A stretch of 46,349 nt of DNA from a virus. Shown one piece after another: positions 1 to 46,349 of the stretch. The stretch's first letter is position 1, and each line of letters begins with the position of its first letter. Where the stretch lies: IMG/VR virus record IMGVR_UViG_3300025525_000001; one strand, 5' to 3'. A program made the position numbers and the translations under genes. Under the pieces are notes generated by a model. The model searched no databases and was not told where the DNA came from. It worked only from the letters and a program-made list of their open reading frames with translations.

Positions 1-125
1 GCGAGAACATCGGACAGGTTGGGTGGGAGGCCACGCGCGGCGTTTACCTGACGATGGTCAACTGCCGAAACCGGAAGACGGCGGGAACGTCAGGCATTGC
101 CATTGGCTTGTCGCAGTCCGTTCAG
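1..125. repeat. Terminal direct repeat, left copy (identical to 46225..46349)
   Basis: Bases 1-125 (gcgagaacatcggacagg...tcgcagtccgttcag) recur base-for-base at 46225-46349. The unique length is therefore 46,224 bp. Confidence 0.95.
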
Positions 126-767
126 ACCGTCGAGATCAGGGGCGGGAGCTACGAGCTTTCGGGAGGGGCAACCGTCACGGATTCGGCCTTGATCTCCGTG
201 TCACTCGTAACCGCCGGTCCCGGCCTGATTTCCGCCGGCCTGACGAAGACATGGACCACGCAGGGCGTGACGTTCAAGGGCCGGGGCGTCGTCAGCTTCG
301 GCGCACCGAATAGCCATACCTATATGAAGAACGACCGGTTCATCGGCGAGACATTCGTGGCCGAGGTCGCGGGAACGAAGGTCGAGCTTGATGACGAGGA
401 TTACGCCACGCCAGCGGAGGCCTGTGTTTACTTCCCTGCCGGCGCTGATGTCTTGGCCACAAACTGTCGGGCGCAACTCCCCGCGACGACGTTCAGCGGC
501 TCGTCCATGTTTAGCGTGGTCGGTGTTCCGACGCGCCTCCGCTTCCACAACTGCGACTCCAGCGGCCTCCCGACGCTTGTCAGGTGCCTTGAGGCGACGG
601 CCCCGGTTGTGGTGGATGAGATCATCGGCGGCAAGTTCGGGTTCGGCGTCAATGGCGGCTCTAACGTCACAGCCAAGAACATCATGAATACCGTCCGCAC
701 GGCTGATCTGGTCGTCAACGGCGCGGTCTTGACCACGGGCGCCAACAACAACGTCCTTACGACGTGA
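1..767 (+). CDS. Tailspike/tail fibre, C-terminal part (continuation of 44343..46349 across the junction)
   Basis: ORF 54..767 is in the same frame (position p = p+46224) as the frame that reaches 46349 without a stop. Stop is TGA at 765-767. The combined gene is 2,649 nt (882 aa). Confidence 0.85.
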   Translation, partial: ENIGQVGWEATRGVYLTMVNCRNRKTAGTSGIAIGLSQSVQTVEIRGGSYELSGGATVTDSALISVSLVTAGPGLISAGLTKTWTTQGVTFKGRGVVSFGAPNSHTYMKNDRFIGETFVAEVAGTKVELDDEDYATPAEACVYFPAGADVLATNCRAQLPATTFSGSSMFSVVGVPTRLRFHNCDSSGLPTLVRCLEATAPVVVDEIIGGKFGFGVNGGSNVTAKNIMNTVRTADLVVNGAVLTTGANNNVLTT

Positions 768-777
768 GGTTGATCCC

Positions 778-1110
778 ATGACACCGGAAGTACCAATGAC
801 CGTCGACATGTTGCCTTTGCTTTCCTTGGGTCTCGCCATTCTCGTGCAGACGGGCATCGTCGCCTTCTTCGGGGGGAAGATCAGTCAGCGTATGACCTCG
901 GCCGAAAAGCGTCTGGGCGACCAAGACACCAAGATCGAGAAGAAGATCGGCGACCAAACCGCCCTGCTCATCGCCGTCGCGGAGTTGGCGGCCGAGCAGA
1001 AGCACGCCAGCAAGGCGCTCGACAAGCTCGCCCGCGAGATGGAAGGCGCGCACCGGCAACTGGCCAACATCGCGACCGACCGGGTCGGTGTAGGAGGGGA
1101 ACTGCGATGA
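778..1110 (+). CDS. Membrane protein with one N-terminal TM helix and a coiled-coil tail (possible holin/antiholin partner)
   Basis: GAGG sits 8 nt upstream of the ATG. There is a hydrophobic stretch LPLLSLGLAILVQTGIVAFFGG followed by a charged helical tail. The gene lies directly upstream of the lysis genes and overlaps the next gene by 4 nt. Confidence 0.6.
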   Translation: MTPEVPMTVDMLPLLSLGLAILVQTGIVAFFGGKISQRMTSAEKRLGDQDTKIEKKIGDQTALLIAVAELAAEQKHASKALDKLAREMEGAHRQLANIATDRVGVGGELR

Positions 1111-1412
1111 ACCTCCCCGAACGCAACTACGAAACCCTGGACGCGATTGCTGTGATCTATTCGCTGACTATCGTCGCGGGGATCATCGTCGGCCTGTTCG
1201 CGGTCAAGGTCGACCCTGCCGTCGCGCCGATCATCTCCAGCTTGGGGACCGCCCTGCTTGCTATGCCGGGAATGTACGCCGCGTTCCGGTGGGGAAACAG
1301 CGTAGGGGCCAAACAGTCGAACGACGCTATGGCGCAGATGGCCGGCGCGGGCCCGCCGCCGCCTTCCGCACCGATGAGCGAAGAGCCGTTCGTCGAGGAG
1401 ACGAGACCATGA
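1107..1412 (+). CDS. Putative holin (two TM helices)
   Basis: Two hydrophobic helices (AVIYSLTIVAGIIVGLFAV and IISSLGTALLAMPGMYAAF) precede a polar C-terminus. The gene has an ATGA overlap with the endolysin gene. Confidence 0.6.
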   Translation: MNLPERNYETLDAIAVIYSLTIVAGIIVGLFAVKVDPAVAPIISSLGTALLAMPGMYAAFRWGNSVGAKQSNDAMAQMAGAGPPPPSAPMSEEPFVEETRP

Positions 1413-1999
1413 GCAAGGCATCCGATAACGAGGCGTTCGTCAAAGCCGTTCAGGCTTGGCTCGGCGTAACCGCCGACGGCTGGGCGGGCGGGCAGACGCT
1501 GGCCGCCTTCCTCGACAAGACCGGTCGCACCGTGCTGGCGCAGACGCCGGCCGCGGGCCCGGTCAACATCGACCCCAACGACGCGCTGCTCATCAAGGAG
1601 CTGGAGCGCGACGAGGGCCGGGTGCTCCACGCCTACCAAGACAGCCTCGGCTTCTGGACCATCGGCATCGGGCGGCTGATCGACAAGCGCAAGGGCGGCG
1701 GCATCTCCAACGAGGAGGCCGACTACCTGAAACGCAACGACATCGCCCGCTTCAAGGCCGAACTGGACAGGCTGATCCCTTGGTGGCGGTCGGCCAGTCC
1801 GGCTCGCCAGCGCGCGATCCAGAACCTGGCCTTCAACCTCGGTGCTGGCGGGCTGGTCCAAAAGTGGCCCAACACCGTCGCCCTGATGAAGGCAGGCAAG
1901 TGGCGCGAAGCCGCCGCGGCGATACGCGCCAACAAGGTGTGGGCCAACCAGGTGAAGTCGCGCGCCGAACGCATCGCCAAACAGATCGAGGAAGGCTGA
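1409..1999 (+). CDS. Endolysin, T4-lysozyme type (GH24) with N-terminal peptidoglycan-binding-like domain
   Basis: The internal ATG at 1409 is coupled (ATGA) to the upstream stop. DEGRVLHAYQDSLGFWTIGIGRL matches the T4 lysozyme E-x8-D-x5-T catalytic signature. The N-terminus contains AVQAWLGVTADGWAGGQTLAAF. Confidence 0.9.
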   Translation: MSKASDNEAFVKAVQAWLGVTADGWAGGQTLAAFLDKTGRTVLAQTPAAGPVNIDPNDALLIKELERDEGRVLHAYQDSLGFWTIGIGRLIDKRKGGGISNEEADYLKRNDIARFKAELDRLIPWWRSASPARQRAIQNLAFNLGAGGLVQKWPNTVALMKAGKWREAAAAIRANKVWANQVKSRAERIAKQIEEG

Positions 2000-2000
2000 T

Positions 2001-2315
2001 ATGAGAAACCCCCTCCCCTTGAAGACCTGGCTCATCCTCGCCGCCGTTGTTATCTTCTGCATCGCCCTTGCGGGCTGGTGCTCGGCGCGCAAGGAAGCCG
2101 GAACCGCCAAGGACCAGGCGACCATCGCCGACGGGCGCACGGCCTCGGCCGTGGAAACCCTCGACGTGATGGCGCGAAACGCCGACGAGAACAGCGCCGA
2201 GGCGGCGCAATTGGAGACCATCCAAAATGAAATCCGCAACGAGACTGATCCTGTTGCCCGCGATGCTCTTGCTCGTCGCCGGCTGTGCCAGCTCCAGGGT
2301 CACAGCGCCTGCTGA
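2001..2315 (+). CDS. i-spanin (Rz-like)
   Basis: There is an N-terminal TM helix (WLILAAVVIFCIALAGW) followed by a charged periplasmic region. The gene sits immediately after the endolysin and the o-spanin gene starts inside it. Confidence 0.75.
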   Translation: MRNPLPLKTWLILAAVVIFCIALAGWCSARKEAGTAKDQATIADGRTASAVETLDVMARNADENSAEAAQLETIQNEIRNETDPVARDALARRRLCQLQGHSAC

Positions 2316-2553
2316 AGGTTGCTCGGTTCTCGCCGCTCCGGTGCTGGAGCGCGAGACCCCACACGCAGCCCTCGGCGATAGCGGTGACGCGGCGCTGGAC
2401 TGGCAGCTCTACGGCACCGCCGAGACGGTGCAGCTAAACAGCGCCAACCGCGATAAAAGGGATGGGCTGAACATCATCCGCCTGTGCGAGGCCCGCGACC
2501 AACGAGCCTATCGCAGGATCAACGCCCCGTGGTTCGCCTTCTGGGCCCGCTGA
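2227..2553 (+). CDS. o-spanin (Rz1-like outer-membrane lipoprotein), overlapped architecture
   Basis: Signal peptide plus lipobox (MKSATRLILLPAMLLLVAGC|ASS). The gene starts in the +1 frame inside the i-spanin gene and extends beyond it. Confidence 0.8.
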   Translation: MKSATRLILLPAMLLLVAGCASSRVTAPAEGCSVLAAPVLERETPHAALGDSGDAALDWQLYGTAETVQLNSANRDKRDGLNIIRLCEARDQRAYRRINAPWFAFWAR

Positions 2554-2565
2554 AAGACCGAGCCT

Positions 2566-3132
2566 ATGACCACCAAAGTCCCCGAAAGTATGCTGGACGC
2601 TGGCGACCTGTTCGCCGTCGTCGTGCCGCTCGGCGGCTGCATCCCGTTCTTCGGAACCACGCCGCCCAACGCCGCGTGGCTTTTCCCGTTCGGGCAGGCG
2701 GTCAGCCGCACGACCTACGCGGCGCTGTTCGCGCTGCTCGGCACGACGCACGGCGTCGGCGACGGGTCGACCACCTTCAACCTGCCCGACGTCAGGGGCC
2801 GGGTCGCCGTCGGCCGGGATAACCTGGGCGGCACGCCCGCCAACCGGATCACCGGCGGCGTGTCGGGGGTCGAAGGGGAGACCCTCGGCGCGGTCGGCGG
2901 TAGCCAGTCCCTGCAACAGCACACTCACGCGATCACCGATCCGGGGCACAGCCACACGGGCGTGGTGCAGAAGTCCGGCACCAACGTGAACGGGGGCGGC
3001 CTGGAACAGGCGACCGAGGGCACGGCGACGGGATCGAGCACGACAGGGATCACGATCAGCAACGCGGGTTCGGGCAACAGCCAGAACGTCCAACCGTCCA
3101 TCATCGCCAACGTGCTCATGCGGGTGCTGTAA
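2566..3132 (+). CDS. Tail-collar-domain fibre protein
   Basis: GTTPPNAAWLFPFGQAVSRTTYAALFALLGTTHGVGDGSTTFNLPDVRGR is the classic phage tail-collar signature. It is followed by a His/Gly-rich segment (HTHAITDPGHSHTG). This is the last gene of the late block. Confidence 0.8.
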   Translation: MTTKVPESMLDAGDLFAVVVPLGGCIPFFGTTPPNAAWLFPFGQAVSRTTYAALFALLGTTHGVGDGSTTFNLPDVRGRVAVGRDNLGGTPANRITGGVSGVEGETLGAVGGSQSLQQHTHAITDPGHSHTGVVQKSGTNVNGGGLEQATEGTATGSSTTGITISNAGSGNSQNVQPSIIANVLMRVL

Positions 3133-3180
3133 AAAGCATCAGGGCCGCCGAGGAAAGGACAAGTAACCCCGGCGGCCCTG
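3131..3180. terminator. Bidirectional terminator hairpin between the convergent late and early blocks
   Basis: An 11-bp perfect stem, cagggccgccg (3140-3150) with cggcggccctg (3170-3180). On the minus strand it is followed by ATGCTTTTTA. On the plus strand it starts 8 nt after the stop of the last late gene. Confidence 0.7.
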
Positions 3181-3279
3181 GCTGTGCGACTGGCTCCGCT
3201 AAGGCCCAGCGCGCTCTCAAGGCCCGCGGGGGTGAAACCCGTAGGGCCGAGAAGGTCGTCACGATAGCACGGATCGCTG

Positions 3280-3528
3280 CTAGATCAAGTCCGCGCAGCC
3301 GCAGGCCTCGGCGTAGAGTTCGAGGATCGCCTTCTCCTCCTGCAGTTTGGCCTTGTCCTTCTCGCGAAGCATGACCAGCTTGTTGATGATCTTCGTGTCG
3401 AAGCCCTCGCCCTTGGCTTCGAGCCGGACTTCCTTCATGTCTTCGCGGACGGCCTTGGCGTCCTCGCGCAGGCGCTCAAGGCGCTCCACGAAACCGACGA
3501 CGCGGTTGTTGACCAGGTGCTCGGTCAT
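3280..3528 (-). CDS. gapR: GapR-like nucleoid-associated protein (DUF2312 family)
   Basis: VERLERLREDAKAVREDMKEVRLEAKGEGFDTKIINKLVMLREKDKAKLQEEKAILELY matches the DUF2312/GapR pattern (RiErLeeE..., EAK..GfD.k, Rk.d, E.ail.lY). It is 82 aa and has an ATGA overlap with the helicase gene. Confidence 0.8.
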   Translation of the reverse strand: MTEHLVNNRVVGFVERLERLREDAKAVREDMKEVRLEAKGEGFDTKIINKLVMLREKDKAKLQEEKAILELYAEACGCADLI

Positions 3529-4940
3529 GGTTGTCTCCTCATCGCGTCGAGCAGTACCTGCTGGACGCTTCGCTTGTTGGTGAGCCGGTCGAGTACGAGT
3601 TCATCCACGGTGCCGGCGGCCAGGATGTAGTGGACGTAGACGGGGCGATCCTTGCCCGCCTGCTGTTGGCGCATCGGCCCGATCCGTCCGATGATCTGGT
3701 CATGCTCTTCTAAGTTCCAGTTCAGTCCGAAGAAGGCGAGGATGTTGCAATGCTCCTGCAGTCCGTCGACCCCGTGTCCGAGGCTGGCGGGGTGGGCGAG
3801 CCAGACGCGGCCCTCGCCCGACTTCGCTCTTCGGAGGCCCGCAGCTGTGCTAAGGTCGATGGCGTTTGGAAAGGCGCGAAGTAGCCGAGCCAGGTCGTGT
3901 CGCCAGTGGTAGGCGACGAGGACAGGCGCGCCTGCGCTTTCCTCGACGACGCTCTCAAGGGCGTCGATTTTGACGGTATGTATTTCATGCCAGGCCTTCT
4001 CCTCTTCGTTGTCGTAGACCGCGCCGTTGGCGATCTGCAGGCACTTGCCCGAGCGCGCCGCGGCGTTGACCGCTTCGATGCCGACCGCCTTCAGCGCGGT
4101 CCACATCTTCTTCTCCATTTCCTGATAGTGCTGCCGCGCCTTGGGCGGCAGGTCGACATAGATGACGTTGAGCAGGGGCTCGGCCGTCGGCACGGTGGTG
4201 GTCAGACAGACGTCGGCCAGCGCCTTTTCGATCTGCTCCTGGGCGAAGGGCAGGGGCTCAAGGCTGAAGCCGTCGTAGCCCTTCTGGAACCACCGCTCCT
4301 TGAACGCCTCGAACGTGCGGCCCAGGCGCTGACCCGCGTCGATCATCCACTGTTGCCCCCACAAGTCGATCAGTCCGTTGGGTGAGGGGGTGCCGGTCAG
4401 GTTGACCCAGCGCGGCGTCTTGTGGGCGACGCGGCCTATGGCCTTGGCCCGGGCGCTGCCGCTGGACTGATAGTAGACCCGGCCGGTCTTCGGGTGCTTG
4501 CGGAACCCTCCCCGGAAGGACTTGAGGCGCGTGCTCTCGTCGGCGATCACCATCCCGAACGGCCAGTCGCCATCCAGCTTCTCGATCAGCCACGGCAGGT
4601 TGTCGTAGTTGATGGTGGCCAGGGGCGATCCTCCGCGTCGCACAGCGGCAAGAGCGGCCAGCCGGTCACTCGGCGTGCCGATGATGGTCTCGACGCTCCA
4701 CGGGCTGGAAAACGACCACTTCTGCGCTTCGTCCGACCAGGTGTCCCGGGCGACGCGCAGAGGGGCTATGACCAGGGCGGGCTTCGTCAGCTCGCCGGTC
4801 AGGTGCAGGATGTCCATGGCCGCAAGGATCGTGCCGGTCTTGCCGGTCCCCACACCCGCCCACTGGCCAGCCCGGGCCGTCTCGCAGACGTGCTCGATCA
4901 TGGCCGGTTGCCAGGGGCGGGGCAGGTAGGGGCGGCTCAA
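3525..4940 (-). CDS. SNF2/RAD54-family ATP-dependent helicase
   Basis: LPRPWQ, Walker A GVGTGKTG and a DExx box (VIADESTRLKS), with a C-terminal helicase domain. The start is TTG at 4940, overlapping the upstream stop (TTGA). Confidence 0.85.
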   Translation of the reverse strand: MSRPYLPRPWQPAMIEHVCETARAGQWAGVGTGKTGTILAAMDILHLTGELTKPALVIAPLRVARDTWSDEAQKWSFSSPWSVETIIGTPSDRLAALAAVRRGGSPLATINYDNLPWLIEKLDGDWPFGMVIADESTRLKSFRGGFRKHPKTGRVYYQSSGSARAKAIGRVAHKTPRWVNLTGTPSPNGLIDLWGQQWMIDAGQRLGRTFEAFKERWFQKGYDGFSLEPLPFAQEQIEKALADVCLTTTVPTAEPLLNVIYVDLPPKARQHYQEMEKKMWTALKAVGIEAVNAAARSGKCLQIANGAVYDNEEEKAWHEIHTVKIDALESVVEESAGAPVLVAYHWRHDLARLLRAFPNAIDLSTAAGLRRAKSGEGRVWLAHPASLGHGVDGLQEHCNILAFFGLNWNLEEHDQIIGRIGPMRQQQAGKDRPVYVHYILAAGTVDELVLDRLTNKRSVQQVLLDAMRRQP

Positions 4941-5215
4941 GTCAAATCCTCGAACCCGGCCAACGCCTCGTCGCGTAAACGCTTACGCGCACGCTGGGCG
5001 GCTCGGCCGGTCCCTTGGGCTTTAAGCGCGAGCAACCGTTCGTTCCGCGCTTTGCGGGCGGGGTCAGGCGTGCCCCGGTTTTCGATAGCGCAGATCGCGT
5101 GCTGCGTTCGCCAGCCGCCAGCGAACCGCTCGAAGTGGCCCTCGCCGGCTGCGACTGTTTTCTTGCACCTGTAGCAGGGGCCTGGGTAGCGGTTCCTCAT
5201 TTCTTGTTGCGCCAC
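4937..5215 (-). CDS. Hypothetical protein with CxxC Zn-finger-like N-terminus
   Basis: GPCYRCKKTV...HAIC. An alternative coupled start (ATGA) lies at 5200. Third-position GC looks coding-like. Confidence 0.6.
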   Translation of the reverse strand: MAQQEMRNRYPGPCYRCKKTVAAGEGHFERFAGGWRTQHAICAIENRGTPDPARKARNERLLALKAQGTGRAAQRARKRLRDEALAGFEDLT

Positions 5216-5400
5216 AGCGGGGTCTTCGGTTTCGGCCGGCGGCAGACGTGGAACCCGCCACAGGCCGGGCAGCGATAGGTGTCGACGCCCTTGCCGTGCC
5301 AGGCCATGTTGCGAGCGGCGCGGATCGCGGCGGCTCCGTTGGGGAACCGCTCCTTACCCAAGCAGCTGGCCCCCTCGGCGTTGGTCGCGGATCGGGTCAT
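5197..5400 (-). CDS. Hypothetical small Zn-ribbon-like protein
   Basis: The internal ATG at 5400 is coupled (ATGA) to the GcrA-like stop. It contains YRCPACGGFHVC and encodes 67 aa. Confidence 0.55.
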   Translation of the reverse strand: MTRSATNAEGASCLGKERFPNGAAAIRAARNMAWHGKGVDTYRCPACGGFHVCRRPKPKTPLWRNKK

Positions 5401-5690
5401 CGGCGTTGTTCCGTGAAGCGCATCGGCAAGGGCCGGGCGGGCATCTCCGAACGCGACCAGACGCCTTGGCCGTACTGGTTGGCCAGCGGGCCCGGTTCCT
5501 CGGCGCGGTACAGAGCGCCGATCACCGCATTGCGGGTCCGTCCCAGCTTGCGGCCGATGGCGGTCGAGCCCCACCCCTTGCGGCGCAACCGGATTGCCAA
5601 GGCCAGCTCGGCGGCGGCCCACGGTCGGGACCAGACGAGGTCGCCGCCGCGGACGCTGACCCGTTCTCGGATTTCGTGGTGGGGGTTCAT
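5397..5690 (-). CDS. gcrA: GcrA-like DNA-binding protein (N-terminal GcrA domain only)
   Basis: W..AAAELALAIRLRRKGWGSTAIGRKLGRTRNAVIGALYR matches the GcrA N-terminal signature (W.dE....L..LW..G.Sa.qIA..LG..TRNAVIGK.hR), including the exact TRNAVIG heptad. It is 97 aa, versus about 170 aa for cellular GcrA as I recall it. Confidence 0.7.
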   Translation of the reverse strand: MNPHHEIRERVSVRGGDLVWSRPWAAAELALAIRLRRKGWGSTAIGRKLGRTRNAVIGALYRAEEPGPLANQYGQGVWSRSEMPARPLPMRFTEQRR

Positions 5691-5935
5691 CAGCCGACAG
5701 CCTTCGGGATGTCGTTGCGGAACAGGACCGTGACCTGGGGATCGAACAGGCTGTCGGCCAGGTACTGGACCGCCGGCACGGTGGTGCCGCCGTGGCGCAG
5801 CAGACGGATGTAGCCGCTGCCCCAGGCCGCGAAGACGTCTTCGCCGCGGCGGAACAGGGCGGCCTGCTTGAACACCCCCTTCGAGCGGAGGATGATCTGC
5901 GCCTCGGGCAGGTCGTGGAACAGGTTGTCGGTCAT
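5690..5935 (-). CDS. Hypothetical protein
   Basis: 81-aa ORF whose stop overlaps the next start by 1 nt (TGATG). Codon usage looks coding-like. Confidence 0.6.
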   Translation of the reverse strand: MTDNLFHDLPEAQIILRSKGVFKQAALFRRGEDVFAAWGSGYIRLLRHGGTTVPAVQYLADSLFDPQVTVLFRNDIPKAVG

Positions 5936-6304
5936 TCAGCTTGTCCTTTCAGCGATATACTTGTCGACAGCGGCAATGCTGTCGAGGGTGAAGACCGAGC
6001 AGCCCATGCTGCGCAGCTTGTCGTGCTCGCGGACCTGATGGTCTTCGAGCTTTCCGCCGGGCGCTTTCAGCTCGACGAAGTGTATGACGGCGGTGCCGGG
6101 CATCTCGGCCGCGATCTTGCGGGTAACGGCGGCGGCATAGTCCCGGGCCGTCTGATCGGGGATGGCGGTCTCGAACCGGAACCCCGGCCAGATCACCAGC
6201 CGATCCGGTGCGCCGCGGTGGCCGGGCCAGGTCATCTTCCTGACCAGGCCGCCCTTGGCGATGACCTGTTTGCGGAGGTGGGCTTCGACTACGGTTTCAC
6301 GCAC
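5936..6304 (-). CDS. VRR-NUC domain nuclease (PD-(D/E)xK)
   Basis: EAHLRKQV..., GAPDRLVI and FVELKAPGGKL..HQ give the typical VRR-NUC E...PD...ExK arrangement. Confidence 0.75.
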   Translation of the reverse strand: MRETVVEAHLRKQVIAKGGLVRKMTWPGHRGAPDRLVIWPGFRFETAIPDQTARDYAAAVTRKIAAEMPGTAVIHFVELKAPGGKLEDHQVREHDKLRSMGCSVFTLDSIAAVDKYIAERTS

Positions 6305-6306
6305 GG

Positions 6307-6498
6307 TCAGAAACCCATGATGTCGACGGTCTGGCCGGTAAACACGCAGCCATCTCGCTCGTGCGGGCCACGATAGCCTTCCTCACCATCGTCGAGCCTG
6401 ATGCCAGACGGCGTGACGAAGTCCGTGCGCTCCTGCCCGTTGTAGCCGGTGACGCGCGCAGTCTGCGGGTAGGTTTTCAAGGGACTTATATAGTTCAC
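6307..6498 (-). CDS. Hypothetical protein
   Basis: 63-aa ORF with a GTG start overlapping the upstream stop (GTGA). Confidence 0.5.
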   Translation of the reverse strand: MNYISPLKTYPQTARVTGYNGQERTDFVTPSGIRLDDGEEGYRGPHERDGCVFTGQTVDIMGF

Positions 6499-7028
6499 TC
6501 CCCTTCATCCTTCTTCGCCTTCCGTTCCTCGCGTTCGATCTTCTTCGCGACCTTCGCGGCGGCCTCGCCTTTGCCCTTCGGACGGTAGGCCAGAACGTGC
6601 GTCGTGAAGGCGTCGAGGGCTTTCAAAATCTCGACCAGTCCAGACAGAACGGTCGGGTCATTGCCACAAGCCTCACGGAGGCGTTGGAGCATGAACCACG
6701 CCGACTTTTGGGTCACGCCGATCTGCTTCGCCAGTTGCATCGAAGAGATGCCCTTGCGGGACGTGACCAGCAGATACATGGCGTAGAGCCACTTATGGAG
6801 GGGAATGTGCGACCGCTCGAAGATGGTCGCCGTGCGGACGGTGAAGTCGCTCTTACAGGCGTTGCAACGGTAGAAGCCGCCCTTGCGGGTCGTGATGCGC
6901 CTCGCCTCGCTACAGGCCGGGCAGACGGCTCCCTCGGGCCAACGCTTGCCCTCCATGTAGGCCCGCGCCGCTTCTGCGTCAGGAAACATCTCGAAAAGCT
7001 GGAAGGTGGAGATTGTGGACTTGCTCAC
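6495..7028 (-). CDS. IS1595-type transposase N-terminal Zn-ribbon/HTH protein lacking the DDE domain
   Basis: FPDAEAARAYMEGKRWPEGAVCPACS...YRCNACKSDFTVRTATIFERSHIPLHKWLYAMYLLVTSRKGISSMQLAKQIGVTQKSAWFMLQRLREA is the canonical IS1595/ISXO2 N-terminus. Similarity stops at ...GLVEI, where the DDE domain (VEiDEtyiGG) would begin. The GTG start at 7028 is coupled (GTGA). Confidence 0.7.
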   Translation of the reverse strand: MSKSTISTFQLFEMFPDAEAARAYMEGKRWPEGAVCPACSEARRITTRKGGFYRCNACKSDFTVRTATIFERSHIPLHKWLYAMYLLVTSRKGISSMQLAKQIGVTQKSAWFMLQRLREACGNDPTVLSGLVEILKALDAFTTHVLAYRPKGKGEAAAKVAKKIEREERKAKKDEGE

Positions 7029-7525
7029 TGAACAACATCCTTCGCGTCCCACGCCTTGGCCTCGCCGCAAGTGATGCAGGCGGCTTCCTCGACATGGGAG
7101 AGCGCGCCGCAGACGCACCGCTCGTAGTCGGTGGGCGCGAGCATCGCGCGGCCTTCGTCAGTGATGCGATAAACGTGCGGCTCATTCGCCTGAACGAGAA
7201 GCCCACGGCATTTCAGGAAGTATTGCGGGGTGCTGTAGGCGATGATCCACGGGCGGCCCATGTCATCGTATTTGGCGACGCGCGAGCCTCGCCGATCCCC
7301 GGCCCCGAAGCCGACAGCCCCACTGGACGAGCGGGCCGCAGCGGTGAGTATGAGAACCTGCGTAGGGGTCAGGCCCTTGATCCGGGGCATACGCGCGAGG
7401 CGCGGAGCCCGTTCGCGAGCGTGAATCTCCTGGAAGTTCGCCGAGTGACAAGCGGCGTGCCAGTTGTCGCCGCGCCTCAGTTGACCAGCAATGATGGGTT
7501 GGTCACACCCGCGACAGGCCGTCAT
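7025..7525 (-). CDS. Putative DNA-binding protein (winged-helix core flanked by Cys clusters)
   Basis: N-terminal CRGCDQ...WHAACH, a central MarR-like pattern (LTPTQVLILTAAA...YRITDEGRAML) and C-terminal CVCG...CITCG. An AAGGA RBS lies upstream. Confidence 0.5.
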   Translation of the reverse strand: MTACRGCDQPIIAGQLRRGDNWHAACHSANFQEIHARERAPRLARMPRIKGLTPTQVLILTAAARSSSGAVGFGAGDRRGSRVAKYDDMGRPWIIAYSTPQYFLKCRGLLVQANEPHVYRITDEGRAMLAPTDYERCVCGALSHVEEAACITCGEAKAWDAKDVVQ

Positions 7526-7528
7526 GGT

Positions 7529-7711
7529 TTAAATCCTTGTTTGACGGGGACAATCCCCGTGCACAAGTAGATATATACCCTCATTGTCCGAGGGAGTCAA
7601 ATATATAATTCCCGTTTTCAACAGCTCGATCAAGTCGGCCACCGTCATGTGGCCCTGCGCGTTAAACCGGGTTTCCAGCTCGGTGCGCTTTGCTTCTTGT
7701 CTCTTGGTCAT
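7529..7711 (-). CDS. Hypothetical 60-aa protein (contains the AT-rich island)
   Basis: The ATG at 7711 is coupled (ATGA) to the DNA polymerase stop. The longer 195-aa track ORF is an Arg-rich upstream extension that overlaps polA. Confidence 0.5.
   Translation of the reverse strand: MTKRQEAKRTELETRFNAQGHMTVADLIELLKTGIIYLTPSDNEGIYLLVHGDCPRQTRI
7572..7600 (-). promoter_or_regulatory. Consensus-like sigma70 promoter TTGACT-N17-TATATA with a palindromic spacer
   Basis: On the minus strand: TTGACT (7600-7595), a 17-nt spacer CCCTCGGACAATGAGGG (CCCTC/GAGGG arms) and TATATA (7577-7572). The GGGGACAATCCCC hairpin (7546-7558) and an AAGGA RBS lie downstream, before the ATG at 7525. Confidence 0.45.
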
Positions 7712-9663
7712 TTCCGATACCTTTGTCCTTCCCACCCCGAAGCGGCCAGCGGAAGGCCGGTCGCCCAAGGGGGTACGGTTGACATCGTGGCACACAACCA
7801 ATCGCTTGAAAACCCCTTTTCGTCGAGTGTCTCGGCGACCAACTCGTCGTGCACGCCGAGAACCAAGCGGTAACCTGCTGCCTCGGCCTCGGGCATATTC
7901 CAAGCCAGCACGTCGCGGGCCCCACCTTGCGTCGCGTTCTCCGCGAGCTTGCCTCCGTAGGTGGTGATGCGTTCCCACTTTCGCGTGTAAATGTTGTGGC
8001 CCATGTAGGTCAGCTTGCCGTCCTCGACGGCGACGCCGGGGTAGCAGAGCACGCGGCCTGACGGCAGGCGCATCCGCAGCCAGGTGCCGTCCCGCTGGAA
8101 GACGATCTTGCCGCACGGCACGCGGCGACCAGGTGACAACGCGGCTTCGATAGCCGCGTCATTCATAGCGTACCAGAACTTGACGATGGCGGGGTTAGCT
8201 TTGCGCCATCCTTTTACTATTTCCAACACGCGCTTTTCAGATAGCTCGACCCCGTATAGCGCAGCCATACTGGTAAAGGCCCCGACAGCCCCTTGGAAAC
8301 CTAGGGCGAGTTCTTGCACTTTTCCAATCAAGCGCATGATGCCGCCCGCTTCCTCATCCGCGATTACCTCTTCGATACTTACTCCGAAGGACCGCGCGTA
8401 GCCGAGGATGTAGAGGTCGTCACCCTTGGCGAAGGCGTCGAGCTTCCACTGTTCGCCAGCCAACCAGGCGAGTAACCGCCCCTCGATGTTCGACAAGTCG
8501 GCCGAGATCATCTTGTAGCCGGGGGCTACGGTCAGCGCGCCACGGATGCAGGCCGAGGCCACCTCCATGACGTTGTCGTAGACCAGGTCCGTGCAGCGCG
8601 CCTTGATCGAAGCGATGCCGGGTTCGATCTCGTTCTTCAGGTGCTTCGGACAGCGGGGCAGATTTTGTGGTTGGAAAAGTCGTCCTGCCCAACGACCGGT
8701 TCGCGAGGCTCCGCAGAACTGCAACGTTCCGCGCAGCCGCCCGTCGCTGGACGTCGAGCGGATGAGCGCCTTGTATTTCGTGGTCGAGGTGGTGCTGGTC
8801 ATGAGCCTGACCCGCAGCAGCTCCTTCAGGGGGTCCGGCAGGTTCTCATCGGCCAGCCGCCTTTCGATGGTGGCCTTGCGCATATCGGGGAGATCGACAC
8901 CGTACTCGGCGAGGATATGCGCCAGCATCCTATCACGCTGGCTGGCCTTCTCAACGTCGTCGCCGGTCAGCTCTTTCGTTCGCTCATCGTAGCCAGTTTG
9001 AGCCAGCCCGACGGTGTCCACAGCGGCCTCGGCCAGCGCCAGATCGACGGCGACGCCCCGGTCGTTGATCTTCTGGTCTAGCATCCACAGCTCGCGCTCA
9101 CGCTGGTTGCCGGGGTAGTTCCACTTGGGCAGGCGCTTGCGCACCTCGCGCATCGAGACGATGTCCGAGCCGGCGTAGTCGAGGAACCGCTGCCACTCGA
9201 CGGGGTGGGTGTGGCGCGTCGCGCGCCTGATCTTCTGGTTCTTGGGGCGAGGTTTGCAGAAGAGCTGCACCAGCGCCTTGCCCGCCTTGTGCTTCGACAG
9301 GTCCACGGGCACGCCGAGGATCGAGCAGAGGGTGTCGAGCGACCCGGGCAGGCTGTGCGCCAGGGCCTGGACCATCGTGTCCACGACCTTCTCGACGGGC
9401 ATCTCGTAGCCCCAGGCGTGGCGCAGGACGGTGCGGTCGAAGGCCGAGTTGTGCCAGACCTGCTCCTCGGCGGCGTCGGCCGCGGCCAGGGCCACCTTGA
9501 CCTTGTCCTCCCAGCCGGGCGCGGTGCAGTCGATCACCTCGACCTCGCCCTCGTCCACGGCCCAGGCGAGGATCGTGATCTCGACCTTCTCGGCGTAGCG
9601 GTGGAGGCCGTGGTTCAGCGGCACCTCGCAATAGGTCTCTGTATCCCCGAAAAAGGTGGTCAT
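7708..9663 (-). CDS. Family-A DNA polymerase with 3'-5' exonuclease domain
   Basis: Exo I FGDTETY; motif A ISADLSNIEGRLLAW; motif B RLIGKVQELALGFQG; motif C LGVHDELV. The internal ATG at 9663 is coupled (ATGA) to the upstream stop. The N-terminal 53 residues of the track ORF are an Arg-rich extension. Confidence 0.9.
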   Translation of the reverse strand: MTTFFGDTETYCEVPLNHGLHRYAEKVEITILAWAVDEGEVEVIDCTAPGWEDKVKVALAAADAAEEQVWHNSAFDRTVLRHAWGYEMPVEKVVDTMVQALAHSLPGSLDTLCSILGVPVDLSKHKAGKALVQLFCKPRPKNQKIRRATRHTHPVEWQRFLDYAGSDIVSMREVRKRLPKWNYPGNQRERELWMLDQKINDRGVAVDLALAEAAVDTVGLAQTGYDERTKELTGDDVEKASQRDRMLAHILAEYGVDLPDMRKATIERRLADENLPDPLKELLRVRLMTSTTSTTKYKALIRSTSSDGRLRGTLQFCGASRTGRWAGRLFQPQNLPRCPKHLKNEIEPGIASIKARCTDLVYDNVMEVASACIRGALTVAPGYKMISADLSNIEGRLLAWLAGEQWKLDAFAKGDDLYILGYARSFGVSIEEVIADEEAGGIMRLIGKVQELALGFQGAVGAFTSMAALYGVELSEKRVLEIVKGWRKANPAIVKFWYAMNDAAIEAALSPGRRVPCGKIVFQRDGTWLRMRLPSGRVLCYPGVAVEDGKLTYMGHNIYTRKWERITTYGGKLAENATQGGARDVLAWNMPEAEAAGYRLVLGVHDELVAETLDEKGFSSDWLCATMSTVPPWATGLPLAASGWEGQRYRK

Positions 9664-10265
9664 ACGAGGTCTCGCCCGTCGAGGTGCAGATGTTTGACGA
9701 ACTTGTGTTTGCCGTAAGCGCCGACCAACCTGTGCCCGAGCGCCTCCATCTCGGCCTTGGTGCGAGTGCGACCTGGGTTCCCGGTTCGGGTGGCGATCTG
9801 CCGGCCTTCGCTGTTTTCCCAACGCGCGTTGACCGAAGAAACGCCGCAGTATCCCCAGCCTGTTGCGCGGTAAATGCCGCCTGTGTGCTCCATAAACTGA
9901 TCGGCGTAAGTCACCAGCGAGACGTAACGGCGGTCGGCTTCGACCAGCCTTATGCTTCGAGCCATAAGAAATGATGCGCCGTTCTTTGGCACATCAGGGT
10001 GTACCGCAAGGCGAGACAACGCGAGCACGCGCTTATACTCGGAAGGGTTGACGCTCTTTCCTACCACGGACAAGCAAGGCATCCACCAAGCTACACCCAT
10101 AATCCGGTCGCTGCCGCGCCGGTATAGGCCGTGCATGAACACGCAAGTGTTGGCCCCACCCTTGGCGTAGTGGTGCTCGGTTATGAACGCCCGGCCTTCG
10201 GAGAACCCGACGCTGCGCACTTCCCACTCGGCCTTCCGCAGCCGGTCTTCGTAACCCTCGGTCAT
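9660..10265 (-). CDS. Mom-like GNAT-fold protein (putative DNA base-modification enzyme)
   Basis: GRAFITEHHYAKG...MGVAWW...VLALSRLAVHPDVPKNGASFLMARSIR...VSLVTYADQFMEHTGGIYRATGWGY matches my memory of the Mom-family pattern (A..FI..HHY..., eLsRl, nseS.fl, lvsyaD..gH.G.iY.A.gw). The ATG at 10265 is coupled (ATGA). Confidence 0.45.
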   Translation of the reverse strand: MTEGYEDRLRKAEWEVRSVGFSEGRAFITEHHYAKGGANTCVFMHGLYRRGSDRIMGVAWWMPCLSVVGKSVNPSEYKRVLALSRLAVHPDVPKNGASFLMARSIRLVEADRRYVSLVTYADQFMEHTGGIYRATGWGYCGVSSVNARWENSEGRQIATRTGNPGRTRTKAEMEALGHRLVGAYGKHKFVKHLHLDGRDLV

Positions 10266-10855
10266 CGGTTCTTGCCCCGGCGGCTCCGCAGACGGGTCCA
10301 GGTCCACCCGAAGGCGTGCTTGGACACGCCGCCCGCGGCGTTCTTCACGGCCACAGCCCACTTCGGCTCGCTGCTGCCGGTCAGGCACCGCGCCGCCTCG
10401 GTGGTGGTCATGAAGTAGAGCACCTGGTCCCCGCGCCGGGCTTCGAGCGCAGCGTCCTCGGCGGCGATGTCGACGTAATAGCTGCGCGGCTTCTCGATGT
10501 CCGGCGTCTTGCCAGCGTGGCCCTTGCCGGGCCCGGTGCGGGGTTGCCGCAGGTCTTCGCGGTCCACCGACCCCTCGATCCTGTGCCGGGCGTCCTTGGC
10601 CAGCAGGATCGCCCGCAGCGCCTCGGCGCGGGCCAGCCGATCAGGATGAGGATCGCCTGTCGCCTCCGGCGGAAGAGGGCGGCCCGGCGGCTTGCGGTTA
10701 GGAAAGGAGGCATAACCCCGCCCGCCGAAACCCTGATCCAAGCCAGCTTGCACTTCGGGCAGTTTGGAGGTCGAGGTGCCCCGATCAAACACCGGAATAT
10801 CTCTGGCGCTGTACGGGTGGGCGTTACCCGCCCTGTAAACGTACTCTCGTGACAT
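10262..10855 (-). CDS. Hypothetical protein
   Basis: 197-aa ORF with the AAAAGGACAAG RBS motif 5 nt upstream of the ATG. The C-terminus (YFMTTTEAARCLTGSS...GWTW) looks like a small HTH module. Confidence 0.6.
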   Translation of the reverse strand: MSREYVYRAGNAHPYSARDIPVFDRGTSTSKLPEVQAGLDQGFGGRGYASFPNRKPPGRPLPPEATGDPHPDRLARAEALRAILLAKDARHRIEGSVDREDLRQPRTGPGKGHAGKTPDIEKPRSYYVDIAAEDAALEARRGDQVLYFMTTTEAARCLTGSSEPKWAVAVKNAAGGVSKHAFGWTWTRLRSRRGKNR

Positions 10856-10880
10856 AAGCTCTTGTCCTTTTAGGCAGTCG

Positions 10881-10900
10881 GGGCGGCCCGAAGACCGCCC
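10881..10900 (-). other. GC hairpin in the only sizeable gap of the early block
   Basis: gggcgg (10881-86) pairs with ccgccc (10895-900) around an 8-nt loop. No U-run follows on the minus strand. It sits between the SSB stop and the next RBS. Confidence 0.35.
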
Positions 10901-10908
10901 TCCCTGCG

Positions 10909-11634
10909 TTACGCCAGGTCGTCGGCGTCAGCGCCTTCGACAACGTCGAAGTCGTCGGCGCTGGCCGGCGTGCCGCCCGAGAAGGCGTCGCCGTCCCTGA
11001 CGAACTGCAGCGCCTTCAGCTCGGCGCGCAGCGCCTTGCCGTAGTTGTTCTGCTGCGCCCAGATTTCGATCTGCAGGTTGGCGTAGCAGCCAGAGTAGGG
11101 CCGACCGTCGGCGGCGACCAGCGGCGTGCGGTCCTTGTCGATCAGCAGCGGCCGGGTCTTGGACTTGGCCGAGATATAGTAGCTGTCCTCGAACCCGTCG
11201 TAGGGCTCGCCGTCGCCGTTTTTGTAGGGCTCCTTGACGAAGGGAACCTCGATGGTCTTCGGCTTGCCGAGCTTGGTCAGGCCGTCGAAGATGGCCTGGC
11301 CCTTGGCTCCCCACTTCTCCTTAGCGACCTGGAGCATGGCGGCGTCGAGCGCGGCGACGGTCTTCTTGTCGGCCGGGTCGACGATGAACTTGCCGTTGTA
11401 GGCGGGCGGGCCGCCCTCGAAGCTAGTGGCCTCGAAGACGTTAAGGAACGCACAACGGACGGGAACGATGATTTTCATGACTTCTCTCTTGAACATTTCC
11501 GGGTGAAGAGCACGGACACGGGCTGTGGCCTGCTCGATGGCGATCCGACGGTCCATAGACCCCGGCTCGCCGATGGTTGCTGCCTTCTTCAATATCTCCT
11601 GTGCTGCGGCGGGCAGCTCGCCAATACGCTTCAT
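10909..11634 (-). CDS. Single-stranded-DNA-binding protein (DUF2815 type)
   Basis: From MKIIVPVRCAFLNVFEA... onward the protein shows the DUF2815 pattern, with an acidic C-terminal tail (DDFDVVEGADADDLA). An alternative start at 11478 would remove a 52-aa N-terminal extension. Confidence 0.75.
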   Translation of the reverse strand: MKRIGELPAAAQEILKKAATIGEPGSMDRRIAIEQATARVRALHPEMFKREVMKIIVPVRCAFLNVFEATSFEGGPPAYNGKFIVDPADKKTVAALDAAMLQVAKEKWGAKGQAIFDGLTKLGKPKTIEVPFVKEPYKNGDGEPYDGFEDSYYISAKSKTRPLLIDKDRTPLVAADGRPYSGCYANLQIEIWAQQNNYGKALRAELKALQFVRDGDAFSGGTPASADDFDVVEGADADDLA

Positions 11635-11638
11635 GCGA

Positions 11639-11728
11639 CTAGCGCACCGGAAGCACGGTGTCGAGCACGTCGAGCACGAGGCGGGCGGCCCCGTACACAG
11701 CGAACAGGATGACGATGATCTCGATCAT
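11639..11728 (-). CDS. Micro-ORF: 29-aa hydrophobic peptide
   Basis: Read by hand as MIEIIVILFAVYGAARLVLDVLDTVLPVR*. It exactly fills the gap between 11732 and 11634 (3-nt and 4-nt spacers). It is below the ORF-track size cut-off. Confidence 0.4.
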   Translation of the reverse strand: MIEIIVILFAVYGAARLVLDVLDTVLPVR

Positions 11729-11731
11729 CGG

Positions 11732-11947
11732 TCAGCGCGTCGGGTAGGGTTCGATGGAGCGCGCGTCGATAGTGCAGTTGCTCACCGTCGCGTAGTTGAT
11801 CGACACGCCTTGCTGGAAAACCGTCAGCGCGTGGCGGATCGTTTCCTGCTCGGCGTTCGCCGCCATGATGGAAATGATGGCGTCGGCCAGAGGCTTCGCA
11901 GCATCTTTGATGTTGGACGAGCCGTCGATGTGGATGCCGGTTTGCAT
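11732..11947 (-). CDS. Hypothetical protein
   Basis: 71-aa ORF in the early block with an ATG start. Confidence 0.55.
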   Translation of the reverse strand: MQTGIHIDGSSNIKDAAKPLADAIISIMAANAEQETIRHALTVFQQGVSINYATVSNCTIDARSIEPYPTR

Positions 11948-11960
11948 GGTGTGGGTCCTC

Positions 11961-13217
11961 CTAGACCAGGTCCGAGCCGTCGTCGATGACGGCGAAGTCG
12001 TCGGCGGATGCCGCGACGCTGATAGCAGGCCTGCCGTCCGTCACCGGGGCGACAGAGGGCTTGCCCTGGTTCTGGGCGTACTGCGCCTGCAGCTTCTTCC
12101 ACTGGCGCTCGCCGATCCGCCCGGCCTTGTAGAGCTTCTCGGCGGTGGTGGGCGAGATCAGCTTGAAATCAAACATCTCGTCCTGCTTCAGCCTCATCGA
12201 CTTTAGCTGGAGTTGGGCCTCGTCCTCGTTGATCCACTTGCGGTGGCCCTTCTTGCCCTCGACCAGTTTATAGCCGGGGACTTCGCGGCCAGCGACCAGA
12301 CGGCGCTCCACCTCGGCGCGGACGGACTTGACCCACCCCTCGATCAGGTCAGCCTTGTCCATCGCGAAGGCCAGGTAGTCGTCGCTGGCCGTCTCGTCCA
12401 CGGTGACGCTCTCGACGGTCAGGTCGGAGAAGTCGTCGGCCGTGGCCGCAGCGGTGACCGCCGTCGAGCGGACTTCCTGGGCCAGGGCGGGACAGACCGA
12501 CTTGGCCTTGCACCACTGGCATTGGCTCTCGCCGGGCACCAGCGACAAGGCCAGCCGGTCGTCCTGCTCGAACTGCGCCACGGCCACCTTGGCGGCGACA
12601 CGGGCGGTGACCGCGAAGTACTCCAGGTCTTCGACCGGCAGCTCGTAGGTGCTCGGCGTCATCGAGACCTTCGGCTGGAAGATGGTCAGCACCACGCGGG
12701 TTATGTCGTAGGCCAGCGAGACGGCGTCGAGCGCGCCCAGGCCGTAAAGCATGAGCTGCTTGTTCTCTTCGGCGTCCACGAACCGCCGGCCGTATTTCAG
12801 GTCCACAACGTGCAGGGTGTCGTCGACCACGACCAGGGTGTCGGCGGTGCCGAAGCAGTCCGGCTGTTCGAGGTGGCGTGACAGGTCGACCTTCTGCTCG
12901 GGCAACAGCACGCCGCCGAGACCGCGGACGTAGTCACAGTATCCCTGGACACCCTCGATCATCTCCTCGTCGACCTCGAACTTGCGCCCGCTGTCCTCGA
13001 CCTCGATCAGGCGGCCGGCGTAGGCGCTCGCGTCCTGGCCGGTGGTCAGGCACCAGTCCAGCAGCTGGTGGGCGGCGGTGCCCTCGTCAGCGTAGACGCT
13101 GCCGGTGTTGGGGAACGGCGCTTCGAGCTTGAGCGAACCCGGGCAGGCCATCCAGCGGTGAGCGCCAGAGGGCGAGAGGCGAGCGTGCGCCTTGGTGACG
13201 GTCAGGTTATCGGTCAC
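11961..13217 (-). CDS. PD-(D/E)xK exonuclease, DUF2800/Cas4-like with a 4-Cys cluster
   Basis: HARLSPSGAHRWMACPGS, VVDLKYG and CQWCKAKSVC give one N-terminal plus three C-terminal Cys, as in Cas4/AddB Fe-S nucleases. The GTG start at 13217 is preferred because homologues begin near the HA.LS.S motif. The track ORF extends to 13280. Confidence 0.75.
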   Translation of the reverse strand: MTDNLTVTKAHARLSPSGAHRWMACPGSLKLEAPFPNTGSVYADEGTAAHQLLDWCLTTGQDASAYAGRLIEVEDSGRKFEVDEEMIEGVQGYCDYVRGLGGVLLPEQKVDLSRHLEQPDCFGTADTLVVVDDTLHVVDLKYGRRFVDAEENKQLMLYGLGALDAVSLAYDITRVVLTIFQPKVSMTPSTYELPVEDLEYFAVTARVAAKVAVAQFEQDDRLALSLVPGESQCQWCKAKSVCPALAQEVRSTAVTAAATADDFSDLTVESVTVDETASDDYLAFAMDKADLIEGWVKSVRAEVERRLVAGREVPGYKLVEGKKGHRKWINEDEAQLQLKSMRLKQDEMFDFKLISPTTAEKLYKAGRIGERQWKKLQAQYAQNQGKPSVAPVTDGRPAISVAASADDFAVIDDGSDLV

Positions 13218-13383
13218 GGGATTGCGCCGTCCAGATGAGGCCCAAGCTGTTGACGAGGAGGCCAACCATGAGGACACCATCCATCACGTCGGGCTTCGGC
13301 AGCAGGACTTGGGCGAACATGGCGATGACGCCAATTACCCCAAAGGCGACGCCGCTCGCGAATATCTTGGGCACAAGGTTCAT
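13207..13383 (-). CDS. Micro-ORF: 58-aa two-TM membrane protein
   Basis: Read by hand as MNLVPKIFASGVAFGVIGVIAMFAQVLLPKPDVMDGVLMVGLLVNSLGLIWTAQSRDR*. The ATG at 13383 is coupled (ATGA) to the upstream stop. The gene is absent from the ORF track. Confidence 0.5.
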   Translation of the reverse strand: MNLVPKIFASGVAFGVIGVIAMFAQVLLPKPDVMDGVLMVGLLVNSLGLIWTAQSRDR

Positions 13384-13643
13384 GGTCTTTGGCTCCTGCG
13401 GTTCGAGTGGTGGGCGGGCGTCGCGGTCAGGGTGTCGCCGCGCTCGATGCCTAGTTTGACCAGTTTGCGCAGCACCTGTTTGCGTTCGCCCCGGGTGAGG
13501 GGGATGTCCTGGTCGCCTACGCGGATCAGCTTGACGTTGCCCTTCGGCGCGGGGGCCGGACGCCGGGGGGCGTCCTTTACCAGGTCCGCGCCGAAGATCA
13601 TCGCGCCGCCCGACGGGCTGTTCATACCGCGGCGGTTATTCAC
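13380..13643 (-). CDS. Hypothetical protein
   Basis: 87-aa ORF with a GTG start overlapping the upstream gene by 8 nt. An alternative ATG lies at 13625. Confidence 0.5.
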   Translation of the reverse strand: MNNRRGMNSPSGGAMIFGADLVKDAPRRPAPAPKGNVKLIRVGDQDIPLTRGERKQVLRKLVKLGIERGDTLTATPAHHSNRRSQRP

Positions 13644-14073
13644 CGGCCTGCACCTCCGCGGCGCGGGCCAGGAACTCGGGCCAGCGGGCTTCCTCGACCT
13701 CGTCGCCCTTCTTCGCGCCGAACTCGGCGAGCAAGGCGACAGCGGCCTCGCGGCCCTTGGCCAGCGAGGTGGCCATCACCGCCTTCTTGATGTCGTTGTA
13801 TTCGATCACAGCGACTTCAGGGTCGGCGTGCGCAGGTTCCGACTTCTCCTCGGCCTGGGGCTCCTCGGCTCCAAGCTCGGACCCAGCCTCCTCCGACGGG
13901 TCGGACGTAGGCGGTGTGGTCTTGGCCTTGCCCGCAGACCGGGCAGGCTTTTCCGGCTTGGCGTCCTCGGCCGGCGGCTCGGGGGCCTGCAGCTGGCGGT
14001 TGCCCATAGCCGCGGCCAGGTTGTTGATGGCGGCGGCCAGCTCGGGGCATTTGATGTCGAGGGTGATGTTCAT
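13636..14073 (-). CDS. Hypothetical acidic/Pro-rich protein
   Basis: 145-aa ORF with structured ends flanking a low-complexity P/E/A linker. The start is ATGA-coupled. Confidence 0.6.
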   Translation of the reverse strand: MNITLDIKCPELAAAINNLAAAMGNRQLQAPEPPAEDAKPEKPARSAGKAKTTPPTSDPSEEAGSELGAEEPQAEEKSEPAHADPEVAVIEYNDIKKAVMATSLAKGREAAVALLAEFGAKKGDEVEEARWPEFLARAAEVQAGE

Positions 14074-14303
14074 GGGGTTTCCTTCCAGGTGAGATCGGCG
14101 AGAATAGGATCGGTGGCGGTGAGGCTTTCGAGGAACCGCGCCGTGTCGGCGGGGTCCATAGGTGCCTCGAAGACGTAGCAGTCGTCGAGGCGTTCGGCGA
14201 GTTCGAGGATCAGGTCGCCGTCCGTGAAGTACGGCTCGGCGACCCGGCGGGCGTGGGCGATCAGATCGCGCACGGTCATACCCTTCAGCTGGGTGCGGGT
14301 CAT
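14070..14303 (-). CDS. Hypothetical protein
   Basis: 77-aa ORF, ATGA-coupled at both ends. Confidence 0.6.
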   Translation of the reverse strand: MTRTQLKGMTVRDLIAHARRVAEPYFTDGDLILELAERLDDCYVFEAPMDPADTARFLESLTATDPILADLTWKETP

Positions 14304-14395
14304 GTCAGCACACGGAACAGCATGACCCAGAAGGCGGCGCAGAGCGAGAGGGCCGCCGCCCAGAAGGTGATGAAGGACCAGTCGAACCGCTTCAC
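14300..14395 (-). CDS. Micro-ORF: 31-aa hydrophobic peptide
   Basis: Read by hand as (V/M)KRFDWSFITFWAAALSLCAAFWVMLFRVLT*. There is a GTGA overlap upstream and an ATGA overlap downstream, so it exactly bridges two called genes. Confidence 0.45.
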   Translation of the reverse strand: MKRFDWSFITFWAAALSLCAAFWVMLFRVLT

Positions 14396-14739
14396 GAGAC
14401 GCGCTCCAGGTTCGAGGTGAAGGTGGTGTAGCGCCGGTCGGGGTTGACCTTCACCCAGGCCTGATCGCCATCGAAGGCGAGGATTTCGCCCTCCGCGAAC
14501 TCGGCGCGGTAGGACCGAACCCGGTCGCCCACAGCCAGCGGCTTCTCGGCCCGGTCGATGACCTCGACCTTGCCTTCGGCCAGCTCCTTGGCCGAGAAGG
14601 GGGTGCTGAACGGCCCGCCGTCGAGGACGATGTTGAGGCCGCCGTGGTCGTGCGCCTTGCGCACTTTGCCCTCGAACGTCACCCGCACGCGGTCCCCGAC
14701 CTGGGGCTCGGGCGGCGTGAACACCAGCGGCTCGCTCAT
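14392..14739 (-). CDS. Hypothetical protein with two VGDRVR-containing half-repeats
   Basis: 115-aa ORF. VGDRVRVTFEGKV and VGDRVRSYRAEFAEGEI suggest an internal duplication. Confidence 0.6.
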   Translation of the reverse strand: MSEPLVFTPPEPQVGDRVRVTFEGKVRKAHDHGGLNIVLDGGPFSTPFSAKELAEGKVEVIDRAEKPLAVGDRVRSYRAEFAEGEILAFDGDQAWVKVNPDRRYTTFTSNLERVS

Positions 14740-14936
14740 ATCACGGTCTCCTCGGTGTGGTGGGTGGTGAAGGCCCGGGCTTGCCCGGCTTCGATCATCG
14801 ACTTGGCGCGGCGGTAGGCCATGGTGGTGGACCGCTGGACGGTCCAGGCGCTGTGCCGCTCCTGGTGGACTTCGCCATTCTGGTCCTGCCAGACCAGGTT
14901 GGCGGTGTATTTGACGAGCTGCTGGGCGTGGGGCAT
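14736..14936 (-). CDS. Hypothetical 66-aa protein
   Basis: Internal ATG at 14936 (TGATG junction). The upstream part of the 152-aa track ORF is the poly-Arg reading of the triplet repeat. Confidence 0.5.
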   Translation of the reverse strand: MPHAQQLVKYTANLVWQDQNGEVHQERHSAWTVQRSTTMAYRRAKSMIEAGQARAFTTHHTEETVI

Positions 14937-15436
14937 CAGCCGAACACCTCGACCAGAAGAGCGTGTTGCGCTTCGATCTCCTGTTTGCGGGCGGCGGCGG
15001 CGGCGACGGCGGCGTAGGCGGCGGCGGCGGCGGCGGCGACGGCGGCGGTGGTGGTGGCGGCGTCGGCGGCGGCGTAGGCGGCGGCGGCGACGGTGGCGGC
15101 GGCGACGGCGGCGGCGGCCGAACGCGCTGCCTGCAGCTCTTTCAAGTTCGTTGCCGTCGGGTCGGCGACGTAACTGTTTACTGCGTCCAGACAAGCCTGA
15201 ACCCGCGGATCACTATCCGGCCGAACAGCACGCTGGGCGGCGAGCAGGGCGAAGCGAACGCATTTGTCCTTGAGGCCGAGCCTTCCGGCTACCCAGAGGA
15301 TGTCACGCACGGTAGCCCCGGCGGCGAGAGCCTGCTTGACCCCCATCGACTTGCGGCGGCCGAACATCGCGAGGCGGTCAGTCAAGCCGCACGGTTCCAT
15401 CGCAGCGAGCTGTTCGGGGGTGAGGGTGATGGTCAT
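14936..15436 (-). CDS. Hypothetical protein with C-terminal poly-Ala/Tyr/Thr tract
   Basis: The ATG at 15436 is preceded by AAGGACAAG. The globular N-terminal half (ILWVAGRLGLKDKCVRFALLAAQRAV) is followed by AAAAVAAATVAAAAYAAADAATTTAAVAAAAAAAYAAVAAAAA. Confidence 0.65.
   Translation of the reverse strand: MTITLTPEQLAAMEPCGLTDRLAMFGRRKSMGVKQALAAGATVRDILWVAGRLGLKDKCVRFALLAAQRAVRPDSDPRVQACLDAVNSYVADPTATNLKELQAARSAAAAVAAATVAAAAYAAADAATTTAAVAAAAAAAYAAVAAAAARKQEIEAQHALLVEVFG
14987..15120. repeat. Imperfect (GGC/GCC)n triplet-repeat tract (about 134 nt)
   Basis: ggcggcggcggcgacggcggcgtaggcggcggc... Every frame on both strands is open, giving the poly-Arg, poly-Gly and poly-Ala ORFs seen in the track. 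Confidence 0.9.
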
Positions 15437-15447
15437 TGTCTTGTCCT

Positions 15448-15606
15448 TCAGATCAGGTGGGCGAGGGAGATGAGGAAGCCGCAGACCGCGCCGACGGCAC
15501 CCGCCAACAGCACGGCGCACACCCCCACGAAGATCACGATGTCGATCAGCGGCGCGCGCTCGTTGGTGCCGGGCACCGCGGGCCAGGGTTTGTGGGGGTG
15601 GGTCAC
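15448..15606 (-). CDS. Micro-ORF: 52-aa membrane protein
   Basis: Read by hand as (V/M)THPHKPWPAVPGTNERAPLIDIVIFVGVCAVLLAGAVGAVCGFLISLAHLI*. It has a GTGA overlap with the upstream stop and is absent from the ORF track. Confidence 0.5.
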   Translation of the reverse strand: MTHPHKPWPAVPGTNERAPLIDIVIFVGVCAVLLAGAVGAVCGFLISLAHLI

Positions 15607-15899
15607 TGATCCTGTTCCTTCGCTTCGATGGCATCGTTCCGGCCGTGGATGAAGCCCGCGCCGTAGACACCGTCGAGGGCCGGCGGCACGTCCTTGTACC
15701 GCTGGTCGAGAAGTCCGTCGGCCCGACCCTTATCGTACCAGGTCTGGTGCTCGGCGCTCCAGGGCGTGGGGCCCGACAGCCCGGTGAGGGCGCGCAGCCG
15801 TTCCCTGGCGGCGTGGGCTTCCGCCACTCGCTCTTCGGGCCATCCGGTAACATAGGCGTCGAACTCGACACCCGTCATGTCTTCGATGTTCTTGGTCAC
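15603..15899 (-). CDS. Hypothetical protein
   Basis: 98-aa ORF with a GTG start coupled (GTGA) to the upstream stop. Confidence 0.6.
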   Translation of the reverse strand: MTKNIEDMTGVEFDAYVTGWPEERVAEAHAARERLRALTGLSGPTPWSAEHQTWYDKGRADGLLDQRYKDVPPALDGVYGAGFIHGRNDAIEAKEQDQ

Positions 15900-16159
15900 A
15901 GCCGCGCCTCCACACCCCAGACCGGGGTGGGCAGGTCGCGGCGGAGAGCGGCCAGGGCGTTCTTGCTCAAACCGCGGAAGCCGTGGGTGGCGGCGTTGTG
16001 TTGAACGATCTTCTCGATCTTATGGGCCGCCAGCTTCAGCGCGTCGAGGAAGGCTTCCTCTTCGCCCAGGATCGGGTCCATCGTGACCACGTAGCCGTAG
16101 TGGCGCAGCGTGTTCTCGAAGTGATCGGTCAGCTGCTCAATGGTGCGGGTGTCGGCCAT
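15896..16159 (-). CDS. Hypothetical protein
   Basis: Internal ATG at 16159 (TGATG junction); 87 aa. Confidence 0.55.
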   Translation of the reverse strand: MADTRTIEQLTDHFENTLRHYGYVVTMDPILGEEEAFLDALKLAAHKIEKIVQHNAATHGFRGLSKNALAALRRDLPTPVWGVEARL

Positions 16160-16344
16160 CACATATCCTCGTAGCGAAGGGCGTCCGAATACAGAGCCTG
16201 AATAGCTTCGGCTTCGGAGCACGGGCCCAACCGGTTAACAACCCACGAGGCGTGGTCTTGGGCTTCTTGTTCGTCGCAGCCGGTGTTCATGTACATGACC
16301 GCGTTGTAGCGCAGCGCAGCGGCTTCTTTTTCGGAGACACGCAT
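16159..16344 (-). CDS. Hypothetical protein, first gene of the leftward block
   Basis: 61-aa ORF preceded by GCGAAAAGGACAAGACCG-ATG. Confidence 0.6.
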   Translation of the reverse strand: MRVSEKEAAALRYNAVMYMNTGCDEQEAQDHASWVVNRLGPCSEAEAIQALYSDALRYEDM

Positions 16345-16502
16345 CGGTCTTGTCCTTTTCGCTCGGCCGCTTGTCCGGCCTGGCCCCCTCTCTGAACCAG
16401 TCCACAGCGCCTGTCAAGCGTTTGGTTGTGAAAAAGATGGCCTTGCATCTCTCAAGCGTTTGGTTGTAAGGAGGGAGCCCAACAGCGAAAAGGACAAAGC
16501 TG
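16345..16502. promoter_or_regulatory. Divergent control region with a 16-bp direct repeat and mirrored translation-initiation regions
   Basis: TCAAGCGTTTGGTTGT occurs at 16414-16429 and 16452-16467. The inverted copies GCGAAAAGGACAA (16349-16362 on the minus strand, 16485-16499 on the plus strand) sit just before the two divergent ATGs. Confidence 0.7.
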
Positions 16503-16994
16503 ATGAGCGACCAATCCCAACCCGCAGACACGGCCGGAGAGGCGGTGGCTTGGGTCTCGAGAACCGTTCTGGCTCGACTGGCTGAAAGCGACAAGGGGTG
16601 CGAGACCGCCAATCTTTGGAAAAGCCAACCGACCAAGGAGAGCGTCGCCCTCTACGCCCATCCAAGGGCAGAGGCTCCTTCCGTAGTAGGGGCGCTGGAA
16701 ATGGCGCGGGCTTTCATCATCGACCAATATTCGTGCGCGGAGTCGTCTGCTTTGGCGGGCGACCCTATCAGTGAGGAAGCCCGACCTGTCCGCGACGCGC
16801 TGTGCGCAGCGCTAGCCGCCCTTTCATCAGCAGAAGGTCAGGGTTCATCCTCGGCTCTGGACCATCTGATAGACGAGGCATTCGACGCCGGGCCGCAACA
16901 ACCCGCATATGGGCCGTTGACCCCCGAACCAGGAGCTAACAGCCCAGATAATGGTGGTTCCGCTGCGCCGTTCAAGAATGGGGCGGGGGAATGA
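16503..16994 (+). CDS. Hypothetical protein, first gene of the rightward block
   Basis: 163-aa ORF preceded by GCGAAAAGGACAAAGCTG-ATG. It has an ATGA overlap with the methyltransferase gene. Confidence 0.65.
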   Translation: MSDQSQPADTAGEAVAWVSRTVLARLAESDKGCETANLWKSQPTKESVALYAHPRAEAPSVVGALEMARAFIIDQYSCAESSALAGDPISEEARPVRDALCAALAALSSAEGQGSSSALDHLIDEAFDAGPQQPAYGPLTPEPGANSPDNGGSAAPFKNGAGE

Positions 16995-17719
16995 TCTGCG
17001 ACCTGCGGTTCGGAGACTGCCTCGACCTGCTGCCGGCACTGGCGGACAAGTCTGTCGACCTCGTGCTGGCCGATATGCCTTACGGAACAACCCGGTGCGC
17101 GTGGGATGTCCAGATAGACCTGCAGCGTCTCTGGCCTGAACTCCGGCGGGTGTGTCGCGGGGCTATCGTCCTGTTCGCGCAGTCACCCTTCGACAAGGTG
17201 TTGGGTGCGTCCAACCTGCCGATGCTCCGCTACGAGTGGATATGGGAGAAGACCAACGCCACCGGACATCTGAACGCAAAGCGGGCTCCGATGAAGGCGC
17301 ACGAGAACGTGCTTGTCTTCTATGATGGCCGCCCGACCTACAACCCGCAGATGACGACCGGCCATGCGCGCAAGGTGGCCAAAAGCAAGTCCCGAGAGGC
17401 CTCGGTCGTATACGGCGAGCAAAGCCGTCTAGGTAGCTACGACAGCACCGAGAGATACCCGAGATCGGTGCTTACCTTCGCCAGCGACAAGCAGCGGTCG
17501 AAACTGCACCCGACGCAAAAGCCCCTTGGGCTGTGCGAATATCTTGTGCGGACGCACAGCAATCCCGGCGACACAGTTCTCGACTTCTGCATGGGGTCGG
17601 GAACAACCGGCGCTGCCTGCCAGAACCTCGGCCGTCGCTTCATCGGCATTGAATCCGATGCCTCCCACTTCGCCACTGCAGCCACGCGCCTTGGCGTCCA
17701 AACGGAGATCGCAGCATGA
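16991..17719 (+). CDS. DNA methyltransferase, beta-class N6-adenine/N4-cytosine (N6_N4_Mtase family)
   Basis: Motif IV DMPY (LADMPYG) lies N-terminal to HPTQKP and motif I FCMGSGTTG, which is the beta-class order also seen in CcrM. The protein is 242 aa. Confidence 0.85.
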   Translation: MICDLRFGDCLDLLPALADKSVDLVLADMPYGTTRCAWDVQIDLQRLWPELRRVCRGAIVLFAQSPFDKVLGASNLPMLRYEWIWEKTNATGHLNAKRAPMKAHENVLVFYDGRPTYNPQMTTGHARKVAKSKSREASVVYGEQSRLGSYDSTERYPRSVLTFASDKQRSKLHPTQKPLGLCEYLVRTHSNPGDTVLDFCMGSGTTGAACQNLGRRFIGIESDASHFATAATRLGVQTEIAA

Positions 17720-18063
17720 GCGCCCATCAACAGGATGCGGGCGGAGTGGGTGGGCTGGTGGAGCGGTTGCGGGAGGGTGCGCGAGACCTGCATCCGTATT
17801 CGCTTGGTGAGATCGACAGCCCGTCCCTGAACGTCGCGCTGCCCGCTTATCTCAATCAGGCCGCCGACCTGATTGAGCGATTCCAGCCAGCCGTGGCGTG
17901 GGCCTGCAAGACCTGCAACTCGCCGCGCGCCGTTGACCCGTGCCAGAAATGCGGAACGGCGCTGACGAAGCCCGCTGACGGCTGGGAGTGGCCGGGCCTT
18001 CCCGACATTGCCCGCATCCGGGCACTGGCCCGCGCTGCTACAGCGAGCCCGTCCCCGACGTGA
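17716..18063 (+). CDS. Hypothetical protein with CxxC...CxxC Zn ribbon
   Basis: CKTCNSPRAVDPCQKCG. The start is ATGA-coupled. Confidence 0.6.
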   Translation: MSAHQQDAGGVGGLVERLREGARDLHPYSLGEIDSPSLNVALPAYLNQAADLIERFQPAVAWACKTCNSPRAVDPCQKCGTALTKPADGWEWPGLPDIARIRALARAATASPSPT

Positions 18064-18218
18064 GGGAGGGGATAGCGGAGGCTGTGAACGAATGGCTGAT
18101 GATGCCTGACCACGGGCTTGGCCCGCGCGTTGTTAGCGGGTGCAACTTCGACCTGCTGATCGACGCCATCCTCGCACTCCTCAACCCTACCGAACAAATC
18201 AACCAGGAGAAGTCGTGA
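18060..18218 (+). CDS. Hypothetical 52-aa protein
   Basis: The GTG at 18060 overlaps the upstream stop (GTGA) and GAGGGAGG lies within the start context. The start choice is uncertain. Confidence 0.4.
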   Translation: MREGIAEAVNEWLMMPDHGLGPRVVSGCNFDLLIDAILALLNPTEQINQEKS

Positions 18219-18430
18219 AGACCACCCCCGAAGTGCAGGCCGCGATCCAGCAGGCCCTCGACAAGGCCGGTGGTCAGCGCCAGCTGGCCCTCGCTCTCGG
18301 CGTGACCCAGCAGGCGGTCAGCGCCTGGCTGAACGGCGACAAGTGGATGCCCGTCAAGCGGGCCCGCCAGGTCGAAGAGCTGACCGGCGTGCCGGCGGCG
18401 AGCATGGTCAACCCCGAAAAGGTGCTGTGA
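18215..18430 (+). CDS. Cro/YdaS-like helix-turn-helix DNA-binding protein
   Basis: The GTG at 18215 has a GGAG RBS upstream. GGQRQLALALGVTQQAVSAWLNGDKWMPVKRARQVEELTG is a Cro/YdaS-type HTH. Confidence 0.7.
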   Translation: MKTTPEVQAAIQQALDKAGGQRQLALALGVTQQAVSAWLNGDKWMPVKRARQVEELTGVPAASMVNPEKVL

Positions 18431-18678
18431 TGGACATTGCCGAAACCCTCGACCAAATCGAGCTGGAGATACACGCCGCTCGGAAGTGGGAACACTACTT
18501 CGAGCCCGCAGCGGTGCTGCTAACCTCCGTCGAGTGGGCGCACGCCGCGAGGGCTTCCTGGCCCGAAGAACCTATCTCCGCGCCTGGCGGCGAGCGCCGT
18601 TACCAAGGGCTGCTGGTCTTCCTCGTCTCGGCACCGCCCGCGAAGCGCGTGCTGTTGGCCGAGAAGGTGCTGCCGTGA
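18430..18678 (+). CDS. Hypothetical protein
   Basis: ATG at 18430 (TGATG junction); 82 aa. Confidence 0.55.
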   Translation: MDIAETLDQIELEIHAARKWEHYFEPAAVLLTSVEWAHAARASWPEEPISAPGGERRYQGLLVFLVSAPPAKRVLLAEKVLP

Positions 18679-18938
18679 GCCTGCCTCCCGCCACCATCTC
18701 CTACGACCTGTCGAACAGCCCTGATCGCGTCGCGACCAGCCTGAAGCGGGGCACGCGCTTCGTCTGCGAGCTGTTCCCCGGCGATCAGTGGACCGTCTTC
18801 AAGGGCTATGTCGTGATCGTCAACCCGGATCGGCCGCCGCGCATGTTTGACGTGGACGGCAACGCTCACGAGCTGACATTCGCCCCCGCCGACGCTCACG
18901 AGCTGACATTCGCCCCCGCCGACGAGGTGAAGTCGTGA
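18675..18938 (+). CDS. Hypothetical protein carrying an in-frame 10-aa tandem duplication
   Basis: GTG at 18675 (GTGA junction). The C-terminus reads ...NAHELTFAPADAHELTFAPADEVKS. Confidence 0.55.
   Translation: MSLPPATISYDLSNSPDRVATSLKRGTRFVCELFPGDQWTVFKGYVVIVNPDRPPRMFDVDGNAHELTFAPADAHELTFAPADEVKS
18864..18923 (+). repeat. Perfect 2 x 30-bp tandem duplication
   Basis: gctcacgagctgacattcgcccccgccgac occupies 18864-18893 and is repeated exactly at 18894-18923. Confidence 0.95.
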
Positions 18939-19213
18939 CCGACCAGTACAAGGAACCGCTGCGCGCCCGGCCTGACCCTCGCGACGAGGAGGTCCGGCTC
19001 GCTGGTCTTGTAACGGGCGGCGAGAGCCCCCGGCCGCCGCGCTACAGGCCTTACGAGGCGGTCAAGGAGAAAGACCTGACCGGCCGTATTGCGGCCCCGG
19101 GTCTGATGTTCAAACCTGACGCTCCGCGGGGCCGCAAGGTGCCGATGCCCAACGAAGGCCCTGCCCAGGCGTGGCCGGGCAAGTATCCCTCCGAACCCCG
19201 CCGCAAGGACTGA
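18935..19213 (+). CDS. Hypothetical basic/Pro-rich protein
   Basis: 92-aa ORF with a GTG start coupled (GTGA) to the upstream stop. Confidence 0.5.
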   Translation: MTDQYKEPLRARPDPRDEEVRLAGLVTGGESPRPPRYRPYEAVKEKDLTGRIAAPGLMFKPDAPRGRKVPMPNEGPAQAWPGKYPSEPRRKD

Positions 19214-19215
19214 CG

Positions 19216-20004
19216 GTGCAAAAGGACAATCTCATCGCGGCGCTCCAGCCGCTGGTTAGCCGTGCCCAGCCGAAGATACTGGACCTGTTCTGCGGCGCGG
19301 GCGGCGCGGGCATGGGCTACTCACTGGCCGGCTTCGACGTGTACGGCGTCGATCTGCTGCCTCAGAAGCGATACCCCTTCGCCTTCCACCAAGGCGACGT
19401 GATCGCGGTCGTGGAGGGGCTTCTCCGGGGCGAGCGCGTCGCCTTCACCCACCCGGGCGGGACAGTCGAGCACCTCTCGCTCACGGACTTCGACGCGATC
19501 CACGCCTCGCCGCCCTGTCAGGCGCACACGTCGCTGAAGTCGATGCATAACGCCAAGCAGCACCTCGATCTGGTCCCCGCGACTCGGCGTTTCCTTGATG
19601 ACGCGGGGGTGCCATGGATCATCGAGAACGTCGTTGGTGCTCCCCTGATTGACCCGGTAGTGCTTTGCGGCACGATGTTCGGCCTTGGTGTCTCCGACGC
19701 GGAGCTTCGCCGGCACCGCTTGTTCGAGGGGAGCTTCCCGCTCTTCGCGCCCCGCTGCCAGCATGGGAAACGGCCCCGAACAACTACCCGGCCGCGGACC
19801 ATCGGCATCTACGGGGAGGGGTGCCGCGACAGCCGGCGCAAGTTCGACAAGACGATCCCGGAGTTCACGGTCGTGGACGCGCGTGTCGCCATGGGCATCG
19901 ACTGGATGACCCTGGCCGAACTCTGCCAAGCCATCCCACCCTCGTATACCGCTTGGCTTGGCCGCCAAGTGCTCGACCAAATCCGGTTCGGAGACCTCGC
20001 ATGA
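19216..20004 (+). CDS. DNA (cytosine-5)-methyltransferase
   Basis: Motif I LDLFCGAGG, motif IV HASPPCQ (catalytic Cys), motif VI IIENV and RRHRLF. The GTG at 19216 has AAGGA 6 nt upstream. The protein is 262 aa. Confidence 0.85.
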   Translation: MQKDNLIAALQPLVSRAQPKILDLFCGAGGAGMGYSLAGFDVYGVDLLPQKRYPFAFHQGDVIAVVEGLLRGERVAFTHPGGTVEHLSLTDFDAIHASPPCQAHTSLKSMHNAKQHLDLVPATRRFLDDAGVPWIIENVVGAPLIDPVVLCGTMFGLGVSDAELRRHRLFEGSFPLFAPRCQHGKRPRTTTRPRTIGIYGEGCRDSRRKFDKTIPEFTVVDARVAMGIDWMTLAELCQAIPPSYTAWLGRQVLDQIRFGDLA

Positions 20005-22232
20005 GCGGCCTTGTAGAAGCTCTGCAGCCGCTGGTCAGCCGTGCTCGGACGGACGTGACCGCCATCAAGGCCTCGACCGGCATGGCGTGGACCCGGGAGG
20101 CGCTGACCGAAGTCCGGTTGAAGCGCCACCTGGACGGCACGATGCCCCGCGGCGTCTGCCCCATCAAGGCCGGGGAGAGCACCACCCGCATTGCCCTGTT
20201 CGACCTGGACAGCCACAAGGGGGCGACCAGCTGGGAGGAGATGTCAGGCGTGGCCTCGCGGCTTGCGGGGTCGCTTGAAGCCGAAGGCTTCCATCCGGTG
20301 CTGTTCCGCTCGACTGGCGGCAGGGGCATCCACATCTTCTTGGTGTGGAACGAGCCCCAGGACGCTTACTCTGTGCGCCGCTGCATGGACCACTTCCTCG
20401 CCTCCTTGGGTTTCGGGAACGGCGCGAAAGGGGTGGCCAACGGGGAGATCGAGGTCTTCCCCAAACAGGACAGCGTGCCCGAGCACGGCTTCGGCAACCA
20501 GTTCATCCTGCCCTTGGCCGGCAAGTCCGCGCCGCTGGAGCCGATGCTCAACTACGAGGTGATGCCCCGCGAGTATGCGCTGAAGCTGGAGTGGAAGCCC
20601 TCGGCCCCGGTGCCAGTGGTCGAGAAGCCCGAAAGGCAGCTGCGGGCTATGGACGATCAGCTTGCCGAGGCTTTCTGGTTCGGCGCGGAAGGGCCGGTGC
20701 CTAAGCTCCGCGAGGCCCTGGCCGCCATCCCCAACGACACCGATCCGCTGGGCTATGACGAGTGGCGCGACATCGTCTCGGGCATCCACCACGCCACCAG
20801 CGGCTCGGACGAGGGCTATCAGCTGGCCTATGAGTTCTCGTCCCGGGCCCCGCACTTCGATGAGGACGAGCTGGCCATCAAGGTCTGGGCCTGGCTCGAC
20901 CAGAAGGGCGAGACCGCCAACCCGATCACCGAACGCACCGTCTTCGCCAAGGCCCGCGAGCACGGGTGGGCCGACCAGGCATCGCCTGACGACTTCGAGG
21001 ATTTGACACCGGCGCTGCGCGAAGAGCAGGTCGATCTCCCCCTCCCCGGCTTCCAGCGTGATGGCAACGGCCGGATCGAGGCTGTCCTCGGCAACGTCCG
21101 ATCCGCTTTGTTGAGGCCAGACGTCTGCGGCATGGACCTTCGCTTCGACGAGTTCCGCTTCGAGATCGTCTTCGCCGACGTCGAGCACCCGGGCAAGTGG
21201 CTGGCCTTCAAGGACCACCACGCGGTCGAGCTGCGCCTGACCCTGGAGCGGATGGGCTTCAAGCCGGTCGGCCGCGAGCTGATGAGGGACGTGGTCAACT
21301 ACGTCGCCCAGCACAACGTCGTCGACACGGCCCAGGTCTGGCTGGACAGCCTGAAATGGGACGGCGTGTCGCGGGTCGGCCGCTTCTACGAGACCTACTT
21401 CGGCGTCGCCCCCTCGCCCTATAGCAGGGCGGTGTCGCGCTACACCTGGACGGCGATGGCTGGCCGCGTGCGCGTGCCCGGGGTCCAGGCCGACATGGTG
21501 CCCATCGTCACCGGGAGCCAGGGCCAGCGCAAGACAAGCGGCATCGTGGCCATGGTCCCCAACGACACCTTCCGCGAGCTGTCGTTCCACCAGTCCGAAG
21601 AGGACCGGGCCCGGCTCATGCGCGGGTGCCTGATGGTTGAACTCGCCGAGCTGTCGGGCCTCAAGACCCGGGAGAACGAACAGATTAAGGCCTGGATCAC
21701 GCGGCGCAAGGAGGACTGGACACCGAAGTACCAGGAGTTCGCCGTCTCCATGTGGCGGCGGTGCGTCATGCTGGCGACGTCCAACCCGACCGACCTGCTC
21801 GACGACCCTACAGGCGCTCGGCGGTGGTTGCCGATGGCGTCGGGGAACGTGGGTGTCGAGGGCATCGCCCGGGACCGCGACCAGCTGTGGGCCGAGGCCG
21901 ATGTCCTGTTCGCCGCCGGCGGCGTGGACTGGCGCGAAGCCCAGGCCCTGGCAGAGGACGAGCACGAGGCTTACCGCGTTGTCGATGGGTGGGAAGAGGC
22001 CATCGAACGGTGGCTTGAGACCCCCGAGCTGGACGGGTTGCTGCCCTACCCGTACGGCTTCACCACGCACCAGGCCCTGGTCGAGGGGCTCAGTTTCCGC
22101 GAAAACGCAATAAAACGCATGGACGAGACCCGTATGGCGAAGGCGCTGAAGGCCTTGGGCTACACGCAAAAAGTTACAAGAAGGAACGGGAAAGGGTTGA
22201 GACTGTGGGTCGGCAACGGACGGCAATGGTAG
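20001..22232 (+). CDS. Bifunctional primase-polymerase / VirE(D5)-type helicase
   Basis: ATG at 20001 (ATGA junction). Prim-pol motifs ALFDLDSHKG and GGRGIHIFLVW; a PriCT-like segment (WRDIVSGIHHATSGSDEGYQLAYEFS); a P-loop VTGSQGQRKTSG in a VirE-like C-terminal half. Confidence 0.85.
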   Translation: MSGLVEALQPLVSRARTDVTAIKASTGMAWTREALTEVRLKRHLDGTMPRGVCPIKAGESTTRIALFDLDSHKGATSWEEMSGVASRLAGSLEAEGFHPVLFRSTGGRGIHIFLVWNEPQDAYSVRRCMDHFLASLGFGNGAKGVANGEIEVFPKQDSVPEHGFGNQFILPLAGKSAPLEPMLNYEVMPREYALKLEWKPSAPVPVVEKPERQLRAMDDQLAEAFWFGAEGPVPKLREALAAIPNDTDPLGYDEWRDIVSGIHHATSGSDEGYQLAYEFSSRAPHFDEDELAIKVWAWLDQKGETANPITERTVFAKAREHGWADQASPDDFEDLTPALREEQVDLPLPGFQRDGNGRIEAVLGNVRSALLRPDVCGMDLRFDEFRFEIVFADVEHPGKWLAFKDHHAVELRLTLERMGFKPVGRELMRDVVNYVAQHNVVDTAQVWLDSLKWDGVSRVGRFYETYFGVAPSPYSRAVSRYTWTAMAGRVRVPGVQADMVPIVTGSQGQRKTSGIVAMVPNDTFRELSFHQSEEDRARLMRGCLMVELAELSGLKTRENEQIKAWITRRKEDWTPKYQEFAVSMWRRCVMLATSNPTDLLDDPTGARRWLPMASGNVGVEGIARDRDQLWAEADVLFAAGGVDWREAQALAEDEHEAYRVVDGWEEAIERWLETPELDGLLPYPYGFTTHQALVEGLSFRENAIKRMDETRMAKALKALGYTQKVTRRNGKGLRLWVGNGRQW

Positions 22233-22490
22233 GGCAACAGTTAAGTGTTGCCCGGGAAACCCAAGCCACAAGCGGGTTTGAAGGGCAGCAACACTAGCAA
22301 CACTTACTTCTCAACTATAAGAGATAATATATAGGGCCCCCCGTAGAGCCCCCAGAGGAAAGGTAGGAGCAAACTTACTGTTGCACCCCCAAAATGGGTC
22401 GAAAACTTAACGAAAACCAAGGGCTTAACCTGCAACACACGTAAGTGTTGCGTCCCGTTGCACCCCCCTTTCTTGCAGGATTTTGCAGAT
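22232..22490. promoter_or_regulatory. Iteron/palindrome-rich AT island (candidate origin, late promoter and/or pac region)
   Basis: Palindromes GGGCAACAgttaagTGTTGCCC (22232-22253) and GCAACACacgtaaGTGTTGC (22432-22451); tandem GCAACAC at 22288 and 22297; GTTGCACCCCC at 22380 and 22457; an AT-rich stretch at 22304-22334. This is the largest non-coding gap in the genome. Confidence 0.65.
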
Positions 22491-22694
22491 ATGACGCGCA
22501 GAGCAGGACACCGCTATGGCGAGAGGCACCACCGGGCCAAGATCACCGACGCCGAGGTCGAGCTGATCCGCAGCCTGTACGAGGAGGGCGGGTGGACCTA
22601 TCGGTCGCTCGCCGAGAAGATGGACATCAACTTCAGCACGGTGCGCGACATCGTGAAGTTCCGACGCCGTGTCGGGCCAGCGGTGCGGACGTGA
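22491..22694 (+). CDS. Small HTH DNA-binding protein
   Basis: GERHHRAKITDAEVELIRSLYEEGGWTYRSLAEKMDINFSTVRDIVKFR is an HTH pattern. No obvious SD precedes the ATG at 22491. The track ORF starts at a TTG at 22458. Confidence 0.6.
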   Translation: MTRRAGHRYGERHHRAKITDAEVELIRSLYEEGGWTYRSLAEKMDINFSTVRDIVKFRRRVGPAVRT

Positions 22695-22873
22695 TGGGCC
22701 TCTGCCAACACGGCGTGGTTCGCGAGGAGTGCGCTGTCTGCAATCCGCCTTCTGCTGCGGAACAGCGGTGGTTGGATCGCCGATACGGTAAGAGGGGCGA
22801 GGTTAGCAGTCGCCTGAAAGAGGCTAGAGCCGCCCGTAAGGCTGTGTGCAACCCCACCCCGGATCGCGCGTAG
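22694..22873 (+). CDS. Hypothetical Cys-rich 59-aa protein
   Basis: ATG at 22694 (TGATG junction; GTG at 22691 is also possible). It contains CQHG...CAVC. Confidence 0.45.
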   Translation: MGLCQHGVVREECAVCNPPSAAEQRWLDRRYGKRGEVSSRLKEARAARKAVCNPTPDRA

Positions 22874-22886
22874 TCTCACCTGAACC

Positions 22887-23438
22887 ATGACCCGACCTCT
22901 GCTCAACATCCCGGTCGACCCCTTCGACCCCAAAGCGGCCGAGCATATCTGCAAGGAGCTGTCGCAGGGCATCGTGCTGGCCCAGACGCTGCGCGATTGG
23001 CCCGAAGAGCTGGGCGTGGCCCCGAGCCGCTGGACGGTCTACGACTGGCGCAAGAAGAGCCCCGAGTTCGACGAGGCGTACCTGGAGGCCCGCGAGATGG
23101 GCTGCGACGCGCTCGCCGAGGACATCCCGTCGATCATCGAAGACGGGTCCAAGGACTGGATCACGCGCAAGGACCGCAACGGCAACGAGTACGAGGTCGT
23201 CGACCAGGAAGCCCTCGGCCGCTCGAAGCTGCGCGTCTACGGGCGCGAGAAGGTGCTGGCCATGTGGAGCCACCGCTACCGTCCGCAGCAGGGCATCCAG
23301 CTGTCCAATCCCGAGGGCGGCCCGGTCGAGTTCACCGACGCCGCGGCCTCGGCCAAGATCGCATCTCTGCTGTCGCTGGCCGCGGCCCGCAAAGCGGGGA
23401 CGGACGAAGAACCTGACGACGGGAGCGACCTGGCATGA
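22887..23438 (+). CDS. terS: Terminase small subunit
   Basis: ICKELSQGIVLAQTLRDW...PSRWTVYDWRKKSPEFDEAYLEAREMGCDALAEDI...SKLRVYGREKVLAMWSHRYRP follows the common TerS pattern. It sits upstream of terL. Confidence 0.7.
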   Translation: MTRPLLNIPVDPFDPKAAEHICKELSQGIVLAQTLRDWPEELGVAPSRWTVYDWRKKSPEFDEAYLEAREMGCDALAEDIPSIIEDGSKDWITRKDRNGNEYEVVDQEALGRSKLRVYGREKVLAMWSHRYRPQQGIQLSNPEGGPVEFTDAAASAKIASLLSLAAARKAGTDEEPDDGSDLA

Positions 23439-23599
23439 ACAAGAACCGCAAACCTGCTAATCCGAGGCAGACGGCCATCGAGGAGCGTATCCGCGAGGGC
23501 GCGAAACCGCGACCGCTTCTGGAGCGGGACGCCCTGCTGGCGCGCAAACCTCGCCCGGCCGGAACCAAGGGCGGGAAGAACAAGCGAGCCCCCGTCTGA
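23435..23599 (+). CDS. Micro-ORF: 54-aa highly basic protein
   Basis: Read by hand as MNKNRKPANPRQTAIEERIREGAKPRPLLERDALLARKPRPAGTKGGKNKRAPV*. It is ATGA-coupled and below the track cut-off. Confidence 0.45.
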   Translation: MNKNRKPANPRQTAIEERIREGAKPRPLLERDALLARKPRPAGTKGGKNKRAPV

Positions 23600-23688
23600 T
23601 GGTTAGCGTGGCTGGCTTCATCCTGCTTGTGCTCGGCTTCGTGCTGGTCGGCCTGGGGCTGGCCCAGAGGCGTTGGAGCAAGCGATGA
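23599..23688 (+). CDS. Micro-ORF: 29-aa hydrophobic peptide
   Basis: Read by hand as MVSVAGFILLVLGFVLVGLGLAQRRWSKR*. It has a TGATG junction upstream and an ATGA junction downstream. Confidence 0.4.
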   Translation: MVSVAGFILLVLGFVLVGLGLAQRRWSKR

Positions 23689-23882
23689 ACTGCGCGATCC
23701 AGGTCGGCCAACGCACGGTCACGCTCGAAGACGGCACGGTGCTGCCTGTCGTGGGCGCGTTCAACCGCGAGGCCGAGATGGTCACCGCCGATCACCCCGA
23801 CTGCGTGATGGTGCTCGCTGGCCCTACTGCTGCAGGCCAATGGTTCAGGGTGCTGGTCGACCCGCCGATCACGTTCCACTGA
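23685..23882 (+). CDS. Hypothetical protein
   Basis: ATG at 23685 (ATGA junction); 65 aa. Confidence 0.5.
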   Translation: MNCAIQVGQRTVTLEDGTVLPVVGAFNREAEMVTADHPDCVMVLAGPTAAGQWFRVLVDPPITFH

Positions 23883-25468
23883 TGCTCGCCCCCTCCGTCG
23901 CCGAGGTTCAACGGCTGCTCCCCTATCTTAAGCCCAAGGAGCGCGAGGAGCTGTTCGCCCTGCTGGCCCGCGACACGCGCCGCTGGCGACCGCTGCCGGG
24001 CCCCCAGACCCAGGCCTACACCTCGGACGCCGACATCATCGGTTACGGCGGGGCGGCAGGCGGCGGCAAGACCGACCTGGCCTGCGGCAAGGCGCTGGAG
24101 GACCACCGCAAGGTGATGATCCTCCGGCGTGTCGGCTCCGAACTGACCGCCATCATGGACCGCCTCGAAGAGCTGGTCGGGTCCAAGGACGGCTACAACG
24201 GCAAGGACAACATCTGGAAGATCGCCCGTTCCGATGGCAAGCGCGTCCAGATCGAGCTGGGCTCGGTCCCCAACGCGGGCGACGAGCGCAAGTACCAGGG
24301 CCGCCCTCACGACTTGATCGTGTTCGACGAGGCGGCCAACTTCCTTGAACTGCAGGTCCGCTTCCTGCTCGGCTGGCTGCGCACCACGATCCCGGGCCAA
24401 CGCTGCCAGGCCCTGCTGGCCTTCAACCCGCCGACGAGCGCCGAGGGCCGGTGGATCGTGACCTTCTTCGGGCCGTGGCTCGACAAGAAGCACCCCAACC
24501 CCGCCAAGCCCGGCGAGCTGCGCTGGTTCGCCACCGTGGCGGGCGAAGACCTGGAAGTTGTCGACGACCAGCCGTTCGTGATCGTGGACGGCCAGCCCGA
24601 GTACGACTTCGACGAGGACGACTACCTGGACCAGCCCGACAAGGTCATCCGGCCGATGTCGCGGACCTTCATCCCGTCGCGCATCAGCGACAACCCATTC
24701 CTGACAGGGACCGGCTACATGAACACGCTGCAGGCCCTCCCCGAACCGCTCCGCTCGCAAATGCTGAACGGCGACTTCGCTGCCGGCATGGAGGACGACA
24801 TCTGGCAGGTCATCCCGACCCGCTGGGTGGAGATCGCTCAGGACCGCTGGCAGGACTTGAGCCCCAAGCCCGAGATGCTGTCGCTGGGCGTGGACGTGGC
24901 GCGAGGCGGCAAGGACAAGACGGTAATCTACCGCCGGCACGCCGGGATGTGGTTCGACGAGCCCTTGGTGTACCCCGGCACCGAGACGCCCAACGGCCCG
25001 ATGGTCGCGGGCCTGGTGATCGCGGCCAACCGCCAGCACGCGCCGATCCACATCGACGTCATCGGCGTCGGGTCGAGCCCGTACGACTTCCTCAACGAAG
25101 CCCGCCAGCAGGTCTACGGCGTGAACGTCGCCGAGCCGAGCGGAGCGCGCGACAAGTCGGGGCGGCTGGGCTTCTTCAACCTGCGCTCCGAGCAAATCTG
25201 GAAGTTGCGCGAGGCCCTCGATCCCGAGGCCAACAACGGCATCGCCCTGCCGCCGAACAAGATGCTGCTCGCCGACATATGCGCGCCGAAGTGGACGTTG
25301 CGGAACGGGAAGATTTACGTCGAGAGCCGCGAGGACATCGTCGCCAGGATCAAGCGCAGCCCCGACCACCTGTCCGCGATTGCGCTCGCGCTGATCGACA
25401 CGCCCAAGCGCAGCTCGCTCGTTGGTGTGCATAGCCGGAAGGCTCGCGACTACGATCCGCTGGCCTGA
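23882..25468 (+). CDS. terL: Terminase large subunit
   Basis: ATG at 23882 (TGATG junction). Walker A GYGGAAGGGKTD, Walker B-like LIVFDEAANF and a C-terminal nuclease half. The protein is 528 aa. Confidence 0.85.
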   Translation: MLAPSVAEVQRLLPYLKPKEREELFALLARDTRRWRPLPGPQTQAYTSDADIIGYGGAAGGGKTDLACGKALEDHRKVMILRRVGSELTAIMDRLEELVGSKDGYNGKDNIWKIARSDGKRVQIELGSVPNAGDERKYQGRPHDLIVFDEAANFLELQVRFLLGWLRTTIPGQRCQALLAFNPPTSAEGRWIVTFFGPWLDKKHPNPAKPGELRWFATVAGEDLEVVDDQPFVIVDGQPEYDFDEDDYLDQPDKVIRPMSRTFIPSRISDNPFLTGTGYMNTLQALPEPLRSQMLNGDFAAGMEDDIWQVIPTRWVEIAQDRWQDLSPKPEMLSLGVDVARGGKDKTVIYRRHAGMWFDEPLVYPGTETPNGPMVAGLVIAANRQHAPIHIDVIGVGSSPYDFLNEARQQVYGVNVAEPSGARDKSGRLGFFNLRSEQIWKLREALDPEANNGIALPPNKMLLADICAPKWTLRNGKIYVESREDIVARIKRSPDHLSAIALALIDTPKRSSLVGVHSRKARDYDPLA

Positions 25469-25489
25469 TAGCCACCGAGGACCACCCCC

Positions 25490-25786
25490 ATGTGCGGTAA
25501 CCCGCTCCGTCTCCTGTCGCCGGTAGCGGCCATTTTCGGCGCGGGCAGCGACCAGAAGAAGGCCCTCCGCGCGCAGAACGCTGCGCAACAGGAGGCCGCC
25601 GCCCTCGCCGCCAAGACGCAGCGCGACGCGCAGCAGGCCGAGGCCAAGGCGAGCCGCTCGGCCCCGAACCTGGCCGCGCTGATGGCGGGCAACAAGGCGG
25701 GCTCGGCCGCCGCCACCCTGCTGACCGGCCAGAAGGGCGCTGCTCTTCAGGGGCTGCTCGGCAAGAACTCGGTGCTCGGCGGATGA
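25490..25786 (+). CDS. Hypothetical Ala/Gln-rich protein starting MCGNP
   Basis: 98-aa ORF between terL and the portal gene. The N-terminus resembles that of 34026..34538. Confidence 0.55.
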   Translation: MCGNPLRLLSPVAAIFGAGSDQKKALRAQNAAQQEAAALAAKTQRDAQQAEAKASRSAPNLAALMAGNKAGSAAATLLTGQKGAALQGLLGKNSVLGG

Positions 25787-25905
25787 CGACCTCCCAGATC
25801 GACCAGCTCGCCGAGGCCCTCGGCATCCGTCGCCTGCAGATGGACGACGACCAGCTTTTCGCCGCCTGCCTGCGCGCGATCCGCGCCAACATGGGTATGC
25901 TCTAG
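25783..25905 (+). CDS. Micro-ORF: 40-aa protein
   Basis: Read by hand as MTTSQIDQLAEALGIRRLQMDDDQLFAACLRAIRANMGML*. It is ATGA-coupled upstream and its stop abuts the portal GTG start. Confidence 0.4.
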   Translation: MTTSQIDQLAEALGIRRLQMDDDQLFAACLRAIRANMGML

Positions 25906-27594
25906 GTGATCCGCGAAACAACCCGCCAGTCGAAGCTCAAGCGGTGGAAGCAGTTGGAGACGGAGCGGTCGAGCTGGAACTCGCATTGGGTCGAGTTAAG
26001 TACCACGCTGTTTCCTCGCGCCGGCCGCTTCACCGTGACCGACCGGAACGATGGCAAGAAGCGCCACAACAACATCTACGACCGCACCGGCACGGGCGCG
26101 CTGCGCATCCTGGCTGCGGGCATGATGTCCGGCGTCACCAGTCCGGCTCGCCCGTGGTTCCGCCTGCGCATCGAAGACGATGACCTGAACGACTACCAGC
26201 CCGTCAAAATCTGGCTGTCCGAGGTGACCCGCAAGATGCAGGGCGTGTTCGCCAAGTCGAACACCTATCGGGCGCTGCACCAGATGTACGAGGAGTTGGG
26301 AGCCTTCGGCACCGCGAACTCGATGATCCTCGACGACTTCGAGAAGGGCATCCACCTCTACCCCAACACCATCGGCCGTTACGCGTTGGCGACCGACTAC
26401 AAAGGCGTGGTCGACACCAGCTATCGCGAGTTCCAGAAGACCGCCCGCCAGCTGGTGCAGGAGTTCGGCAAGGACAACGTCTCGCGCGCCGTCCAGAACA
26501 TGGTCGACAACGGCAACGGCGACAGCTGGGTCACGATCATCCACGCCATCGAGCCGCGCAACGACCGTGACGCCCGGCTGCGCGACAGCCGGAATATGCC
26601 GTTCTCGTCCTGCTACTTCGAGGCCGGCGGCGACAGTGACCGGATGCTGCGCGAGGGTGGCTTCGAGCGGTTCCGCGTGCTGGCTCCGCGCTGGTACACC
26701 TCGTCCGAAGACGTCTACGGCCAGTCGCCCGGCATGGAGGTGCTCGGGGACATCAAGCAGCTGCAGCACGAGCAGCTGCGCAAGTCGCAGGGCATCGACT
26801 ACCAGACCCGCCCGCCGCTGCAGGGCCCGTCGAGCCTCAAGGGCGAAGAGGTCGACATCCTGCCCGGCGGCTACACGACCACCGACACCAACGGCCCGTC
26901 GGGCGGCGTGCGTCCGCTGTTCGAGGCCGGCATCGACCTGTCCTACCTGCTCGCCGATATTCAGGACGTCCGTCAGCGCATCCGCGAGGGGATGTACTCG
27001 GACCTGTTCCTGATGATCTCGCAGGCCACCTCGACCAACATGACCGCGACCGAAGTGGCCGAACGCCACGAGGAGAAGCTGCTCATGCTCGGCCCGGTGC
27101 TGGAGCGCCTGCACAACGAGCTGCTCGACCCGCTGATCGAGATCACCTTCGAGCGGCTGCTCAAGGCGGGCGAGCTGCCCCTGCCGCCCGATGAGCTGAA
27201 CGGCGTGGCGCTGGATGTCGAGTTCGTCTCGATCCTGGCCCAGGCCCAGCGCGCCATCGGCGCGAACTCGACCGACCGCTTCATCGGCAACTTGGGGGCG
27301 GTCGCGCAGATCAAGCCCGAGGTGCTCGACAAGTTCGATGCCGACAAGTGGGCCGACATGTACTCCGACCAGCTGGGCGTCGACCCGGAACTTATCGTCG
27401 GCTCTGAGCAGGTCGCTCTGATCCGGCAAGCGCGAGCCGAACAGCAGGCCCAACAGCAGCAGATGCAGCAGGCCGCGCAAGCCGCGGACACCGCCCAGAA
27501 GCTGGGGACCGTCGACACGAGCGGCAAGAACGCGGCGACCGACATCATGAACCAGCTGACCGGCTACGGCTCGCCGGCCCCGTACAGCTACTGA
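25906..27594 (+). CDS. Portal (head-to-tail connector, T7 gp8 type)
   Basis: WNSHWVELSTTLFPRAG...IYDRTGTGALRILAAGMMSGVTSPARPWFRL is the conserved N-terminal signature of this portal family. The protein is 562 aa and starts at GTG. Confidence 0.85.
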   Translation: MIRETTRQSKLKRWKQLETERSSWNSHWVELSTTLFPRAGRFTVTDRNDGKKRHNNIYDRTGTGALRILAAGMMSGVTSPARPWFRLRIEDDDLNDYQPVKIWLSEVTRKMQGVFAKSNTYRALHQMYEELGAFGTANSMILDDFEKGIHLYPNTIGRYALATDYKGVVDTSYREFQKTARQLVQEFGKDNVSRAVQNMVDNGNGDSWVTIIHAIEPRNDRDARLRDSRNMPFSSCYFEAGGDSDRMLREGGFERFRVLAPRWYTSSEDVYGQSPGMEVLGDIKQLQHEQLRKSQGIDYQTRPPLQGPSSLKGEEVDILPGGYTTTDTNGPSGGVRPLFEAGIDLSYLLADIQDVRQRIREGMYSDLFLMISQATSTNMTATEVAERHEEKLLMLGPVLERLHNELLDPLIEITFERLLKAGELPLPPDELNGVALDVEFVSILAQAQRAIGANSTDRFIGNLGAVAQIKPEVLDKFDADKWADMYSDQLGVDPELIVGSEQVALIRQARAEQQAQQQQMQQAAQAADTAQKLGTVDTSGKNAATDIMNQLTGYGSPAPYSY

Positions 27595-27800
27595 TGCGCG
27601 GCCAGGTGCACGACAAGCGCCGCGGCGAACAGGTGGAACAAGCCGAGCTGCCGCCGATCCTCGAACCGCTGCAGCCTCCCGAGCCTTTCGCGATCACCGG
27701 CCCGCTGTCCGAGGTGACGTGCGAGGCGGCTAAGGCCGTGCTTACCTGCATCATCGCGAGCCTGGTCGACACCGGCCGGGCCACCGATGAGACGACCTAG
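27594..27800 (+). CDS. Hypothetical protein
   Basis: 68-aa ORF with a TGATG junction to the portal gene and high third-position GC. It ends at the TAG embedded in the CTAGGTGTGCTTAA motif. Confidence 0.5.
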   Translation: MRGQVHDKRRGEQVEQAELPPILEPLQPPEPFAITGPLSEVTCEAAKAVLTCIIASLVDTGRATDETT

Positions 27801-27810
27801 GTGTGCTTAA
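27797..27810 (+). promoter_or_regulatory. CTAGGTGTGCTTAA motif, copy 1
   Basis: This 14-mer is identical to 44281-44294. In both copies the TAG is the stop codon of the upstream gene, and a new gene module starts 28-49 nt downstream. Confidence 0.5.
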
Positions 27811-27838
27811 TCTTGCGCGCTGGCCGTAGCTTCGCGGG

Positions 27839-28150
27839 ATGAGCCAAGAAGACCCGACCGATTTGGTGGCCCAGGAAGCGGCGAGGGAGGCGAAAGCCAC
27901 CGACGCCCGCAACCAACGGAACACCGAAGACGACGATCTGAAGTGGCTCATGTCGTCGCCCAGAGGCCGCCGCATCGCGTGGCGGTTGCTCACGGCGACG
28001 GGTCTCTTCGTTACGAGTTTCACTGGCAACAGCGAGACTTTCTTCAGGGAAGGCAAACGCGCCGTCGGGCTGGACTTCCAAGGCAAGGTCGCCAAGGCCG
28101 CGCCGCAGGACTTCCAGCAGATGATGCAGGAGCATTTCGGACATGACTGA
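27839..28150 (+). CDS. Bbp19-like protein
   Basis: WLMSSPRGRRIAWRLLTATGLFVTSFTGNSETFFREGKRAVGLDF matches my recollection of the Bbp19 family, which sits between portal and scaffold in BPP-1-like podoviruses. Confidence 0.6.
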   Translation: MSQEDPTDLVAQEAAREAKATDARNQRNTEDDDLKWLMSSPRGRRIAWRLLTATGLFVTSFTGNSETFFREGKRAVGLDFQGKVAKAAPQDFQQMMQEHFGHD

Positions 28151-28817
28151 CACGACGCTGATGGCGGCCGACACGACCACCGACGAAGCCGCATCGCAGA
28201 CCGCGACCGAGGAAACCGCTGCCCCGGCAGCGAAGACCGAGGAAGCACAGCACACGGCCCTCACCGCGCCCGACGCCGAGACCGACAAGGTCGAAGGCGA
28301 ACCGGCGAAGGAAGGCGAAGCCGAAGACGACAAGGCCGATGACGCGCCGAAGGGCGCACCGGAAGCCTACGAGGATTTCACCGTGCCTGAGGGTGTCGAA
28401 CTCGACCCCGAAGTCACCGCGAAGTTCAAGGACGTCGCCAAGGATTTGAACCTCCCGCAGGAGGCCGCGCAAAAGGTCACGGAACTCGGTGTGGAGCTGG
28501 CCCAGAAATGGGCCGCGCAACAGACCGAAACCACAGAGGCGATCCTCGCCGAGTGGAAAACCGCGACCGAAACCGACAAGGAGATCGGCGGCGACACGCT
28601 GCCGGCCAACCTGGCGGTTGCGAAGCAGGCTCTCGACAAGTTCGGGACGCCGGAGCTTCGTTCGATGCTGGACGAATACCGCATGGGCGATCACCCGGAA
28701 GTCATCCGGTTCATGGTCCGTGTGGGCAAGGCCATCAGCGAAGATACCTTCGTCGGAGGGGGCACCGCCACCCCGCCGAGGGACCGTGCCAAAACCCTCT
28801 TCCCCGATATGAACTAG
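28143..28817 (+). CDS. Scaffolding protein
   Basis: The protein has an acidic low-complexity N-terminus and a helical C-terminal half. It lies immediately upstream of the major capsid gene. Confidence 0.7.
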   Translation: MTDTTLMAADTTTDEAASQTATEETAAPAAKTEEAQHTALTAPDAETDKVEGEPAKEGEAEDDKADDAPKGAPEAYEDFTVPEGVELDPEVTAKFKDVAKDLNLPQEAAQKVTELGVELAQKWAAQQTETTEAILAEWKTATETDKEIGGDTLPANLAVAKQALDKFGTPELRSMLDEYRMGDHPEVIRFMVRVGKAISEDTFVGGGTATPPRDRAKTLFPDMN

Positions 28818-28829
28818 GAGACTGACCCC

Positions 28830-29834
28830 ATGTCCGTCCTCGCGGATACTCACCCGACCCTTCTGGACGTTTCCAAGCGTCTCGATCCCGGCGGCAAGAT
28901 CGACATCATCGTCGAGATGCTGCACCAGTTTAACGAAGTGCTCGACGACGCCGTGTTCCTCGAAGGCAACCTGCCGACGGGTCACCGCTCGACGATCCGC
29001 ACCGGCCTGCCCCAGCCGACCTGGCGCAAGCTGTACGGCGGCGTCCAGCCGACCAAGTCGCGCACCGCCCAGGTGACCGACACGACCGGCATGATGGAAG
29101 CCTACGCCGAGATCGACAAGGCACTGGCCGACCTGAACGGGAACACCGCCGCCTTCCGCGCCTCGGAAGACAGCGCCCACATCGAGGGCATGTCGCAAGA
29201 CCTGGCCTCCTCGATCTTCTACGCTGACGAGAGCATCACCCCCGAGAAGTTCACGGGCCTGGCCCCGCGCTTCTCGTCCCTCTCGGCCGAGAACGGCTCG
29301 AACATCAACGCCTCGGCCGCGCACGCCTCGAACGCCACCAACACCTCGATCTGGTTCGTGGGCTGGGGACCGCACTCGGTCTTCATGACCTACCCCAAGG
29401 GCTCGCAGGGCGGCATCAAGGTCGACGACAAGGGCCAGGTCACCATCGAGAGCATCGACGGTGCCGGCGGCCGGATGGAAGCCTACCGCACCCACTACCG
29501 GCAGGACGCTGGCCTGGTCCTCAAGGACTGGCGCTACGTGTTCCGCATCCAGGTGGACTTCGCCGCGCTGACCAAGAACGCCTCGGCCGGCGCTGACCTG
29601 ATCGACCTGATGACGGACGCCACGTCCTACATCCCGTCGCTCTCCAGCATCCGCGGCGTCTGGTACGCCTCCCGTCGGGTCCACTCGTTCCTGCGCCGTC
29701 AGATCACCAACAAGGTGGTCGGCTCGACGCTGACGATGGAAGACGTCGCTGGCCGCAAGGTCATGACCTTCGACGGCTTCCCGGTTCGCCGGGTCGACGC
29801 CCTTCTGCACACCGAAAGCAAGGTCGCCGCGTAA
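28830..29834 (+). CDS. Major capsid protein (HK97 fold, BPP-1/epsilon15 type)
   Basis: HPTLLDVSKRLDPGGKIDIIVEMLHQFNEVLDDAVFLEGNLPTGHRSTIRTGLPQPTWRKLYGGVQPTKS is the conserved N-terminal block of this capsid family. A strong AGGAG RBS lies upstream. Confidence 0.9.
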   Translation: MSVLADTHPTLLDVSKRLDPGGKIDIIVEMLHQFNEVLDDAVFLEGNLPTGHRSTIRTGLPQPTWRKLYGGVQPTKSRTAQVTDTTGMMEAYAEIDKALADLNGNTAAFRASEDSAHIEGMSQDLASSIFYADESITPEKFTGLAPRFSSLSAENGSNINASAAHASNATNTSIWFVGWGPHSVFMTYPKGSQGGIKVDDKGQVTIESIDGAGGRMEAYRTHYRQDAGLVLKDWRYVFRIQVDFAALTKNASAGADLIDLMTDATSYIPSLSSIRGVWYASRRVHSFLRRQITNKVVGSTLTMEDVAGRKVMTFDGFPVRRVDALLHTESKVAA

Positions 29835-29859
29835 GCGGGGCCGGGAAAGGAACAGGACC

Positions 29860-30336
29860 ATGATCCTCGACGAACGCAACGAGTTCGCGGACGCCACTTC
29901 GGTGGCGGCTGCGGCGGGCACCGCCCTCATCGGCGATGTCATCGACCTCGGCACGGGCCCCCGCGACATCGGGAACGGCGAGCCCCTCTATCTGGTCATC
30001 CAGACGGACACCGAGATCATCACGGGTGGCGTGGCTGGCACCATCAAGTTCCAGCTGGCCTCGGACGCGCAAGCGGCCATCGCCACGGACGGTTCGGCCA
30101 CCATCCACTACGACACCGGCACGCTGGTGACGGACGACGCCGAAGCCAACAGTCCGCGGTTGAACGCGGGCGGCCTCATCGCCGTTGTATCCCTGCCGCA
30201 GGGCGCGATCTACGAACGCTACCTGGGCATCCTGGCCGTTATCGCCACCACCACGGTGACCGCGGGCAAGATCAACGCCTTCCTCACCAGGGATGTTTCG
30301 GTGTACCGCTCGTACACCGACAACGTCCCGAACTAA
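29860..30336 (+). CDS. Bbp16-like capsid cement/decoration protein
   Basis: MILDERNEFADATSVAAAAGTALIGDVIDLGTGPRDIGNGEPLYLVIQ follows the Bbp16-family pattern. It lies directly after the capsid gene. Confidence 0.7.
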   Translation: MILDERNEFADATSVAAAAGTALIGDVIDLGTGPRDIGNGEPLYLVIQTDTEIITGGVAGTIKFQLASDAQAAIATDGSATIHYDTGTLVTDDAEANSPRLNAGGLIAVVSLPQGAIYERYLGILAVIATTTVTAGKINAFLTRDVSVYRSYTDNVPN

Positions 30337-30348
30337 GGAGCAGGGAAT

Positions 30349-30732
30349 ATGAAGACCAAAACCGACGACTTCGGCCGCAAGGTCGATGAGAACGGCAAGC
30401 GGGTGTACGACACGGCCGGGAAGAATACCTGGGTCGAAGCCGTCCACGCGGGCACCTATCCGGCGAACCACCTTCGCGAGCCGGGTTCACCGCCCTTCCA
30501 GCTGAAAGAAGGCGACGCCATCGTTGACTGGATGCGGGAAGTCGAAGCCGGTCAGACCGGCCTGGCCAAGGACCAGCGGATGGGGCAGAAGCCCCGCGAG
30601 AACAAGCCGCGCAACCAGCCCGACCGCCAGCACCCGAACGGCACCGAGAAGCCGGACGGCGACCCCTCGGACCCGGCGACCCTGGATAACTCCAAGGACG
30701 ACCACATGATTACCGCCGCCGACCTGGCGTAG
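30349..30732 (+). CDS. Hypothetical protein
   Basis: 127-aa ORF with an AAGGAG RBS and a basic/Pro-rich C-terminal half. Confidence 0.6.
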   Translation: MKTKTDDFGRKVDENGKRVYDTAGKNTWVEAVHAGTYPANHLREPGSPPFQLKEGDAIVDWMREVEAGQTGLAKDQRMGQKPRENKPRNQPDRQHPNGTEKPDGDPSDPATLDNSKDDHMITAADLA

Positions 30733-30768
30733 GCGATCAGTTCCAACCCCTCCCCGAAGGGGCTACCA

Positions 30769-30801
30769 GCCGGGGGCCCACCAGCCCCCGGCTTTTTCTT
30801 T
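30769..30801 (+). terminator. Rho-independent terminator after the head genes
   Basis: gccgggggc (30769-77) pairs with gcccccggc (30784-92) around a 6-nt loop, followed by tttttcttt. Confidence 0.85.
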
Positions 30802-30812
30802 GAGGCGAAACC

Positions 30813-31466
30813 GTGAGCAATCCTGTAGTCATCGCGAACCTTGCGCTCTCGCACCTTGGCGATGACGCGACGGTGTCGTCCATCGACCCGCCGGAAGGCA
30901 GCGCCCAAGCCGAACAGGCGGCACAGTTCTACCCCGTCGCCCGGGACGCGCTGATCGAGATGTTCCCGTGGAACTTCGCGTTGCGGCGCTGCTCGCCGGC
31001 CGTGCTCGAAGAGCAGCCGGTCTCGCAATGGCGCTACGCCTACGCCCTGCCGTCGAACGCCCTGCAGGTGTTCGAGGTCCAGGGGCCGGACGATACCGAC
31101 GACATCGTCGCGGGCAACTACGGGCCCTTCGCCGTCATCAACGGTAGCAGCGATTTCGAGATCGAGACCGACGTCGACGGCACCCGGGTGCTCTACACCA
31201 ACACCACCGACGCCCGCATCCGCTACACCGTGTCGGTGTCCGACACCACGCGCTTCCCGCCGCTGTTCACGACCACCCTGTCCTACTTCCTGGCCAGCTG
31301 GCTGGCGGGCCCGGTGCTCAAGGGCGAGACCGGCCGCACGGTTGCTCGCGAGATGCTGGTCCTGATGCGGACCTTCATCGCCGAGGCCACCAAGTCGGAC
31401 GCCAAGCAGCGCCGCGCCAATCGCTTCCGCGAGCAGCACACCGCGCCTTGGATGATGAACCGCTGA
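30813..31466 (+). CDS. Tail tubular protein A / adaptor (T7 gp11-like)
   Basis: GTG start. IANLALSHLGDDATVSSID...AAQFYPVARDALIEMFPWNFA follows the gp11-like pattern. It lies directly upstream of the gp12-like gene. Confidence 0.65.
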   Translation: MSNPVVIANLALSHLGDDATVSSIDPPEGSAQAEQAAQFYPVARDALIEMFPWNFALRRCSPAVLEEQPVSQWRYAYALPSNALQVFEVQGPDDTDDIVAGNYGPFAVINGSSDFEIETDVDGTRVLYTNTTDARIRYTVSVSDTTRFPPLFTTTLSYFLASWLAGPVLKGETGRTVAREMLVLMRTFIAEATKSDAKQRRANRFREQHTAPWMMNR

Positions 31467-33556
31467 TGCCGACCCTGCGCACTTTCAACCGCTCGTTCGC
31501 CGGCGGCGAGATCACGCCCGAGATGTTCGGGCGGATCGACGACGTTCGCTACCAGACCGGGCTGGCGACCTGCCTGAACTTCATCACCCTGCCCCACGGG
31601 CCCGCGACCAACCGCCCAGGCTTCGAGTTCGTGCGCGAGGTCAAGGACAGCACCCGCGCGACCCGGCTCCTGCCGTTCACCTTCAGCTCGACCCAGACCG
31701 TGATCCTTGAGTTCGGGCACGAGTATTTCCGCTTCCACAGCGAGGGCGGCACCGTCATGGACGGCTCCGACCCCTACGAGATCGCACACCCGTTCGACGA
31801 GGCCGACCTGTTCAAGGTCAAGTTCGTGCAGTCGGCCGACGTGGTCACGCTCGTCCACCCCAGCTATCCGGTGCAGGAGCTGCGCCGCCTCGGGGCCACC
31901 AACTGGACCGTGGTGTCGCCCACCTACGGAGCGGGCGTCGCCGCCCCGGCAGGGTTGAGCGTGACGCCGACCACCGCGGGCGCGAGCTTTTTGCGGACCT
32001 ACGAATACGTCGTGACGGCTTTGAAGGACACCGCGGAAAGCGTCGCCTCGGCCCCGGCGGCGGCCACCAACAACCTGAACGCCGCCGACACATACAACGA
32101 TATATCTTGGTCCGCGGTGACCGGCGCGACAGGCTACTGCGTGTACCGGCTGGAGGGCGGCCTCTACTACCTGATTGGTATCACCACCGGCAACGGCACG
32201 GTGACCCTGCGCGACGACAACCTGCCCTACAACGGCGGCCAGACCCCGCCGCTGGTGTCGGACCCCTTCGCCGGATCGAACAACCCGGGCGCGGTGACCT
32301 ACTTCGAGCAGCGCAAGGTGTTCGGGGGCACCGACACTCTGCCGCAGAACATCTGGACGACCCGCACCGGATCGGAGGTGAACTTCAACTACTCGGTGCC
32401 GCCGCGCGATGACGATAGCATCCAGCTGGCCATCGCGGGCCGCCAGTATAACCAGATCGTCCACCTGGTGCCGCTTCAAGACCTCATCATCATGACCCAG
32501 GCCGGAGAGTGGCGGCTGTACGCGGCCGGCGGCGGGGCGCTCACGCCCGAGAGCTTTGCCCTGCGCCCGCAGTCGTTCGTCGGCGCAGGCCACGCGACGC
32601 CGATCACCACCGGATCGAACCTGGTGTTCGCCGACACCGCAGGTCACGTCCGCGAGATGGCCTTCTCCCAGGACGCGGGCGGCTACATCACCGGCGACCT
32701 GTCGCTGCGTGCGCCCCACCTGTTCGACGAGTTCGAGATCGTCGACACCGCCCAGGTCAAGGCCCCCTATCCGATCCTGTGGTTCGTCAGCACCAGCGGC
32801 AAGCTGCTCGGGATCACCTACATTCCCGAACAGCAGGTCGCGGGATGGCACCAGCACTTGACCGGCGCGACCTACGACGCCGAGACCCAGGAACTGGCGA
32901 CCCAGCACTATTTCGAGAGCATCGCATCGGTGCGCGAAGGGAGCGAGGACGCGCTGTATGCCGTCATCCGCCGCGAGATCAACGGCAACTCGGTGCGCTA
33001 CATCGAGCGGGCCCGCAAGCGCGCGTTCGCCACGGCGGCCGACGCCTTCTTCGTCGACGCCGGGGTCTACTATTCGGGCGCGCCGATCACCACCGTGACC
33101 GAGGGCCTCGACCACCTGGAAGGGGAGACAGTGTCGATCCTCGCCGACGGCGCGGTGTTGCCGCCCCAAGTCGTGGTTGGCGGCGAGGTGACCTTCGACG
33201 AGCCTGTCTCGACAGTCGTCATCGGCCTGCCCATCGTCGCCGAGATCAAGACCCTGCCGTTCGCGGCCGAGATACAGGGCGCGGGCCAGGGCCGCCCGAA
33301 GAACGTCAACGAGGTGTGGCTGCGCGTATTCCGCTCCTCGGGCATCTTCGCTGGCCCCTCGGCCGACAAGCTGACCGAATACAAGCAGCGCACCACCGAA
33401 CCCTACGGCTCGCCCCCGTCGCTGAAGACCGACGAAATCAGCATCAAGATTTCGCCTTCGTGGGCAAACGACGGGCAGGTCGTGATCCGGCAGACCGACC
33501 CGCTGCCCCTGACCGTCCTGTCGATGTCGCTGGAGACCGTCCTTGCCGGCGGTTGA
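31466..33556 (+). CDS. Tail tubular protein B / nozzle (T7 gp12-like)
   Basis: ATG at 31466 (TGATG junction). MPTLRTFNRSFAGGEITPEMFGRIDDVRYQTGLATCLNFITLPHGPATNRPGFEFV is the conserved N-terminus of nozzle proteins. The protein is 696 aa. Confidence 0.8.
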   Translation: MPTLRTFNRSFAGGEITPEMFGRIDDVRYQTGLATCLNFITLPHGPATNRPGFEFVREVKDSTRATRLLPFTFSSTQTVILEFGHEYFRFHSEGGTVMDGSDPYEIAHPFDEADLFKVKFVQSADVVTLVHPSYPVQELRRLGATNWTVVSPTYGAGVAAPAGLSVTPTTAGASFLRTYEYVVTALKDTAESVASAPAAATNNLNAADTYNDISWSAVTGATGYCVYRLEGGLYYLIGITTGNGTVTLRDDNLPYNGGQTPPLVSDPFAGSNNPGAVTYFEQRKVFGGTDTLPQNIWTTRTGSEVNFNYSVPPRDDDSIQLAIAGRQYNQIVHLVPLQDLIIMTQAGEWRLYAAGGGALTPESFALRPQSFVGAGHATPITTGSNLVFADTAGHVREMAFSQDAGGYITGDLSLRAPHLFDEFEIVDTAQVKAPYPILWFVSTSGKLLGITYIPEQQVAGWHQHLTGATYDAETQELATQHYFESIASVREGSEDALYAVIRREINGNSVRYIERARKRAFATAADAFFVDAGVYYSGAPITTVTEGLDHLEGETVSILADGAVLPPQVVVGGEVTFDEPVSTVVIGLPIVAEIKTLPFAAEIQGAGQGRPKNVNEVWLRVFRSSGIFAGPSADKLTEYKQRTTEPYGSPPSLKTDEISIKISPSWANDGQVVIRQTDPLPLTVLSMSLETVLAGG

Positions 33557-34019
33557 GATCAGGCCCGCGGTCGCGCTGGACGCGCTCGTGATCGAGCCGA
33601 GGTTGAGACCCGCTGACCGGGATGAGCTGGTAGCGGCCAGCGGCCCTGACATCAGGGCCCAACTCGTAGATGCTGTCGACCAGTCGGCAGGCAGGCTGGG
33701 CCGCATGGCCTTCGCCGCCGAGCACGAGGACACGCTGATCGCTCTGTTCGGGTTCGTGCCCAAGGGCCCGCTGTCTGACACCGCCCACCCGTGGCTGGTC
33801 GGCACGCCCGGCCTGGCTCGCGTTCCCGGTGTGCTTAACCGTCTGGCCCGCTCGTACTGTCACGCCGTGCTGGGCGAGTACCCTACGCTCGTCAACTATG
33901 TCGACGCCCGCAACAAGGCGAGCATCGTCTGGCTGACGCGCCTCGGGTTCGCGGTCCACCCTTCGGAGCCGTTCGGCGTAGCCGGCCTGCCCTTCCACCG
34001 TTTCGAGATGCGAGGCTGA
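33543..34019 (+). CDS. Internal virion protein with acetyltransferase-like fold (T7 gp13 position)
   Basis: The gene occupies the slot right after the nozzle gene. VNYVDARNKASIVWLTRLGFAV resembles the GNAT N..a..ly.klGF element. The TTG start at 33543 is uncertain. Confidence 0.5.
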   Translation: MPAVEIRPAVALDALVIEPRLRPADRDELVAASGPDIRAQLVDAVDQSAGRLGRMAFAAEHEDTLIALFGFVPKGPLSDTAHPWLVGTPGLARVPGVLNRLARSYCHAVLGEYPTLVNYVDARNKASIVWLTRLGFAVHPSEPFGVAGLPFHRFEMRG

Positions 34020-34025
34020 CCGTTC

Positions 34026-34538
34026 ATGTGCAACCCGATGGCGATCATGGGGATGCAGGGGGCGGGTGCCGCGGTGGGAGCCATCGGGGCCTACGGCGGC
34101 GCGAAGTCACAGAAAAGCGCCCTCAACTTCCAGGCCCAGATGTCGGACCTGAACGCGCAGCTGGCCGAGCGCCGCGCGCAGATTTCGCTTGAGCAGGGCG
34201 CGTACCAGGCCGCCGAGATCGAGAGGGGCGGGGCCCGGCTGAAGGGCTCTCAACGGGCGGCTCTCGGGGCGCGCGGTGTGGCGCTCGACAGCGGCACCGC
34301 CGTGGCGATCCAGGCAGGCACCGATGCGGTTACGCAAGAGGATGCCCGGCAGGCGCGGATCAACGCCGTGCGCGAAGCCTGGGGGCACCGCTATGACGCC
34401 GCCAACCAGAAGAACCAGGCCGGGGCGTCCCGGGCCAACGCCAAGGGCATCAACCCGATGGGCGCGGCGGGCACGTCGCTGCTGACCAGCGCGACCAGCA
34501 TGGCGTCCAGCTACTACGGGATGAGGAAAGCAGGCTGA
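34026..34538 (+). CDS. Internal virion protein (Gly/Ala/Gln-rich, starts MCNP)
   Basis: 170-aa ORF within the ejection-protein block with a hydrophobic Gly-rich N-terminus. Confidence 0.55.
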   Translation: MCNPMAIMGMQGAGAAVGAIGAYGGAKSQKSALNFQAQMSDLNAQLAERRAQISLEQGAYQAAEIERGGARLKGSQRAALGARGVALDSGTAVAIQAGTDAVTQEDARQARINAVREAWGHRYDAANQKNQAGASRANAKGINPMGAAGTSLLTSATSMASSYYGMRKAG

Positions 34539-36682
34539 TGGCCCGCATCGTCATCAACGACCAGCGCCGCGTCGCCCCGGGCCAGGCCCCGGGCAGCTTC
34601 GCCGCGCCTGACGCCAGCCAGGGCGCGGACTTCGCCTCGCGCCAACTGCAGCAGGTCGGACAGGGCATCCAGCAGGCTGGCCAGCTGGCCGGTCAGATTT
34701 ACGCGGCCGAGCGCGAGAAGATCAACGAGACCCGGGTCAACGACGCCATCAACCGCGCGCAGCGCGAGGCGCTGGACCTGCGCAGCGAGTACACGCCGTT
34801 GCAGGGCGAGGCTGCGCTGCGGGTCGGCGAGACCGAGGAGAGCGTCGACCAGGTCTACGCGCCCCGTTTCGAGCGCCGCCTCGGCGAGATCGCCGACGAG
34901 CTGGGGCTCACCGCAGTCCAGCGTGCGCGCTATCAGGAGCGCGCCCAGCCGCTGGCCCTGAACTTCCGCGCGGGCGTGACCAACCATTTCCTGGCCCAGA
35001 ACGAGAGTTACCAGGCCGAGGTCGCCGCGTCCGGCATAGCGGTCGAGCAGCAGACCATTCTCGGCGATCCGCTCAACGCGGAGGTCACCGGCGCTTCCAT
35101 CGCCCGCATCGAGGAGCTGGTCGCCGCCGACGCCGCCCGCCGGGGGTTGAGCGCCGAGGGCACCGCGCTCGCCAAACAGGAGTTCGTCGGCAAGGCCTTC
35201 CTCGAAGCGATCATCGCCACCGAGGACGAAGACCTGCAGGGCGCGCAGGACATCTACGACACCCACCGCGACCGGATGACGGCGACGCAGCAGAACGCCG
35301 CGCGCAACGCGCTGGGCGCGGGCGTCGCCACGCAGAACGCCACCTCGTGGGTTGCCGCCCGGTTCGCGGGCACGCCCGCCCCGCCCCCGGGAGCGCCCGG
35401 CGGCACCTATCAACATCCGGTTCCCGGGGCTCGCCGTTCGTCGCCCCACGGAAACCGCGTCCACCCGATCAGCGGCGGCGTCAAGATGCACGACGGTGTC
35501 GACTACGCCGCGCCGGCCGGATCGCCTGTCCGCGCCATCGCCGCGGGCCGCGTGGTGCGCGTCGGGCCCAACGGCGGCTACGGCAACTTCGTCGAGATCG
35601 ACCACGGTAACGGTGTCGTCACCGGCTACGCGCACCTGCAGGACTTCGATGTCGCGGTCGGCGATGAACTGGCCGCCGGGCAGAACCTGGGCCGCGTGGG
35701 CTCGACTGGCGACAGCACAGGCCCGCATTTGCACCTCCGTGCCCGTCGGGACGGACGAAGCATCGATCCCGAGACCCTGATCGGCCAGAACGCAGAAGCC
35801 GCCGCGGCGCAGGCTGGTGCGGGCCGCCCGACCCGCGCCCAGCTGGAGCGCGAGGCCGCCGCCGAGTTCGGCAACAACCGGATCGCGCTGGCCGCGGCCC
35901 GGGCCGAGATCGCCCGCGCCTACGGCCTGGAGGAAGCCGAGAAGCGTGAGCGCGAGGAGGCCGCCCGCGACACGGTTTTCCGGCACATGGAACAGACCCG
36001 CACCGCGCCGACGGCGGCGATGATGGCCGCCCTGCCGCCGGGCATGGTCAACACGGTGAACAACTACCTGGAGGCCCTGATCGCGCCGCCGACCGTGCGC
36101 AGCGACCCGAACCTGCTGCTGGCCCTGGCTGCGAACCCGGAAGCCGTCAAGGAGATGCTGCCCGAAGAGATCGTCGCCAACTACGGCCAGCGGCTCACGT
36201 CCAGCGATCTCATCAGTTTGGTGGGCACCTCGGCCCGGGCCGGCGTCGCCGCGCAACAGGAGGCGGCCACCGCCGCCCACGTCCCGCAACAGGCCTTCTC
36301 CTCGGCCTGGACCCTCGCGCTGGACGTAGCGGGTATCGACCGCACGCCGTCGGGCCGACGCGCCGACAGCGACCGACAGGCGCTGGCCCAACTGAACGTG
36401 GCCGTGCGCGAGGCGATCATCGAGCGCCAGCGCGGGCTCGGCCGCCAGCTGACCCGCGAGGAGATCAGCGAGGAAATCCAGACGCGACTTGGCCGCTTGG
36501 TTTGGGAGCGTCCGCAGGGTATCTTCACGCCCTTCGCTGCGGGCTACCAGACGTCGTACGAGACCATGACGCCGCGGAACCAGGTTGATTTCCGCACCCG
36601 GGCGCGCGAGCGGTTGGGCCGTAACCCGACCAACGACGAAATATACGCCGAGTACATCCGCGACCGCATCAGGGGACGTTAA
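34538..36682 (+). CDS. Internal virion protein with M23 (LytM-type) peptidoglycan endopeptidase domain
   Basis: HPISGGVKMHDGVDYAAPAGSPVRAIAAGRVV...GYGNFVEIDHGNGVVTGYAHL...GSTGDSTGPHLHL carries the HxxxD and HxH zinc motifs of M23 peptidases (about nt 35400-35780). Confidence 0.85.
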   Translation: MARIVINDQRRVAPGQAPGSFAAPDASQGADFASRQLQQVGQGIQQAGQLAGQIYAAEREKINETRVNDAINRAQREALDLRSEYTPLQGEAALRVGETEESVDQVYAPRFERRLGEIADELGLTAVQRARYQERAQPLALNFRAGVTNHFLAQNESYQAEVAASGIAVEQQTILGDPLNAEVTGASIARIEELVAADAARRGLSAEGTALAKQEFVGKAFLEAIIATEDEDLQGAQDIYDTHRDRMTATQQNAARNALGAGVATQNATSWVAARFAGTPAPPPGAPGGTYQHPVPGARRSSPHGNRVHPISGGVKMHDGVDYAAPAGSPVRAIAAGRVVRVGPNGGYGNFVEIDHGNGVVTGYAHLQDFDVAVGDELAAGQNLGRVGSTGDSTGPHLHLRARRDGRSIDPETLIGQNAEAAAAQAGAGRPTRAQLEREAAAEFGNNRIALAAARAEIARAYGLEEAEKREREEAARDTVFRHMEQTRTAPTAAMMAALPPGMVNTVNNYLEALIAPPTVRSDPNLLLALAANPEAVKEMLPEEIVANYGQRLTSSDLISLVGTSARAGVAAQQEAATAAHVPQQAFSSAWTLALDVAGIDRTPSGRRADSDRQALAQLNVAVREAIIERQRGLGRQLTREEISEEIQTRLGRLVWERPQGIFTPFAAGYQTSYETMTPRNQVDFRTRARERLGRNPTNDEIYAEYIRDRIRGR

Positions 36683-36688
36683 AGCCAC

Positions 36689-39600
36689 ATGGCTGTTGAG
36701 CTGCAGGACGACCCCGCTTCCCAGATCGAAGAGCAACGCCGCAGGCTGTCGAACGCGCTGCGCACCGGGGCTGTGGAGAACCCCGACGCCCTGGCCGCTG
36801 ACCGCGCCGAGGCGGCCCGCAGGGGTATGCCGGTCACCGCGCTGCGCGCCGTTCGCCAGCAGAATGTGGTCTTGCCCCCGGTCGCGTTGACGCCGGACCT
36901 GCCGGAAACCTCGCCGCGCACCTCGAACTTCCTGTCCAACCCGGCCAACGCCGCGGTCGCCCACGACGACATCGAGAATATGTCGGCGGTCGAGCGCATC
37001 GTCGCCCGCATCGGAGAGCGCACCGTCCGTTTGGCCCAGGGCGCGGGCCGTGCTTCGTACACGGCCTTGGCTGGGCCAGCCACGTGGCTGGAAGAGAACC
37101 TGCCTCGACAGGTTCTATCCTTCGAGAATGGGCGCATCGTGCGCCGTGCTATCTCGGCCGAGGAGCGCAGGGCCACCGGTTTCAACGCGCAGGCGCAGCG
37201 CCTGCTCGACCCGAACAGACTGCACACCATCGAGCAGGGCGTCACCTGGGAAGAGTTCAAGGAGCGCCCCCTCGAACGCCTGATCCCGTTCGCGCTCGAA
37301 GAAGGCGTCGTGTCGGTGCCGGACATGGCCGCGGTCATGTTGAACCTGCCCGCCTACGTGACGGCGCGTACGGGCGAGATAGGCCAGGAGCGGTCGGAGA
37401 ACGACGGGCGCGAAAACGCCACGGTAATGGACCTTGTCGCCGCCCTTCCCGCGGCGGCAGCTTCGGCGCTTCTGGACCGGCTCGGTGCGCGGGGTATCCT
37501 CGGCATCGACGACGCGGTGCGCGGCGGTTTGCGTGGCGTGCCCGGGGCTGTCGGCCGAGCCGCTGGCAAGGAGGCCGTCACCGAGGGCCTGCAGGAGGGG
37601 ATCGAATATCTGGGCTCGAACCTCGGCACCGAGGCGGGCTTTAACCCTGCCGACGCGCTGGAGCGTATGGCCCAGGGGGTGATCATCGGCGGCCCGTTCG
37701 GCGGCACCGTCCGCACTGTGACGGCCACGGCCGAAGTTGCGGCCCAGCGGTTCGGCGCGCAGGAGACCCAGGCCCAGGCGGGCGAACAGGCGGCCGAAAC
37801 GCTGCAGGAACTGGCGGCCCTGGCCGAGGCCTCGAAGCTGCGCGAGCGCGACCCGCAGACCTTCCAGCAGTTCATCGAAGAGGCGTCGGAGGGGACGCCG
37901 GCCGAGAACATCTACGTTGACGCCGAGACCTTCGCCCAGAGCCTGAACGAGGCGGGCGTGCCGCTCGATGCCGTGCTCGAAGCGATCCCCGGATTGTCGG
38001 ACCAGCTCGCCACGGCGGCCGAGACCGGCGGCGACCTGCGCATCAGCGCGGGTGAGTTCGCCACCCACATTGCGGGCACCGACGCCGTCGGCCCGCTGCT
38101 CCCGCACCTGCGCACCGACCCGTTCGCGATGAGCCAGGCGCAGGCCAAGGAGTTCATGGCCAACCGCGGCGACGCGCTGCAGGCCGAGGTCGAGGCGGCG
38201 GTCACCGCGGCTACGGCCACCGAGGACGCGCGGGCGGGCCGGGAGCGGGTGCAGGCCAAGATCGCCGCCGAGCTGGACACCACCGGCCGCTTCACCTCGG
38301 ACGTCAACCGCGCCTACGCTTCGTTGCCGTCGGCCTTCTACGACGTCATGGGCGCGCGGCTGGGCATCACCGCCGAGCAGGCGGCCGAACGTTACCCGCT
38401 GAAGTTCGCCGCCGAACTGCCGTCGAGCGCCCGCGCGAACACGCTGGAGCAGATCGAAACTGTCGAACAGATCGCAAGGGACGCGGAGAGCCAAGGCGTT
38501 CGGATCGACACCACCGAAGGCGACAACGAGATCGCGCTCAACCTGATCGACACCACCGCAGCAGGCCGGAAGCAGGGGCTGGGCACGGCTTTCATGGAAC
38601 GGCTGGTCGCCAACGCTGACGCCACCGGGCGACGTGTCGTGCTGACGCCCGACGCTTCGATGGGCGCGACGTCGGCGGGCCGACTGGTCAAGTTCTACAA
38701 GCGGTTCGGCTTCAAGGAGAGCAAAGGCCGCGGGCGCGACTTCAGCACGCAAGCGGGGATGATCCGCGAGCCCGTGGCCGGGGCTGAAGCCACTTTCAAC
38801 CAAGCCGAAGACGTAGCCCCACACTTCTACTCGGCCCTCGAACGCGCCGTGGCGAACAGCCCGACCACCAAGGCCCCGGCCGCACAGTGGAAGGCGACGC
38901 TTGCCAAGACGCCGGGCGTGAAGAAGGAAGAGCTGGAGTGGTCGGGCCTGAACGAGTGGCTGGACGCCGCTGGCGGTGAGGGCGCGCTGGCAGGGTACAC
39001 CCGTTCGTCGCTGTTGGATCGGGATGAGATCGACGCCAAGGGCAACATAGCGAAGTCGGCGGTTCTGCGTTTCGTTAAGCAGGGCGGTGTCCAGGTCGAG
39101 GAAACGGTGCTGGGCGAAAACGCTGGCACACCCGAACCCTTCGCGGAGCCTGACGACGACTGGTTAGAGACTACCGCCGCGCGTCTTCGGGTAGAAGACC
39201 CCGAGTTGACCGAACAGGAGGCTCTGAGCGCCGCTAAAGACGAGTGGTATGAAGACGCCACTTACGAGGATTTGAACCCACAGTTCGAGACGGACGCGCA
39301 GTTCTCCAGCTACAAGCTCCCCGGCGCGGACGATACCTACCGCGAAATCCTGCTGACCCTGCCCCAGATCGAGGGCCCGTCGACCCATTGGGACACCGAG
39401 AACGTCGTCGCCCACGCGCGGGTCACGATGCGCGAGGACGCCTCGGGCGCTCGCGTGCTGTTCCTCGAAGAGCTGCAGAGCGACTGGCATCAGCAGGGAC
39501 GGGATGAGGGGTACAAGACCGACGCCTCTCCCGAGAAGATCGAAGAGGCCAAGTTCAACGCCCTTGAGGCGCGTCGGAAGCTGGACAGCATCGCGTACGA

Positions 39601-42600
39601 CATGGCCCGCATCGCCGAGCGCACGGGCGAGGCCAAGCGCGAGTGGTTCGGTCGGCCGATCAATGACCTCGGCCCCTATGACAAGCGCCGCGCTTACGAG
39701 GGCATGGTCGAAGAAGGCACTGCGACCCCGGAGCTGACCGAGATCGTCATGGCACGGGCGCAGGCCGCACTTGTGGCCCGCGAGACCTCCATCGCCTACG
39801 AGGCGCTGGAGCGTGGCATCCCCGACGCCCCCTTCCGCAATAGCTGGTCCGCTCTCATCATGAAGCGGATGATCCGCTACGCCGTCGACAACGGCGCGGA
39901 GAAAATCGCGTGGATCAACGGCAACCAGCAGAACGGCGGCCAGACCGGCGGCGACGGCTCCTTCTTCTACGAGCGCAACCTGGTCAACGTCGCCAACGAC
40001 CTGGTGAAAAAATACGGGACGCGGGTCGGGCCGGTGGATATGCTGGAAACCACCTTCGGCCGCCAGCAATACGCCCTCAAACAAGAGCTGGGCGAGGACA
40101 CCCCCGAGCGCCAAGCAGAAGACCAACAGGTAATCGTCGCCTCGCAAGAGGAGGTTCAAGACCTCTATCGGGAAGCGATCAACCTACCGATGGCAACCCC
40201 CGAAAGGGTCGCCGCCGAGAACGCGCTGATGCGTGCCCGCATGGCGCAGCGTGAGAATAACCCGGAGCTGGTCGCGGCCGAGCGCCGCAGCGAAATCCGC
40301 AGGCATCTTTACGGCAGAGCGGACCCTACCCGACCCGCTACCTCTCTCGGCATCCAAAACGGCTTCGAGATCACGCCCGCCCTGCGCGAGGCGGCCCAGC
40401 AGGGCTTCGCCCTGTTCCAGAAGAACCGAGGCCAGATCGCTTTCGGCGCTGACGTCAGCCAGACCCCGTCGGTCATCAGCGTCCTGCGCGCCGCCGATCT
40501 CTCGACCTTCGTCCACGAGACCGGCCACTTCTTCCTCGAAGCGACGGCGCACATGGCCAACCAGGTTGACGCGCCGGCCGACATCGTCGCCGACATGGCG
40601 ACCACCCTCAACTGGTTCCAAGAGGGTATGACGCTCGCCGACTGGAACGGCATGAGCCTCGAAGAGCGCCGCCCCTTCCACGAGAAGTGGGCCCGCGGGT
40701 TCGAGGCCTACCACTTCGAGGGCAAGTCCCCCAGCCTCGCCCTGCGCGACGTGTTCCGCCGCTTCTCGGCGTGGCTGAAGAACGTCTACAAGTCCCTGAC
40801 CGCTCTCGACGTCGAGCTGACCGAAGACGTGCGCGCGGTCATGGACCGGATGTTGGCCTCGGAAGCCGAGATCGCCGAGATGGAACAGGTCCGCGGCTTC
40901 GCCCCGGCCTTCGCCAGCAAGCCCGAATACGCCACCGAGGACCAGTGGTCCGAGTATCAGCGACTGGCTGGCGACGCCACGGCCGAAGCCATCGAGCAGC
41001 TGGAACAGCGCAGCGCGCGGGATATGCGCTGGGCGTCCGGTGCCAAGGATCGCTACGTCAAGGCGATGCAGCGCGAGGCCGACGAACAGCGCAAGGCGAT
41101 CCGCGCCGAGGTGACCGCCGAAGTGATGGCCGAGCCGGTCAACCGGGCCCGCAACTTCCTGCGCCGCGGCCTGGGCGAGAACGGCGAACCCGTCGAGGGT
41201 GCCGTCAAACTGGACCTGGCCACGCTCAAGGAGCTGTACGGGGACGAGGGCGCGTGGACCGCTCTTCGCCGCGGAGGCAAATACGGCGAGGTCTCCACCG
41301 ACGGCGCGCACCCCGACATCGTCGCCGGTATGTTCGGCTATTCGTCCGGCGAGGCGATGATCGCCGACCTGGTCAACGGCGAGAACGCAGCCGACAAGAT
41401 CAAGGGCCTGACCGACCAGCGGATGCTGGAGCGGTACGGCGACCTGACCGATCCGCAGGCCATCGAGCGCGCCGCCAACGAAGCGGTCGCCAACGACGCC
41501 CGGGCCAAGTTCGTGGCCGCCGAGATGGCGATGGCCGACAAGGCTGTCGGCAAGAAGTCGATCCTGAACGAGGCCGCCCGCGACTTCGCCGCCGGTGTCG
41601 TCAACCGCCTGGAGCTGAAGCGCTTGCGCCCCGCGCAGTACCTGGCCGCTCAAGGCCGTGCGGCCAAGGCCGCCGAGAAGGCGCTGAAGAAGGACGATCT
41701 GCCTGCCTTCGCCGCGGCCAAGCGCAACCAGCTCATCAACCTGCACACCGGCCGCGCCGTGATGAAGGCCCAGGCCGACGTCGAGAAGAACACTCGCCTG
41801 TTCACGCGCATCGTCAGCGCCAAGGACGACGCGATATCTCGCACCCGCAACATGGACCTGGTCAACGGGGCCCGGGCCATCCTGTCGCTCTACGGTTTCG
41901 GCCGGGTCAAGAACGACCCCATCGGCTACATGGACGCGCTGAAGCGGTACGACCCGGTCCTCTACACGGACCTGGAGCCGTTCATCACGGCGGCCCGAGC
42001 CTCGGCCAAGCCGATCCCCGACCTGACCTACGAGGAGTTCCAGGGACTGCGCGACGTCGTCGGGCAGCTCTGGGCGCTGTCGCGCCGCGTGAACCAGGTC
42101 GAGCGAGACGGCAAGCTGGTCGACCTGAAGACCGTCACCGCCGCCATGGAAACGCGGCTGGAAGAGATCGGCATCCCCGAGAATCGCCCCGGCACGCGCC
42201 GCGCCATCACCGACAGCGAGAAGCGCGACTTCGATCTATTGAGCGTCCGCGCCGCCCTGCGTCGCGTGGAGAGCTGGGCGCGTGGGATCGACGGAGCGAA
42301 CAGCGGCCCGTTCCGCGCCAACATCTGGAACCCAGTGTCGGAAGGCGCGGACAACTACCGCGCCGAGAGCGGCGTCTACATCAAGCGTTTCCGCGCTCTG
42401 CTCGACACCGTCCGCGACGAGTTGAAGCCGCGCGACATCGCCGCGCCCGAACTGGGCTACACCTTCGGCGGCAAGTCGGAGCTGTACCACGCGCTGCTCC
42501 ACACCGGCAACGGCTCGAACAAGTCCAAGCTGCTGCTGGGCCGCAACTGGGGCAAGCGCGATCCTGACGGGATGCTCGACGACAGCCGCTGGCAGACCTT

Positions 42601-44284
42601 CCTAGACCGTTTGCACGCTGACGGCACGCTGACGGCCAAGGACTGGAACTTCGTCCAGGCGGTCTGGGATATGCTCGAGGACACCAAGGCGGGCGCGCAG
42701 AAGGCCCACCGCACGGTCTACGGCCGGTACTTCGACGAGGTCGCCGCCGACCCTGTCGACACGCCCTTCGGCCAGTACCGCGGCGGCTATGTGCCCGCGC
42801 TGACCGACCAGAACCTGGTGCAGGACGCCGCGCTGCGGGCCGAGCAGGAGGCCATCGAAGGTGGGGACAGCGCCATGTTCCCGGCGGCCAGCAACGGCTT
42901 CACCAAGTCGCGCGTCGAGGACTACACCCGCGAGCTGGCGCTGGACCTGCGGCTGATCCCGTCGCACGTCGACAAGGTGCTGAAGTTCACCCACCTTGGC
43001 CCGCCGGTGCGCGACGTCATGCGCATCCTGAAGAACCGCGACTTCTCGGCCAAGCTGCAGGCCTTCGACCCGACGGCCCAGACCGACCTGCTGTTGCCGT
43101 GGTTGAACCGCGCCGCCAAGCAGATTGTCGAGACCCCGTCCAAGGGCCGCGCCGGCAAGTGGGCCGACCGAGCGTTCAGCTACATCCGCTCGAATGTCGG
43201 GATGCAGCTGATGTTCGCCAACGCCGTGAACACCCTGCAGCAGCTGACCGGCTTCTCGGGCGTGATGCTCCGCGTCAAGGCCTCGCACGTCAACGGCGCG
43301 CTGTGGCGCTACACCCGCGACCCTGCGGGCGTCACCGAGACCGCGACCAAGAAGTCTGTGTTCCTGCGCAACCGCTCGGACACCAACCTGTTCGAGGCCC
43401 GCCAAGCGATCACCCAGCTGGTGAAGCTGAACCCGAACGGCCTGGACAAGGTCCGCGACTTCTCCTCGCGCCACGCCTACTTCGCGCAGTCGGCCCTGCA
43501 GAACGTCATGGACGTGGTCGCCTGGTCGGCCTCCTACGACCAGGCCGTGACCGGCGGCGAGACCGATCTCGAAGCGATCCGGTTCGCTGACAGCGTGATC
43601 CGCGAAACGCAGGGGTCGATGGCTCCCGAGGACATCTCGCGGCTCGAAACCGGCACGCCGTTCGTGCGGGTGTTCACGCAGTTCTACGGCTATTTCAACA
43701 TGATGGCCAACCTGGCGGGCACCGAGGTCCAGCAGGTCGCCCGAGGCGTGGGCCTGCGCAAAGGTGCCGGCCGCCTGTTCTACGTCTACGTCATGACGCT
43801 GCTGATCCCGGCCGTGATCGGCGACGCCATCGCCCAAGGCTTGCGCGGCGGCTGGGAAGACGAAGAGGACGACGGCATCCTGAACGACCTGATCCCGTGG
43901 TTCTTCGGGAGCCAGGCCAAGTTCGCTCTGGCCACAGTCCCGGGTGTCGGGCAGCTCGCCAACGCGACCATGGGCGCGTTCACCAAACAGCCCTACGATG
44001 ACCGGGTTTCGATGTCCGCTTCGGTGTCCGTCGTCGAGGGCACGCTGGGCGTGCCGGCCGCGATCTACGAGACGGTCGTCGAAGGCGAGACATTCAACCG
44101 CAACGACGTCCGCGACGTGTTCAACCTGCTCGGCATCATCAGCGGCACCCCCGCCAACGTGCTCGGCAAGCCGGTCGGCTACGGCGTCGGCGTGGCGCAG
44201 GGAGACATCGAGCCGACCGGCCCTCTGGACGCGGCGCGCGGCTTCTTCACCGGCACGCCGAGCCCTGAAAGCAAGACCAACTAG
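36689..44284 (+). CDS. Giant (2,531-aa) internal virion/ejection polyvalent protein with GNAT-like and HExxH modules
   Basis: Single uninterrupted ORF. GNAT motif A RKQGLGTAF plus LVKFYKRFGF lie at aa ~590-678 (nt 38456-38722). HETGH lies at aa 1276-1280 (nt 40514-40528). The C-terminal region has hydrophobic helices (LFYVYVMTLLIPAVIGDAIA). Confidence 0.8.
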   Translation: MAVELQDDPASQIEEQRRRLSNALRTGAVENPDALAADRAEAARRGMPVTALRAVRQQNVVLPPVALTPDLPETSPRTSNFLSNPANAAVAHDDIENMSAVERIVARIGERTVRLAQGAGRASYTALAGPATWLEENLPRQVLSFENGRIVRRAISAEERRATGFNAQAQRLLDPNRLHTIEQGVTWEEFKERPLERLIPFALEEGVVSVPDMAAVMLNLPAYVTARTGEIGQERSENDGRENATVMDLVAALPAAAASALLDRLGARGILGIDDAVRGGLRGVPGAVGRAAGKEAVTEGLQEGIEYLGSNLGTEAGFNPADALERMAQGVIIGGPFGGTVRTVTATAEVAAQRFGAQETQAQAGEQAAETLQELAALAEASKLRERDPQTFQQFIEEASEGTPAENIYVDAETFAQSLNEAGVPLDAVLEAIPGLSDQLATAAETGGDLRISAGEFATHIAGTDAVGPLLPHLRTDPFAMSQAQAKEFMANRGDALQAEVEAAVTAATATEDARAGRERVQAKIAAELDTTGRFTSDVNRAYASLPSAFYDVMGARLGITAEQAAERYPLKFAAELPSSARANTLEQIETVEQIARDAESQGVRIDTTEGDNEIALNLIDTTAAGRKQGLGTAFMERLVANADATGRRVVLTPDASMGATSAGRLVKFYKRFGFKESKGRGRDFSTQAGMIREPVAGAEATFNQAEDVAPHFYSALERAVANSPTTKAPAAQWKATLAKTPGVKKEELEWSGLNEWLDAAGGEGALAGYTRSSLLDRDEIDAKGNIAKSAVLRFVKQGGVQVEETVLGENAGTPEPFAEPDDDWLETTAARLRVEDPELTEQEALSAAKDEWYEDATYEDLNPQFETDAQFSSYKLPGADDTYREILLTLPQIEGPSTHWDTENVVAHARVTMREDASGARVLFLEELQSDWHQQGRDEGYKTDASPEKIEEAKFNALEARRKLDSIAYDMARIAERTGEAKREWFGRPINDLGPYDKRRAYEGMVEEGTATPELTEIVMARAQAALVARETSIAYEALERGIPDAPFRNSWSALIMKRMIRYAVDNGAEKIAWINGNQQNGGQTGGDGSFFYERNLVNVANDLVKKYGTRVGPVDMLETTFGRQQYALKQELGEDTPERQAEDQQVIVASQEEVQDLYREAINLPMATPERVAAENALMRARMAQRENNPELVAAERRSEIRRHLYGRADPTRPATSLGIQNGFEITPALREAAQQGFALFQKNRGQIAFGADVSQTPSVISVLRAADLSTFVHETGHFFLEATAHMANQVDAPADIVADMATTLNWFQEGMTLADWNGMSLEERRPFHEKWARGFEAYHFEGKSPSLALRDVFRRFSAWLKNVYKSLTALDVELTEDVRAVMDRMLASEAEIAEMEQVRGFAPAFASKPEYATEDQWSEYQRLAGDATAEAIEQLEQRSARDMRWASGAKDRYVKAMQREADEQRKAIRAEVTAEVMAEPVNRARNFLRRGLGENGEPVEGAVKLDLATLKELYGDEGAWTALRRGGKYGEVSTDGAHPDIVAGMFGYSSGEAMIADLVNGENAADKIKGLTDQRMLERYGDLTDPQAIERAANEAVANDARAKFVAAEMAMADKAVGKKSILNEAARDFAAGVVNRLELKRLRPAQYLAAQGRAAKAAEKALKKDDLPAFAAAKRNQLINLHTGRAVMKAQADVEKNTRLFTRIVSAKDDAISRTRNMDLVNGARAILSLYGFGRVKNDPIGYMDALKRYDPVLYTDLEPFITAARASAKPIPDLTYEEFQGLRDVVGQLWALSRRVNQVERDGKLVDLKTVTAAMETRLEEIGIPENRPGTRRAITDSEKRDFDLLSVRAALRRVESWARGIDGANSGPFRANIWNPVSEGADNYRAESGVYIKRFRALLDTVRDELKPRDIAAPELGYTFGGKSELYHALLHTGNGSNKSKLLLGRNWGKRDPDGMLDDSRWQTFLDRLHADGTLTAKDWNFVQAVWDMLEDTKAGAQKAHRTVYGRYFDEVAADPVDTPFGQYRGGYVPALTDQNLVQDAALRAEQEAIEGGDSAMFPAASNGFTKSRVEDYTRELALDLRLIPSHVDKVLKFTHLGPPVRDVMRILKNRDFSAKLQAFDPTAQTDLLLPWLNRAAKQIVETPSKGRAGKWADRAFSYIRSNVGMQLMFANAVNTLQQLTGFSGVMLRVKASHVNGALWRYTRDPAGVTETATKKSVFLRNRSDTNLFEARQAITQLVKLNPNGLDKVRDFSSRHAYFAQSALQNVMDVVAWSASYDQAVTGGETDLEAIRFADSVIRETQGSMAPEDISRLETGTPFVRVFTQFYGYFNMMANLAGTEVQQVARGVGLRKGAGRLFYVYVMTLLIPAVIGDAIAQGLRGGWEDEEDDGILNDLIPWFFGSQAKFALATVPGVGQLANATMGAFTKQPYDDRVSMSASVSVVEGTLGVPAAIYETVVEGETFNRNDVRDVFNLLGIISGTPANVLGKPVGYGVGVAQGDIEPTGPLDAARGFFTGTPSPESKTN

Positions 44285-44294
44285 GTGTGCTTAA
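44281..44294 (+). promoter_or_regulatory. CTAGGTGTGCTTAA motif, copy 2, followed by a GC hairpin
   Basis: Identical to 27797-27810. The TAG is the stop of the giant gene. It is followed by gcgggg-gcc-ccccgc (44295-44309), 34 nt upstream of the tailspike start. Confidence 0.5.
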
Positions 44295-44342
44295 GCGGGG
44301 GCCCCCCGCCTAGGATCGCCGCGACCTTCGGAGCAATATCTC

Positions 44343-46349
44343 TTGGCCATCTCCACCCCCGTTCGCAAGGCCGGTCCTTACTTCGGCAACGACGCGACCA
44401 CCGTTTTCCCGTTCGCCTTCAAGGTGTTCGCGGCGGGCGATCTGCTGGTCGTCTTCACGAACCAGCTCGGTGTTGAGAGCGACCTGGTCCTGAACACGGA
44501 CTACACGGTCACGCTGAACAGCAACCAGGACGTGGACCCGGGCGGCTCGGTAACGCTGACTGCGCCCCTGGCCGTGGGTCGGCGGCTCACCATCACGTCC
44601 GGCCTGGAGGCTCTGCAGCCTCTGGTGCTGACCAACAACGGCGGCTTCTACCCCCGGGTCATCAACGACGCTTTCGACCGCATCACGATGATCGCACAGC
44701 AGCTGGTCGAACAGCTGGGCCGGTCGTTGAAACTGCCGATCAGCTCGACTGCCAGCGCGACCCTGCCGGACCCTGTGCCGAACAGCCTCATCGCCTGGGA
44801 TAGCTTGGGCGCAGGCTTTACCAACGTGCCCCCCGGCGATCTGATCTCTGTCGCGGGGTACGCCGACGCGCGCATAGAAACGTTCGACGGGGACGGCGTC
44901 GAGACCGAGTTCGAGATCGACTTCCACCCCGGCGTGATGGCGAACCTGGACGTCTCCATCAACGGCGTGACCCAGGTCGGAGGCGAGGATTTCACCTGGC
45001 TGGGCACCACGGTGCTGTTCACTTCGCCGCCGCCCGCGGGCACCCGTATCCTGGTCCGCTACGCCCGGCCGCTGTCGCCGCTGCCGGACTTCGACAGCAT
45101 CCTGACGTCGGTCGAAGACGCCGAAGCAGCCGCCGCTGCGGCAGAAGCCGCCGCGGTCGCGGGGGACAGGGTGCCGTATGTGGCCCTCGCAGCCTCTGGC
45201 GGCCCCGGCCTTGTCGGCTGGCTCTCGCTGGGCGTCGGCGGTGTTCTACGGACCCTGCTGGCCAAGGTGCGTGAGACCCCCTTGTCGCCCGAGGATTTCG
45301 GCGCGGTCGGGAACGGCACGACGGACGACAGCGACGCTATCGAAAAGGCGCTGAACGCGGCGACGCTGATTAACGGTCGGATGGTGGGCAAGGTGGACGC
45401 GAGCTACCGCGTCCCCTCGCTCAAAACCATCACTCGGGCCGCCACGTCCAAGCGCCTCGAAATCGACTGGAACGGGGCCGAGCTGTTCCTTGACGAGGGC
45501 GCGCTCTACATTGTCGGCCCGCCCCCCTATTTGACCACGACCCTTGCTGCGGACGCGGCGCTTGGCGACCTGAAACTGACACTGGCCAGCACGGCGGGCG
45601 CGGCGGTCGGTGACCTGATCGTGGCCGAAAGCCCAGCCTATTCGCTCGCCACCCAGCCGACCAAGCACGTCTACGTCATCCGCAAAGTTGGAACCGGCGG
45701 GGAGTTGTTCATCGACGGTTGCGTGGTGGCGGACATCACCGAGCAGCAGGTGATCGACAGCCTCGGCGTGACGGCCCCCATCGCCGTCAGCCTTCGCAAG
45801 CTGGTTCCCGGCCTGACGATGAAAAACGGGCGCGTTCGGCACGTTGACGCGACGGGCGCTGTGATCGGGGTGATGTTTGAGGGGCAACTGAACCCCTACC
45901 GCGAGCGGATGATCCACACCGGGAACACCCGCGTTCAGATGAACGTGCGATTTGGCACGGGCGACCTGGAGGTTGGCTGCGAATACCGCGACTTCGGCTA
46001 TGTCGACGCGGTGAGCCCGCCGGACGGCCTGCGTTATGGCTACGGCCTGCTGCATGAGTGGAACTTCAAGTCCACGGTCATCGGGTCGTCGGGCTCCAAC
46101 GGCTGGCACGTCTTCGACGCCTCCGGCGGCCAGATGCACATCGACTATATCGGATGTCGGTCCTTCAACTGCTCGTTCGGCTTCTCCAGCCATGAGAGCG
46201 CGTGGCACATCAACTACTACGACTGCGAGAACATCGGACAGGTTGGGTGGGAGGCCACGCGCGGCGTTTACCTGACGATGGTCAACTGCCGAAACCGGAA
46301 GACGGCGGGAACGTCAGGCATTGCCATTGGCTTGTCGCAGTCCGTTCAG
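44343..46349 (+). CDS. Tailspike/tail fibre, N-terminal part (open at the window end, continues at 1..767)
   Basis: The TTG at 44343 is the only start after the in-frame TAA at 44292, and GGAG lies 10 nt upstream. The N-terminus AGPYFGNDATTVFPFAFKVF is a common fibre N-domain. PEDFGAVGNGTTDDSDAIEKALNAA (~45291-45350) is the pectate-lyase-type beta-helix signature. I read the frame by hand and found no stop up to 46349. Confidence 0.8.
   Translation, partial: MAISTPVRKAGPYFGNDATTVFPFAFKVFAAGDLLVVFTNQLGVESDLVLNTDYTVTLNSNQDVDPGGSVTLTAPLAVGRRLTITSGLEALQPLVLTNNGGFYPRVINDAFDRITMIAQQLVEQLGRSLKLPISSTASATLPDPVPNSLIAWDSLGAGFTNVPPGDLISVAGYADARIETFDGDGVETEFEIDFHPGVMANLDVSINGVTQVGGEDFTWLGTTVLFTSPPPAGTRILVRYARPLSPLPDFDSILTSVEDAEAAAAAAEAAAVAGDRVPYVALAASGGPGLVGWLSLGVGGVLRTLLAKVRETPLSPEDFGAVGNGTTDDSDAIEKALNAATLINGRMVGKVDASYRVPSLKTITRAATSKRLEIDWNGAELFLDEGALYIVGPPPYLTTTLAADAALGDLKLTLASTAGAAVGDLIVAESPAYSLATQPTKHVYVIRKVGTGGELFIDGCVVADITEQQVIDSLGVTAPIAVSLRKLVPGLTMKNGRVRHVDATGAVIGVMFEGQLNPYRERMIHTGNTRVQMNVRFGTGDLEVGCEYRDFGYVDAVSPPDGLRYGYGLLHEWNFKSTVIGSSGSNGWHVFDASGGQMHIDYIGCRSFNCSFGFSSHESAWHINYYDCENIGQVGWEATRGVYLTMVNCRNRKTAGTSGIAIGLSQSVQ
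46225..46349. repeat. Terminal direct repeat, right copy (identical to 1..125)
   Basis: Same 125-nt string as the window start. It lies inside an open reading frame that has no stop before the window end. Confidence 0.95.

What the first reader, a model, noticed from the sequence alone, without database searches (positions are those of the whole stretch)
5397..5690. Truncated GcrA-like regulator, suggesting hijack of the methylation-dependent host cell-cycle circuit
Seen: residues ~20-62 match the GcrA N-terminal DNA-binding signature, including the exact TRNAVIG. The protein is only 97 aa, and I cannot recognise the C-terminal sigma-factor-interaction region of cellular GcrA. The genome also encodes a beta-class (CcrM-order) methyltransferase at 16991..17719. 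Established knowledge: GcrA binds RNAP-sigma70 and activates promoters carrying CcrM-methylated GANTC sites. Inference: the phage protein could redirect or block host GcrA-dependent transcription, perhaps acting together with the phage methyltransferase.
Basis: partly seen in the sequence, partly recalled or inferred. Interest (0 to 1): 0.65.

Follow-up and report, generated by a model that had tools for sequence, protein, structure and literature searches.

The report
Phage stand-alone GcrA-type DNA-binding protein
A 46-kb phage of an alphaproteobacterium encodes a 97-residue protein that keeps the methyl-DNA-reading domain of the host cell-cycle regulator GcrA but lacks its RNA-polymerase-binding half; phage GcrA-like genes are already known from annotation, so this is a plausible but untested host-takeover factor.

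Summary
Window 5397..5690 (minus strand) is a real 97-aa gene. Residues 20-67 are homologous to the GcrA DNA-binding domain (DBD). The Pfam GcrA model alone is sub-threshold (E 0.12), but three other tests agree:
- A profile of close homologues hits only GcrA in the PDB (E 1.3e-4).
- 26 of 40 family members hit PF07750.
- Family versus bona fide GcrA by hhalign gives 99.6% probability, E 1e-23.

All five GcrA residues that read the bases and the two N6-methyl groups of GANTC are kept. The sigma70-interacting domain is absent.

"Truncated" is misleading. The short form is conserved in the same slot in at least 12 related uncultivated BPP-1/Rauchvirus-like phage contigs.

The proposed partnership with the phage methyltransferase is not supported. 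That enzyme is beta-class but not a CcrM equivalog (77 vs 830 bits). The genome is also almost free of GANTC: 9 sites, with 6 in coding sequence against 64±7 expected.

Most likely mechanism (inferred): a methyl-GANTC reader uncoupled from RNA polymerase that acts mainly on host DNA.

Novelty is modest. Phage GcrA homologues, including short ones, are already annotated and this role has already been speculated. None of the papers found reports a functional test.

The parts
5397..5690 (-). Gene for the 97-aa stand-alone GcrA-type DNA-binding protein (stop codon 5397-5399).
   Evidence: ORF list; GC3 0.86; same gene call in a public assembly; homologues.
5628..5663 (-). Residues 10-21: predicted N-terminal beta-hairpin, absent from cellular GcrA and conserved in the close clade.
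   Evidence: AlphaFold2 model, strands 10-14 and 17-21, block pLDDT 88-89; alignments.
5490..5633 (-). Residues 20-67: three-helix GcrA-type DNA-binding domain.
   Evidence: hhalign against bona fide GcrA, probability 99.6%, E 9.9e-24; PDB profile hit 5yiu E 1.3e-4; helices 26-37, 42-49, 53-62, pLDDT about 90-95.
5505..5537 (-). Residues 52-62 (TRNAVIGALYR): recognition helix carrying the equivalents of GcrA R33, N34, I37, G38, R42.
   Evidence: Alignments to Caulobacter GcrA; residue roles from PMC5887438; family conservation R 37/40, N 34/40, I 33/40, G 32/40, R 36/40.
5400..5432 (-). Residues 87-97 (PLPMRFTEQRR): conserved C-terminal tail, predicted disordered; candidate partner-binding motif. 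The wider family has R-x-F-S-W-E here.
   Evidence: Alignments; low pLDDT; does not align to the GcrA sigma-interacting domain.
5690..5935 (-). Upstream 81-aa gene of unknown function. Its stop overlaps the GcrA-like start by 1 nt (TGATG). Co-conserved in part of the clade.
   Evidence: no Pfam, PHROG or NCBIfam hit.
5197..5400 (-). Downstream 67-aa Cys-rich gene. Its ATG overlaps the GcrA-like stop (ATGA). Co-conserved in part of the clade. Not a GcrA sigma-interacting domain.
   Evidence: phrog_15216, unknown function; hhalign against GcrA probability 0.6%.
5936..6304 (-). VRR-NUC-type nuclease gene; conserved upstream anchor of the slot.
   Evidence: phrog_93 endonuclease E 9.5e-22; synteny.
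3525..4940 (-). SNF2-family DNA helicase gene; conserved downstream anchor of the slot.
   Evidence: phrog_62 E 6e-128; synteny, 73-78% identity in relatives.
3280..3528 (-). GapR-like nucleoid-protein gene at the end of the same gene string; a second homologue of an alphaproteobacterial chromosome protein.
   Evidence: PF10073 E 3.7e-22; NF052541 GapR 79 bits, below its 140 cut-off; conserved in relatives and in SR18.
7572..7600 (-). Promoter-like element TTGACT(7600-7595)-N17-TATATA(7577-7572) upstream of the gene string that contains the GcrA-like gene. The GANTC site GACTC (7598-7594) overlaps the -35 hexamer and is centred near -31 of the inferred start site.
   Evidence: Read from the sequence; site list. 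The automatic promoter scan did not call it. Function is inferred.
16991..17719 (+). Beta-class N6/N4 DNA methyltransferase. Not a CcrM equivalog; specificity unknown. No evidence that it belongs functionally with the GcrA-like gene.

Best explanation
[quoted passage not shown] The protein has an N-terminal beta-hairpin, a three-helix HTH, and a short conserved C-terminal tail. The gene is a conserved part of the replication and recombination gene string (DNA polymerase A, VRR-NUC nuclease, this gene, SNF2 helicase, GapR) of a BPP-1/Rauchvirus-like podophage. The host is most likely a CcrM/GcrA-bearing alphaproteobacterium.

How it most likely works (inferred): it keeps every residue that GcrA uses to contact the GANTC bases and both N6-methyl groups, but it has no sigma70-binding domain. 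It therefore most likely binds CcrM-methylated GANTC sites ('GcrA boxes') without bringing RNA polymerase. That makes it a methyl-DNA reader uncoupled from transcription activation. On host DNA this would compete with the DBD of RNAP-bound GcrA, or simply occupy those sites, and so damp GcrA-dependent cell-cycle and division genes during infection. The phage's own DNA carries almost no GANTC and would be largely exempt. One retained GANTC, in the promoter-like element upstream of the protein's own gene string, could give feedback or coupling to host GcrA.
For: - Domain identity. Foldseek against viral models puts proteins annotated 'GcrA cell cycle regulator' and Brucella phage EF4 'GcrA-like' on top.
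- Contact residues kept: R53, N54, I57, G58, R62 correspond to GcrA R33, N34, I37, G38, R42. H41 becomes Y, and is H or W across the family.
- No sigma-interacting domain.
- The DBD carries net charge +8 against +4 for GcrA residues 1-45, which may raise the DNA affinity of a bare domain.
- Conserved short form and fixed gene position in at least 12 viral contigs, with overlapping start and stop codons with its neighbours.
- Alphaproteobacterial host context: GapR homologue; Caulobacter Rauchvirus phages are among the DNA-polymerase relatives (48% identity, just below Bordetella BPP-1 at 52%); GANTC purge shared with Caulobacter phages SR18 and BL94 (0 sites) but not with Bordetella phage BPP-1 (81 sites).
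- The phage genome is nearly GANTC-free: 9 sites; 6 in CDS against 64.3 ± 6.9 in synonymous-codon shuffles.
- The GACTC centred near -31 of a promoter-like element fits the -30 ± 2 class of GcrA boxes (PMC9976885).
Against: - No binding or phenotype data exist.
- Caulobacter GcrA without its C-terminal domain did not localise to promoters in vivo, so a bare DBD may bind too weakly to compete.
- K39, whose K39A change impairs GcrA, is Ala here, and W15 is Arg.
- Foldseek against the PDB gave only generic HTH matches, and 5yiu was not in the top 50.
- The GANTC purge also occurs in SR18 and BL94, which lack the gene, so the purge is not caused by this gene.
- The promoter is read by eye, was not called by the scan, and is not conserved in relatives.
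- The host is unknown.
Confidence: 0.4

Rival explanations
1. It is a phage-directed regulator. The protein acts on the phage's own DNA, either at the few retained GANTC sites (for example the promoter-like element at 7572-7600) or at another operator, to time or autoregulate the replication-module operon.
For: Small HTH proteins in phage early and middle operons are usually phage regulators. One of only 9 GANTC sites overlaps the -35 of the promoter-like element upstream of its own gene string, and a second lies 171 bp downstream. PHROG and Pfam side hits are to transcription regulators and HTH families.
Against: Relatives L005-L007 and L009-L013 have no GANTC at all in the 7-12 kb around the gene, and the sites that do occur in relatives are not at a conserved promoter. 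The promoter is unverified. GcrA-type DBDs bind as monomers with modest affinity, unlike typical dimeric phage repressors.
Confidence: 0.22
2. It is an adaptor. The DBD marks methylated GANTC (host) DNA and the conserved C-terminal tail recruits a partner there, such as RNA polymerase, the neighbouring nuclease or helicase, or the products of orf81 or orf67. This would be a way to tell host DNA from GANTC-free phage DNA.
For: The tail is conserved (PLPMRFxEQRR in the clade, R-x-F-S-W-E in the wider family) but predicted disordered. The gene lies between a nuclease and a helicase, and orf81 and orf67 are co-conserved with it in part of the clade. The phage genome is nearly GANTC-free. GcrA-DBD-like domains are fused to DNA-metabolism modules in other phages: the T5 A1 N-terminus, and dCMP-deaminase and D5-like families.
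Against: No partner is identified. Some clade members (L007-L009) replace the tail with a different ending. This remains speculation.
Confidence: 0.13
3. It is a generic HTH DNA-binding protein of GcrA ancestry whose specificity and role have diverged, for example binding another motif or non-specific DNA in replication or recombination. In that case the GANTC/CcrM circuit is irrelevant.
For: The single sequence is below the Pfam and NCBIfam GcrA thresholds. HTH_23 is its best Pfam hit. The domain occurs in many architectures, including proteins with 2-11 tandem copies. Structural matches to the PDB are generic. K39 and W15 are not conserved.
Against: The recognition helix is nearly identical to GcrA's and is strongly conserved across the short family, whereas in the one tandem-repeat protein read (P0020) the repeats lack TRNAVIG. 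All five base and methyl contacts are retained.
Confidence: 0.2
4. It is a pseudogene or assembly artefact: a full-length phage gcrA broken by a frameshift.
For: It is shorter than cellular GcrA (about 170 aa), and a small ORF follows directly.
Against: The length and both ends are conserved in relatives. The same gene call appears in an independent assembly. GC3 is 0.86. The downstream ORF is unrelated to the GcrA sigma-interacting domain and has its own PHROG family.
Confidence: 0.02

Closest known systems
Caulobacter crescentus GcrA (PF07750; NCBIfam NF050816; PDB 5yiu/5yiv/5z7i, 7ye1)
   Same: The N-terminal three-helix DBD is homologous. The TRNAVIG recognition helix is identical, and all base- and m6A-contacting residues are kept: R33, N34, I37, G38, R42.
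   Different: There is no ~60-residue linker and no C-terminal sigma70-interacting domain. It has an extra N-terminal hairpin and its own C-terminal tail. W15 is Arg, K39 is Ala and H41 is Tyr. It scores below both family thresholds.
GcrA homologues of phiCbK-like Caulobacter phages (phiCbK gp222) and Agrobacterium phage Atu_ph08 gp5
   Same: These are phage-encoded GcrA relatives in alphaproteobacterial phages, proposed to alter the host cell cycle or replication state (PMC3556154; PMC6630229; PMC7987155).
   Different: The phiCbK proteins are reported as recognisable PF07750 members sharing 41 conserved residues with CB15 GcrA. The window protein has the DBD only and is below threshold. The phage type also differs: a 46-kb podophage against jumbo sipho- and T4-like phages.
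Short 'GcrA-like' proteins of brucellaphages (EF4, 111 aa; Y17 ORF4/ORF5) and of uncultured phages (51-74 aa entries annotated 'GcrA cell cycle regulator')
   Same: They are short phage proteins built around the GcrA-type HTH, and are the top structural neighbours (EF4: rmsd 1.8 Å over 45 columns, 31% identity). No function is known for the phage Y17 proteins, and no paper found here reports a functional test of any phage GcrA-like protein.
   Different: No detectable sequence hit in the cultured-phage collection. The clade-specific N-terminal NPYHQIRER/hairpin and the PLPMRFSEQRR tail were not compared with those proteins.
Phage T5 A1 N-terminal domain; sigma70 region 4
   Same: They share the small three-helix DNA-binding fold (T5 A1 residues 1-60 against 5yiv; sigma region 4 Z 5.4 against the GcrA DBD). 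Five of 40 family members also touch Sigma70_r4_2.
   Different: This is fold-level resemblance only, with no shared recognition helix. A1 carries a nuclease domain.

Membership tests
GcrA family (PF07750 / NF050816 'cell cycle sigma70 cofactor GcrA') | N-terminal GcrA-type DNA-binding domain | tested here: met
   Profile against PDB hits GcrA only, E 1.3e-4. hhalign against 8 verified GcrAs: 99.6%, E 9.9e-24. 26 of 40 relatives hit PF07750.
GcrA family (PF07750 / NF050816 'cell cycle sigma70 cofactor GcrA') | Scores above the curated family thresholds | tested here: not met
   PF07750: 13.2 bits against 26.9. No NCBIfam hit. The 66%-identical homologue P0002 scores 20.4 bits against 280.
GcrA family (PF07750 / NF050816 'cell cycle sigma70 cofactor GcrA') | C-terminal sigma70-interacting domain (C-x-W-P...FCG...YC..H) | tested here: not met
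   No Cys in the protein. Nothing aligns after residue 67. The neighbouring ORF is not a sigma-interacting domain.
GcrA family (PF07750 / NF050816 'cell cycle sigma70 cofactor GcrA') | Residues that read the GANTC bases and the N6-methyl groups (R33, N34, I37, G38, R42) | tested here: met
   R53, N54, I57, G58, R62. Backbone contacts K39 and W15 are not kept.
GcrA family (PF07750 / NF050816 'cell cycle sigma70 cofactor GcrA') | Preferential binding to methylated GANTC; binding to sigma70 region 2 | not testable with these tools
   Needs EMSA or ChIP and two-hybrid or pull-down experiments.
Phage short GcrA-DBD proteins (this clade) | 60-105 aa; DBD followed by R-A-G-E-P-G...N-Q and a conserved C-terminal tail; in the Rauchvirus-like clade, placed between VRR-NUC and the SNF2 helicase (position checked only for window, L002-L014) | tested here: met
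   Alignments; synteny in L002-L014.
CcrM (NF050803) - for the methyltransferase at 16991..17719 | Beta-class motif order (IV before I), PF01555 | tested here: met
   PF01555 E 2.2e-27. DMPY at residues 28-31, FCMGSGTTG near residue 200.
CcrM (NF050803) - for the methyltransferase at 16991..17719 | Equivalog-level similarity, including CcrM's C-terminal domain | tested here: not met
   77.5 bits against a cut-off of 830. It aligns to CcrM only at residues 7-32 and 170-236, which map to CcrM residues 18-43 and 194-260 of 366. The protein is 242 aa.
CcrM (NF050803) - for the methyltransferase at 16991..17719 | GANTC specificity | not testable with these tools
   Needs a methylome or a HinfI-protection assay. 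Indirect argument against a self-protective GANTC enzyme: GANTC is purged from the genome.

The most novel reading that the evidence does not exclude
The protein is one half of a 'reverse self/non-self' device. The phage has purged GANTC from its own DNA, so CcrM-methylated GANTC marks only host DNA. The stand-alone reader binds those marks and, through its conserved C-terminal tail, recruits or blocks machinery there (RNA polymerase, a nuclease or helicase, or replication proteins). This would give host-specific shut-off without touching phage DNA.
Probability: 0.1. Interest if true: 0.8.

Novelty: new member of a known kind. Interest (0 to 1): 0.42.

Why it matters
GcrA and CcrM form the epigenetic arm of the alphaproteobacterial cell-cycle circuit. 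Phage copies of GcrA have been noted since 2012, but none of the papers found here reports a functional test.

A natural DBD-only version separates "reading methylated GANTC" from "activating RNA polymerase". It is therefore a clean reagent for two questions: whether phages interfere with the circuit, and whether a bare GcrA DBD can compete in vivo.

Phages of this group have almost eliminated GANTC (0-9 sites per 45 kb). Together with the reader protein, this points to strong but unexplained selection on this motif in phages of CcrM-bearing hosts. If the protein turns out to be an ordinary phage regulator, the finding is routine.

Tried and rejected
- Single-sequence searches. Pfam, NCBIfam and phmmer against the PDB were at or below noise. 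Only profiles resolved the homology.
- Foldseek against the PDB. It gave generic HTH hits with E > 0.1 and no GcrA in the top 50. This is uninformative for a 40-residue helical domain. The viral library was more useful.
- Cultured phages. tblastn of this protein and of two relatives against 50,697 phage records found nothing relevant. Megablast of the region found nothing.
- Cellular genomes. The scan of 185,579 species genomes with the close-clade patterns found no relative. No host or prophage copy was therefore identified.
- Split-gene idea. The downstream 67-aa ORF is not the missing sigma-interacting domain.
- C-terminal tail as the start of the sigma-interacting domain. It does not align.
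- Conserved GANTC-bearing promoter in relatives. Not found.
- Methyltransferase as a CcrM orthologue or as an orthologue of BPP-1 Bpm. Rejected: 77 against 830 bits, and 47% identity over only 68 aa.
- SR18 and BL94 (Caulobacter Rauchvirus phages). They lack the gene between VRR-NUC and the helicase.
Full report
**1. The object**

Window 5397..5690 on the minus strand is a 97-aa ORF with an ATG start. Its third-position GC is 0.86, typical of real genes in this 66% GC sequence. Gene calls on an independent public assembly of the same genome give the same 97-aa product, flanked by 81-aa and 67-aa genes. The start codon overlaps the stop of the upstream 81-aa gene by one base (TGATG). The stop overlaps the ATG of the downstream 67-aa gene (ATGA). 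The three genes are therefore tightly packed in one transcription unit.

The window has a 125-bp terminal direct repeat, and a 46,221-bp contig carries the same gene. It is thus a complete, circularly assembled genome of about 46.2 kb.

**2. Is it GcrA-like?**

Taken alone, the sequence is inconclusive:
- Pfam GcrA (PF07750): E 0.12, 13.2 bits against a cut-off of 26.9. HTH_23 scores slightly better.
- NCBIfam: no hit.
- phmmer against the PDB: GcrA is first, but at E 1.

With relatives the case becomes strong:
- A profile of the five closest homologues matches only GcrA chains in the PDB (5yiu E 1.3e-4; 7ye1 E 1e-3).
- The same profile run against 1.84 billion representative proteins gives 576 hits at E ≤ 1e-3.
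  - Some are a family of 60-105-aa proteins of the same build.
  - Others are full-length GcrA proteins carrying the C-x-W-P...FCG...YC..H C-terminal domain.
- 26 of 40 short-family members match PF07750, best E 1.5e-12.
- All eight full-length hits that I aligned are bona fide PF07750 members, best E 2.6e-32 across the whole model.
- Profile-profile comparison of the short family against these GcrAs gives probability 99.6%, E 9.9e-24. It covers residues 20-67 of the window protein and residues 2-47 of the first GcrA in the alignment, and nothing else.

The AlphaFold2 model (mean pLDDT 79; about 90-95 over the domain) shows a beta-hairpin at residues 10-21, three helices at 26-62, and a disordered C-terminus. 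Foldseek against the PDB returns only generic HTH domains. Foldseek against viral models puts proteins annotated "GcrA cell cycle regulator" and Brucella phage EF4 "GcrA-like" (111 aa) on top.

**3. What is kept and what is missing**

Wu et al. 2018 (PMC5887438) list the GcrA residues that matter:
- R33, N34, I37, H41 and R42 contact the bases of TGATTCG.
- R33, N34 and I37 form one pocket for an N6-methyl group, and N34 and G38 form the other.

In the alignments these positions are R53, N54, I57, Y61, R62 and G58. All five base and methyl determinants are therefore identical, and H41 becomes Tyr. Across the 40-member family they are conserved at R 37/40, N 34/40, I 33/40, G 32/40 and R 36/40. 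Position 61 is H, W or Y.

Two backbone contacts are not conserved. K39 is Ala here, and the K39A change impairs GcrA. W15 is Arg. The domain is more basic than GcrA's, with net charge +8 against +4 over 45 residues.

The sigma70-interacting domain is absent. The protein has no Cys and no matching motifs, and nothing aligns after residue 67. The next ORF is not a detached copy of that domain (hhalign probability 0.6%). In its place the family has its own conserved features: a R-A-G-E-P-G...N-Q segment and a short C-terminal tail. The tail reads PLPMRFxEQRR in this clade and R-x-F-S-W-E in the wider family.

**4. Genomic and evolutionary context**

The phage is a BPP-1/Rauchvirus-like podovirus. 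Its DNA polymerase A is 52% identical to that of Bordetella phage BPP-1 and 48% to those of Caulobacter phages SR18, BL94, Jess A and RapA.

The gene lies in the minus-strand replication and recombination string, in this order:
- DUF2800/PD-(D/E)XK nuclease
- Enc34-type SSB
- DNA polymerase A
- a zinc-ribbon protein
- VRR-NUC nuclease
- orf81
- the GcrA-like gene
- orf67
- orf92
- SNF2 helicase
- GapR homologue

IMG/VR holds 26 viral contigs encoding relatives. In twelve loci (L003-L014), all 64-67% GC, the gene sits in the same slot between VRR-NUC and the SNF2 helicase; L015 is cut off upstream but has the gene directly before the helicase, and L002 is the same contig as L003. Identity is 50-66% for this gene and 73-78% for the helicase. 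orf81 and orf67 accompany it in some contigs. The GapR gene follows the helicase in all but one of them (L008). SR18 and BL94 have the same backbone but lack the gene.

More distant viral contigs carry three kinds of relative:
- full-length GcrA with the sigma-interacting domain (L016, L019-L021, L023);
- other short DBD-only forms (L022, L024-L027);
- a form with a C-terminal DBD (L017, L018).

No relative was found in cultured-phage records by tblastn, nor in 185,579 species genomes with the close-clade patterns.

**5. GANTC in the phage**

There are only 9 in 46 kb.
- Expectation is 145 from base composition and 57 from a third-order Markov model. GANTC is the most depleted of all 16 XYNY'X' palindromes.
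- Shuffling synonymous codons within 48 predicted genes gives 64.3 ± 6.9 sites in coding sequence, against 6 observed.
- Relatives have 0-2 sites per 12 kb.
- Caulobacter phages SR18 and BL94 have none in 45-46 kb.
- Bordetella phage BPP-1, of the same genus and with 65% GC, has 81 sites.

The purge therefore follows CcrM-bearing hosts, not the GcrA-like gene. It is far stronger than the roughly two-fold depletion reported for alphaproteobacterial chromosomes (PMC3973325).

One of the nine sites (GACTC, 7598-7594, minus strand) overlaps the -35-like hexamer of an AT-rich promoter-like element. The element reads TTGACT-N17-TATATA and lies about 45 bp upstream of the ATG at 7525, which opens the gene string leading to the GcrA-like gene. 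The site would be centred near -31. GcrA boxes in host promoters cluster at -20 ± 1 and -30 ± 2 (PMC9976885).

This is only a lead. The automatic scan did not call the promoter, and no equivalent is conserved in relatives. Only one site in the genome, at 19580-19586, matches the extended YGAKTCG consensus.

**6. The methyltransferase**

The ORF at 16991..17719 is a PF01555 enzyme with beta-class motif order: DMPY first, then FxGxG. It is not a CcrM equivalog:
- It scores 77.5 bits against the cut-off of 830.
- It aligns to CcrM only over the catalytic and AdoMet-binding motifs, and it lacks CcrM's C-terminal domain.
- It occupies the slot upstream of the primase, where BPP-1 has Bpm and BL94 a cytosine methylase. 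It is not orthologous to Bpm (47% identity over 68 aa).
- The experimentally shown GANTC-specific phage methylases of alphaproteobacterial phages are reported to share no sequence similarity with CcrM, and the small ones carry NPPY/F/W motifs rather than DMPY (PMC5537653).

Its specificity remains unknown. A genome purged of GANTC argues against a self-protective GANTC methylase.

**7. Mechanism**

Shown here:
- A conserved, expressed-looking stand-alone GcrA-type DBD.
- GcrA's full set of base and methyl contacts, and no sigma70-binding domain.
- A phage of a probable alphaproteobacterium whose own DNA almost lacks the motif.

Inferred: the protein binds methylated GANTC without recruiting RNA polymerase, mainly on host DNA. 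It would compete with RNAP-tethered GcrA or occupy its boxes.

The main caveat is that GcrA lacking its C-terminal domain did not localise to promoters in Caulobacter (PMC4647560). The bare domain may therefore need its extra charge, its hairpin, its tail or high expression to work.

The rivals are a phage-directed regulator, a tail-mediated adaptor, and a diverged generic HTH. None is excluded.

**8. Comparison and novelty**

Phage GcrA homologues are known from annotation:
- phiCbK-like phages
- Atu_ph08
- brucellaphages
- Senya and Shash

Cell-cycle manipulation has already been proposed for them. Short GcrA-annotated phage proteins exist in the databases.

This is therefore a new member of a known kind. 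It belongs to a distinct DBD-only clade with its own hairpin and tail. What adds interest is that it separates methyl-reading from activation, and that it sits in a genome almost free of the motif.

Noticed in passing
whole window; L001 (SR18), L030 (BL94), L029 (BPP-1), L003-L015: There is an extreme, host-linked purge of GANTC. The window has 9 sites, with 6 in CDS against 64 ± 7 expected from synonymous-codon shuffles. Caulobacter Rauchvirus phages SR18 and BL94 have 0 sites in 45-46 kb, while Bordetella phage BPP-1 (same genus, same GC) has 81. The purge is independent of the GcrA-like gene. The cause is unknown; it could be HinfI-type restriction or avoidance of CcrM/GcrA interference. 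I found no paper describing it.
   Followed up: partly
whole window (CDS): Other palindromes are absent or strongly avoided relative to synonymous-codon shuffles: CGATCG 0 against 20.8, GAGCTC 0 against 16.3, AGATCT 0 against 8.2, GGATCC 0 against 6.6, CTNAG 10 against 57. This suggests pressure from several restriction systems.
   Followed up: no
window 3280-3528 (-): This is a homologue of the alphaproteobacterial nucleoid protein GapR (PF10073 E 3.7e-22; below the NCBIfam equivalog cut-off). It lies directly after the SNF2 helicase and is conserved in all but one relative (L008) and in SR18. It is a second host-chromosome-protein homologue in the same gene string.
   Followed up: partly
window 7572-7600 (-): This is an AT-rich promoter-like element, TTGACT-N17-TATATA. 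Its spacer holds a 5-bp inverted repeat (ccctc/gaggg), and its -35 overlaps a GANTC site. A further GANTC lies at 7423-7427, inside the first gene downstream.
   Followed up: partly
window 16414-16429 and 16452-16467: An exact 16-bp direct repeat, TCAAGCGTTTGGTTGT, occurs twice 38 bp apart. It lies in the divergent intergenic region between the minus-strand early genes and the plus-strand orf163, methyltransferase and primase string. It is a candidate operator or promoter element.
   Followed up: no
window 1-125 and 46225-46349; ORF 44295-end continuing into 54-767: A 125-bp terminal direct repeat shows a circularly assembled complete genome. A long plus-strand ORF (probably tail fibre) runs across the junction. 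No integrase or repressor turned up among the roughly 35 ORFs scanned; most of the plus-strand structural ORFs were not scanned.
   Followed up: partly
window 19171-20004 and 19665-22232 (+): Two long ORFs with high GC3 overlap by 340 nt in different frames, upstream of and within the primase-like gene. This may be a wrong start, a frameshift, or two genes. The only full YGAKTCG GcrA-box match in the genome (19580-19586) lies here.
   Followed up: no
proteins P0015, P0045, P0050 and others: Many database proteins carry 2-11 tandem copies of the GcrA-type HTH (for example 715 aa with 7 copies, 2331 aa with 11, 914 aa with 10). Some also have a C-terminal sigma-interacting domain (P0071, P0076, P0103). 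Their architecture and origin were not explored.
   Followed up: no
window 36689-44284 (+): This is a single 2531-aa ORF in the structural module. It corresponds in position to the giant virion proteins of BPP-1 (bbp10) and SR18 (gp040).
   Followed up: no
L002 5902-6507: The closest relative contig carries a Mom-family (PF25680) DNA-modification gene just upstream of its DNA polymerase. The window has no equivalent there. DNA-modification genes therefore appear to be variable cassettes in this phage group.
   Followed up: no

Follow-up and report, generated by a model that had tools for sequence, protein, structure and literature searches.

A distant relative of phage Mu Mom encoded beside the DNA polymerase gene of an environmental phage

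A small gene overlapping the DNA polymerase gene of an environmental phage raises the question whether this phage hypermodifies its DNA. The gene lies in IMG/VR record IMGVR_UViG_3300025525_000001 (a stretch of 46,349 nucleotides, referred to here in its entirety as the window) and was originally predicted to belong to the Mom family of phage Mu. The Mom protein of Escherichia phage Mu (Mup55; structure PDB 8bv8) transfers glycine from Gly-tRNA(Gly) to the N6-adenine of double-stranded DNA, where the adduct rearranges to N6-carbamoylmethyl-dA; the reaction is not acetyl-CoA-dependent (PMC13219725). Adenine N6 modification of this kind, dependent on Gly-tRNA(Gly) and yielding 6-NcmdA, is known only for Mu Mom and two metagenomic homologues, Mom Homolog A and B of IMG taxon 3300002484 and 2872672955 (PMC13219725).

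The gene, its family and its fold

The open reading frame was found at exactly the predicted coordinates (9660..10265); the original prediction had left its strand, the minus one, unstated. Read from the sequence, it runs from ATG (10265..10263) to TGA (9662..9660) and encodes 201 aa. All three motifs named in the prediction are present in the translation: FITEHHYAKG (residues 27-36), LSRLAVHPDVPKNGASF (residues 83-99) and LVTYADQFMEHTGGIYRATGWGY (residues 117-139). An upstream GTG at 10388 was considered as the start and disfavoured, because homologues begin at the position of the ATG (N-termini MTAGYEDRLRKAEW in the related locus L013 and MTDGYEDRLRKADW in P0026) and because the longer frame would run into the gene upstream. 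The protein is basic (pI 9.7), and the pI of its C-terminal 52 residues is 10.1, as would be expected for a nucleic-acid binder.

In a profile HMM search, the match to the Pfam family Mom (PF25680) covers residues 14-172 and scores 88 bits (gathering score 27.1; E = 8.9e-25), and that to PHROG 1384 ("Mom-like DNA modification protein") covers residues 10-193 (E = 1.9e-28). Judged by these E-values, the similarity is far above chance. The sole credible match in a sequence search of the PDB is the Mu Mom crystal chain 8bv8 (E = 1.3e-4), and hhalign relates the clade profile to Mu Mom with 96.9% probability. The AF2 model of the monomer (pLDDT 91.1, pTM 0.82) also finds its best Foldseek matches in the PDB with this structure (8bv8_B/A, E = 1.2e-11, TM 0.69-0.74); the next GNATs, with acetyl-CoA-dependent ones among them, follow at E >= 4e-6 and a TM of ~0.5. 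The original family assignment, for which a profile search had been proposed as a check, is thereby verified by four independent tests (profile HMMs, sequence match, hhalign and fold comparison): the kinship with Mu Mom is real, though remote. The gene is an ordinary addition to a large and already catalogued family, since Mom-like genes occur widely in phages and have been annotated there before; with thousands of homologues mined and curated models available, the picture of the family is unchanged. In NCBIfam only an uninformative sub-threshold match to the XF1762 family was obtained (35 bits; the cut-off is 50).

Several other GNATs use an aminoacyl-tRNA donor, as Mom does (FemX, L/F-transferase, MprF and PacB), and the acetyl-CoA GNATs RimI and PAT/BAR share the fold with the present protein, though with a TM of only ~0.5. 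None of these gives a sequence-family match at E <= 1, and the groups that they transfer go to peptides, lipids or small molecules rather than to DNA. Given the GNAT fold and the many GNATs in the fold search, it might be argued that the protein does not modify DNA but acts in early host takeover, its acyl acceptor being a host protein, a small molecule or, as with the TacT/AtaT toxins, charged tRNA. An early or middle rather than late type of operon position would suit such a role, as would the fusion of Mom-fold domains to unrelated domains elsewhere (RadC, NUDIX, endonuclease-like in BFVD). Nonetheless, we regard this as highly improbable. Mom is the only Pfam family matched at E <= 1 (no acetyltransferase or toxin family appears), PADLOC yields no match for the protein, and the Mu Mom structure is clearly a better fold match than other GNATs. 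Moreover, in related loci the gene is repeatedly found in the company of genes for DNA replication and repair, and all 124 family representatives compared carry the Mom-specific arginine R85. The equivalent residue in Mu (R111) is conserved among Mom homologues and not across GNATs (PMC7261163).

Active-site residues and the beta6-beta7 insertion

Mu Mom (241 aa) and the present protein share 19% identity, and of the seven active-site residues proposed for Mu, all except R151 are kept. In Mu Mom, H58, Y59, R111, S124, D149 and Y159 are essential or strongly needed (PMC13219725). The alignment places the two essential residues R111 and S124 at R85 and S98, and conservation counted over the 124 diverse representatives is near complete at both positions (R in 124/124, S or T in 121/124). 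H58/Y59, D149 and Y159 correspond to H32/Y33, D122 and Y132, each of which is found in 122-123 of the 124.

The exception deserves attention, since the activity of the Mu R151A mutant is undetectable (PMC13219725). Here R151 aligns to F124, which could be taken as a sign of inactivity. However, the position is variable family-wide (W in 26 representatives, S in 20, G in 19, R in 19, A in 15 and F in 5, with R in none of six cultured-phage homologues); therefore F124 was dropped as a sign of inactivity and the position is not family-defining. Three residues further, H127 aligns to Mu R154 and is a histidine in 121 of the 124 representatives, so that the surroundings of the active site differ systematically from those in Mu. 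With the mechanism worked out for Mu, this clade-wide replacement of R151/R154, in which one position varies and the other is an invariant histidine, provides a concrete target for mutagenesis. Two tryptophans of Mu Mom, W48 (dimerisation; aligned to S22) and W181, are not conserved here.

The second region of interest is the insertion between beta6 and beta7. In Mu this element is HTH-like (residues ~175-209), its deletion abolishes activity, and AF3 modelling puts it in the DNA major groove (PMC13219725). The corresponding insertion is basic, spans approximately residues 154-177 (the Pfam match ends at 172) and is ~7 residues shorter than that of Mu; in the AF2 model it is predicted to contain one short helix (residues 170-175), not an HTH-like pair.

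These differences bear on whether the family and fold might be retained with another chemistry, i.e. with a different aminoacyl-tRNA or an acyl-CoA as donor, or with another sequence context or base, giving a product other than N6-carbamoylmethyl-dA. Such a shift is less likely than Mu-type chemistry but has points in its favour: the identity with Mu Mom is just 19%, the Mu-essential R151 is a phenylalanine at a position variable across the clade, H127 replaces R154 almost throughout, and the insertion is shorter than and shaped differently from the one that enters the DNA groove in Mu. In addition, co-substrate and substrate are not predictable from structure alone, according to the authors of the Mu study (PMC13219725). 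On the other hand, the most important residues (R111, S124, D149, H58/Y59 and Y159) are all conserved, a biosynthetic gene for an alternative donor is absent beside the gene, and two randomly picked metagenomic homologues are reported to be active in the Mu assay (PMC13219725).

The replication operon and related loci

The gene is one of a leftward series of replication and recombination genes in the order exonuclease, single-stranded DNA-binding protein (SSB), 197-aa ORF, Mom, DNA polymerase and further genes up to an SNF2 helicase. The genes of this series are all on the minus strand. A DUF2800 PD-(D/E)XK exonuclease (11961..13280; Pfam PF10926/PF12705) is followed by a 71-aa ORF (within 10909..13280, between exonuclease and SSB) and an Enc34/gp2.5-type SSB (10909..11634; Pfam PF10991), with PHROG 112 and 69 jointly matched for this upstream block. 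The 197-aa ORF (10262..10855) has a GC3 of 0.81 and a single cysteine. Downstream lies a family A DNA polymerase of 651 aa (polA, 7708..9663; Pfam DNA_pol_A; PHROG 17, E = 5.4e-116), which is 52% identical to the polymerase of Bordetella phage BPP-1 and whose N-terminus MTTFFGDTETY matches MTTLYLDCETF in L013.

The Mom gene is joined to both neighbours by an ATGA overlap. At 9660..9663 its stop (TGA 9662..9660) overlaps the polymerase start (ATG 9663..9661), by which the translational coupling noted in the original prediction is borne out. A second overlap, missed there, connects the stop of the 197-aa ORF (TGA 10264..10262) to the Mom start (ATG 10265..10263) at 10262..10265. The prediction also claimed co-expression with replication. 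The gene layout fits this claim and is its sole basis; a scan for promoters and terminators over 7-17 kb gave signals no better than those in shuffled sequences, and therefore adds nothing of its own for or against transcription as one unit.

Comparison of 46 related loci shows that the family as a whole does not keep the gene next to the polymerase: a homologous polA is found no more than 6 kb from the Mom gene in 11 loci, directly adjoins it in five and has the same 4-nt overlap with it in two of these. In L013 (IMG/VR UViG_3300033068_001184) the arrangement of 197-aa ORF, Mom and polA is identical to that in the present phage, including both ATGA overlaps (ORF 5240..5905, mom 5902..6507, polA from 6504), and in L020 the mom-polA overlap is the same (mom 5977..6591, polA from 6588). 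L013 belongs to a clade of ~200-aa Mom proteins from environmental phages and prophages, which are 46-92% identical to the present protein, equal in length and share its invariant residues, H127 included; other examples are P0085 of a Sphingomonas sp. RB3P16 prophage and C22_00016 of Ralstonia phage C22. Ralstonia and Sphingomonas are the sources of the nearest relatives. Outside L013 and L020, the clade's Mom genes are located elsewhere: after polA, by an SNF2 helicase, by an integrase (C22) or among tail genes (the Sphingomonas prophage). No biochemical test or reported activity for the clade was found in the literature.

Mom-like proteins of cultured phages (PHROG 1384), namely those of the Listeria A511/P100 group, Staphylococcus PMBT8, Corynebacterium Stickynote, Halogranum HGTV-1 and Vibrio EniLVp02, belong to the same family and have the same invariant core at 25-29% identity. 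They differ in belonging to other clades, larger genomes and other gene neighbourhoods, and for these too a literature search found no characterisation. A megablast search with positions 7000-14000 gave no match among cultured phages; the phage is known from metagenomes only. Homologues fused to DHQ synthase, RadC or NUDIX domains were also observed. We rejected these as clues to function, as they are heterogeneous and some may be gene-calling artefacts.

The low GC3 of the gene (0.72, against 0.81-0.90 for its neighbours; overall GC 60.4%) hints at a foreign origin. Together with the different slots that the gene occupies in different phages, this might indicate a decaying or non-functional passenger, for instance a recently acquired moron without a role. 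We consider this extremely improbable: against the 92%-identical L013 homologue dN/dS is 0.07 (dS ~0.73), and the gene is therefore under purifying selection. Furthermore, the frame is intact, all family-invariant residues are present, the fold is confidently predicted and the translational coupling on both sides is kept in L013.

Neighbouring genes gave no sign of a partner. An all-against-all BLASTP of the flanking proteins from four loci revealed no conserved partner gene of Mom, which fits the single-enzyme pathway shown for Mu, and no auxiliary biosynthetic gene for another donor adjoins the gene. The 197-aa ORF is 68% identical to its L013 counterpart over ~130 residues (the C-terminal two thirds), and is absent beside Mom from the other loci compared. 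Searches with it against Pfam, PHROG, NCBIfam, PADLOC, the PDB and cultured phages all came back empty. Given this lack of matches and its conservation in L013 only, we discarded the idea that it is a cofactor of Mom in general or an analogue of Com. The window contains no tRNA genes, tRNA-Gly included; hence a donor tRNA would be supplied by the host.

Proposed function and other DNA-modification genes

With Mu Mom the protein shares the Pfam family, the GNAT core, the H-Y/R/S/D/Y active-site residues, an insertion (shorter here and differently shaped in the model) between beta6 and beta7 and a basic character, and in both phages the gene is a single-gene module without a biosynthetic partner. 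The genomic setting differs. In Mu, mom is a late gene at the end of the genome under Dam/C/Com control, and com, which encodes a zinc-finger translational activator, overlaps it; here its place is in a replication operon, after SSB and the 197-aa ORF and ahead of polA, and a com-like gene is absent. Relative to Mu this position is mildly unusual. Mu mom is toxic and restricted to late infection (PMC7261163). Mom-family genes recur inside phage exonuclease-SSB-polA-SNF2 replication modules, which differs from the late, toxic and tightly gated mom of Mu.

Overall, we think that the gene probably encodes a functional Mom enzyme, which would be made along with the replication proteins and hypermodify the phage DNA after replication with Mu-type chemistry, as a protection against restriction. 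Donor, acceptor, product, expression timing and anti-restriction role are what we infer by analogy with Mu Mom. The protein would bind phage DNA in duplex form as well as Gly-tRNA(Gly) of the host, the latter at its 3' CCA end, and selected adenines would receive the glycyl group at their exocyclic N6. On the base the adduct would rearrange to N6-carbamoylmethyl-deoxyadenosine, whose bulky group may block many host restriction endonucleases. The enzyme would act alone, without a partner gene. As the gene would be transcribed and translated within the replication/recombination operon, the enzyme would be expected during new DNA synthesis. Counted against this explanation were the 19% identity to Mu, the residues not kept (R151, W48 and W181), the shorter insertion, the position outside a Mu-type late regime and the lack of a tRNA gene in the window.

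With its near-invariant H127, its lack of Mu R151 and its shorter beta6-beta7 insertion, the ~200-aa clade might alternatively form a functionally distinct Mom branch that is produced along with the replisome and modifies DNA during its synthesis, with another aminoacyl-tRNA or sequence context and an undescribed adduct; we hold this to be rather unlikely.

A Mu-type Mom modification would be added to those of two methyltransferases, both of which are present as originally predicted. At 16991..17719 (+) lies a beta-class, CcrM-like N6-adenine DNA methyltransferase (Pfam N6_N4_Mtase, E = 2.2e-27; PHROG 67), for which the NCBIfam CcrM match is partial and sub-threshold. A probable C5-cytosine DNA methyltransferase is encoded at 19171..20004 (+); it matches PHROG 363 (E = 2.1e-33) and no Pfam family at 1e-3, and its translation contains the C5-cytosine motifs FCGAGG, SPPCQ and IENV. 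If Mom is active, this high-GC environmental phage would mask its DNA in three layers, with m6A, with m5C and with a bulky adduct on adenine, and if the Mu context S-A-S applied, 43% of the phage adenines would be eligible for the last of these.

Family membership and fold of the 201-aa protein

The 201-aa ORF in which the original prediction saw a Mom-like gene lies exactly at the proposed coordinates, 9660..10265 on the minus strand (ATG at 10265..10263, TGA at 9662..9660), and all three peptide motifs quoted there are found in the protein. The assignment to the Mom family is correct: Pfam Mom (PF25680) is matched with 88 bits (curated cut-off 27.1), no other Pfam family is found even at E <= 1, and PHROG 1384 ("Mom-like DNA modification protein") is matched with E = 1.9e-28. 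A search of all PDB sequences gave one credible match, 8bv8 (phage Mu "methylcarbamoylase Mom"), and a profile of 26 members of the clade that includes the window protein (~200-aa Mom proteins) is aligned with Mu Mom with 96.9% probability.

Similar results are obtained for the fold. The AlphaFold2 model, built from an alignment of 26 clade members, is confident (pLDDT 91.1, pTM 0.82), and its top PDB matches are both chains of 8bv8 (E ~1e-11, TM 0.69-0.74). Ordinary acetyl-CoA GNATs (for example RimI and phosphinothricin acetyltransferases) rank after these at TM ~0.5, and we consider a target other than DNA improbable. Of the entries in the viral structure library, the model scores best against an uncultured Caudovirales protein (TM 0.83) and the "Mom" of Salmonella phage FSL SP-031 (TM 0.77).

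The family is already known, curated and annotated in many places, its mechanism was published in 2026, and the window protein is an ordinary member of it. We found 669 word-sharing homologues (90% clusters), 1,240 representatives of 50% clusters scoring E <= 1e-3, and matches in 166 cultured-phage records; for metaviromes, >8,000 predicted homologues and a similarity network of 9,647 sequences have been reported (Silva et al., PMC13219725). Some Mom-family domains are part of larger proteins (homologues P0252, P0166, P0176 and P0203): they are joined to a RadC/JAB, NUDIX or 3-dehydroquinate synthase domain, or form the C-terminus of an 856-aa protein. Some of these fusions may be gene-calling artefacts. 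The model also matches a section of some longer proteins in BFVD: these have ~500-560 aa, are called 'endonuclease-like' or 'homing endonuclease' and belong to large myoviruses (Campylobacter CP21, Pseudomonas PA5oct), with query-normalised TM of 0.64-0.69.

Active-site residues and selection

Acting alone, Mu Mom moves glycine from Gly-tRNA(Gly) onto adenine N6; the reaction follows replication, uses dsDNA and takes place in an S-A-S context. The resulting glycyl adduct then rearranges, still on the base, to N6-carbamoylmethyl-dA (Silva et al. 2026, PMC13219725). In the crystal, Mu Mom is a GNAT dimer whose HTH-like insertion (residues ~175-209) is required for activity; the proposed active-site residues are H58, Y59, R111, S124, D149, R151 and Y159. 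The mutants R111A, S124A and R151A are inactive or almost inactive, while W48A (dimerisation) and W181A are strongly impaired (PMC13219725). The same residues had been found earlier under a numbering shifted by 10 (Karambelkar et al. 2020, PMC7261163).

The window protein was compared in one alignment with Mu Mom, six cultured-phage Mom-like proteins and clade members, and in another with 124 full-length sequences, each representing a 50%-identity cluster. Counterparts of Mu H58 and Y59 are H32 and Y33 (kept in 123 and 122 of the 124 representatives), of R111 R85 (124/124), of S124 S98 (S in 108, T in 13), of D149 D122 (122/124) and of Y159 Y132 (122/124). At the position of R151 the window protein has F124, and R is absent there from all six cultured-phage homologues. 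Because this position is variable (W 26, S 20, G 19, R 19, A 15 and F 5 of 124), with R in 19 representatives alone, R151 is not a feature of the Mom family. Mu R154 is aligned with H127, which is H in 121 of 124 and falls in the motif A-D-x-x-x-G-H-x-G-x-I-Y of the larger alignment, so that the Mu branch is the exception here. Judged by these alignments, Mu Mom is atypical of its own family at both positions.

Further differences concern W48 and W181, which are not conserved, and the beta6-beta7 insertion, which is present and basic but ~7 residues shorter than in Mu Mom and predicted to form a single short helix (against the HTH-like element of Mu). We regard a Mom-type DNA modifier with another donor, context or product as rather unlikely.

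Compared with a 92%-identical homologue on an IMG/VR contig (L013, UViG_3300033068_001184), the Mom gene has dS ~0.73 and dN ~0.05 (dN/dS = 0.07). Its G+C content (60.4%, GC3 0.72) is somewhat below that of its neighbours (GC3 0.81-0.90 in the flanking replication genes), which suggests a foreign origin from a lower-GC source; the lower G+C gives no indication of decay. Overall, the Mom-family GNAT gene is intact and under selection with a conserved active-site set, and a gene without function is very improbable.

Gene context in the window and in related loci

The window (66% G+C) looks like a complete phage genome of ~46 kb, and an identical Mom protein is on record from a contig of 46,365 bases. 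A leftward replication/recombination operon (~3.5-13.3 kb) is followed by two DNA methyltransferases and a primase/VapE helicase (17-22 kb) and by a rightward structural module (22.9-44.3 kb: terminase, portal, major head protein, tail proteins and a 2,531-aa protein). The operon order is exonuclease, SSB, ORF197 (197 aa, 10262..10855, minus strand), Mom, polA and further genes as far downstream as the SNF2 helicase. As originally predicted, the Mom stop and the family A DNA polymerase start share an ATGA (9663..9660); a second ATGA (10265..10262) joins the ORF197 stop to the Mom start, and the start codons chosen match the N-termini of homologues. Mom is thus translationally coupled on both sides within the replication operon. 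Mu mom, in contrast, is toxic and restricted to late infection, as stressed by Karambelkar et al. 2020 (PMC7261163).

We examined 46 related loci. An all-against-all BLASTP comparison of the proteins beside Mom, made for four loci, gave no conserved neighbour, which fits a single-gene pathway. Homologous polA lies within 6 kb of the Mom homologue in 11 of the 46: Mom immediately precedes polA in L013 and L020, overlapping it by 4 nt in both as in the window, and immediately follows it in L018, L023 and L048. Elsewhere it is located beside the SNF2 helicase or, in a Sphingomonas prophage, among tail genes. Mom is thus repeatedly associated with the replication module, though not with one set slot; given these varied slots, the polymerase coupling is a feature of the lineage of the window phage and not of the Mom family. 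The closest cultured-phage homologue (46% identity) is found in Ralstonia phage C22 (OR538033.1, 8953..9561; locus L002), between two genes that the record lists as hypothetical and that we read as a small ORF of HTH-like type and an integrase-like gene. The homologue itself is annotated as 'hypothetical protein' only, and a Mom-family label could replace this annotation.

Proposed function and accompanying genes

In the proposed mechanism, Mom would be produced together with the replication proteins, bind duplex phage DNA and, with host Gly-tRNA(Gly) as donor (the window has no tRNA gene, hence the host as source), convert selected adenines to N6-carbamoylmethyl-dA. The modified DNA would be shielded from restriction, beside the two methyltransferases mentioned in the prediction; these are of the N6-adenine and C5-cytosine types. 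We consider this specific mechanism as a whole fairly probable. If the S-A-S context of Mu held for this phage, the enzyme could act on 6,747 adenines (43% of those on both strands). The interest is modest and lies in the replication-operon position, the clade-wide replacement of Mu R151/R154 by a variable residue and an invariant histidine, and the pairing with two methyltransferases.

ORF197 has no match in family libraries, the PDB or cultured phages; ~130 residues within its C-terminal two thirds are 68% identical to the L013 counterpart, and by eye its last ~50 residues (VLYFMTTTEAARCLTG...HAFGWTW) seem to resemble NUMOD1-type DNA-binding modules of homing endonucleases. Also inside the replication operon, a 207-aa ORF (6495..7118, minus strand) has a zinc-ribbon domain of the IS1595 transposase type (PF12760, E = 7.7e-11), with no transposase catalytic domain detected; its real start is probably further downstream, because the listed GTG overlaps the preceding 166-aa ORF (7025..7525). 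The second methyltransferase (19171..20004, plus strand) shows clear C5-cytosine motifs (FCGAGG, SPPCQ, IENV), has no Pfam match at 1e-3 and reaches into the long ORF given for the primase/VapE gene (19665..22232), the true start of which is probably near 20000. The structural module ends with the 2,531-aa ORF (36689..44284, plus strand), which matches PHROG 9880 (function unknown) with 1262 bits and follows a 714-aa protein (34538..36682) that has peptidase/endolysin-like domains.

Follow-up and report, generated by a model that had tools for sequence, protein, structure and literature searches.

Genome context and gene content

The window (the whole 46,349-nucleotide stretch analyzed here, IMG/VR record IMGVR_UViG_3300025525_000001) is a 46-kb circular assembly of a podovirus-like phage that has a GC content of 66% and encodes its own DNA polymerase. 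We found no close DNA relatives among 50,697 GenBank phages in either near or distant mode. The genes around the locus all lie on the + strand, in the order replication/methylase genes, repeat array, and then a block of HTH, terminase, and structural genes (Table 1).

The gene that ends at the array encodes a primase-helicase. Its start was chosen by alignment with relatives and by an ATGA overlap with the upstream methyltransferase open reading frame (ORF). The protein matches the Pfam families VapE-like (2.7e-51), AEP-TOTE (3e-13), and PriCT_2 (3e-9), as well as PHROG DNA helicase/primase families, and residues 423 to 675 match PDB entry 7pds (SaPI Rep; E = 3.4e-17). By sequence comparison, the helicase core is a homologue of the SaPI Rep helicases. 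We regard the small HTH protein on the other side of the array as a neighbor and do not infer that it binds the repeats. Searches for structured RNA returned no Rfam family at the gathering score or at an E value of ≤1, and no tRNA or tmRNA. GC skew was flat, dominated by gene orientation, and uninformative as an origin indicator at the array position.

Table 1. Features of the repeat array and its flanking genes (positions in the window)
Feature	Position	Strand	Description
Primase-helicase gene, candidate initiator	20001..22232	+	743 aa from ATG at 20001; AEP primase, PriCT-2, VapE/SF3 helicase, and C-terminal domains
Predicted C-terminal winged-helix coding region	21990..22211	+	Recognition helix RMDETRMAKALKA; wing TQKVTRR-NG-KGLRLWV
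Left outer iteron set	22213..22251		Three direct copies with 10-11 bp phasing plus one inverted; spans primase stop
Left outer direct copies	22213, 22223, 22234	+	GCAACGG, GCAATGG, GCAACAG
Left outer inverted copy	22245-22251	-	Forms palindrome P1
Palindrome P1	22232-22253		GGGCAACA-gttaag-TGTTGCCC; overlaps last base of TAG stop (22230-22232)
Weak AAACCC/GGGTTT hairpin, then TTTG	22257..22279	+	Between outer and inner iterons
Left inner pair	22288..22303	+	Two tandem direct iterons (A)GCAACACT, 9 bp apart, abutting AT-rich core
AT-rich core	22304..22334		Candidate DNA unwinding element
Imperfect GC-rich palindrome	22334..22353		GGGCCCC-N-GAGCCCC; pseudo-dyad center of whole array
Conserved purine-rich element	22354..22373	+	GAGGAAAGGTAGGAGCAAA; contains the majority of the invariant columns in the relatives' alignment
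Right inner iteron	22378..22384	-	GCAACAG; opposite left inner pair across 74-bp core
IHF-like site	22415..22427	+	AACCAAGGGCTTA; one mismatch from WATCAANNNNTTR
Right outer iteron set	22432..22461		P2 plus degenerate GCAACGG at 22455-22461 (-)
Palindrome P2	22432-22451		GCAACAC at 22432 (+) paired with 22445-22451 (-)
Small HTH protein gene	22491..22694	+	First gene 3' of array; weak HTH matches in Pfam and PHROG
Sf6-like terS gene	22887-23438		Array lies 400-650 bp upstream of terS/terL

Anatomy of the repeat array

The exact hexamer GCAACA/TGTTGC occurs seven times in the array (22234+, 22246-, 22288+, 22297+, 22379-, 22432+, and 22446-), and the heptamer GCAACAC occurs five times. Three degenerate copies (two GCAACGG, one GCAATGG) lie in register with these. 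The array therefore has about 10 sites (six + and four -), spans 22213 to 22461, and begins about 20 nt inside the primase coding sequence. The first-pass annotation had counted at least eight core copies; exact matches number seven. Its coordinates for P1, P2, the tandem GCAACAC copies (22288-22294 and 22297-22303), the reverse complement pair (GCAACACTTAC at 22297-22307 and its exact complement at 22441-22451), and the repeated GTTGCACCCCC (22380-22390 and 22457-22467) all match the sequence.

The repeats are concentrated beyond chance. The 46-kb window has seven GCAACAC copies in all, five of them between 22245 and 22451. Among 2,000 dinucleotide-preserving shuffles of 22232 to 22490, no 6-mer occurred more than five times (none reached seven) and no 7-mer more than four times (none reached five). 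P1 and P2 are also more stable than shuffled sequence (z = -5.4 and -2.9, respectively). In the other intergenic regions of the window, we found no second iteron cluster (crr-like) and no alternative origin. The earlier description of this region as the largest noncoding one is plausible: the bigger gaps in a crude GC3 map are covered either by ORFs whose codon bias is weaker or by an ORF that runs across the circular junction, and are therefore likely to be coding.

Between the repeats lies a series of further elements. The lowest-GC 31-mer of the window is at 22302 to 22332 (GC, 0.23), and an AT-rich stretch occupies the equivalent place in close and distant relatives. This region had been called the most AT-rich stretch, which is true at the 31-nt scale; at the 100-nt scale, 7521 to 7620 has a slightly lower GC content. 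Several relatives have a perfect GGGGCCC-N6-GGGCCCC at the central palindrome, and distant relatives have GC-rich or alternating CG tracts there; in the window, the stability of this palindrome does not exceed that of shuffles. Words of the AGGT(A/T) type, resembling the purine-rich element, reappear in a number of distant relatives, but we found no significant common motif among the origin cores of this group. The AAACCC/GGGTTT hairpin reported earlier is present, in one clade of relatives as well (others have an A-rich stretch instead), but is no more stable than shuffles (z = -0.5). It may act as a weak terminator for the operon before it or be a mere spacer. No strand can be inferred for this hairpin or for the GC palindrome, since their G-T wobble patterns favor opposite strands in different relatives.

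The exact IHF consensus is absent from the window, which has only a degenerate IHF-like site; five of the 12 relatives carry it at the corresponding position, and it is found nowhere else in 107 kb of their loci. No DnaA boxes were found within the array at ≤2 mismatches. In one relative (L049), the core contains two perfect DnaA boxes.

Close relatives share a scaffold and differ in the repeated word

We compared the locus with 12 distinct relatives whose primase-helicases are 71 to 78% identical (13 genomes with the window). The intergenic scaffold aligned in all 12, with the repeat slots in register. The left outer + + + - pattern is kept in close relatives (and also in distant ones), and the left inner pair is present in 13 of 13 genomes. 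The right inner slot holds one to three inverted copies in relatives, and the right outer slot is also kept.

The repeated word itself varies by genome (GCAACAC, GTCTACAC, GGTTACAC, CTCTACAC, GGTTACGAC, or CGTAACA), through changes at three positions 5' of an invariant AC. At these positions, agreement was 0.67 to 0.76 among the copies of one genome and 0.45 to 0.47 for the same slot across genomes. Higher agreement within than between genomes indicates concerted change, as expected of sites read by one co-evolving protein.

The direct repeats switch along with the inverted ones, so base pairing alone is insufficient to explain the constraint. This bears on a different type of origin, in which the initiator would read a large stem-loop or cruciform, with the left half paired to the right, rather than individual double-stranded iterons. 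Such a structure has been proposed for pRN1 and for the region 3' of the BIP-1/BPP-1 replication gene (PMC4234260). In the window, the left (+) repeats are able to pair with the right (-) ones, and folding of the 271-nt region is somewhat better than that of shuffles (z = -2.0). However, that long-range fold is only marginally above shuffles, pairing of the flanks is poor (73 to 87%), and the + and - sites are unequal in number. The 10- to 11-bp phasing and the co-variation with the wing described below fit recognition of duplex DNA, and we consider a structure-recognized origin unlikely.

Iteron type co-varies with the C-terminal domain of the primase-helicase

The C-terminal domain of the primase-helicase is predicted to form a winged helix. 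The AlphaFold2 model has a mean pLDDT of 82 (>90 in the C-terminal part) and the topology H-b-H-H-b-b. A Foldseek search with this domain returned winged-helix proteins, with 7pds (PriRep1-dsDNA) at the top probability of 0.84; the best E values (0.28 to 0.36) were not significant. Against solved origin-binding domains, only nonsignificant winged-helix fold matches were found.

We propose this domain as the determinant of iteron specificity. In samples of 11 to 14 related genomes, repeat similarity correlated with identity of the last ~40 to 60 primase-helicase residues (Mantel r = 0.53 to 0.57; P = 0.0002 to 0.0006). For primase windows lying before the C-terminal ~90 residues, the correlation did not exceed 0.24; it was 0.12 for the helicase core and 0.08 for the AEP domain. 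Other proteins gave values of 0.19 to 0.24 (HTH), -0.01 (TerS), and 0.19 (TerL). The C-terminal domain is the only protein segment whose variation tracks iteron type. Its coding region adjoins the array, so linkage may inflate the correlation. The association was 0.52 after control for helicase identity, 0.48 for the interleaved scaffold DNA, and 0.55 for HTH, and the scaffold control argues against linkage as the source. Given the C-terminal domain, the partial correlations fell to -0.03 for the scaffold and -0.24 for HTH. The association also persisted without the iteron-overlapping codons, without the window, or after de-duplication.

Individual genomes show the same pattern. L010 and L014 have different repeats (GGTTACAC and CTCTACAC, respectively) and differ at 5 of 11 wing residues; elsewhere, only 5 of ~450 C-terminal alignment columns differ. 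Their HTH proteins are 98% identical. A natural chimera, L011, combines L010-like helices with an L004-like wing and has a mixed GGTTAC/GTCTAC repeat set. At one wing position, arginine is present in all five genomes with ..AAC.. repeats and lysine in all eight with ..TAC.. repeats. Iteron specificity for the cognate initiator was assessed here through co-variation.

The two genes downstream of the array do not follow the repeats in this way. The first-pass annotation had suggested that the HTH protein or TerS binds them; this found no support, as both proteins are near identical across genomes with differing repeats and have low Mantel correlations. If the repeats were TerS sites, headful packaging would begin here. 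Some TerS proteins do recognize repeated sites, and terS, an Sf6-like gene, lies a short distance 3' of the array. Differences in TerS type are not matched by differences in the repeated word, though, and TerS is conserved between genomes with different repeats (99% identical in L010/L014, 95% in L002/L008, and 93% in L004/L016). The window, as a circular assembly, offers no informative end. Together with arrays of the same layout at loci where the downstream DNA examined has no terS homologue (see below), this makes a pac site very improbable.

The repeats could also be operators of a late-operon promoter, at which the HTH protein or another regulator would activate the structural genes. The array falls right at the junction of the replication/methylase genes with the HTH-terminase-structural block, where every gene is in + orientation, and a weak terminator-like hairpin lies 3' of the primase stop. 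However, seven genomes that use six repeat words have HTH proteins of 95 to 98% identity whose second helix does not differ, and the association of this protein with the repeats turns negative once the primase C-terminal domain is controlled for. A scan of 21500 to 23500 that covered sigma-70-like promoters found none. The match TTACTT-N17-ATATAT noted earlier fails this standard consensus scan. The last repeat in relatives ends 10 to 15 nt 5' of the ribosome-binding site, leaving no space for a separate promoter. We therefore find it improbable that regulation of the late genes is what the repeats are for, although a promoter may be embedded in the origin.

Arrays follow the primase-helicase gene in distant relatives

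We also examined distant relatives with primase-helicases of 28 to 47% identity, YeP5 and APSE-1 included. Of the 54 metagenomic loci evaluated, 27 have a 7-mer that is present five or more times just 3' of the stop and is commoner there than elsewhere in the locus; about half of the distant loci had no exact-7-mer array over background. The 14 loci that were mapped in detail have the common layout + + + - / + + | AT | - -. Among cultured phages, YeP5, APSE-1, Jess A, and BPP-1 have arrays. In BPP-1, 2+2 inverted TTGCCTCGT repeats flank an AT-rich center. An inserted opposite-strand ORF separates the BPP-1 array from the primase gene, and the array adjoins the HTH homologue. When IMG/VR was searched for GCAACAC iterons, the 120 loci that matched a loose pattern were unrelated and lacked a primase homologue, and a stricter pattern matched nothing.

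The distant loci are informative about the neighboring genes as well. The primase-array-HTH-TerS-TerL synteny is kept in close relatives, Jess A, and BPP-1, which is compatible with a packaging role, and an HTH homologue lies 3' of the array in several distant relatives (Jess A and BPP-1 among them), which is compatible with an operator. At many array-bearing distant loci, including YeP5 and APSE-1, we found no HTH or TerS homologue downstream. The same holds for terS at a Variovorax genomic locus, and the array persists at loci without a detected HTH gene. The arrays thus follow the primase-helicase gene into lineages without a detected HTH or TerS homologue, which supports a function in replication.

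A candidate iteron origin and its proposed mode of action

We propose that 22213 to 22461 is an iteron replication origin located directly 3' of the gene that encodes its initiator, the AEP-primase/PriCT-2/SF3 VapE-type helicase. Judging from sequence comparisons, we put the probability of this reading at roughly 75%. An origin had been one of the roles first suggested for the region, and the comparative data (conserved layout, concerted switching, and co-variation with the C-terminal winged helix) strongly support it.

Binding, melting, helicase loading, and the start of replication at the array are what we infer from this arrangement. The C-terminal winged helix of the primase-helicase would read the ~10 GCAAC(A/G) sites. 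The outer sets (phased direct repeats plus palindrome) and the inner sets of opposite polarity would place helicase rings on either side of the 74-bp center, where the 31-bp AT-rich stretch would melt. The helicase would then load itself, and the fused AEP primase would lay the first primers. A family-A DNA polymerase, SSB, and exonuclease, all encoded by the phage, could then take over. As the array lies at the boundary of early and late genes, it may have an extra regulatory or packaging role; the origin might also link replication with the expression of late genes or with packaging.

The closest parallel is with the origins of the staphylococcal pathogenicity islands (SaPIs), in which the C-terminal winged helix of Rep binds 6 to 12 iterons immediately downstream of rep around an AT-rich center (PMC9371898). 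The SaPI iterons run in opposite directions on the two sides of the center, and Rep loads itself (PMC9371898; see also Ubeda et al. 2007/2012, as cited there). Similarly, the SF3/VapE core of the phage protein is homologous to Rep, the array lies immediately 3' of the initiator gene, and its ~10 iterons form two groups of opposite orientation (22288+ and 22297+ versus 22378-) around an AT-rich center. Both have helicases of the SF3/VapE type, fused to a primase in SaPI5 as in the phage, and a specificity that varies between elements. The differences are that SaPIs are Gram-positive satellites, whereas the window is a 46-kb, high-GC podovirus-like phage with its own DNA polymerase. The phage iterons are 7 to 9 bp long with an invariant AC, and there are extra outer palindromes and phased repeats that enter the coding sequence. 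The phage center has a conserved GC palindrome and a purine-rich element, and the primase is of the AEP/PriCT-2 type. The C-terminal domains have no detectable sequence similarity and are weakly alike by fold.

The origin-binding domain of the alpha protein of satellite phage P4 also reads short repeated sites (iterons). As summarized in PMC4234260 (citing Ziegelin and Lanka 1995 and Yeo et al. 2002), alpha unites a primase, an SF3 helicase, and a C-terminal winged-helix origin-binding domain in one polypeptide. The phage primase-helicase is predicted to have this same three-part plan. However, the P4 primase is of the Toprim/DnaG type, and the P4 origin lies away from the alpha gene and depends on a second cis element (crr), whereas the window has no second cluster. 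In pRN1, a stem-loop 3' of orf904 is required for replication; a large stem-loop was predicted 3' of the homologous BIP-1 gene, where iterons were explicitly not found (PMC4234260). ORF904 resembles the phage protein in its domain order of AEP prim-pol, helical or PriCT-2 domain, SF3 helicase, and winged helix (predicted in the phage), and in the placement of the proposed origin just downstream. The difference from pRN1, BIP-1, and BPP-1 is that a stem-loop was proposed there, whereas the constraint in our phage falls on repeated words. In lambdoid phages, the iterons lie inside the O gene, and O, which is neither helicase nor primase, recruits host DnaB via P. Iterons, an adjacent AT-rich region, a GC-rich palindrome, and a specificity that co-varies with an initiator domain encoded at or next to the sites are common to both; in lambda, the iterons are inside the initiator gene and host DnaB is recruited, unlike in a self-loading primase-helicase system.

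Implications

Annotations of phage genomes seldom include replication origins. For the phage studied here and those related to it (BPP-1, Jess A, YeP5, APSE, and uncultured loci), the sole earlier origin proposal that we found is the predicted stem-loop (PMC4234260). The principle is already known from the SaPI Rep-ori and P4 alpha paradigm. The outcome here is a candidate origin with coordinates for each site, in an arrangement that recurs after such primase-helicase genes at roughly half of the 54 metagenomic loci that we evaluated, as well as in four cultured phages. Automatic origin annotation could search the DNA immediately 3' of VapE-type primase-helicase genes for a repeated word that is specific to each genome. 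The natural specificity swaps could be used to test how the wing of a winged helix reads DNA, and the primase-helicase/ori pairs could be used to build orthogonal replicons.

Parts that could make up a shared origin chassis are the phased outer repeats, inner tandem pair, AT-rich core, GC palindrome, purine-rich element, IHF-like site, and outer palindrome. We tentatively suggest, as a possibility that is still doubtful, that the family has one conserved origin chassis in which only three base positions of all ~10 iterons and a few wing residues are swapped in concert (e.g., K/R in the wing with T/A before the invariant AC), giving a natural series of mutually orthogonal replicons. If true, co-infecting relatives would avoid cross-initiation, and the series would offer a readable wing-to-DNA recognition code.

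Organization of the repeat array

Exact GCAACA/TGTTGC occurs seven times between positions 22234 and 22451, and five copies in the array extend to GCAACAC, of which the whole window has only two others. These counts (7 and 5) were matched in 0 of 2,000 dinucleotide-preserving shuffles of the region. Three degenerate copies are phased at 10 to 11 bp with the exact ones, so that the array comprises about 10 sites and already starts within the final few primase codons. The inner and outer sets of sites are both roughly symmetric about a GC palindrome. All coordinates quoted in the first-pass annotation were correct when checked against the sequence, and the AT-rich core that it described largely coincides with the lowest-GC 31-mer of the window (22302-22332; GC, 0.23). 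Most columns that are invariant in the intergenic alignment fall in the purine-rich element, which has equivalent positions in relatives L001 to L020 and may serve for priming or as a loading signal. Words of the AGGT(A/T) type are found again in some distant relatives. No DnaA box was found in the window's array, and nothing there pointed to a structured RNA.

Features of the window, with array elements in left-to-right order
Feature	Position (nt)	Description
ORF across the junction	44295 to 767	898 codons; GC3, 0.84
Terminal repeat	1-125 and 46225-46349	Identical
Apparent gene-free region	44285-46349	2 kb; coding (junction-spanning ORF)
AT-rich patch	7526-7707	Intergenic; directly follows the DNA polymerase gene (minus strand)
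Divergent intergenic region	16342-16505	Between leftward replication module and rightward genes
19-nt direct repeat	16411 and 16449	CT(G/C)TCAAGCGTTTGGTTGT; 38 nt apart
DNA methyltransferase genes	16991-17719 and 19171-20004	N6/N4 type and C5-like type; second overlaps primase start codon (ATGA)
Primase-helicase gene	20001-22232	743 aa; AEP primase, PriCT-2, VapE-type SF3 helicase
Degenerate copy	22213	GCAACGG
Degenerate copy	22223	GCAATGG
Left outer set		Three phased direct sites and one inverted site (palindrome P1, 22232-22253)
Spacer		Weak hairpin
Left inner set		Two tandem direct sites, 9 bp apart
Centre		74 bp: AT-rich stretch, imperfect GC palindrome, purine-rich element
AT-rich stretch	22304-22334
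GC palindrome	Near 22340	Imperfect
Purine-rich element	22354-22373	GAGGAAAGGTAGGAGCAAA
Right inner set		One inverted site, then spacer
IHF-like site	22415-22427	One mismatch from consensus
Right outer set		Palindrome P2 (22432-22451) and one more inverted site
Degenerate copy	22455-22461	GCAACGG, minus strand
HTH gene	22491-22694	Small; downstream of array

The window is a phage-like genome of 46.3 kb and 66% GC. Because its ends repeat 125 bases and a long open reading frame runs across the junction, it is a circular assembly opened at an arbitrary point inside a gene. The array lies between the primase-helicase block upstream and a block encoding the HTH protein, an Sf6-like small terminase subunit (TerS), the large subunit (TerL), and a T7-like portal downstream. 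An origin at this position may also contain a promoter, or serve some secondary purpose where early genes meet late ones; no sigma-70-like promoter was detected in 21500-23500. Two methyltransferase genes sit just upstream of the primase-helicase gene. Elsewhere, a leftward module encodes a family-A DNA polymerase, an SF2 helicase, a Gp2.5-like SSB, and an exonuclease. The divergent region beside it also carries a 22-nt inverted repeat, giving mirror-image divergent 5' leaders (CATCGGTCTTGTCCTTTTCGCT / AGCGAAAAGGACAAAGCTGATG), and is a candidate early promoter/operator region. In the AT-rich patch near the polymerase gene, GC falls to 0.42, the genome's minimum at the 100-nt scale, and no repeats were found there.

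Repeat words change in concert among close relatives

GenBank phages included no close DNA relatives. Relatives were drawn from IMG/VR, JGI metagenomes, and one Variovorax genome, yielding 21 loci with a primase-helicase 71 to 78% identical to that of the window (Variovorax, 41%) and 71 further loci at 28 to 78%. In a close set of 12 distinct genomes besides the window (13 sequences), the intergenic DNA could be aligned (alignment A1). Conserved features are the AT-rich stretch, the GC palindrome, and GGAAAGGTAG...AAAA; with each genome's own word marked on the alignment, the repeat slots are in register in 13/13 sequences. The word itself differs: GCAACAC in the window, GTCTACAC in L004, L002, and L019, CTCTACAC in L014, GGTTACAC in L010, GGTTACGAC in L005, GGTTACAAC in L003, GTAACAC / GCAACAG in L013, and CGTAACA in L001, L008, and L016. 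An exact IHF consensus occurs at one conserved position in 5 of the 12 relatives and nowhere else in 107 kb.

The invariant AC of the repeat is equally conserved within and between genomes. For the three bases 5' of it, agreement is 0.67 to 0.76 among slots within one genome but only 0.45 to 0.47 at the same slot between genomes, and tandem direct repeats change jointly with inverted repeats. Such concerted change is the mark of many sites recognized by a single co-evolving protein rather than of base pairing. That the initiator recognizes a large stem-loop, a variant of the origin reading, is less likely because the direct repeats change in concert.

The predicted C-terminal winged helix as the probable reader

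We compared repeat similarity (cosine of 6-mers occurring at least three times in each array) with protein identity by Mantel tests. The last 40 to 60 residues of the primase-helicase gave an r of 0.53 to 0.57 (P = 0.0002 to 0.0006), compared with at most 0.24 for windows of the primase that precede its ~90 C-terminal residues, 0.12 for the helicase core, 0.08 for the AEP domain, and 0.19 for TerL. The association persisted in partial tests controlling for helicase identity (0.52), the interleaved scaffold DNA (0.48), or the HTH protein (0.55). Scaffold DNA given the C-terminal domain yielded -0.03, which argues against simple linkage. Removing iteron-overlapping codons left r at 0.57, omitting the window gave 0.54, and dropping near-duplicates gave 0.40 (P = 0.004).

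An AlphaFold2 model of the last 146 residues has winged-helix topology (mean pLDDT, 82; >90 in the domain). Foldseek returned winged-helix proteins with PDB 7pds as the highest-probability match, with no significant E value. The wing (TQKVTRRNGKGLRLWV in the window) by itself correlated with the repeats at 0.56 and the two helices at 0.32. Between L010 and L014, 5 of ~450 C-terminal alignment columns differ outside the wing and 5 of 11 wing residues differ; their repeats are GGTTACAC and CTCTACAC, despite TerS being 99% and the HTH protein 98% identical. L011 combines L010-like helices and an L004-like wing with a mixed repeat set (GGTTAC/GTCTAC). One wing position is R wherever the words are of the AAC type (5/5 genomes) and K wherever they are of the TAC type (8/8).

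Besides an origin and a late promoter, the first-pass annotation had considered a packaging (pac) site and proposed the HTH protein and TerS as possible readers. The genes for both lie in the block just downstream. Neither a pac site read by TerS nor an operator bound by the HTH protein passes the co-variation (r = -0.01 for TerS and 0.19 to 0.24 for HTH) or co-occurrence test. Seven genomes with six different words share essentially the same HTH protein, second helix included, so it cannot be what determines specificity. Many loci of distant relatives had no HTH or TerS homologue found downstream of the array, indicating that the array travels with the primase-helicase. Of the earlier options, the origin is the one that gained support.

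A probable iteron origin beside its initiator gene

The window's helicase core matches PDB 7pds, a SaPI Rep (E = 3.4e-17). SaPI Reps are self-loading helicases whose C-terminal winged helix binds 6 to 12 penta- or hexanucleotide iterons immediately downstream of rep; the centre is AT-rich, and either side has two or more iterons of opposite direction. In SaPI5, primase and Rep are fused (PMC9371898). Functional analogues are P4 alpha, a primase-helicase with a winged-helix domain binding origin repeats, and pRN1 ORF904, with an origin downstream of its own gene (PMC4234260). We put at roughly three in four the probability that the array is an iteron replication origin and that the self-loading primase-helicase encoded next to it recognizes the iterons through its C-terminal winged helix. 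We infer binding, melting, and initiation at the array: the winged helix would read the iterons, the primase-helicase would load itself there, and the AT-rich stretch would melt in an initiator-dependent manner.

Similar arrays extend to distant relatives. Of the 54 metagenomic loci that were evaluated, 27 have a 7-mer that recurs five or more times within ~440 nt after the stop codon and is commoner there than in any other part of the locus; the 14 loci mapped in detail share a layout of + + + - / + +, AT-rich sequence, then - - .... Among cultured phages, arrays are present in Yersinia phage YeP5 (TAGACAACC), APSE-1 (GTAAC(A/G)ACC), Caulobacter phage Jess A, and BPP-1 (L100). BPP-1 has 2+2 inverted TTGCCTCGT repeats around an AT-rich centre, separated from the primase gene by an inserted opposite-strand ORF, bbp28 (1310-1666). 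L013 and L020 have a ~600-nt insertion between array and HTH gene. With insertions on either side, the putative origin appears to act as a hotspot for gene acquisition. Metagenomic relative L049 carries two perfect DnaA boxes (TGTGGATAA) in the centre of its array (~5260-5300), which suggests that some family members recruit host DnaA. Where the first iterons overlap primase 3' ends (L025, 6760-6790; L041; L042; L065), their translation yields repetitive peptide tails, such as VPTVPT from GTTCCTAC repeats; the extreme C terminus of the initiator would thus be shaped by its own binding sites.

SaPI-type iteron origins beside an initiator gene are known, and the window's array would be a further example. 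What it adds is modest: a conserved origin chassis in which natural specificity swaps map to few wing residues, and a simple rule for annotating origins beside VapE-type primase-helicase genes. Downstream of the BIP-1/BPP-1 homologue, a stem-loop rather than iterons had been predicted (PMC4234260). The repeats suggest that there, too, constraint acts on the repeated words, a correction to the stem-loop proposed earlier for phages of the BPP-1 type.

What the first reader, a model, noticed from the sequence alone, without database searches (positions are those of the whole stretch)
36689..44284. 2,531-aa polyvalent ejection protein combining GNAT acetyltransferase, HExxH zincin-like and membrane-insertion modules
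Seen: a single 7.6-kb ORF makes up one sixth of the genome. It closes the internal-virion gene block, in the slot used by T7 gp15/gp16. At least three separable modules are visible. (a) At aa ~590-678 (nt 38456-38722), IALNLIDTTAAGRKQGLGTAFMERLV...GRLVKFYKRFGFKE carries GNAT motif A (R/Q-x-x-G-x-G/A) and the terminal ..Y.k.GF element. (b) At aa 1276-1280, HETGH sits within LSTFVHETGHFFLEATAHMAN, a zincin-type HExxH in a helix-like context. (c) The C-terminal ~350 aa contain several TM-length hydrophobic helices (LFYVYVMTLLIPAVIGDAIA, AKFALATVPGVGQLA), as expected for a channel-forming ejectosome part. Long stretches between them (for example the LFLEELQSDWHQQGRDEGY region) are unassigned. Established knowledge: giant polyvalent virion proteins of phages and conjugative elements string together enzymatic effector domains that are injected with the DNA to counter host defences. 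Inference: this protein likely delivers an acetyltransferase and a metallopeptidase-like activity into the cell at the first moment of infection. Their targets are unknown. This is the best candidate here for an undescribed effector system.
Basis: partly seen in the sequence, partly recalled or inferred. Interest (0 to 1): 0.8.

Follow-up and report, generated by a model that had tools for sequence, protein, structure and literature searches.

The report
Giant phage ejection protein carrying enzyme cargo
This 2,531-residue gene is the large DNA-ejection protein of a BPP-1/epsilon15-like short-tailed phage. Its middle carries a small acetyltransferase and a second, widespread but completely uncharacterised enzyme-like module, and both are probably injected into the host together with the DNA.

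Summary
The ORF (36689-44284, +, 2,531 aa) is real. It makes up 16.4% of a 46,224-bp circular podovirus genome and sits in the T7 gp16 slot, after tail-tube, gp13-like, gp14-like and M23-peptidase genes and before the tail fibre. It is a homologue of Bordetella phage BPP-1 Bbp10, which is listed in the literature as a T7 gp16 (IVP-D) relative. Conserved scaffold: N-terminal LPD22, aa ~200-575 and aa ~1244-2531. The stretch between them (aa 576-1250) varies among relatives.

GNAT claim: supported. Solo homologues carry Pfam GNAT, every PDB profile hit is a GNAT, and the AlphaFold model matches Naa50 and AcrVA5.

HExxH claim: the motif is invariant, with two invariant downstream Glu, but it belongs to the conserved scaffold. 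My structure and profile searches did not recover a zincin fold. A zincin assignment for Bbp10 and the HExxH of N4 gp50 are already published.

Transmembrane claim: only one strongly hydrophobic C-terminal helix. Another hydrophobic stretch lies at aa 198-267.

The protein and its relatives almost completely lack cysteine.

Verdict: a new member of the known polyvalent ejection-protein class, carrying one uncharacterised module.

The parts
36689..44284 (+). Giant ORF of 2,531 aa: the IVP-D (T7 gp16-slot) ejection protein with inserted cargo. It contains no cysteine.
36749..37015 (+). LPD22 domain (aa 21-109), conserved at the N-terminus of all phage homologues.
   Evidence: Pfam PF18834, E=7e-13, 49 bits against a cutoff of 28.6. 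Aligned in BPP-1, JessA, DC33, AF, CP2 and Vibrio 1.185.O.
37280..38413 (+). Conserved N-terminal scaffold region (aa ~198-575). It includes hydrophobic, Gly/Ala-rich segments at aa 198-267, which are a candidate membrane-associating part.
   Evidence: Conserved in eight phage homologues of this protein, domain E-values 1e-54 to 1e-105 and 1.9e-240 for the full-length Vibrio 1.185.O match. Hydropathy peak 1.75 at aa 244-262. Position parallels the membrane-spanning helices of the N4 gp50 N-terminal domain, residues 224-278 (PMC13434306). No Pfam match.
38453..38770 (+). Minimal GNAT acetyltransferase module (aa ~589-694). Motif A is RKQGLG at aa 627-632, and the alpha4 element is RLVKFYKRFGF.
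   Evidence: Pfam GNAT families, E 6e-4 to 5e-3, below the cutoff. (solo ~125-aa homologues, 43-58% identical, carrying Pfam GNAT). (all 30 PDB profile hits are GNATs). (AlphaFold pLDDT 83-90; Foldseek hits Naa50, AcrVA5, Ard1 and RimI).
38825..40429 (+). Uncharacterised, strongly conserved enzyme-like module (aa 713-1247). It has a small helical N-subdomain, then a beta-sheet core. Residues R911, E928, Q930, G941, P1048, W1053 and A1065 are invariant. E886, H900, S931 and D932 are nearly invariant. It ends in the motifs GGxGxxxFY..L and ITPxxRE..G..LF.
   Evidence: conservation. (15,308 representative clusters at E<=1e-3). (no Pfam, NCBIfam or PDB match). (no PHROG). (confident AlphaFold core; BFVD matches only to uncharacterised giant viral proteins). 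(a solo homologue sits in the internal-virion gene block of a T7-like contig).
40418..40948 (+). HExxH module (aa ~1244-1420) that opens the conserved C-terminal block. HETGH is at nt 40514-40528. Invariant residues are S1272, T1273, H1276, E1277, H1280, E1332, E1339 and Y1341.
   Evidence: invariance. (HExxH lies in a helix, pLDDT 83-88). (no fold or profile confirmation). PMC3650047, PMC5512222 and PMC13434306.
40949..44281 (+). Conserved, mostly alpha-helical C-terminal region (aa 1421-2531; phrog_9880). It contains the RGGYVP motif at aa ~2030.
   Evidence: phrog_9880, E=0, aa 1236-2526. (25-40% identity over ~1,200 aa to BPP-1, AF, CP2 and others). (helical up to aa 1700). (the best local match to both T7 gp16 and the N4 gp50 C-terminal domain is at the same GxY[VI]P motif, but is not significant).
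43775..43834 (+). The single strongly hydrophobic, TM-length helix (aa 2363-2382, LFYVYVMTLLIPAVIGDAIA).
   Evidence: hydropathy 1.95. Most of the homologues scanned (seven of nine, at a hydropathy threshold of 1.5) have an equivalent segment ~130-170 aa before the C-terminus; none was listed there for Ab9 or the Nostoc fragment.
34538..36682 (+). Neighbouring 714-aa internal-virion protein in the gp15 slot. It carries an M23 peptidoglycan peptidase at aa 316-411.
   Evidence: (PF01551, E=1e-33).
33543..34538 (+). An IVP-A-like gene (33543-34019) and a T7 gp14-family gene (34026-34538), which begin the internal-virion block.
   Evidence: phrog_308; PF24072; clear similarity to epsilon15 gp13.

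Best explanation
The ORF encodes the largest internal-virion (ejection) protein of an epsilon15/BPP-1-like podovirus. It is the counterpart of T7 gp16 (IVP-D), and it is built on the same plan as coliphage N4 gp50.

Plan of the protein:
- A conserved N-terminal part: LPD22 plus aa ~200-575, which contains a hydrophobic stretch.
- A conserved C-terminal part: an HExxH module followed by about 1,100 mostly helical residues and one hydrophobic helix.
- Between them, a lineage-variable cargo. N4 carries an RNA polymerase at this position. This phage carries a minimal GNAT acetyltransferase (aa ~589-694) and a ~535-aa enzyme-like module of unknown chemistry (aa 713-1247).

Inferred mechanism: a few copies are packed in the capsid core above the portal. 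At infection they are expelled, unfolded, through the tail together with the gp14-like and M23-peptidase proteins. The scaffold helps to build or anchor the trans-envelope conduit. The cargo refolds on the cytoplasmic side, where the GNAT acetylates a host protein (most plausibly a defence or other early-acting factor) and the second module carries out an unknown reaction.

Shown here: the ORF, the synteny, the homology to Bbp10 and its relatives, the scaffold-versus-cargo layout, the GNAT fold, the invariance of the HExxH motif, and the near absence of cysteine.

Inferred, not shown: presence in virions, ejection into the cell, membrane insertion, enzymatic activity and targets.
For: - Synteny with the T7, epsilon15 and BPP-1 internal-virion blocks.
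- Similarity of 25-40% identity over ~1,200 aa to the giant proteins at the same position in BPP-1 (Bbp10), JessA, AF, CP2, Ab9, DC33 and ctQRb9.
- Bbp10 is listed as a T7 IVP-D homologue, and the C-terminal domain of N4 gp50 belongs to the same extended family (PMC4819975).
- Conserved regions are aa 10-110, ~200-575 and 1244-2531. The region aa 576-1250 differs among relatives.
- N4 gp50 has an N-terminal domain with membrane-spanning helices, an RNA polymerase cargo, and a C-terminal domain made of C1 (HExxH) plus C2 (~110 kDa, helical) (PMC13434306).
- GNAT evidence.
- Solo relatives of both cargo modules are encoded inside virion gene blocks: P0012 lies between the gp15-like and gp16-like genes of a T7-like contig, and P0062 lies in a P22-like virion module.
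- Cysteine avoidance: the giant ORF has 0 Cys in 2,531 aa. Relatives, T7 gp15 and gp16, and N4 gp50 have 0-1. Solo mid-module proteins have 4 Cys in 70,009 residues. The cytoplasmic enzymes of the same phage have 4-11 Cys each.
- The protein class is described in PMC5512222.
Against: - There are no proteomic or structural data for this phage, so virion location is inferred from synteny and homology only.
- Direct sequence similarity to T7 gp16 and N4 gp50 is not significant with the tools I had. It is confined to one short GxY[VI]P motif, with E 0.003 in a 5-sequence database and hhalign E 0.1-0.26. The link to T7 and N4 therefore rests on the published analysis of Bbp10.
- The GNAT scores below Pfam's gathering cutoffs: 17.6-20.6 bits against 27.
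- No target is known.
- In T7 and epsilon15, a GNAT-like protein (IVP-A) in the same gene block is an assembly factor, not an effector (PMC4819975).
- The second cargo module has no detectable relative of known function, so calling it an 'enzyme' rests only on its invariant polar residues.
Confidence: 0.65

Rival explanations
1. Processing-protease model. The HExxH module is an active zincin-like metallopeptidase. After ejection, or during maturation, it cuts the polyprotein at inter-domain linkers and releases the GNAT and the unknown module as free effectors. This is the model proposed for polyvalent proteins in general.
For: - HExxH and two downstream Glu (E1332, E1339) are invariant across 20 divergent homologues, and the motif lies in a confidently predicted helix.
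- A conserved RGxhxh...hxLh pattern precedes the motif and could form the strands of a zincin sheet.
- Bbp10 residues 700-1000 were linked to CLCA-type zincins by FFAS and HHalign (PMC3650047).
- Processing by a zincin-like peptidase is the published theme for polyvalent proteins (PMC5512222).
- The unknown-module family ends in a conserved ITPxxRE..G..LF motif, exactly where the HExxH module begins, which makes this a candidate cleavage junction.
Against: - Foldseek against the PDB gave no hit with E<1.
- The region that should form the beta-sheet has pLDDT below 50.
- Profile searches against PDB and Pfam gave only short motif-level hits below threshold: ACE E 0.3-1, Spartan E 2.2, and single-member Reprolysin, M78 and SprT hits. 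Pfam MPTase-PolyVal was not hit.
- N4 gp50 has a comparable HExxH subdomain but is described as a single 383-kDa chain (PMC13434306).
- HExxH also occurs in non-protease enzymes (same paper).
Confidence: 0.3
2. Purely structural or assembly model. The GNAT-fold and unknown modules are not catalytic effectors. They serve as spacers, chaperone-like parts or DNA- or membrane-binding parts of the core and ejectosome, as the GNAT-like IVP-A (T7 gp13, epsilon15 gp13) serves in assembly.
For: - T7 IVP-A and epsilon15 gp13 are GNAT-like but act in morphogenesis (PMC4819975; annotation).
- This phage has such a gene at 33543-34019.
- No substrate is known.
- In this phage's copy of the unknown module, the family's conserved R and Y in the QxxRY motif are replaced by G and Q (aa 1084-1085).
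Against: - The cargo GNAT keeps the acetyl-CoA-binding motif A (RKQGLG) and the alpha4 Tyr. It is 43-58% identical to solo GNATs and shows no specific similarity to IVP-A proteins.
- The cargo region is absent from, or replaced in, close relatives such as Bbp10, which still form virions.
- The unknown module has invariant R, E and Q and near-invariant E, H, S and D across very divergent members, as expected of an active site.
- It co-occurs with ART-PolyVal, RadC, ParB, LPD1 and LPD23 domains in other giant proteins.
Confidence: 0.15
3. Pre-packaged anti-CRISPR or anti-defence acetyltransferase. The GNAT works like AcrVA5, acetylating and disabling a host nuclease, but it is delivered ready-made with the DNA instead of being expressed early.
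For: - AcrVA5 (PDB 6IUF; identity confirmed in PMC11021501) is the second-best profile hit (E=0.0035).
- It is also the best size-normalised structural match: TM-score 0.72-0.73, rmsd 2.8-3.2 Å over 91-93 columns.
- Both are minimal GNATs of ~95-125 aa encoded by mobile elements.
- Delivery in the virion would solve the timing problem that anti-defence proteins face.
Against: - Sequence identity is only ~18%.
- The Foldseek E-values for AcrVA5 (4e-3) are about the same as for the N-terminal acetyltransferases Naa50 and Ard1 (2e-3 to 4e-3), so the match mainly reflects shared small size.
- The host is unknown, and nothing indicates a Cas12a system.
Confidence: 0.1
4. Legacy database annotation: a 'lysin', 'lysis protein' or 'crystallin beta/gamma motif-containing protein'.
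For: Homologues carry these names in GenBank records.
Against: No lysozyme, peptidase or crystallin family matches any part of the protein in Pfam, PHROGs or NCBIfam. The muralytic domain (M23) is in the preceding gene, and an endolysin is encoded elsewhere, at 1289-1999.
Confidence: 0.03

Closest known systems
Bordetella phage BPP-1 Bbp10 and the equivalent giant proteins of Caulobacter JessA, Pseudomonas AF gp16, Xanthomonas CP2 ORF24, Acinetobacter Ab9, Limnohabitans DC33 and uncultured ctQRb9
   Same: Same genomic slot, after the muralytic internal-virion protein and before the tail fibre. All share the N-terminal LPD22, the aa ~200-575 region and the ~1,290-aa C-terminal block with invariant HExxH, at 25-40% identity. 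All have almost no cysteine.
   Different: The middle differs. Bbp10 has only ~185 aa between the conserved parts, whereas this protein has ~685 aa holding a GNAT and the unknown module. Among the isolated phages examined, the GNAT recurs in Vibrio phage proteins (the alignment to Vibrio 1.185.O runs through aa 695; BFVD entries 34-37% identical). The unknown module recurs in Nostoc phage JY18 and, in part, in Dolichospermum phage JY45.
Coliphage N4 gp50 (virion RNA polymerase)
   Same: Same overall plan: an N-terminal domain with membrane-spanning helices near residues 224-278, a central enzymatic cargo, and a C-terminal domain made of a ~250-aa HExxH subdomain plus a ~110-kDa helical subdomain with no structural relatives. 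It is ejected into the cell, is cysteine-free, and occupies the gp16-analogous position (PMC13434306; PMC4819975).
   Different: The cargo is an RNA polymerase, not a GNAT plus the unknown module. Direct sequence similarity to the protein studied here is not significant.
T7 gp16 (internal virion protein D)
   Same: Last and largest gene of the internal-virion block. Helical, cysteine-free, ejected, and forms the inner-membrane end of the ejectosome. The best local alignment is at the shared GxYVP..YD motif.
   Different: T7 gp16 is 1,318 aa and has an N-terminal lytic transglycosylase, which this protein lacks. Here the muralytic activity (M23) is in the preceding gene. T7 gp16 has no GNAT or unknown module, and its single HE..H string (aa 559) was not aligned with this one.
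Polyvalent proteins of phages and conjugative elements (Iyer et al. 2017, PMC5512222)
   Same: Several unrelated domains in one virion-delivered polypeptide. LPD22, GNAT and an HExxH (zincin-like) module are all named components of the class.
   Different: The two polyvalent GNAT families described there are found in gammaproteobacterial (pro)phages next to an ART domain, and in T4SS conjugative elements of several phyla. I did not test whether this GNAT belongs to either. The aa 713-1250 module matches none of the LPD families held in Pfam.
AcrVA5 (PDB 6IUF), a 92-aa anti-CRISPR acetyltransferase
   Same: A minimal GNAT fold of similar size encoded by a mobile element, and the best size-normalised structural match.
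   Different: About 18% identity. AcrVA5 is a free, early-expressed protein rather than a module of a virion protein, and the target of the GNAT studied here is unknown.

Membership tests
Polyvalent proteins (Iyer et al. 2017) | Two or more domains of disparate biochemical type in one polypeptide | tested here: met
   LPD22, GNAT, the unknown conserved module and the HExxH module are present.
Polyvalent proteins (Iyer et al. 2017) | Encoded among virion (or conjugation) genes, implying delivery with the DNA | tested here: met
   The gene lies between the internal-virion genes and the tail fibre.
Polyvalent proteins (Iyer et al. 2017) | Actual packaging in the virion and injection into the host | not testable with these tools
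   Needs virion proteomics and infection assays. The only indirect support is cysteine avoidance.
GNAT acetyltransferase superfamily | Acetyl-CoA-binding motif A (Q/R-x-x-G-x-G/A) after strand beta4 | tested here: met
   RKQGLG at aa 627-632. The two Gly are invariant in 19 family members.
GNAT acetyltransferase superfamily | GNAT fold | tested here: met
   AlphaFold pLDDT is 83-90 for this part. Nearly all of the top 50 Foldseek PDB hits are GNATs (Naa50 E=2e-3; AcrVA5 TM-score 0.72-0.73).
GNAT acetyltransferase superfamily | Score above the curated Pfam gathering cutoff | tested here: not met
   Acetyltransf_7 scores 17.6-20.6 bits against a cutoff of 27, and Acetyltransf_10 scores 15-18.2 against 23.6. 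However, 15 of the 18 homologues found (43-58% identical; 16 of them solo proteins of ~120-200 aa) have GNAT families on record, and all 30 PDB profile hits are GNATs (best E=0.0026).
GNAT acetyltransferase superfamily | Acetyl-transfer activity | not testable with these tools
   Needs biochemistry.
Zincin-like metallopeptidases | HExxH in an alpha-helix | tested here: met
   HETGH at aa 1276-1280, inside a helix (model residues 47-66, pLDDT 83-88). Invariant in 20 homologues.
Zincin-like metallopeptidases | Third metal ligand (Glu, Asp or His) in a downstream helix | tested here: inconclusive
   E1332 and E1339 are invariant and lie in a predicted helix. I could not read the model's coordinates, so their geometry relative to the two His is unknown.
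Zincin-like metallopeptidases | Zincin fold (beta-sheet plus active-site helix), recognisable by structure or profile comparison | tested here: not met
   Foldseek against the PDB gave no hit with E<1, and the residues before the helix have pLDDT below 50. Profile searches against the PDB gave only 15-residue ACE matches (E 0.3-1) and Spartan (E 2.2). Pfam gave single-member sub-threshold hits only, and no MPTase-PolyVal hit. Published FFAS/HHalign evidence exists for Bbp10 (PMC3650047), but I could not reproduce it.
T7 gp16 / IVP-D family | Last, largest gene of the internal-virion block downstream of tail-tube B | tested here: met
T7 gp16 / IVP-D family | Sequence homology to an accepted family member | tested here: met
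   32% identity over aa 1262-2466 to Bbp10 (E=1.6e-138). Bbp10 is listed as an IVP-D homologue in PMC4819975, Table 2.
T7 gp16 / IVP-D family | Direct, significant similarity to T7 gp16 itself | tested here: inconclusive
   Only the GxYVP motif region aligns: 3.5 bits, E=0.003 in a 5-sequence database, and hhalign E=0.1.
T7 gp16 / IVP-D family | N-terminal lytic transglycosylase domain (a feature of T7 gp16, not of every family member) | tested here: not met
   No muralytic family matches the ORF. An M23 peptidase is in the preceding gene.
N4 gp50-type ejected enzyme | N-terminal membrane-spanning helices, central enzyme cargo, and an HExxH subdomain followed by a large helical C-terminal domain | tested here: inconclusive
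   The layout matches (PMC13434306), but sequence similarity is not significant.

The most novel reading that the evidence does not exclude
The aa 713-1250 module is the founding example, in an assignable genomic context, of a very large and entirely uncharacterised family of virion-delivered enzymes. The family has more than 15,000 clusters at 50% identity, with invariant R, E and Q and near-invariant E, H, S and D, and it almost completely lacks cysteine. It occurs as solo ~700-aa internal-virion proteins and inside polyvalent proteins of up to ~7,500 aa in phages and megaplasmids. It would carry out a new kind of early-infection chemistry on a host target, working alongside a pre-packaged AcrVA5-like acetyltransferase.
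Probability: 0.4. Interest if true: 0.75.

Novelty: new member of a known kind. Interest (0 to 1): 0.45.

Why it matters
Proteins injected with phage DNA act before any phage gene is expressed. That makes them the earliest possible counter-defence and take-over tools. This locus gives a clean example of the 'scaffold plus exchangeable cargo' design of podovirus gp16-type proteins. It places a minimal GNAT in that cargo position.

It also gives a defined genomic setting to a very abundant protein module (more than 15,000 clusters) that has no annotation in Pfam, NCBIfam, PHROGs or the PDB. Working out what that module does would annotate thousands of giant 'hypothetical' proteins in phages and plasmids.

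If the near-total absence of cysteine holds up, it could serve as a simple sequence marker for ejected proteins.

Tried and rejected
HExxH module
1. Tried to confirm a zincin fold with AlphaFold of aa 1225-1700 plus Foldseek against the PDB. I also ran a trimmed 20-sequence profile against PDB sequences and scanned its 20 member sequences individually against Pfam. There was no support beyond the motif itself.
2. Tried to link the C-terminal block directly to T7 gp16, epsilon15 gp15-17 and N4 gp50 with family HMMs and hhalign. Only a short shared GxY[VI]P motif emerged, and it was not significant. A weak hit of the N-terminal family HMM to epsilon15 gp16 (10.7 bits) remains a lead only.

Unknown module (aa 713-1250)
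3. Pfam on segments, on 48 members and on 16 trimmed cores at E<=10.
4. NCBIfam and PHROGs.
5. PDB sequence profiles.
6. Foldseek against the PDB. The 50 rows shown (E up to 0.036) were almost all GNAT matches, so weaker matches to the module could not be seen.
7. Foldseek against BFVD, which returned only uncharacterised viral giants.
8. A full-text search for the QSDWHQ motif, which found nothing relevant.

Known folds considered for the unknown module and rejected
9. Iyer's InPase domain: it has an OB fold and four acidic residues, which does not fit.
10. The truncated polyvalent-protein kinase: some descriptive features resemble it, but there is no Pfam signal.
11. An ART domain or a RecB-type PD-(D/E)xK nuclease: the E..ExQ..QxxxY pattern is suggestive, but the canonical Asp and Lys are missing, and this phage's copy lacks the R and Y. 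These are untested leads, not findings.

Other
12. Tested whether the cargo GNAT derives from the IVP-A GNAT-like gene of the same block. There is no similarity.
13. megablast of the ORF against isolated phages found nothing.

Full report
**1. The observation**

The window begins and ends with the same 125 bp, so it is a circular assembly of 46,224 bp. It has about 66% G+C. It encodes a podovirus with T7-like gene order:
- On the minus strand: replication genes, including DNA polymerase, helicase, exonuclease and an SSB-like protein.
- On the plus strand: primase-helicase, large terminase, portal (PF12236), protease, epsilon15-type capsid protein (PF20911), tail-tube A and B, an internal-virion protein (33543-34019, phrog_308), a T7_gp14-family protein (34026-34538) and a 714-aa protein with an M23 peptidase domain (34538-36682).

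The ORF 36689-44284 follows directly. It starts with ATG, encodes 2,531 aa and takes up 16.4% of the genome. After it comes an ORF that runs across the window end. Its N-terminus matches the tail-fibre proteins of BPP-1-like and Caulobacter phages.

So the ORF, its size and its place in the gp15/gp16 slot are confirmed.

**2. Relatives and overall layout**

No isolated phage is close at the DNA level. At the protein level, 78 phage records match. The best are an uncultured podovirus (ctQRb9), Limnohabitans phage DC33, Bordetella phage BPP-1 (Bbp10), Acinetobacter Ab9, Caulobacter JessA, Pseudomonas AF (gp16), Xanthomonas CP2 (ORF24) and a Nostoc phage.

In each of these genomes the homologue is a protein of about 2,000-4,000 aa at the same position, after a muralytic internal-virion protein and before the tail fibre. 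Pairwise and HMM comparisons show three conserved blocks:
- aa ~10-110, which Pfam recognises as LPD22 (E=7e-13, above the cutoff);
- aa ~200-575;
- aa ~1244-2531, which matches phrog_9880 of unknown function (E=0).

The region between the second and third blocks (aa 576-1250) is not shared with most relatives. Bbp10 has only about 185 aa there. The protein is therefore a conserved scaffold with an exchangeable middle.

**3. What the literature says about the scaffold**

- Hardies et al. (PMC4819975) list Bbp10 as the BPP-1 homologue of T7 internal virion protein D (gp16). They place the C-terminal domain of N4 gp50 in the same extended family, and note that such proteins can carry domains that 'must certainly function intracellularly'.
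- The 2026 structural study of N4 gp50 (PMC13434306) describes three parts: an N-terminal domain with membrane-spanning helices at residues 224-278, validated in nanodiscs; the RNA polymerase cargo; and a C-terminal domain. The C-terminal domain is made of C1 (about 250 aa, conserved HExxH) and C2 (about 110 kDa, helical, with no structural relatives).

The protein studied here has the same order: a hydrophobic stretch at aa 198-267, then cargo, then an HExxH module, then about 1,100 helical residues.

My own attempts to link the C-terminal block directly to T7 gp16 or N4 gp50 found only one short shared motif: RGGYVP in this protein, KGTYVP in T7 and GYIP in N4. All three best alignments fall at that same point, but none is significant on its own. 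Membership in the IVP-D family therefore rests on strong homology to Bbp10 plus the published analysis.

**4. The GNAT claim (supported)**

- Pfam GNAT families hit aa 613-679, but below their cutoffs (E 6e-4 to 5e-3).
- A database search with aa 530-720 found 18 homologues, 43-58% identical. Most are solo proteins of about 125 aa, and 15 of the 18 carry precomputed Pfam GNAT domains.
- In the alignment, the acetyl-CoA-binding motif (RKQGLG in this protein) and the RLVKFYKRFGF element are invariant or nearly so.
- A profile of this family matched 30 PDB sequences at E<=1, and all 30 are GNAT acetyltransferases. The best were the 102-aa GNAT 1R57 (E=0.0026) and 6IUF (E=0.0035). 6IUF is the anti-CRISPR acetyltransferase AcrVA5 (PMC11021501).
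- The AlphaFold model of aa 580-1260 is confident for this part (pLDDT 83-90). Its top Foldseek PDB hits are Naa50, AcrVA5 (TM-score 0.72-0.73 normalised to AcrVA5, rmsd about 3 Å), Ard1 and RimI.
- Relatives of this GNAT occur inside giant proteins of uncultured viruses and of phages whose names the tables did not give, inside a 362-aa protein of Agrobacterium phage Atu_ph07, and as a solo gene inside a P22-like virion module.
- It is unrelated to the GNAT-like IVP-A gene of the same block.

**5. The HExxH claim (motif real, fold unconfirmed, not cargo)**

- HETGH (aa 1276-1280) is the only HExxH in the protein. Composition predicts 0.019 occurrences.
- In 20 divergent homologues, S1272, T1273, H1276, E1277, H1280, E1332, E1339 and Y1341 are invariant. 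This pattern is compatible with a Glu-zincin.
- However, the AlphaFold model of aa 1225-1700 (mean pLDDT 71) is entirely helical. The 30 residues before the HExxH helix are disordered, and Foldseek against the PDB found nothing with E<1.
- A trimmed profile hit only 15-residue stretches of angiotensin-converting enzyme (E 0.3-1) and Spartan (E 2.2). Pfam gave isolated sub-threshold hits (Reprolysin, M78, SprT) in single members.
- The assignment is not new. Lenart et al. (PMC3650047) used Bbp10 residues 700-1000 as a seed of their zincin-like 'CLCA_X' family, on FFAS and HHalign evidence. Iyer et al. (PMC5512222) describe zincin-like peptidases as the hub domain of polyvalent proteins and propose that they process the polyprotein.
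- N4 gp50 carries a comparable subdomain yet is described as a single 383-kDa chain.

I therefore treat 'active processing protease' as a rival with about 0.3 probability, not as an established fact.

**6. The membrane claim (partly supported)**

A hydropathy scan finds one convincing TM-length segment near the C-terminus, aa 2363-2381. Most of the homologues scanned (seven of nine) have an equivalent segment at the same relative position. There is one weak segment at 2446-2464. The N-terminal hydrophobic stretch (aa 198-267) is at least as good a candidate for membrane association, by analogy with N4.

**7.

This is the most conserved part of the cargo.
- A database search found 50 homologues, mostly solo proteins of 650-800 aa without any Pfam domain. 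A few are fused to ParB, GNAT or LPD1.
- An exhaustive profile search found 15,308 representative clusters at E<=1e-3 and 10,286 at E<=1e-30. They range from solo ~700-aa proteins to giants of 7,483 aa.
- Across about 265 divergent members, S715, E748, E886, H900, R911, E928, Q930, S931, D932, P1048, W1053, A1065 and G1078 are at least 95% conserved. R911, E928, Q930, G941, P1048, W1053 and A1065 are strictly invariant in 16 very divergent cores.
- AlphaFold predicts a small helical subdomain, then a beta-sheet core. The conserved residues sit on three adjacent antiparallel strands and the following helix. Two variable helical insertions interrupt the core.
- Nothing in Pfam, NCBIfam, PHROGs or PDB sequences matches it.
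- BFVD structure matches are all to uncharacterised giant viral proteins.
- One solo member (P0012) lies between the gp15-like and gp16-like genes of a T7-like contig. Another lies next to portal-region genes.
- Other members sit in polyvalent proteins together with ART-PolyVal and RadC domains. One sits in a ~5,000-aa LPD23 protein on Pseudomonas aeruginosa megaplasmids.
- The module is almost absent from isolated phage genomes by tblastn.
- I could not assign its chemistry. Resemblances to a RecB-type nuclease motif pattern or to the truncated polyvalent-protein kinase are untested leads only.

**8. A supporting signature: cysteine avoidance**

- The giant protein has no cysteine in 2,531 residues.
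- Its phage homologues, T7 gp15 and gp16, and N4 gp50 have 0-1 each.
- Solo unknown-module proteins have 4 Cys in 70,009 residues.
- 17 of the 18 GNAT homologues found (mostly solo proteins) have none.
- By contrast, the replication and packaging enzymes of the same phage have 4-11 Cys each.

This fits proteins that must travel unfolded through the tail and across the oxidising periplasm. It also suggests that the solo relatives of both cargo modules are ejected too. A review of ejection proteins does not mention cysteine.

**9. Verdict**

It is, however, a new member of a described class:
- The HExxH module is part of the conserved scaffold and already appears in the literature.
- The zincin fold and the channel-forming role remain unproven.
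- The GNAT is well supported.

Noticed in passing
window 38825-40429 (aa 713-1247 of the giant ORF): Strongly conserved enzyme-like module with invariant R911, E928 and Q930 and near-invariant E886, H900, S931 and D932. It belongs to a family of more than 15,000 clusters at 50% identity, with no Pfam, NCBIfam, PHROG or PDB match. Members are solo ~700-aa internal-virion proteins or parts of polyvalent proteins of up to 7,483 aa. The family is nearly absent from isolated phage genomes.
   Followed up: partly
window 36689-44284, and homologues in L001-L009, L012 and L014: The giant ORF has zero cysteines in 2,531 aa. Its relatives, T7 gp15 and gp16, and N4 gp50 have 0-1 Cys each. Solo relatives of both cargo modules are also almost cysteine-free (4 Cys in 70,009 residues). 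The same phage's cytoplasmic enzymes have 4-11 Cys each. This may be a sequence marker for ejected proteins.
   Followed up: partly
window 1-125 and 46225-46349: The first and last 125 bases are identical. This is an assembly overlap, so the contig is a complete circular or circularly permuted genome of 46,224 bp.
   Followed up: yes
window ~44295-46349, continuing at position 1: A ~700-aa + strand ORF starts right after the giant ORF and runs over the window end, so the ORF list missed it. Its N-terminal ~170 aa match the tail-fibre or tail proteins of BPP-1-like, Caulobacter and Ralstonia podoviruses.
   Followed up: yes
window 34538-36682: The gp15-slot internal-virion protein carries an M23 peptidoglycan endopeptidase (aa 316-411). 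T7 gp16, BPP-1 Bbp11 and epsilon15 gp15 carry a lytic transglycosylase instead.
   Followed up: partly
window 33543-34019: This 158-aa ORF is clearly related to epsilon15 gp13, the GNAT-like IVP-A assembly protein. The phage therefore has two GNAT-fold elements in its internal-virion block, and they show no specific similarity to each other.
   Followed up: yes
window ~40361-40440 (aa 1225-1250), and the C-termini of solo homologues P0001-P0050: A conserved motif, (I/F)xITPxxRE....G..LF(Q), ends the unknown-module family exactly where the HExxH module (RGxhxh...) begins. It could be a domain junction or a processing site.
   Followed up: no
window 37280-38413 (aa 198-575), compared with L013 (epsilon15 gp16): An HMM of the conserved N-terminal region weakly matches epsilon15 gp16 residues 136-203 (10.7 bits). 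This hints that the BPP-1-type giant protein may be a fusion of epsilon15 gp16-like and gp17-like parts.
   Followed up: no
L002 (GenBank PQ492659, Limnohabitans phage DC33): The record's taxonomy line places this 39-kb phage in Inoviridae. Yet it encodes a 3,125-aa homologue of the giant protein, followed by a 2.5-kb ORF and an L-alanyl-D-glutamate peptidase gene, so it is a tailed podovirus-like phage. This looks like an annotation error in the public record.
   Followed up: no
L018 (P. aeruginosa plasmid p382, NZ_CP115292, record 67300-82302): A ~5,000-aa 'LPD23 domain-containing protein' on 220-280-kb Pseudomonas aeruginosa plasmids contains the same unknown module (30% identity over 87% of the query). 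The module is therefore shared between phage and plasmid polyvalent proteins.
   Followed up: partly
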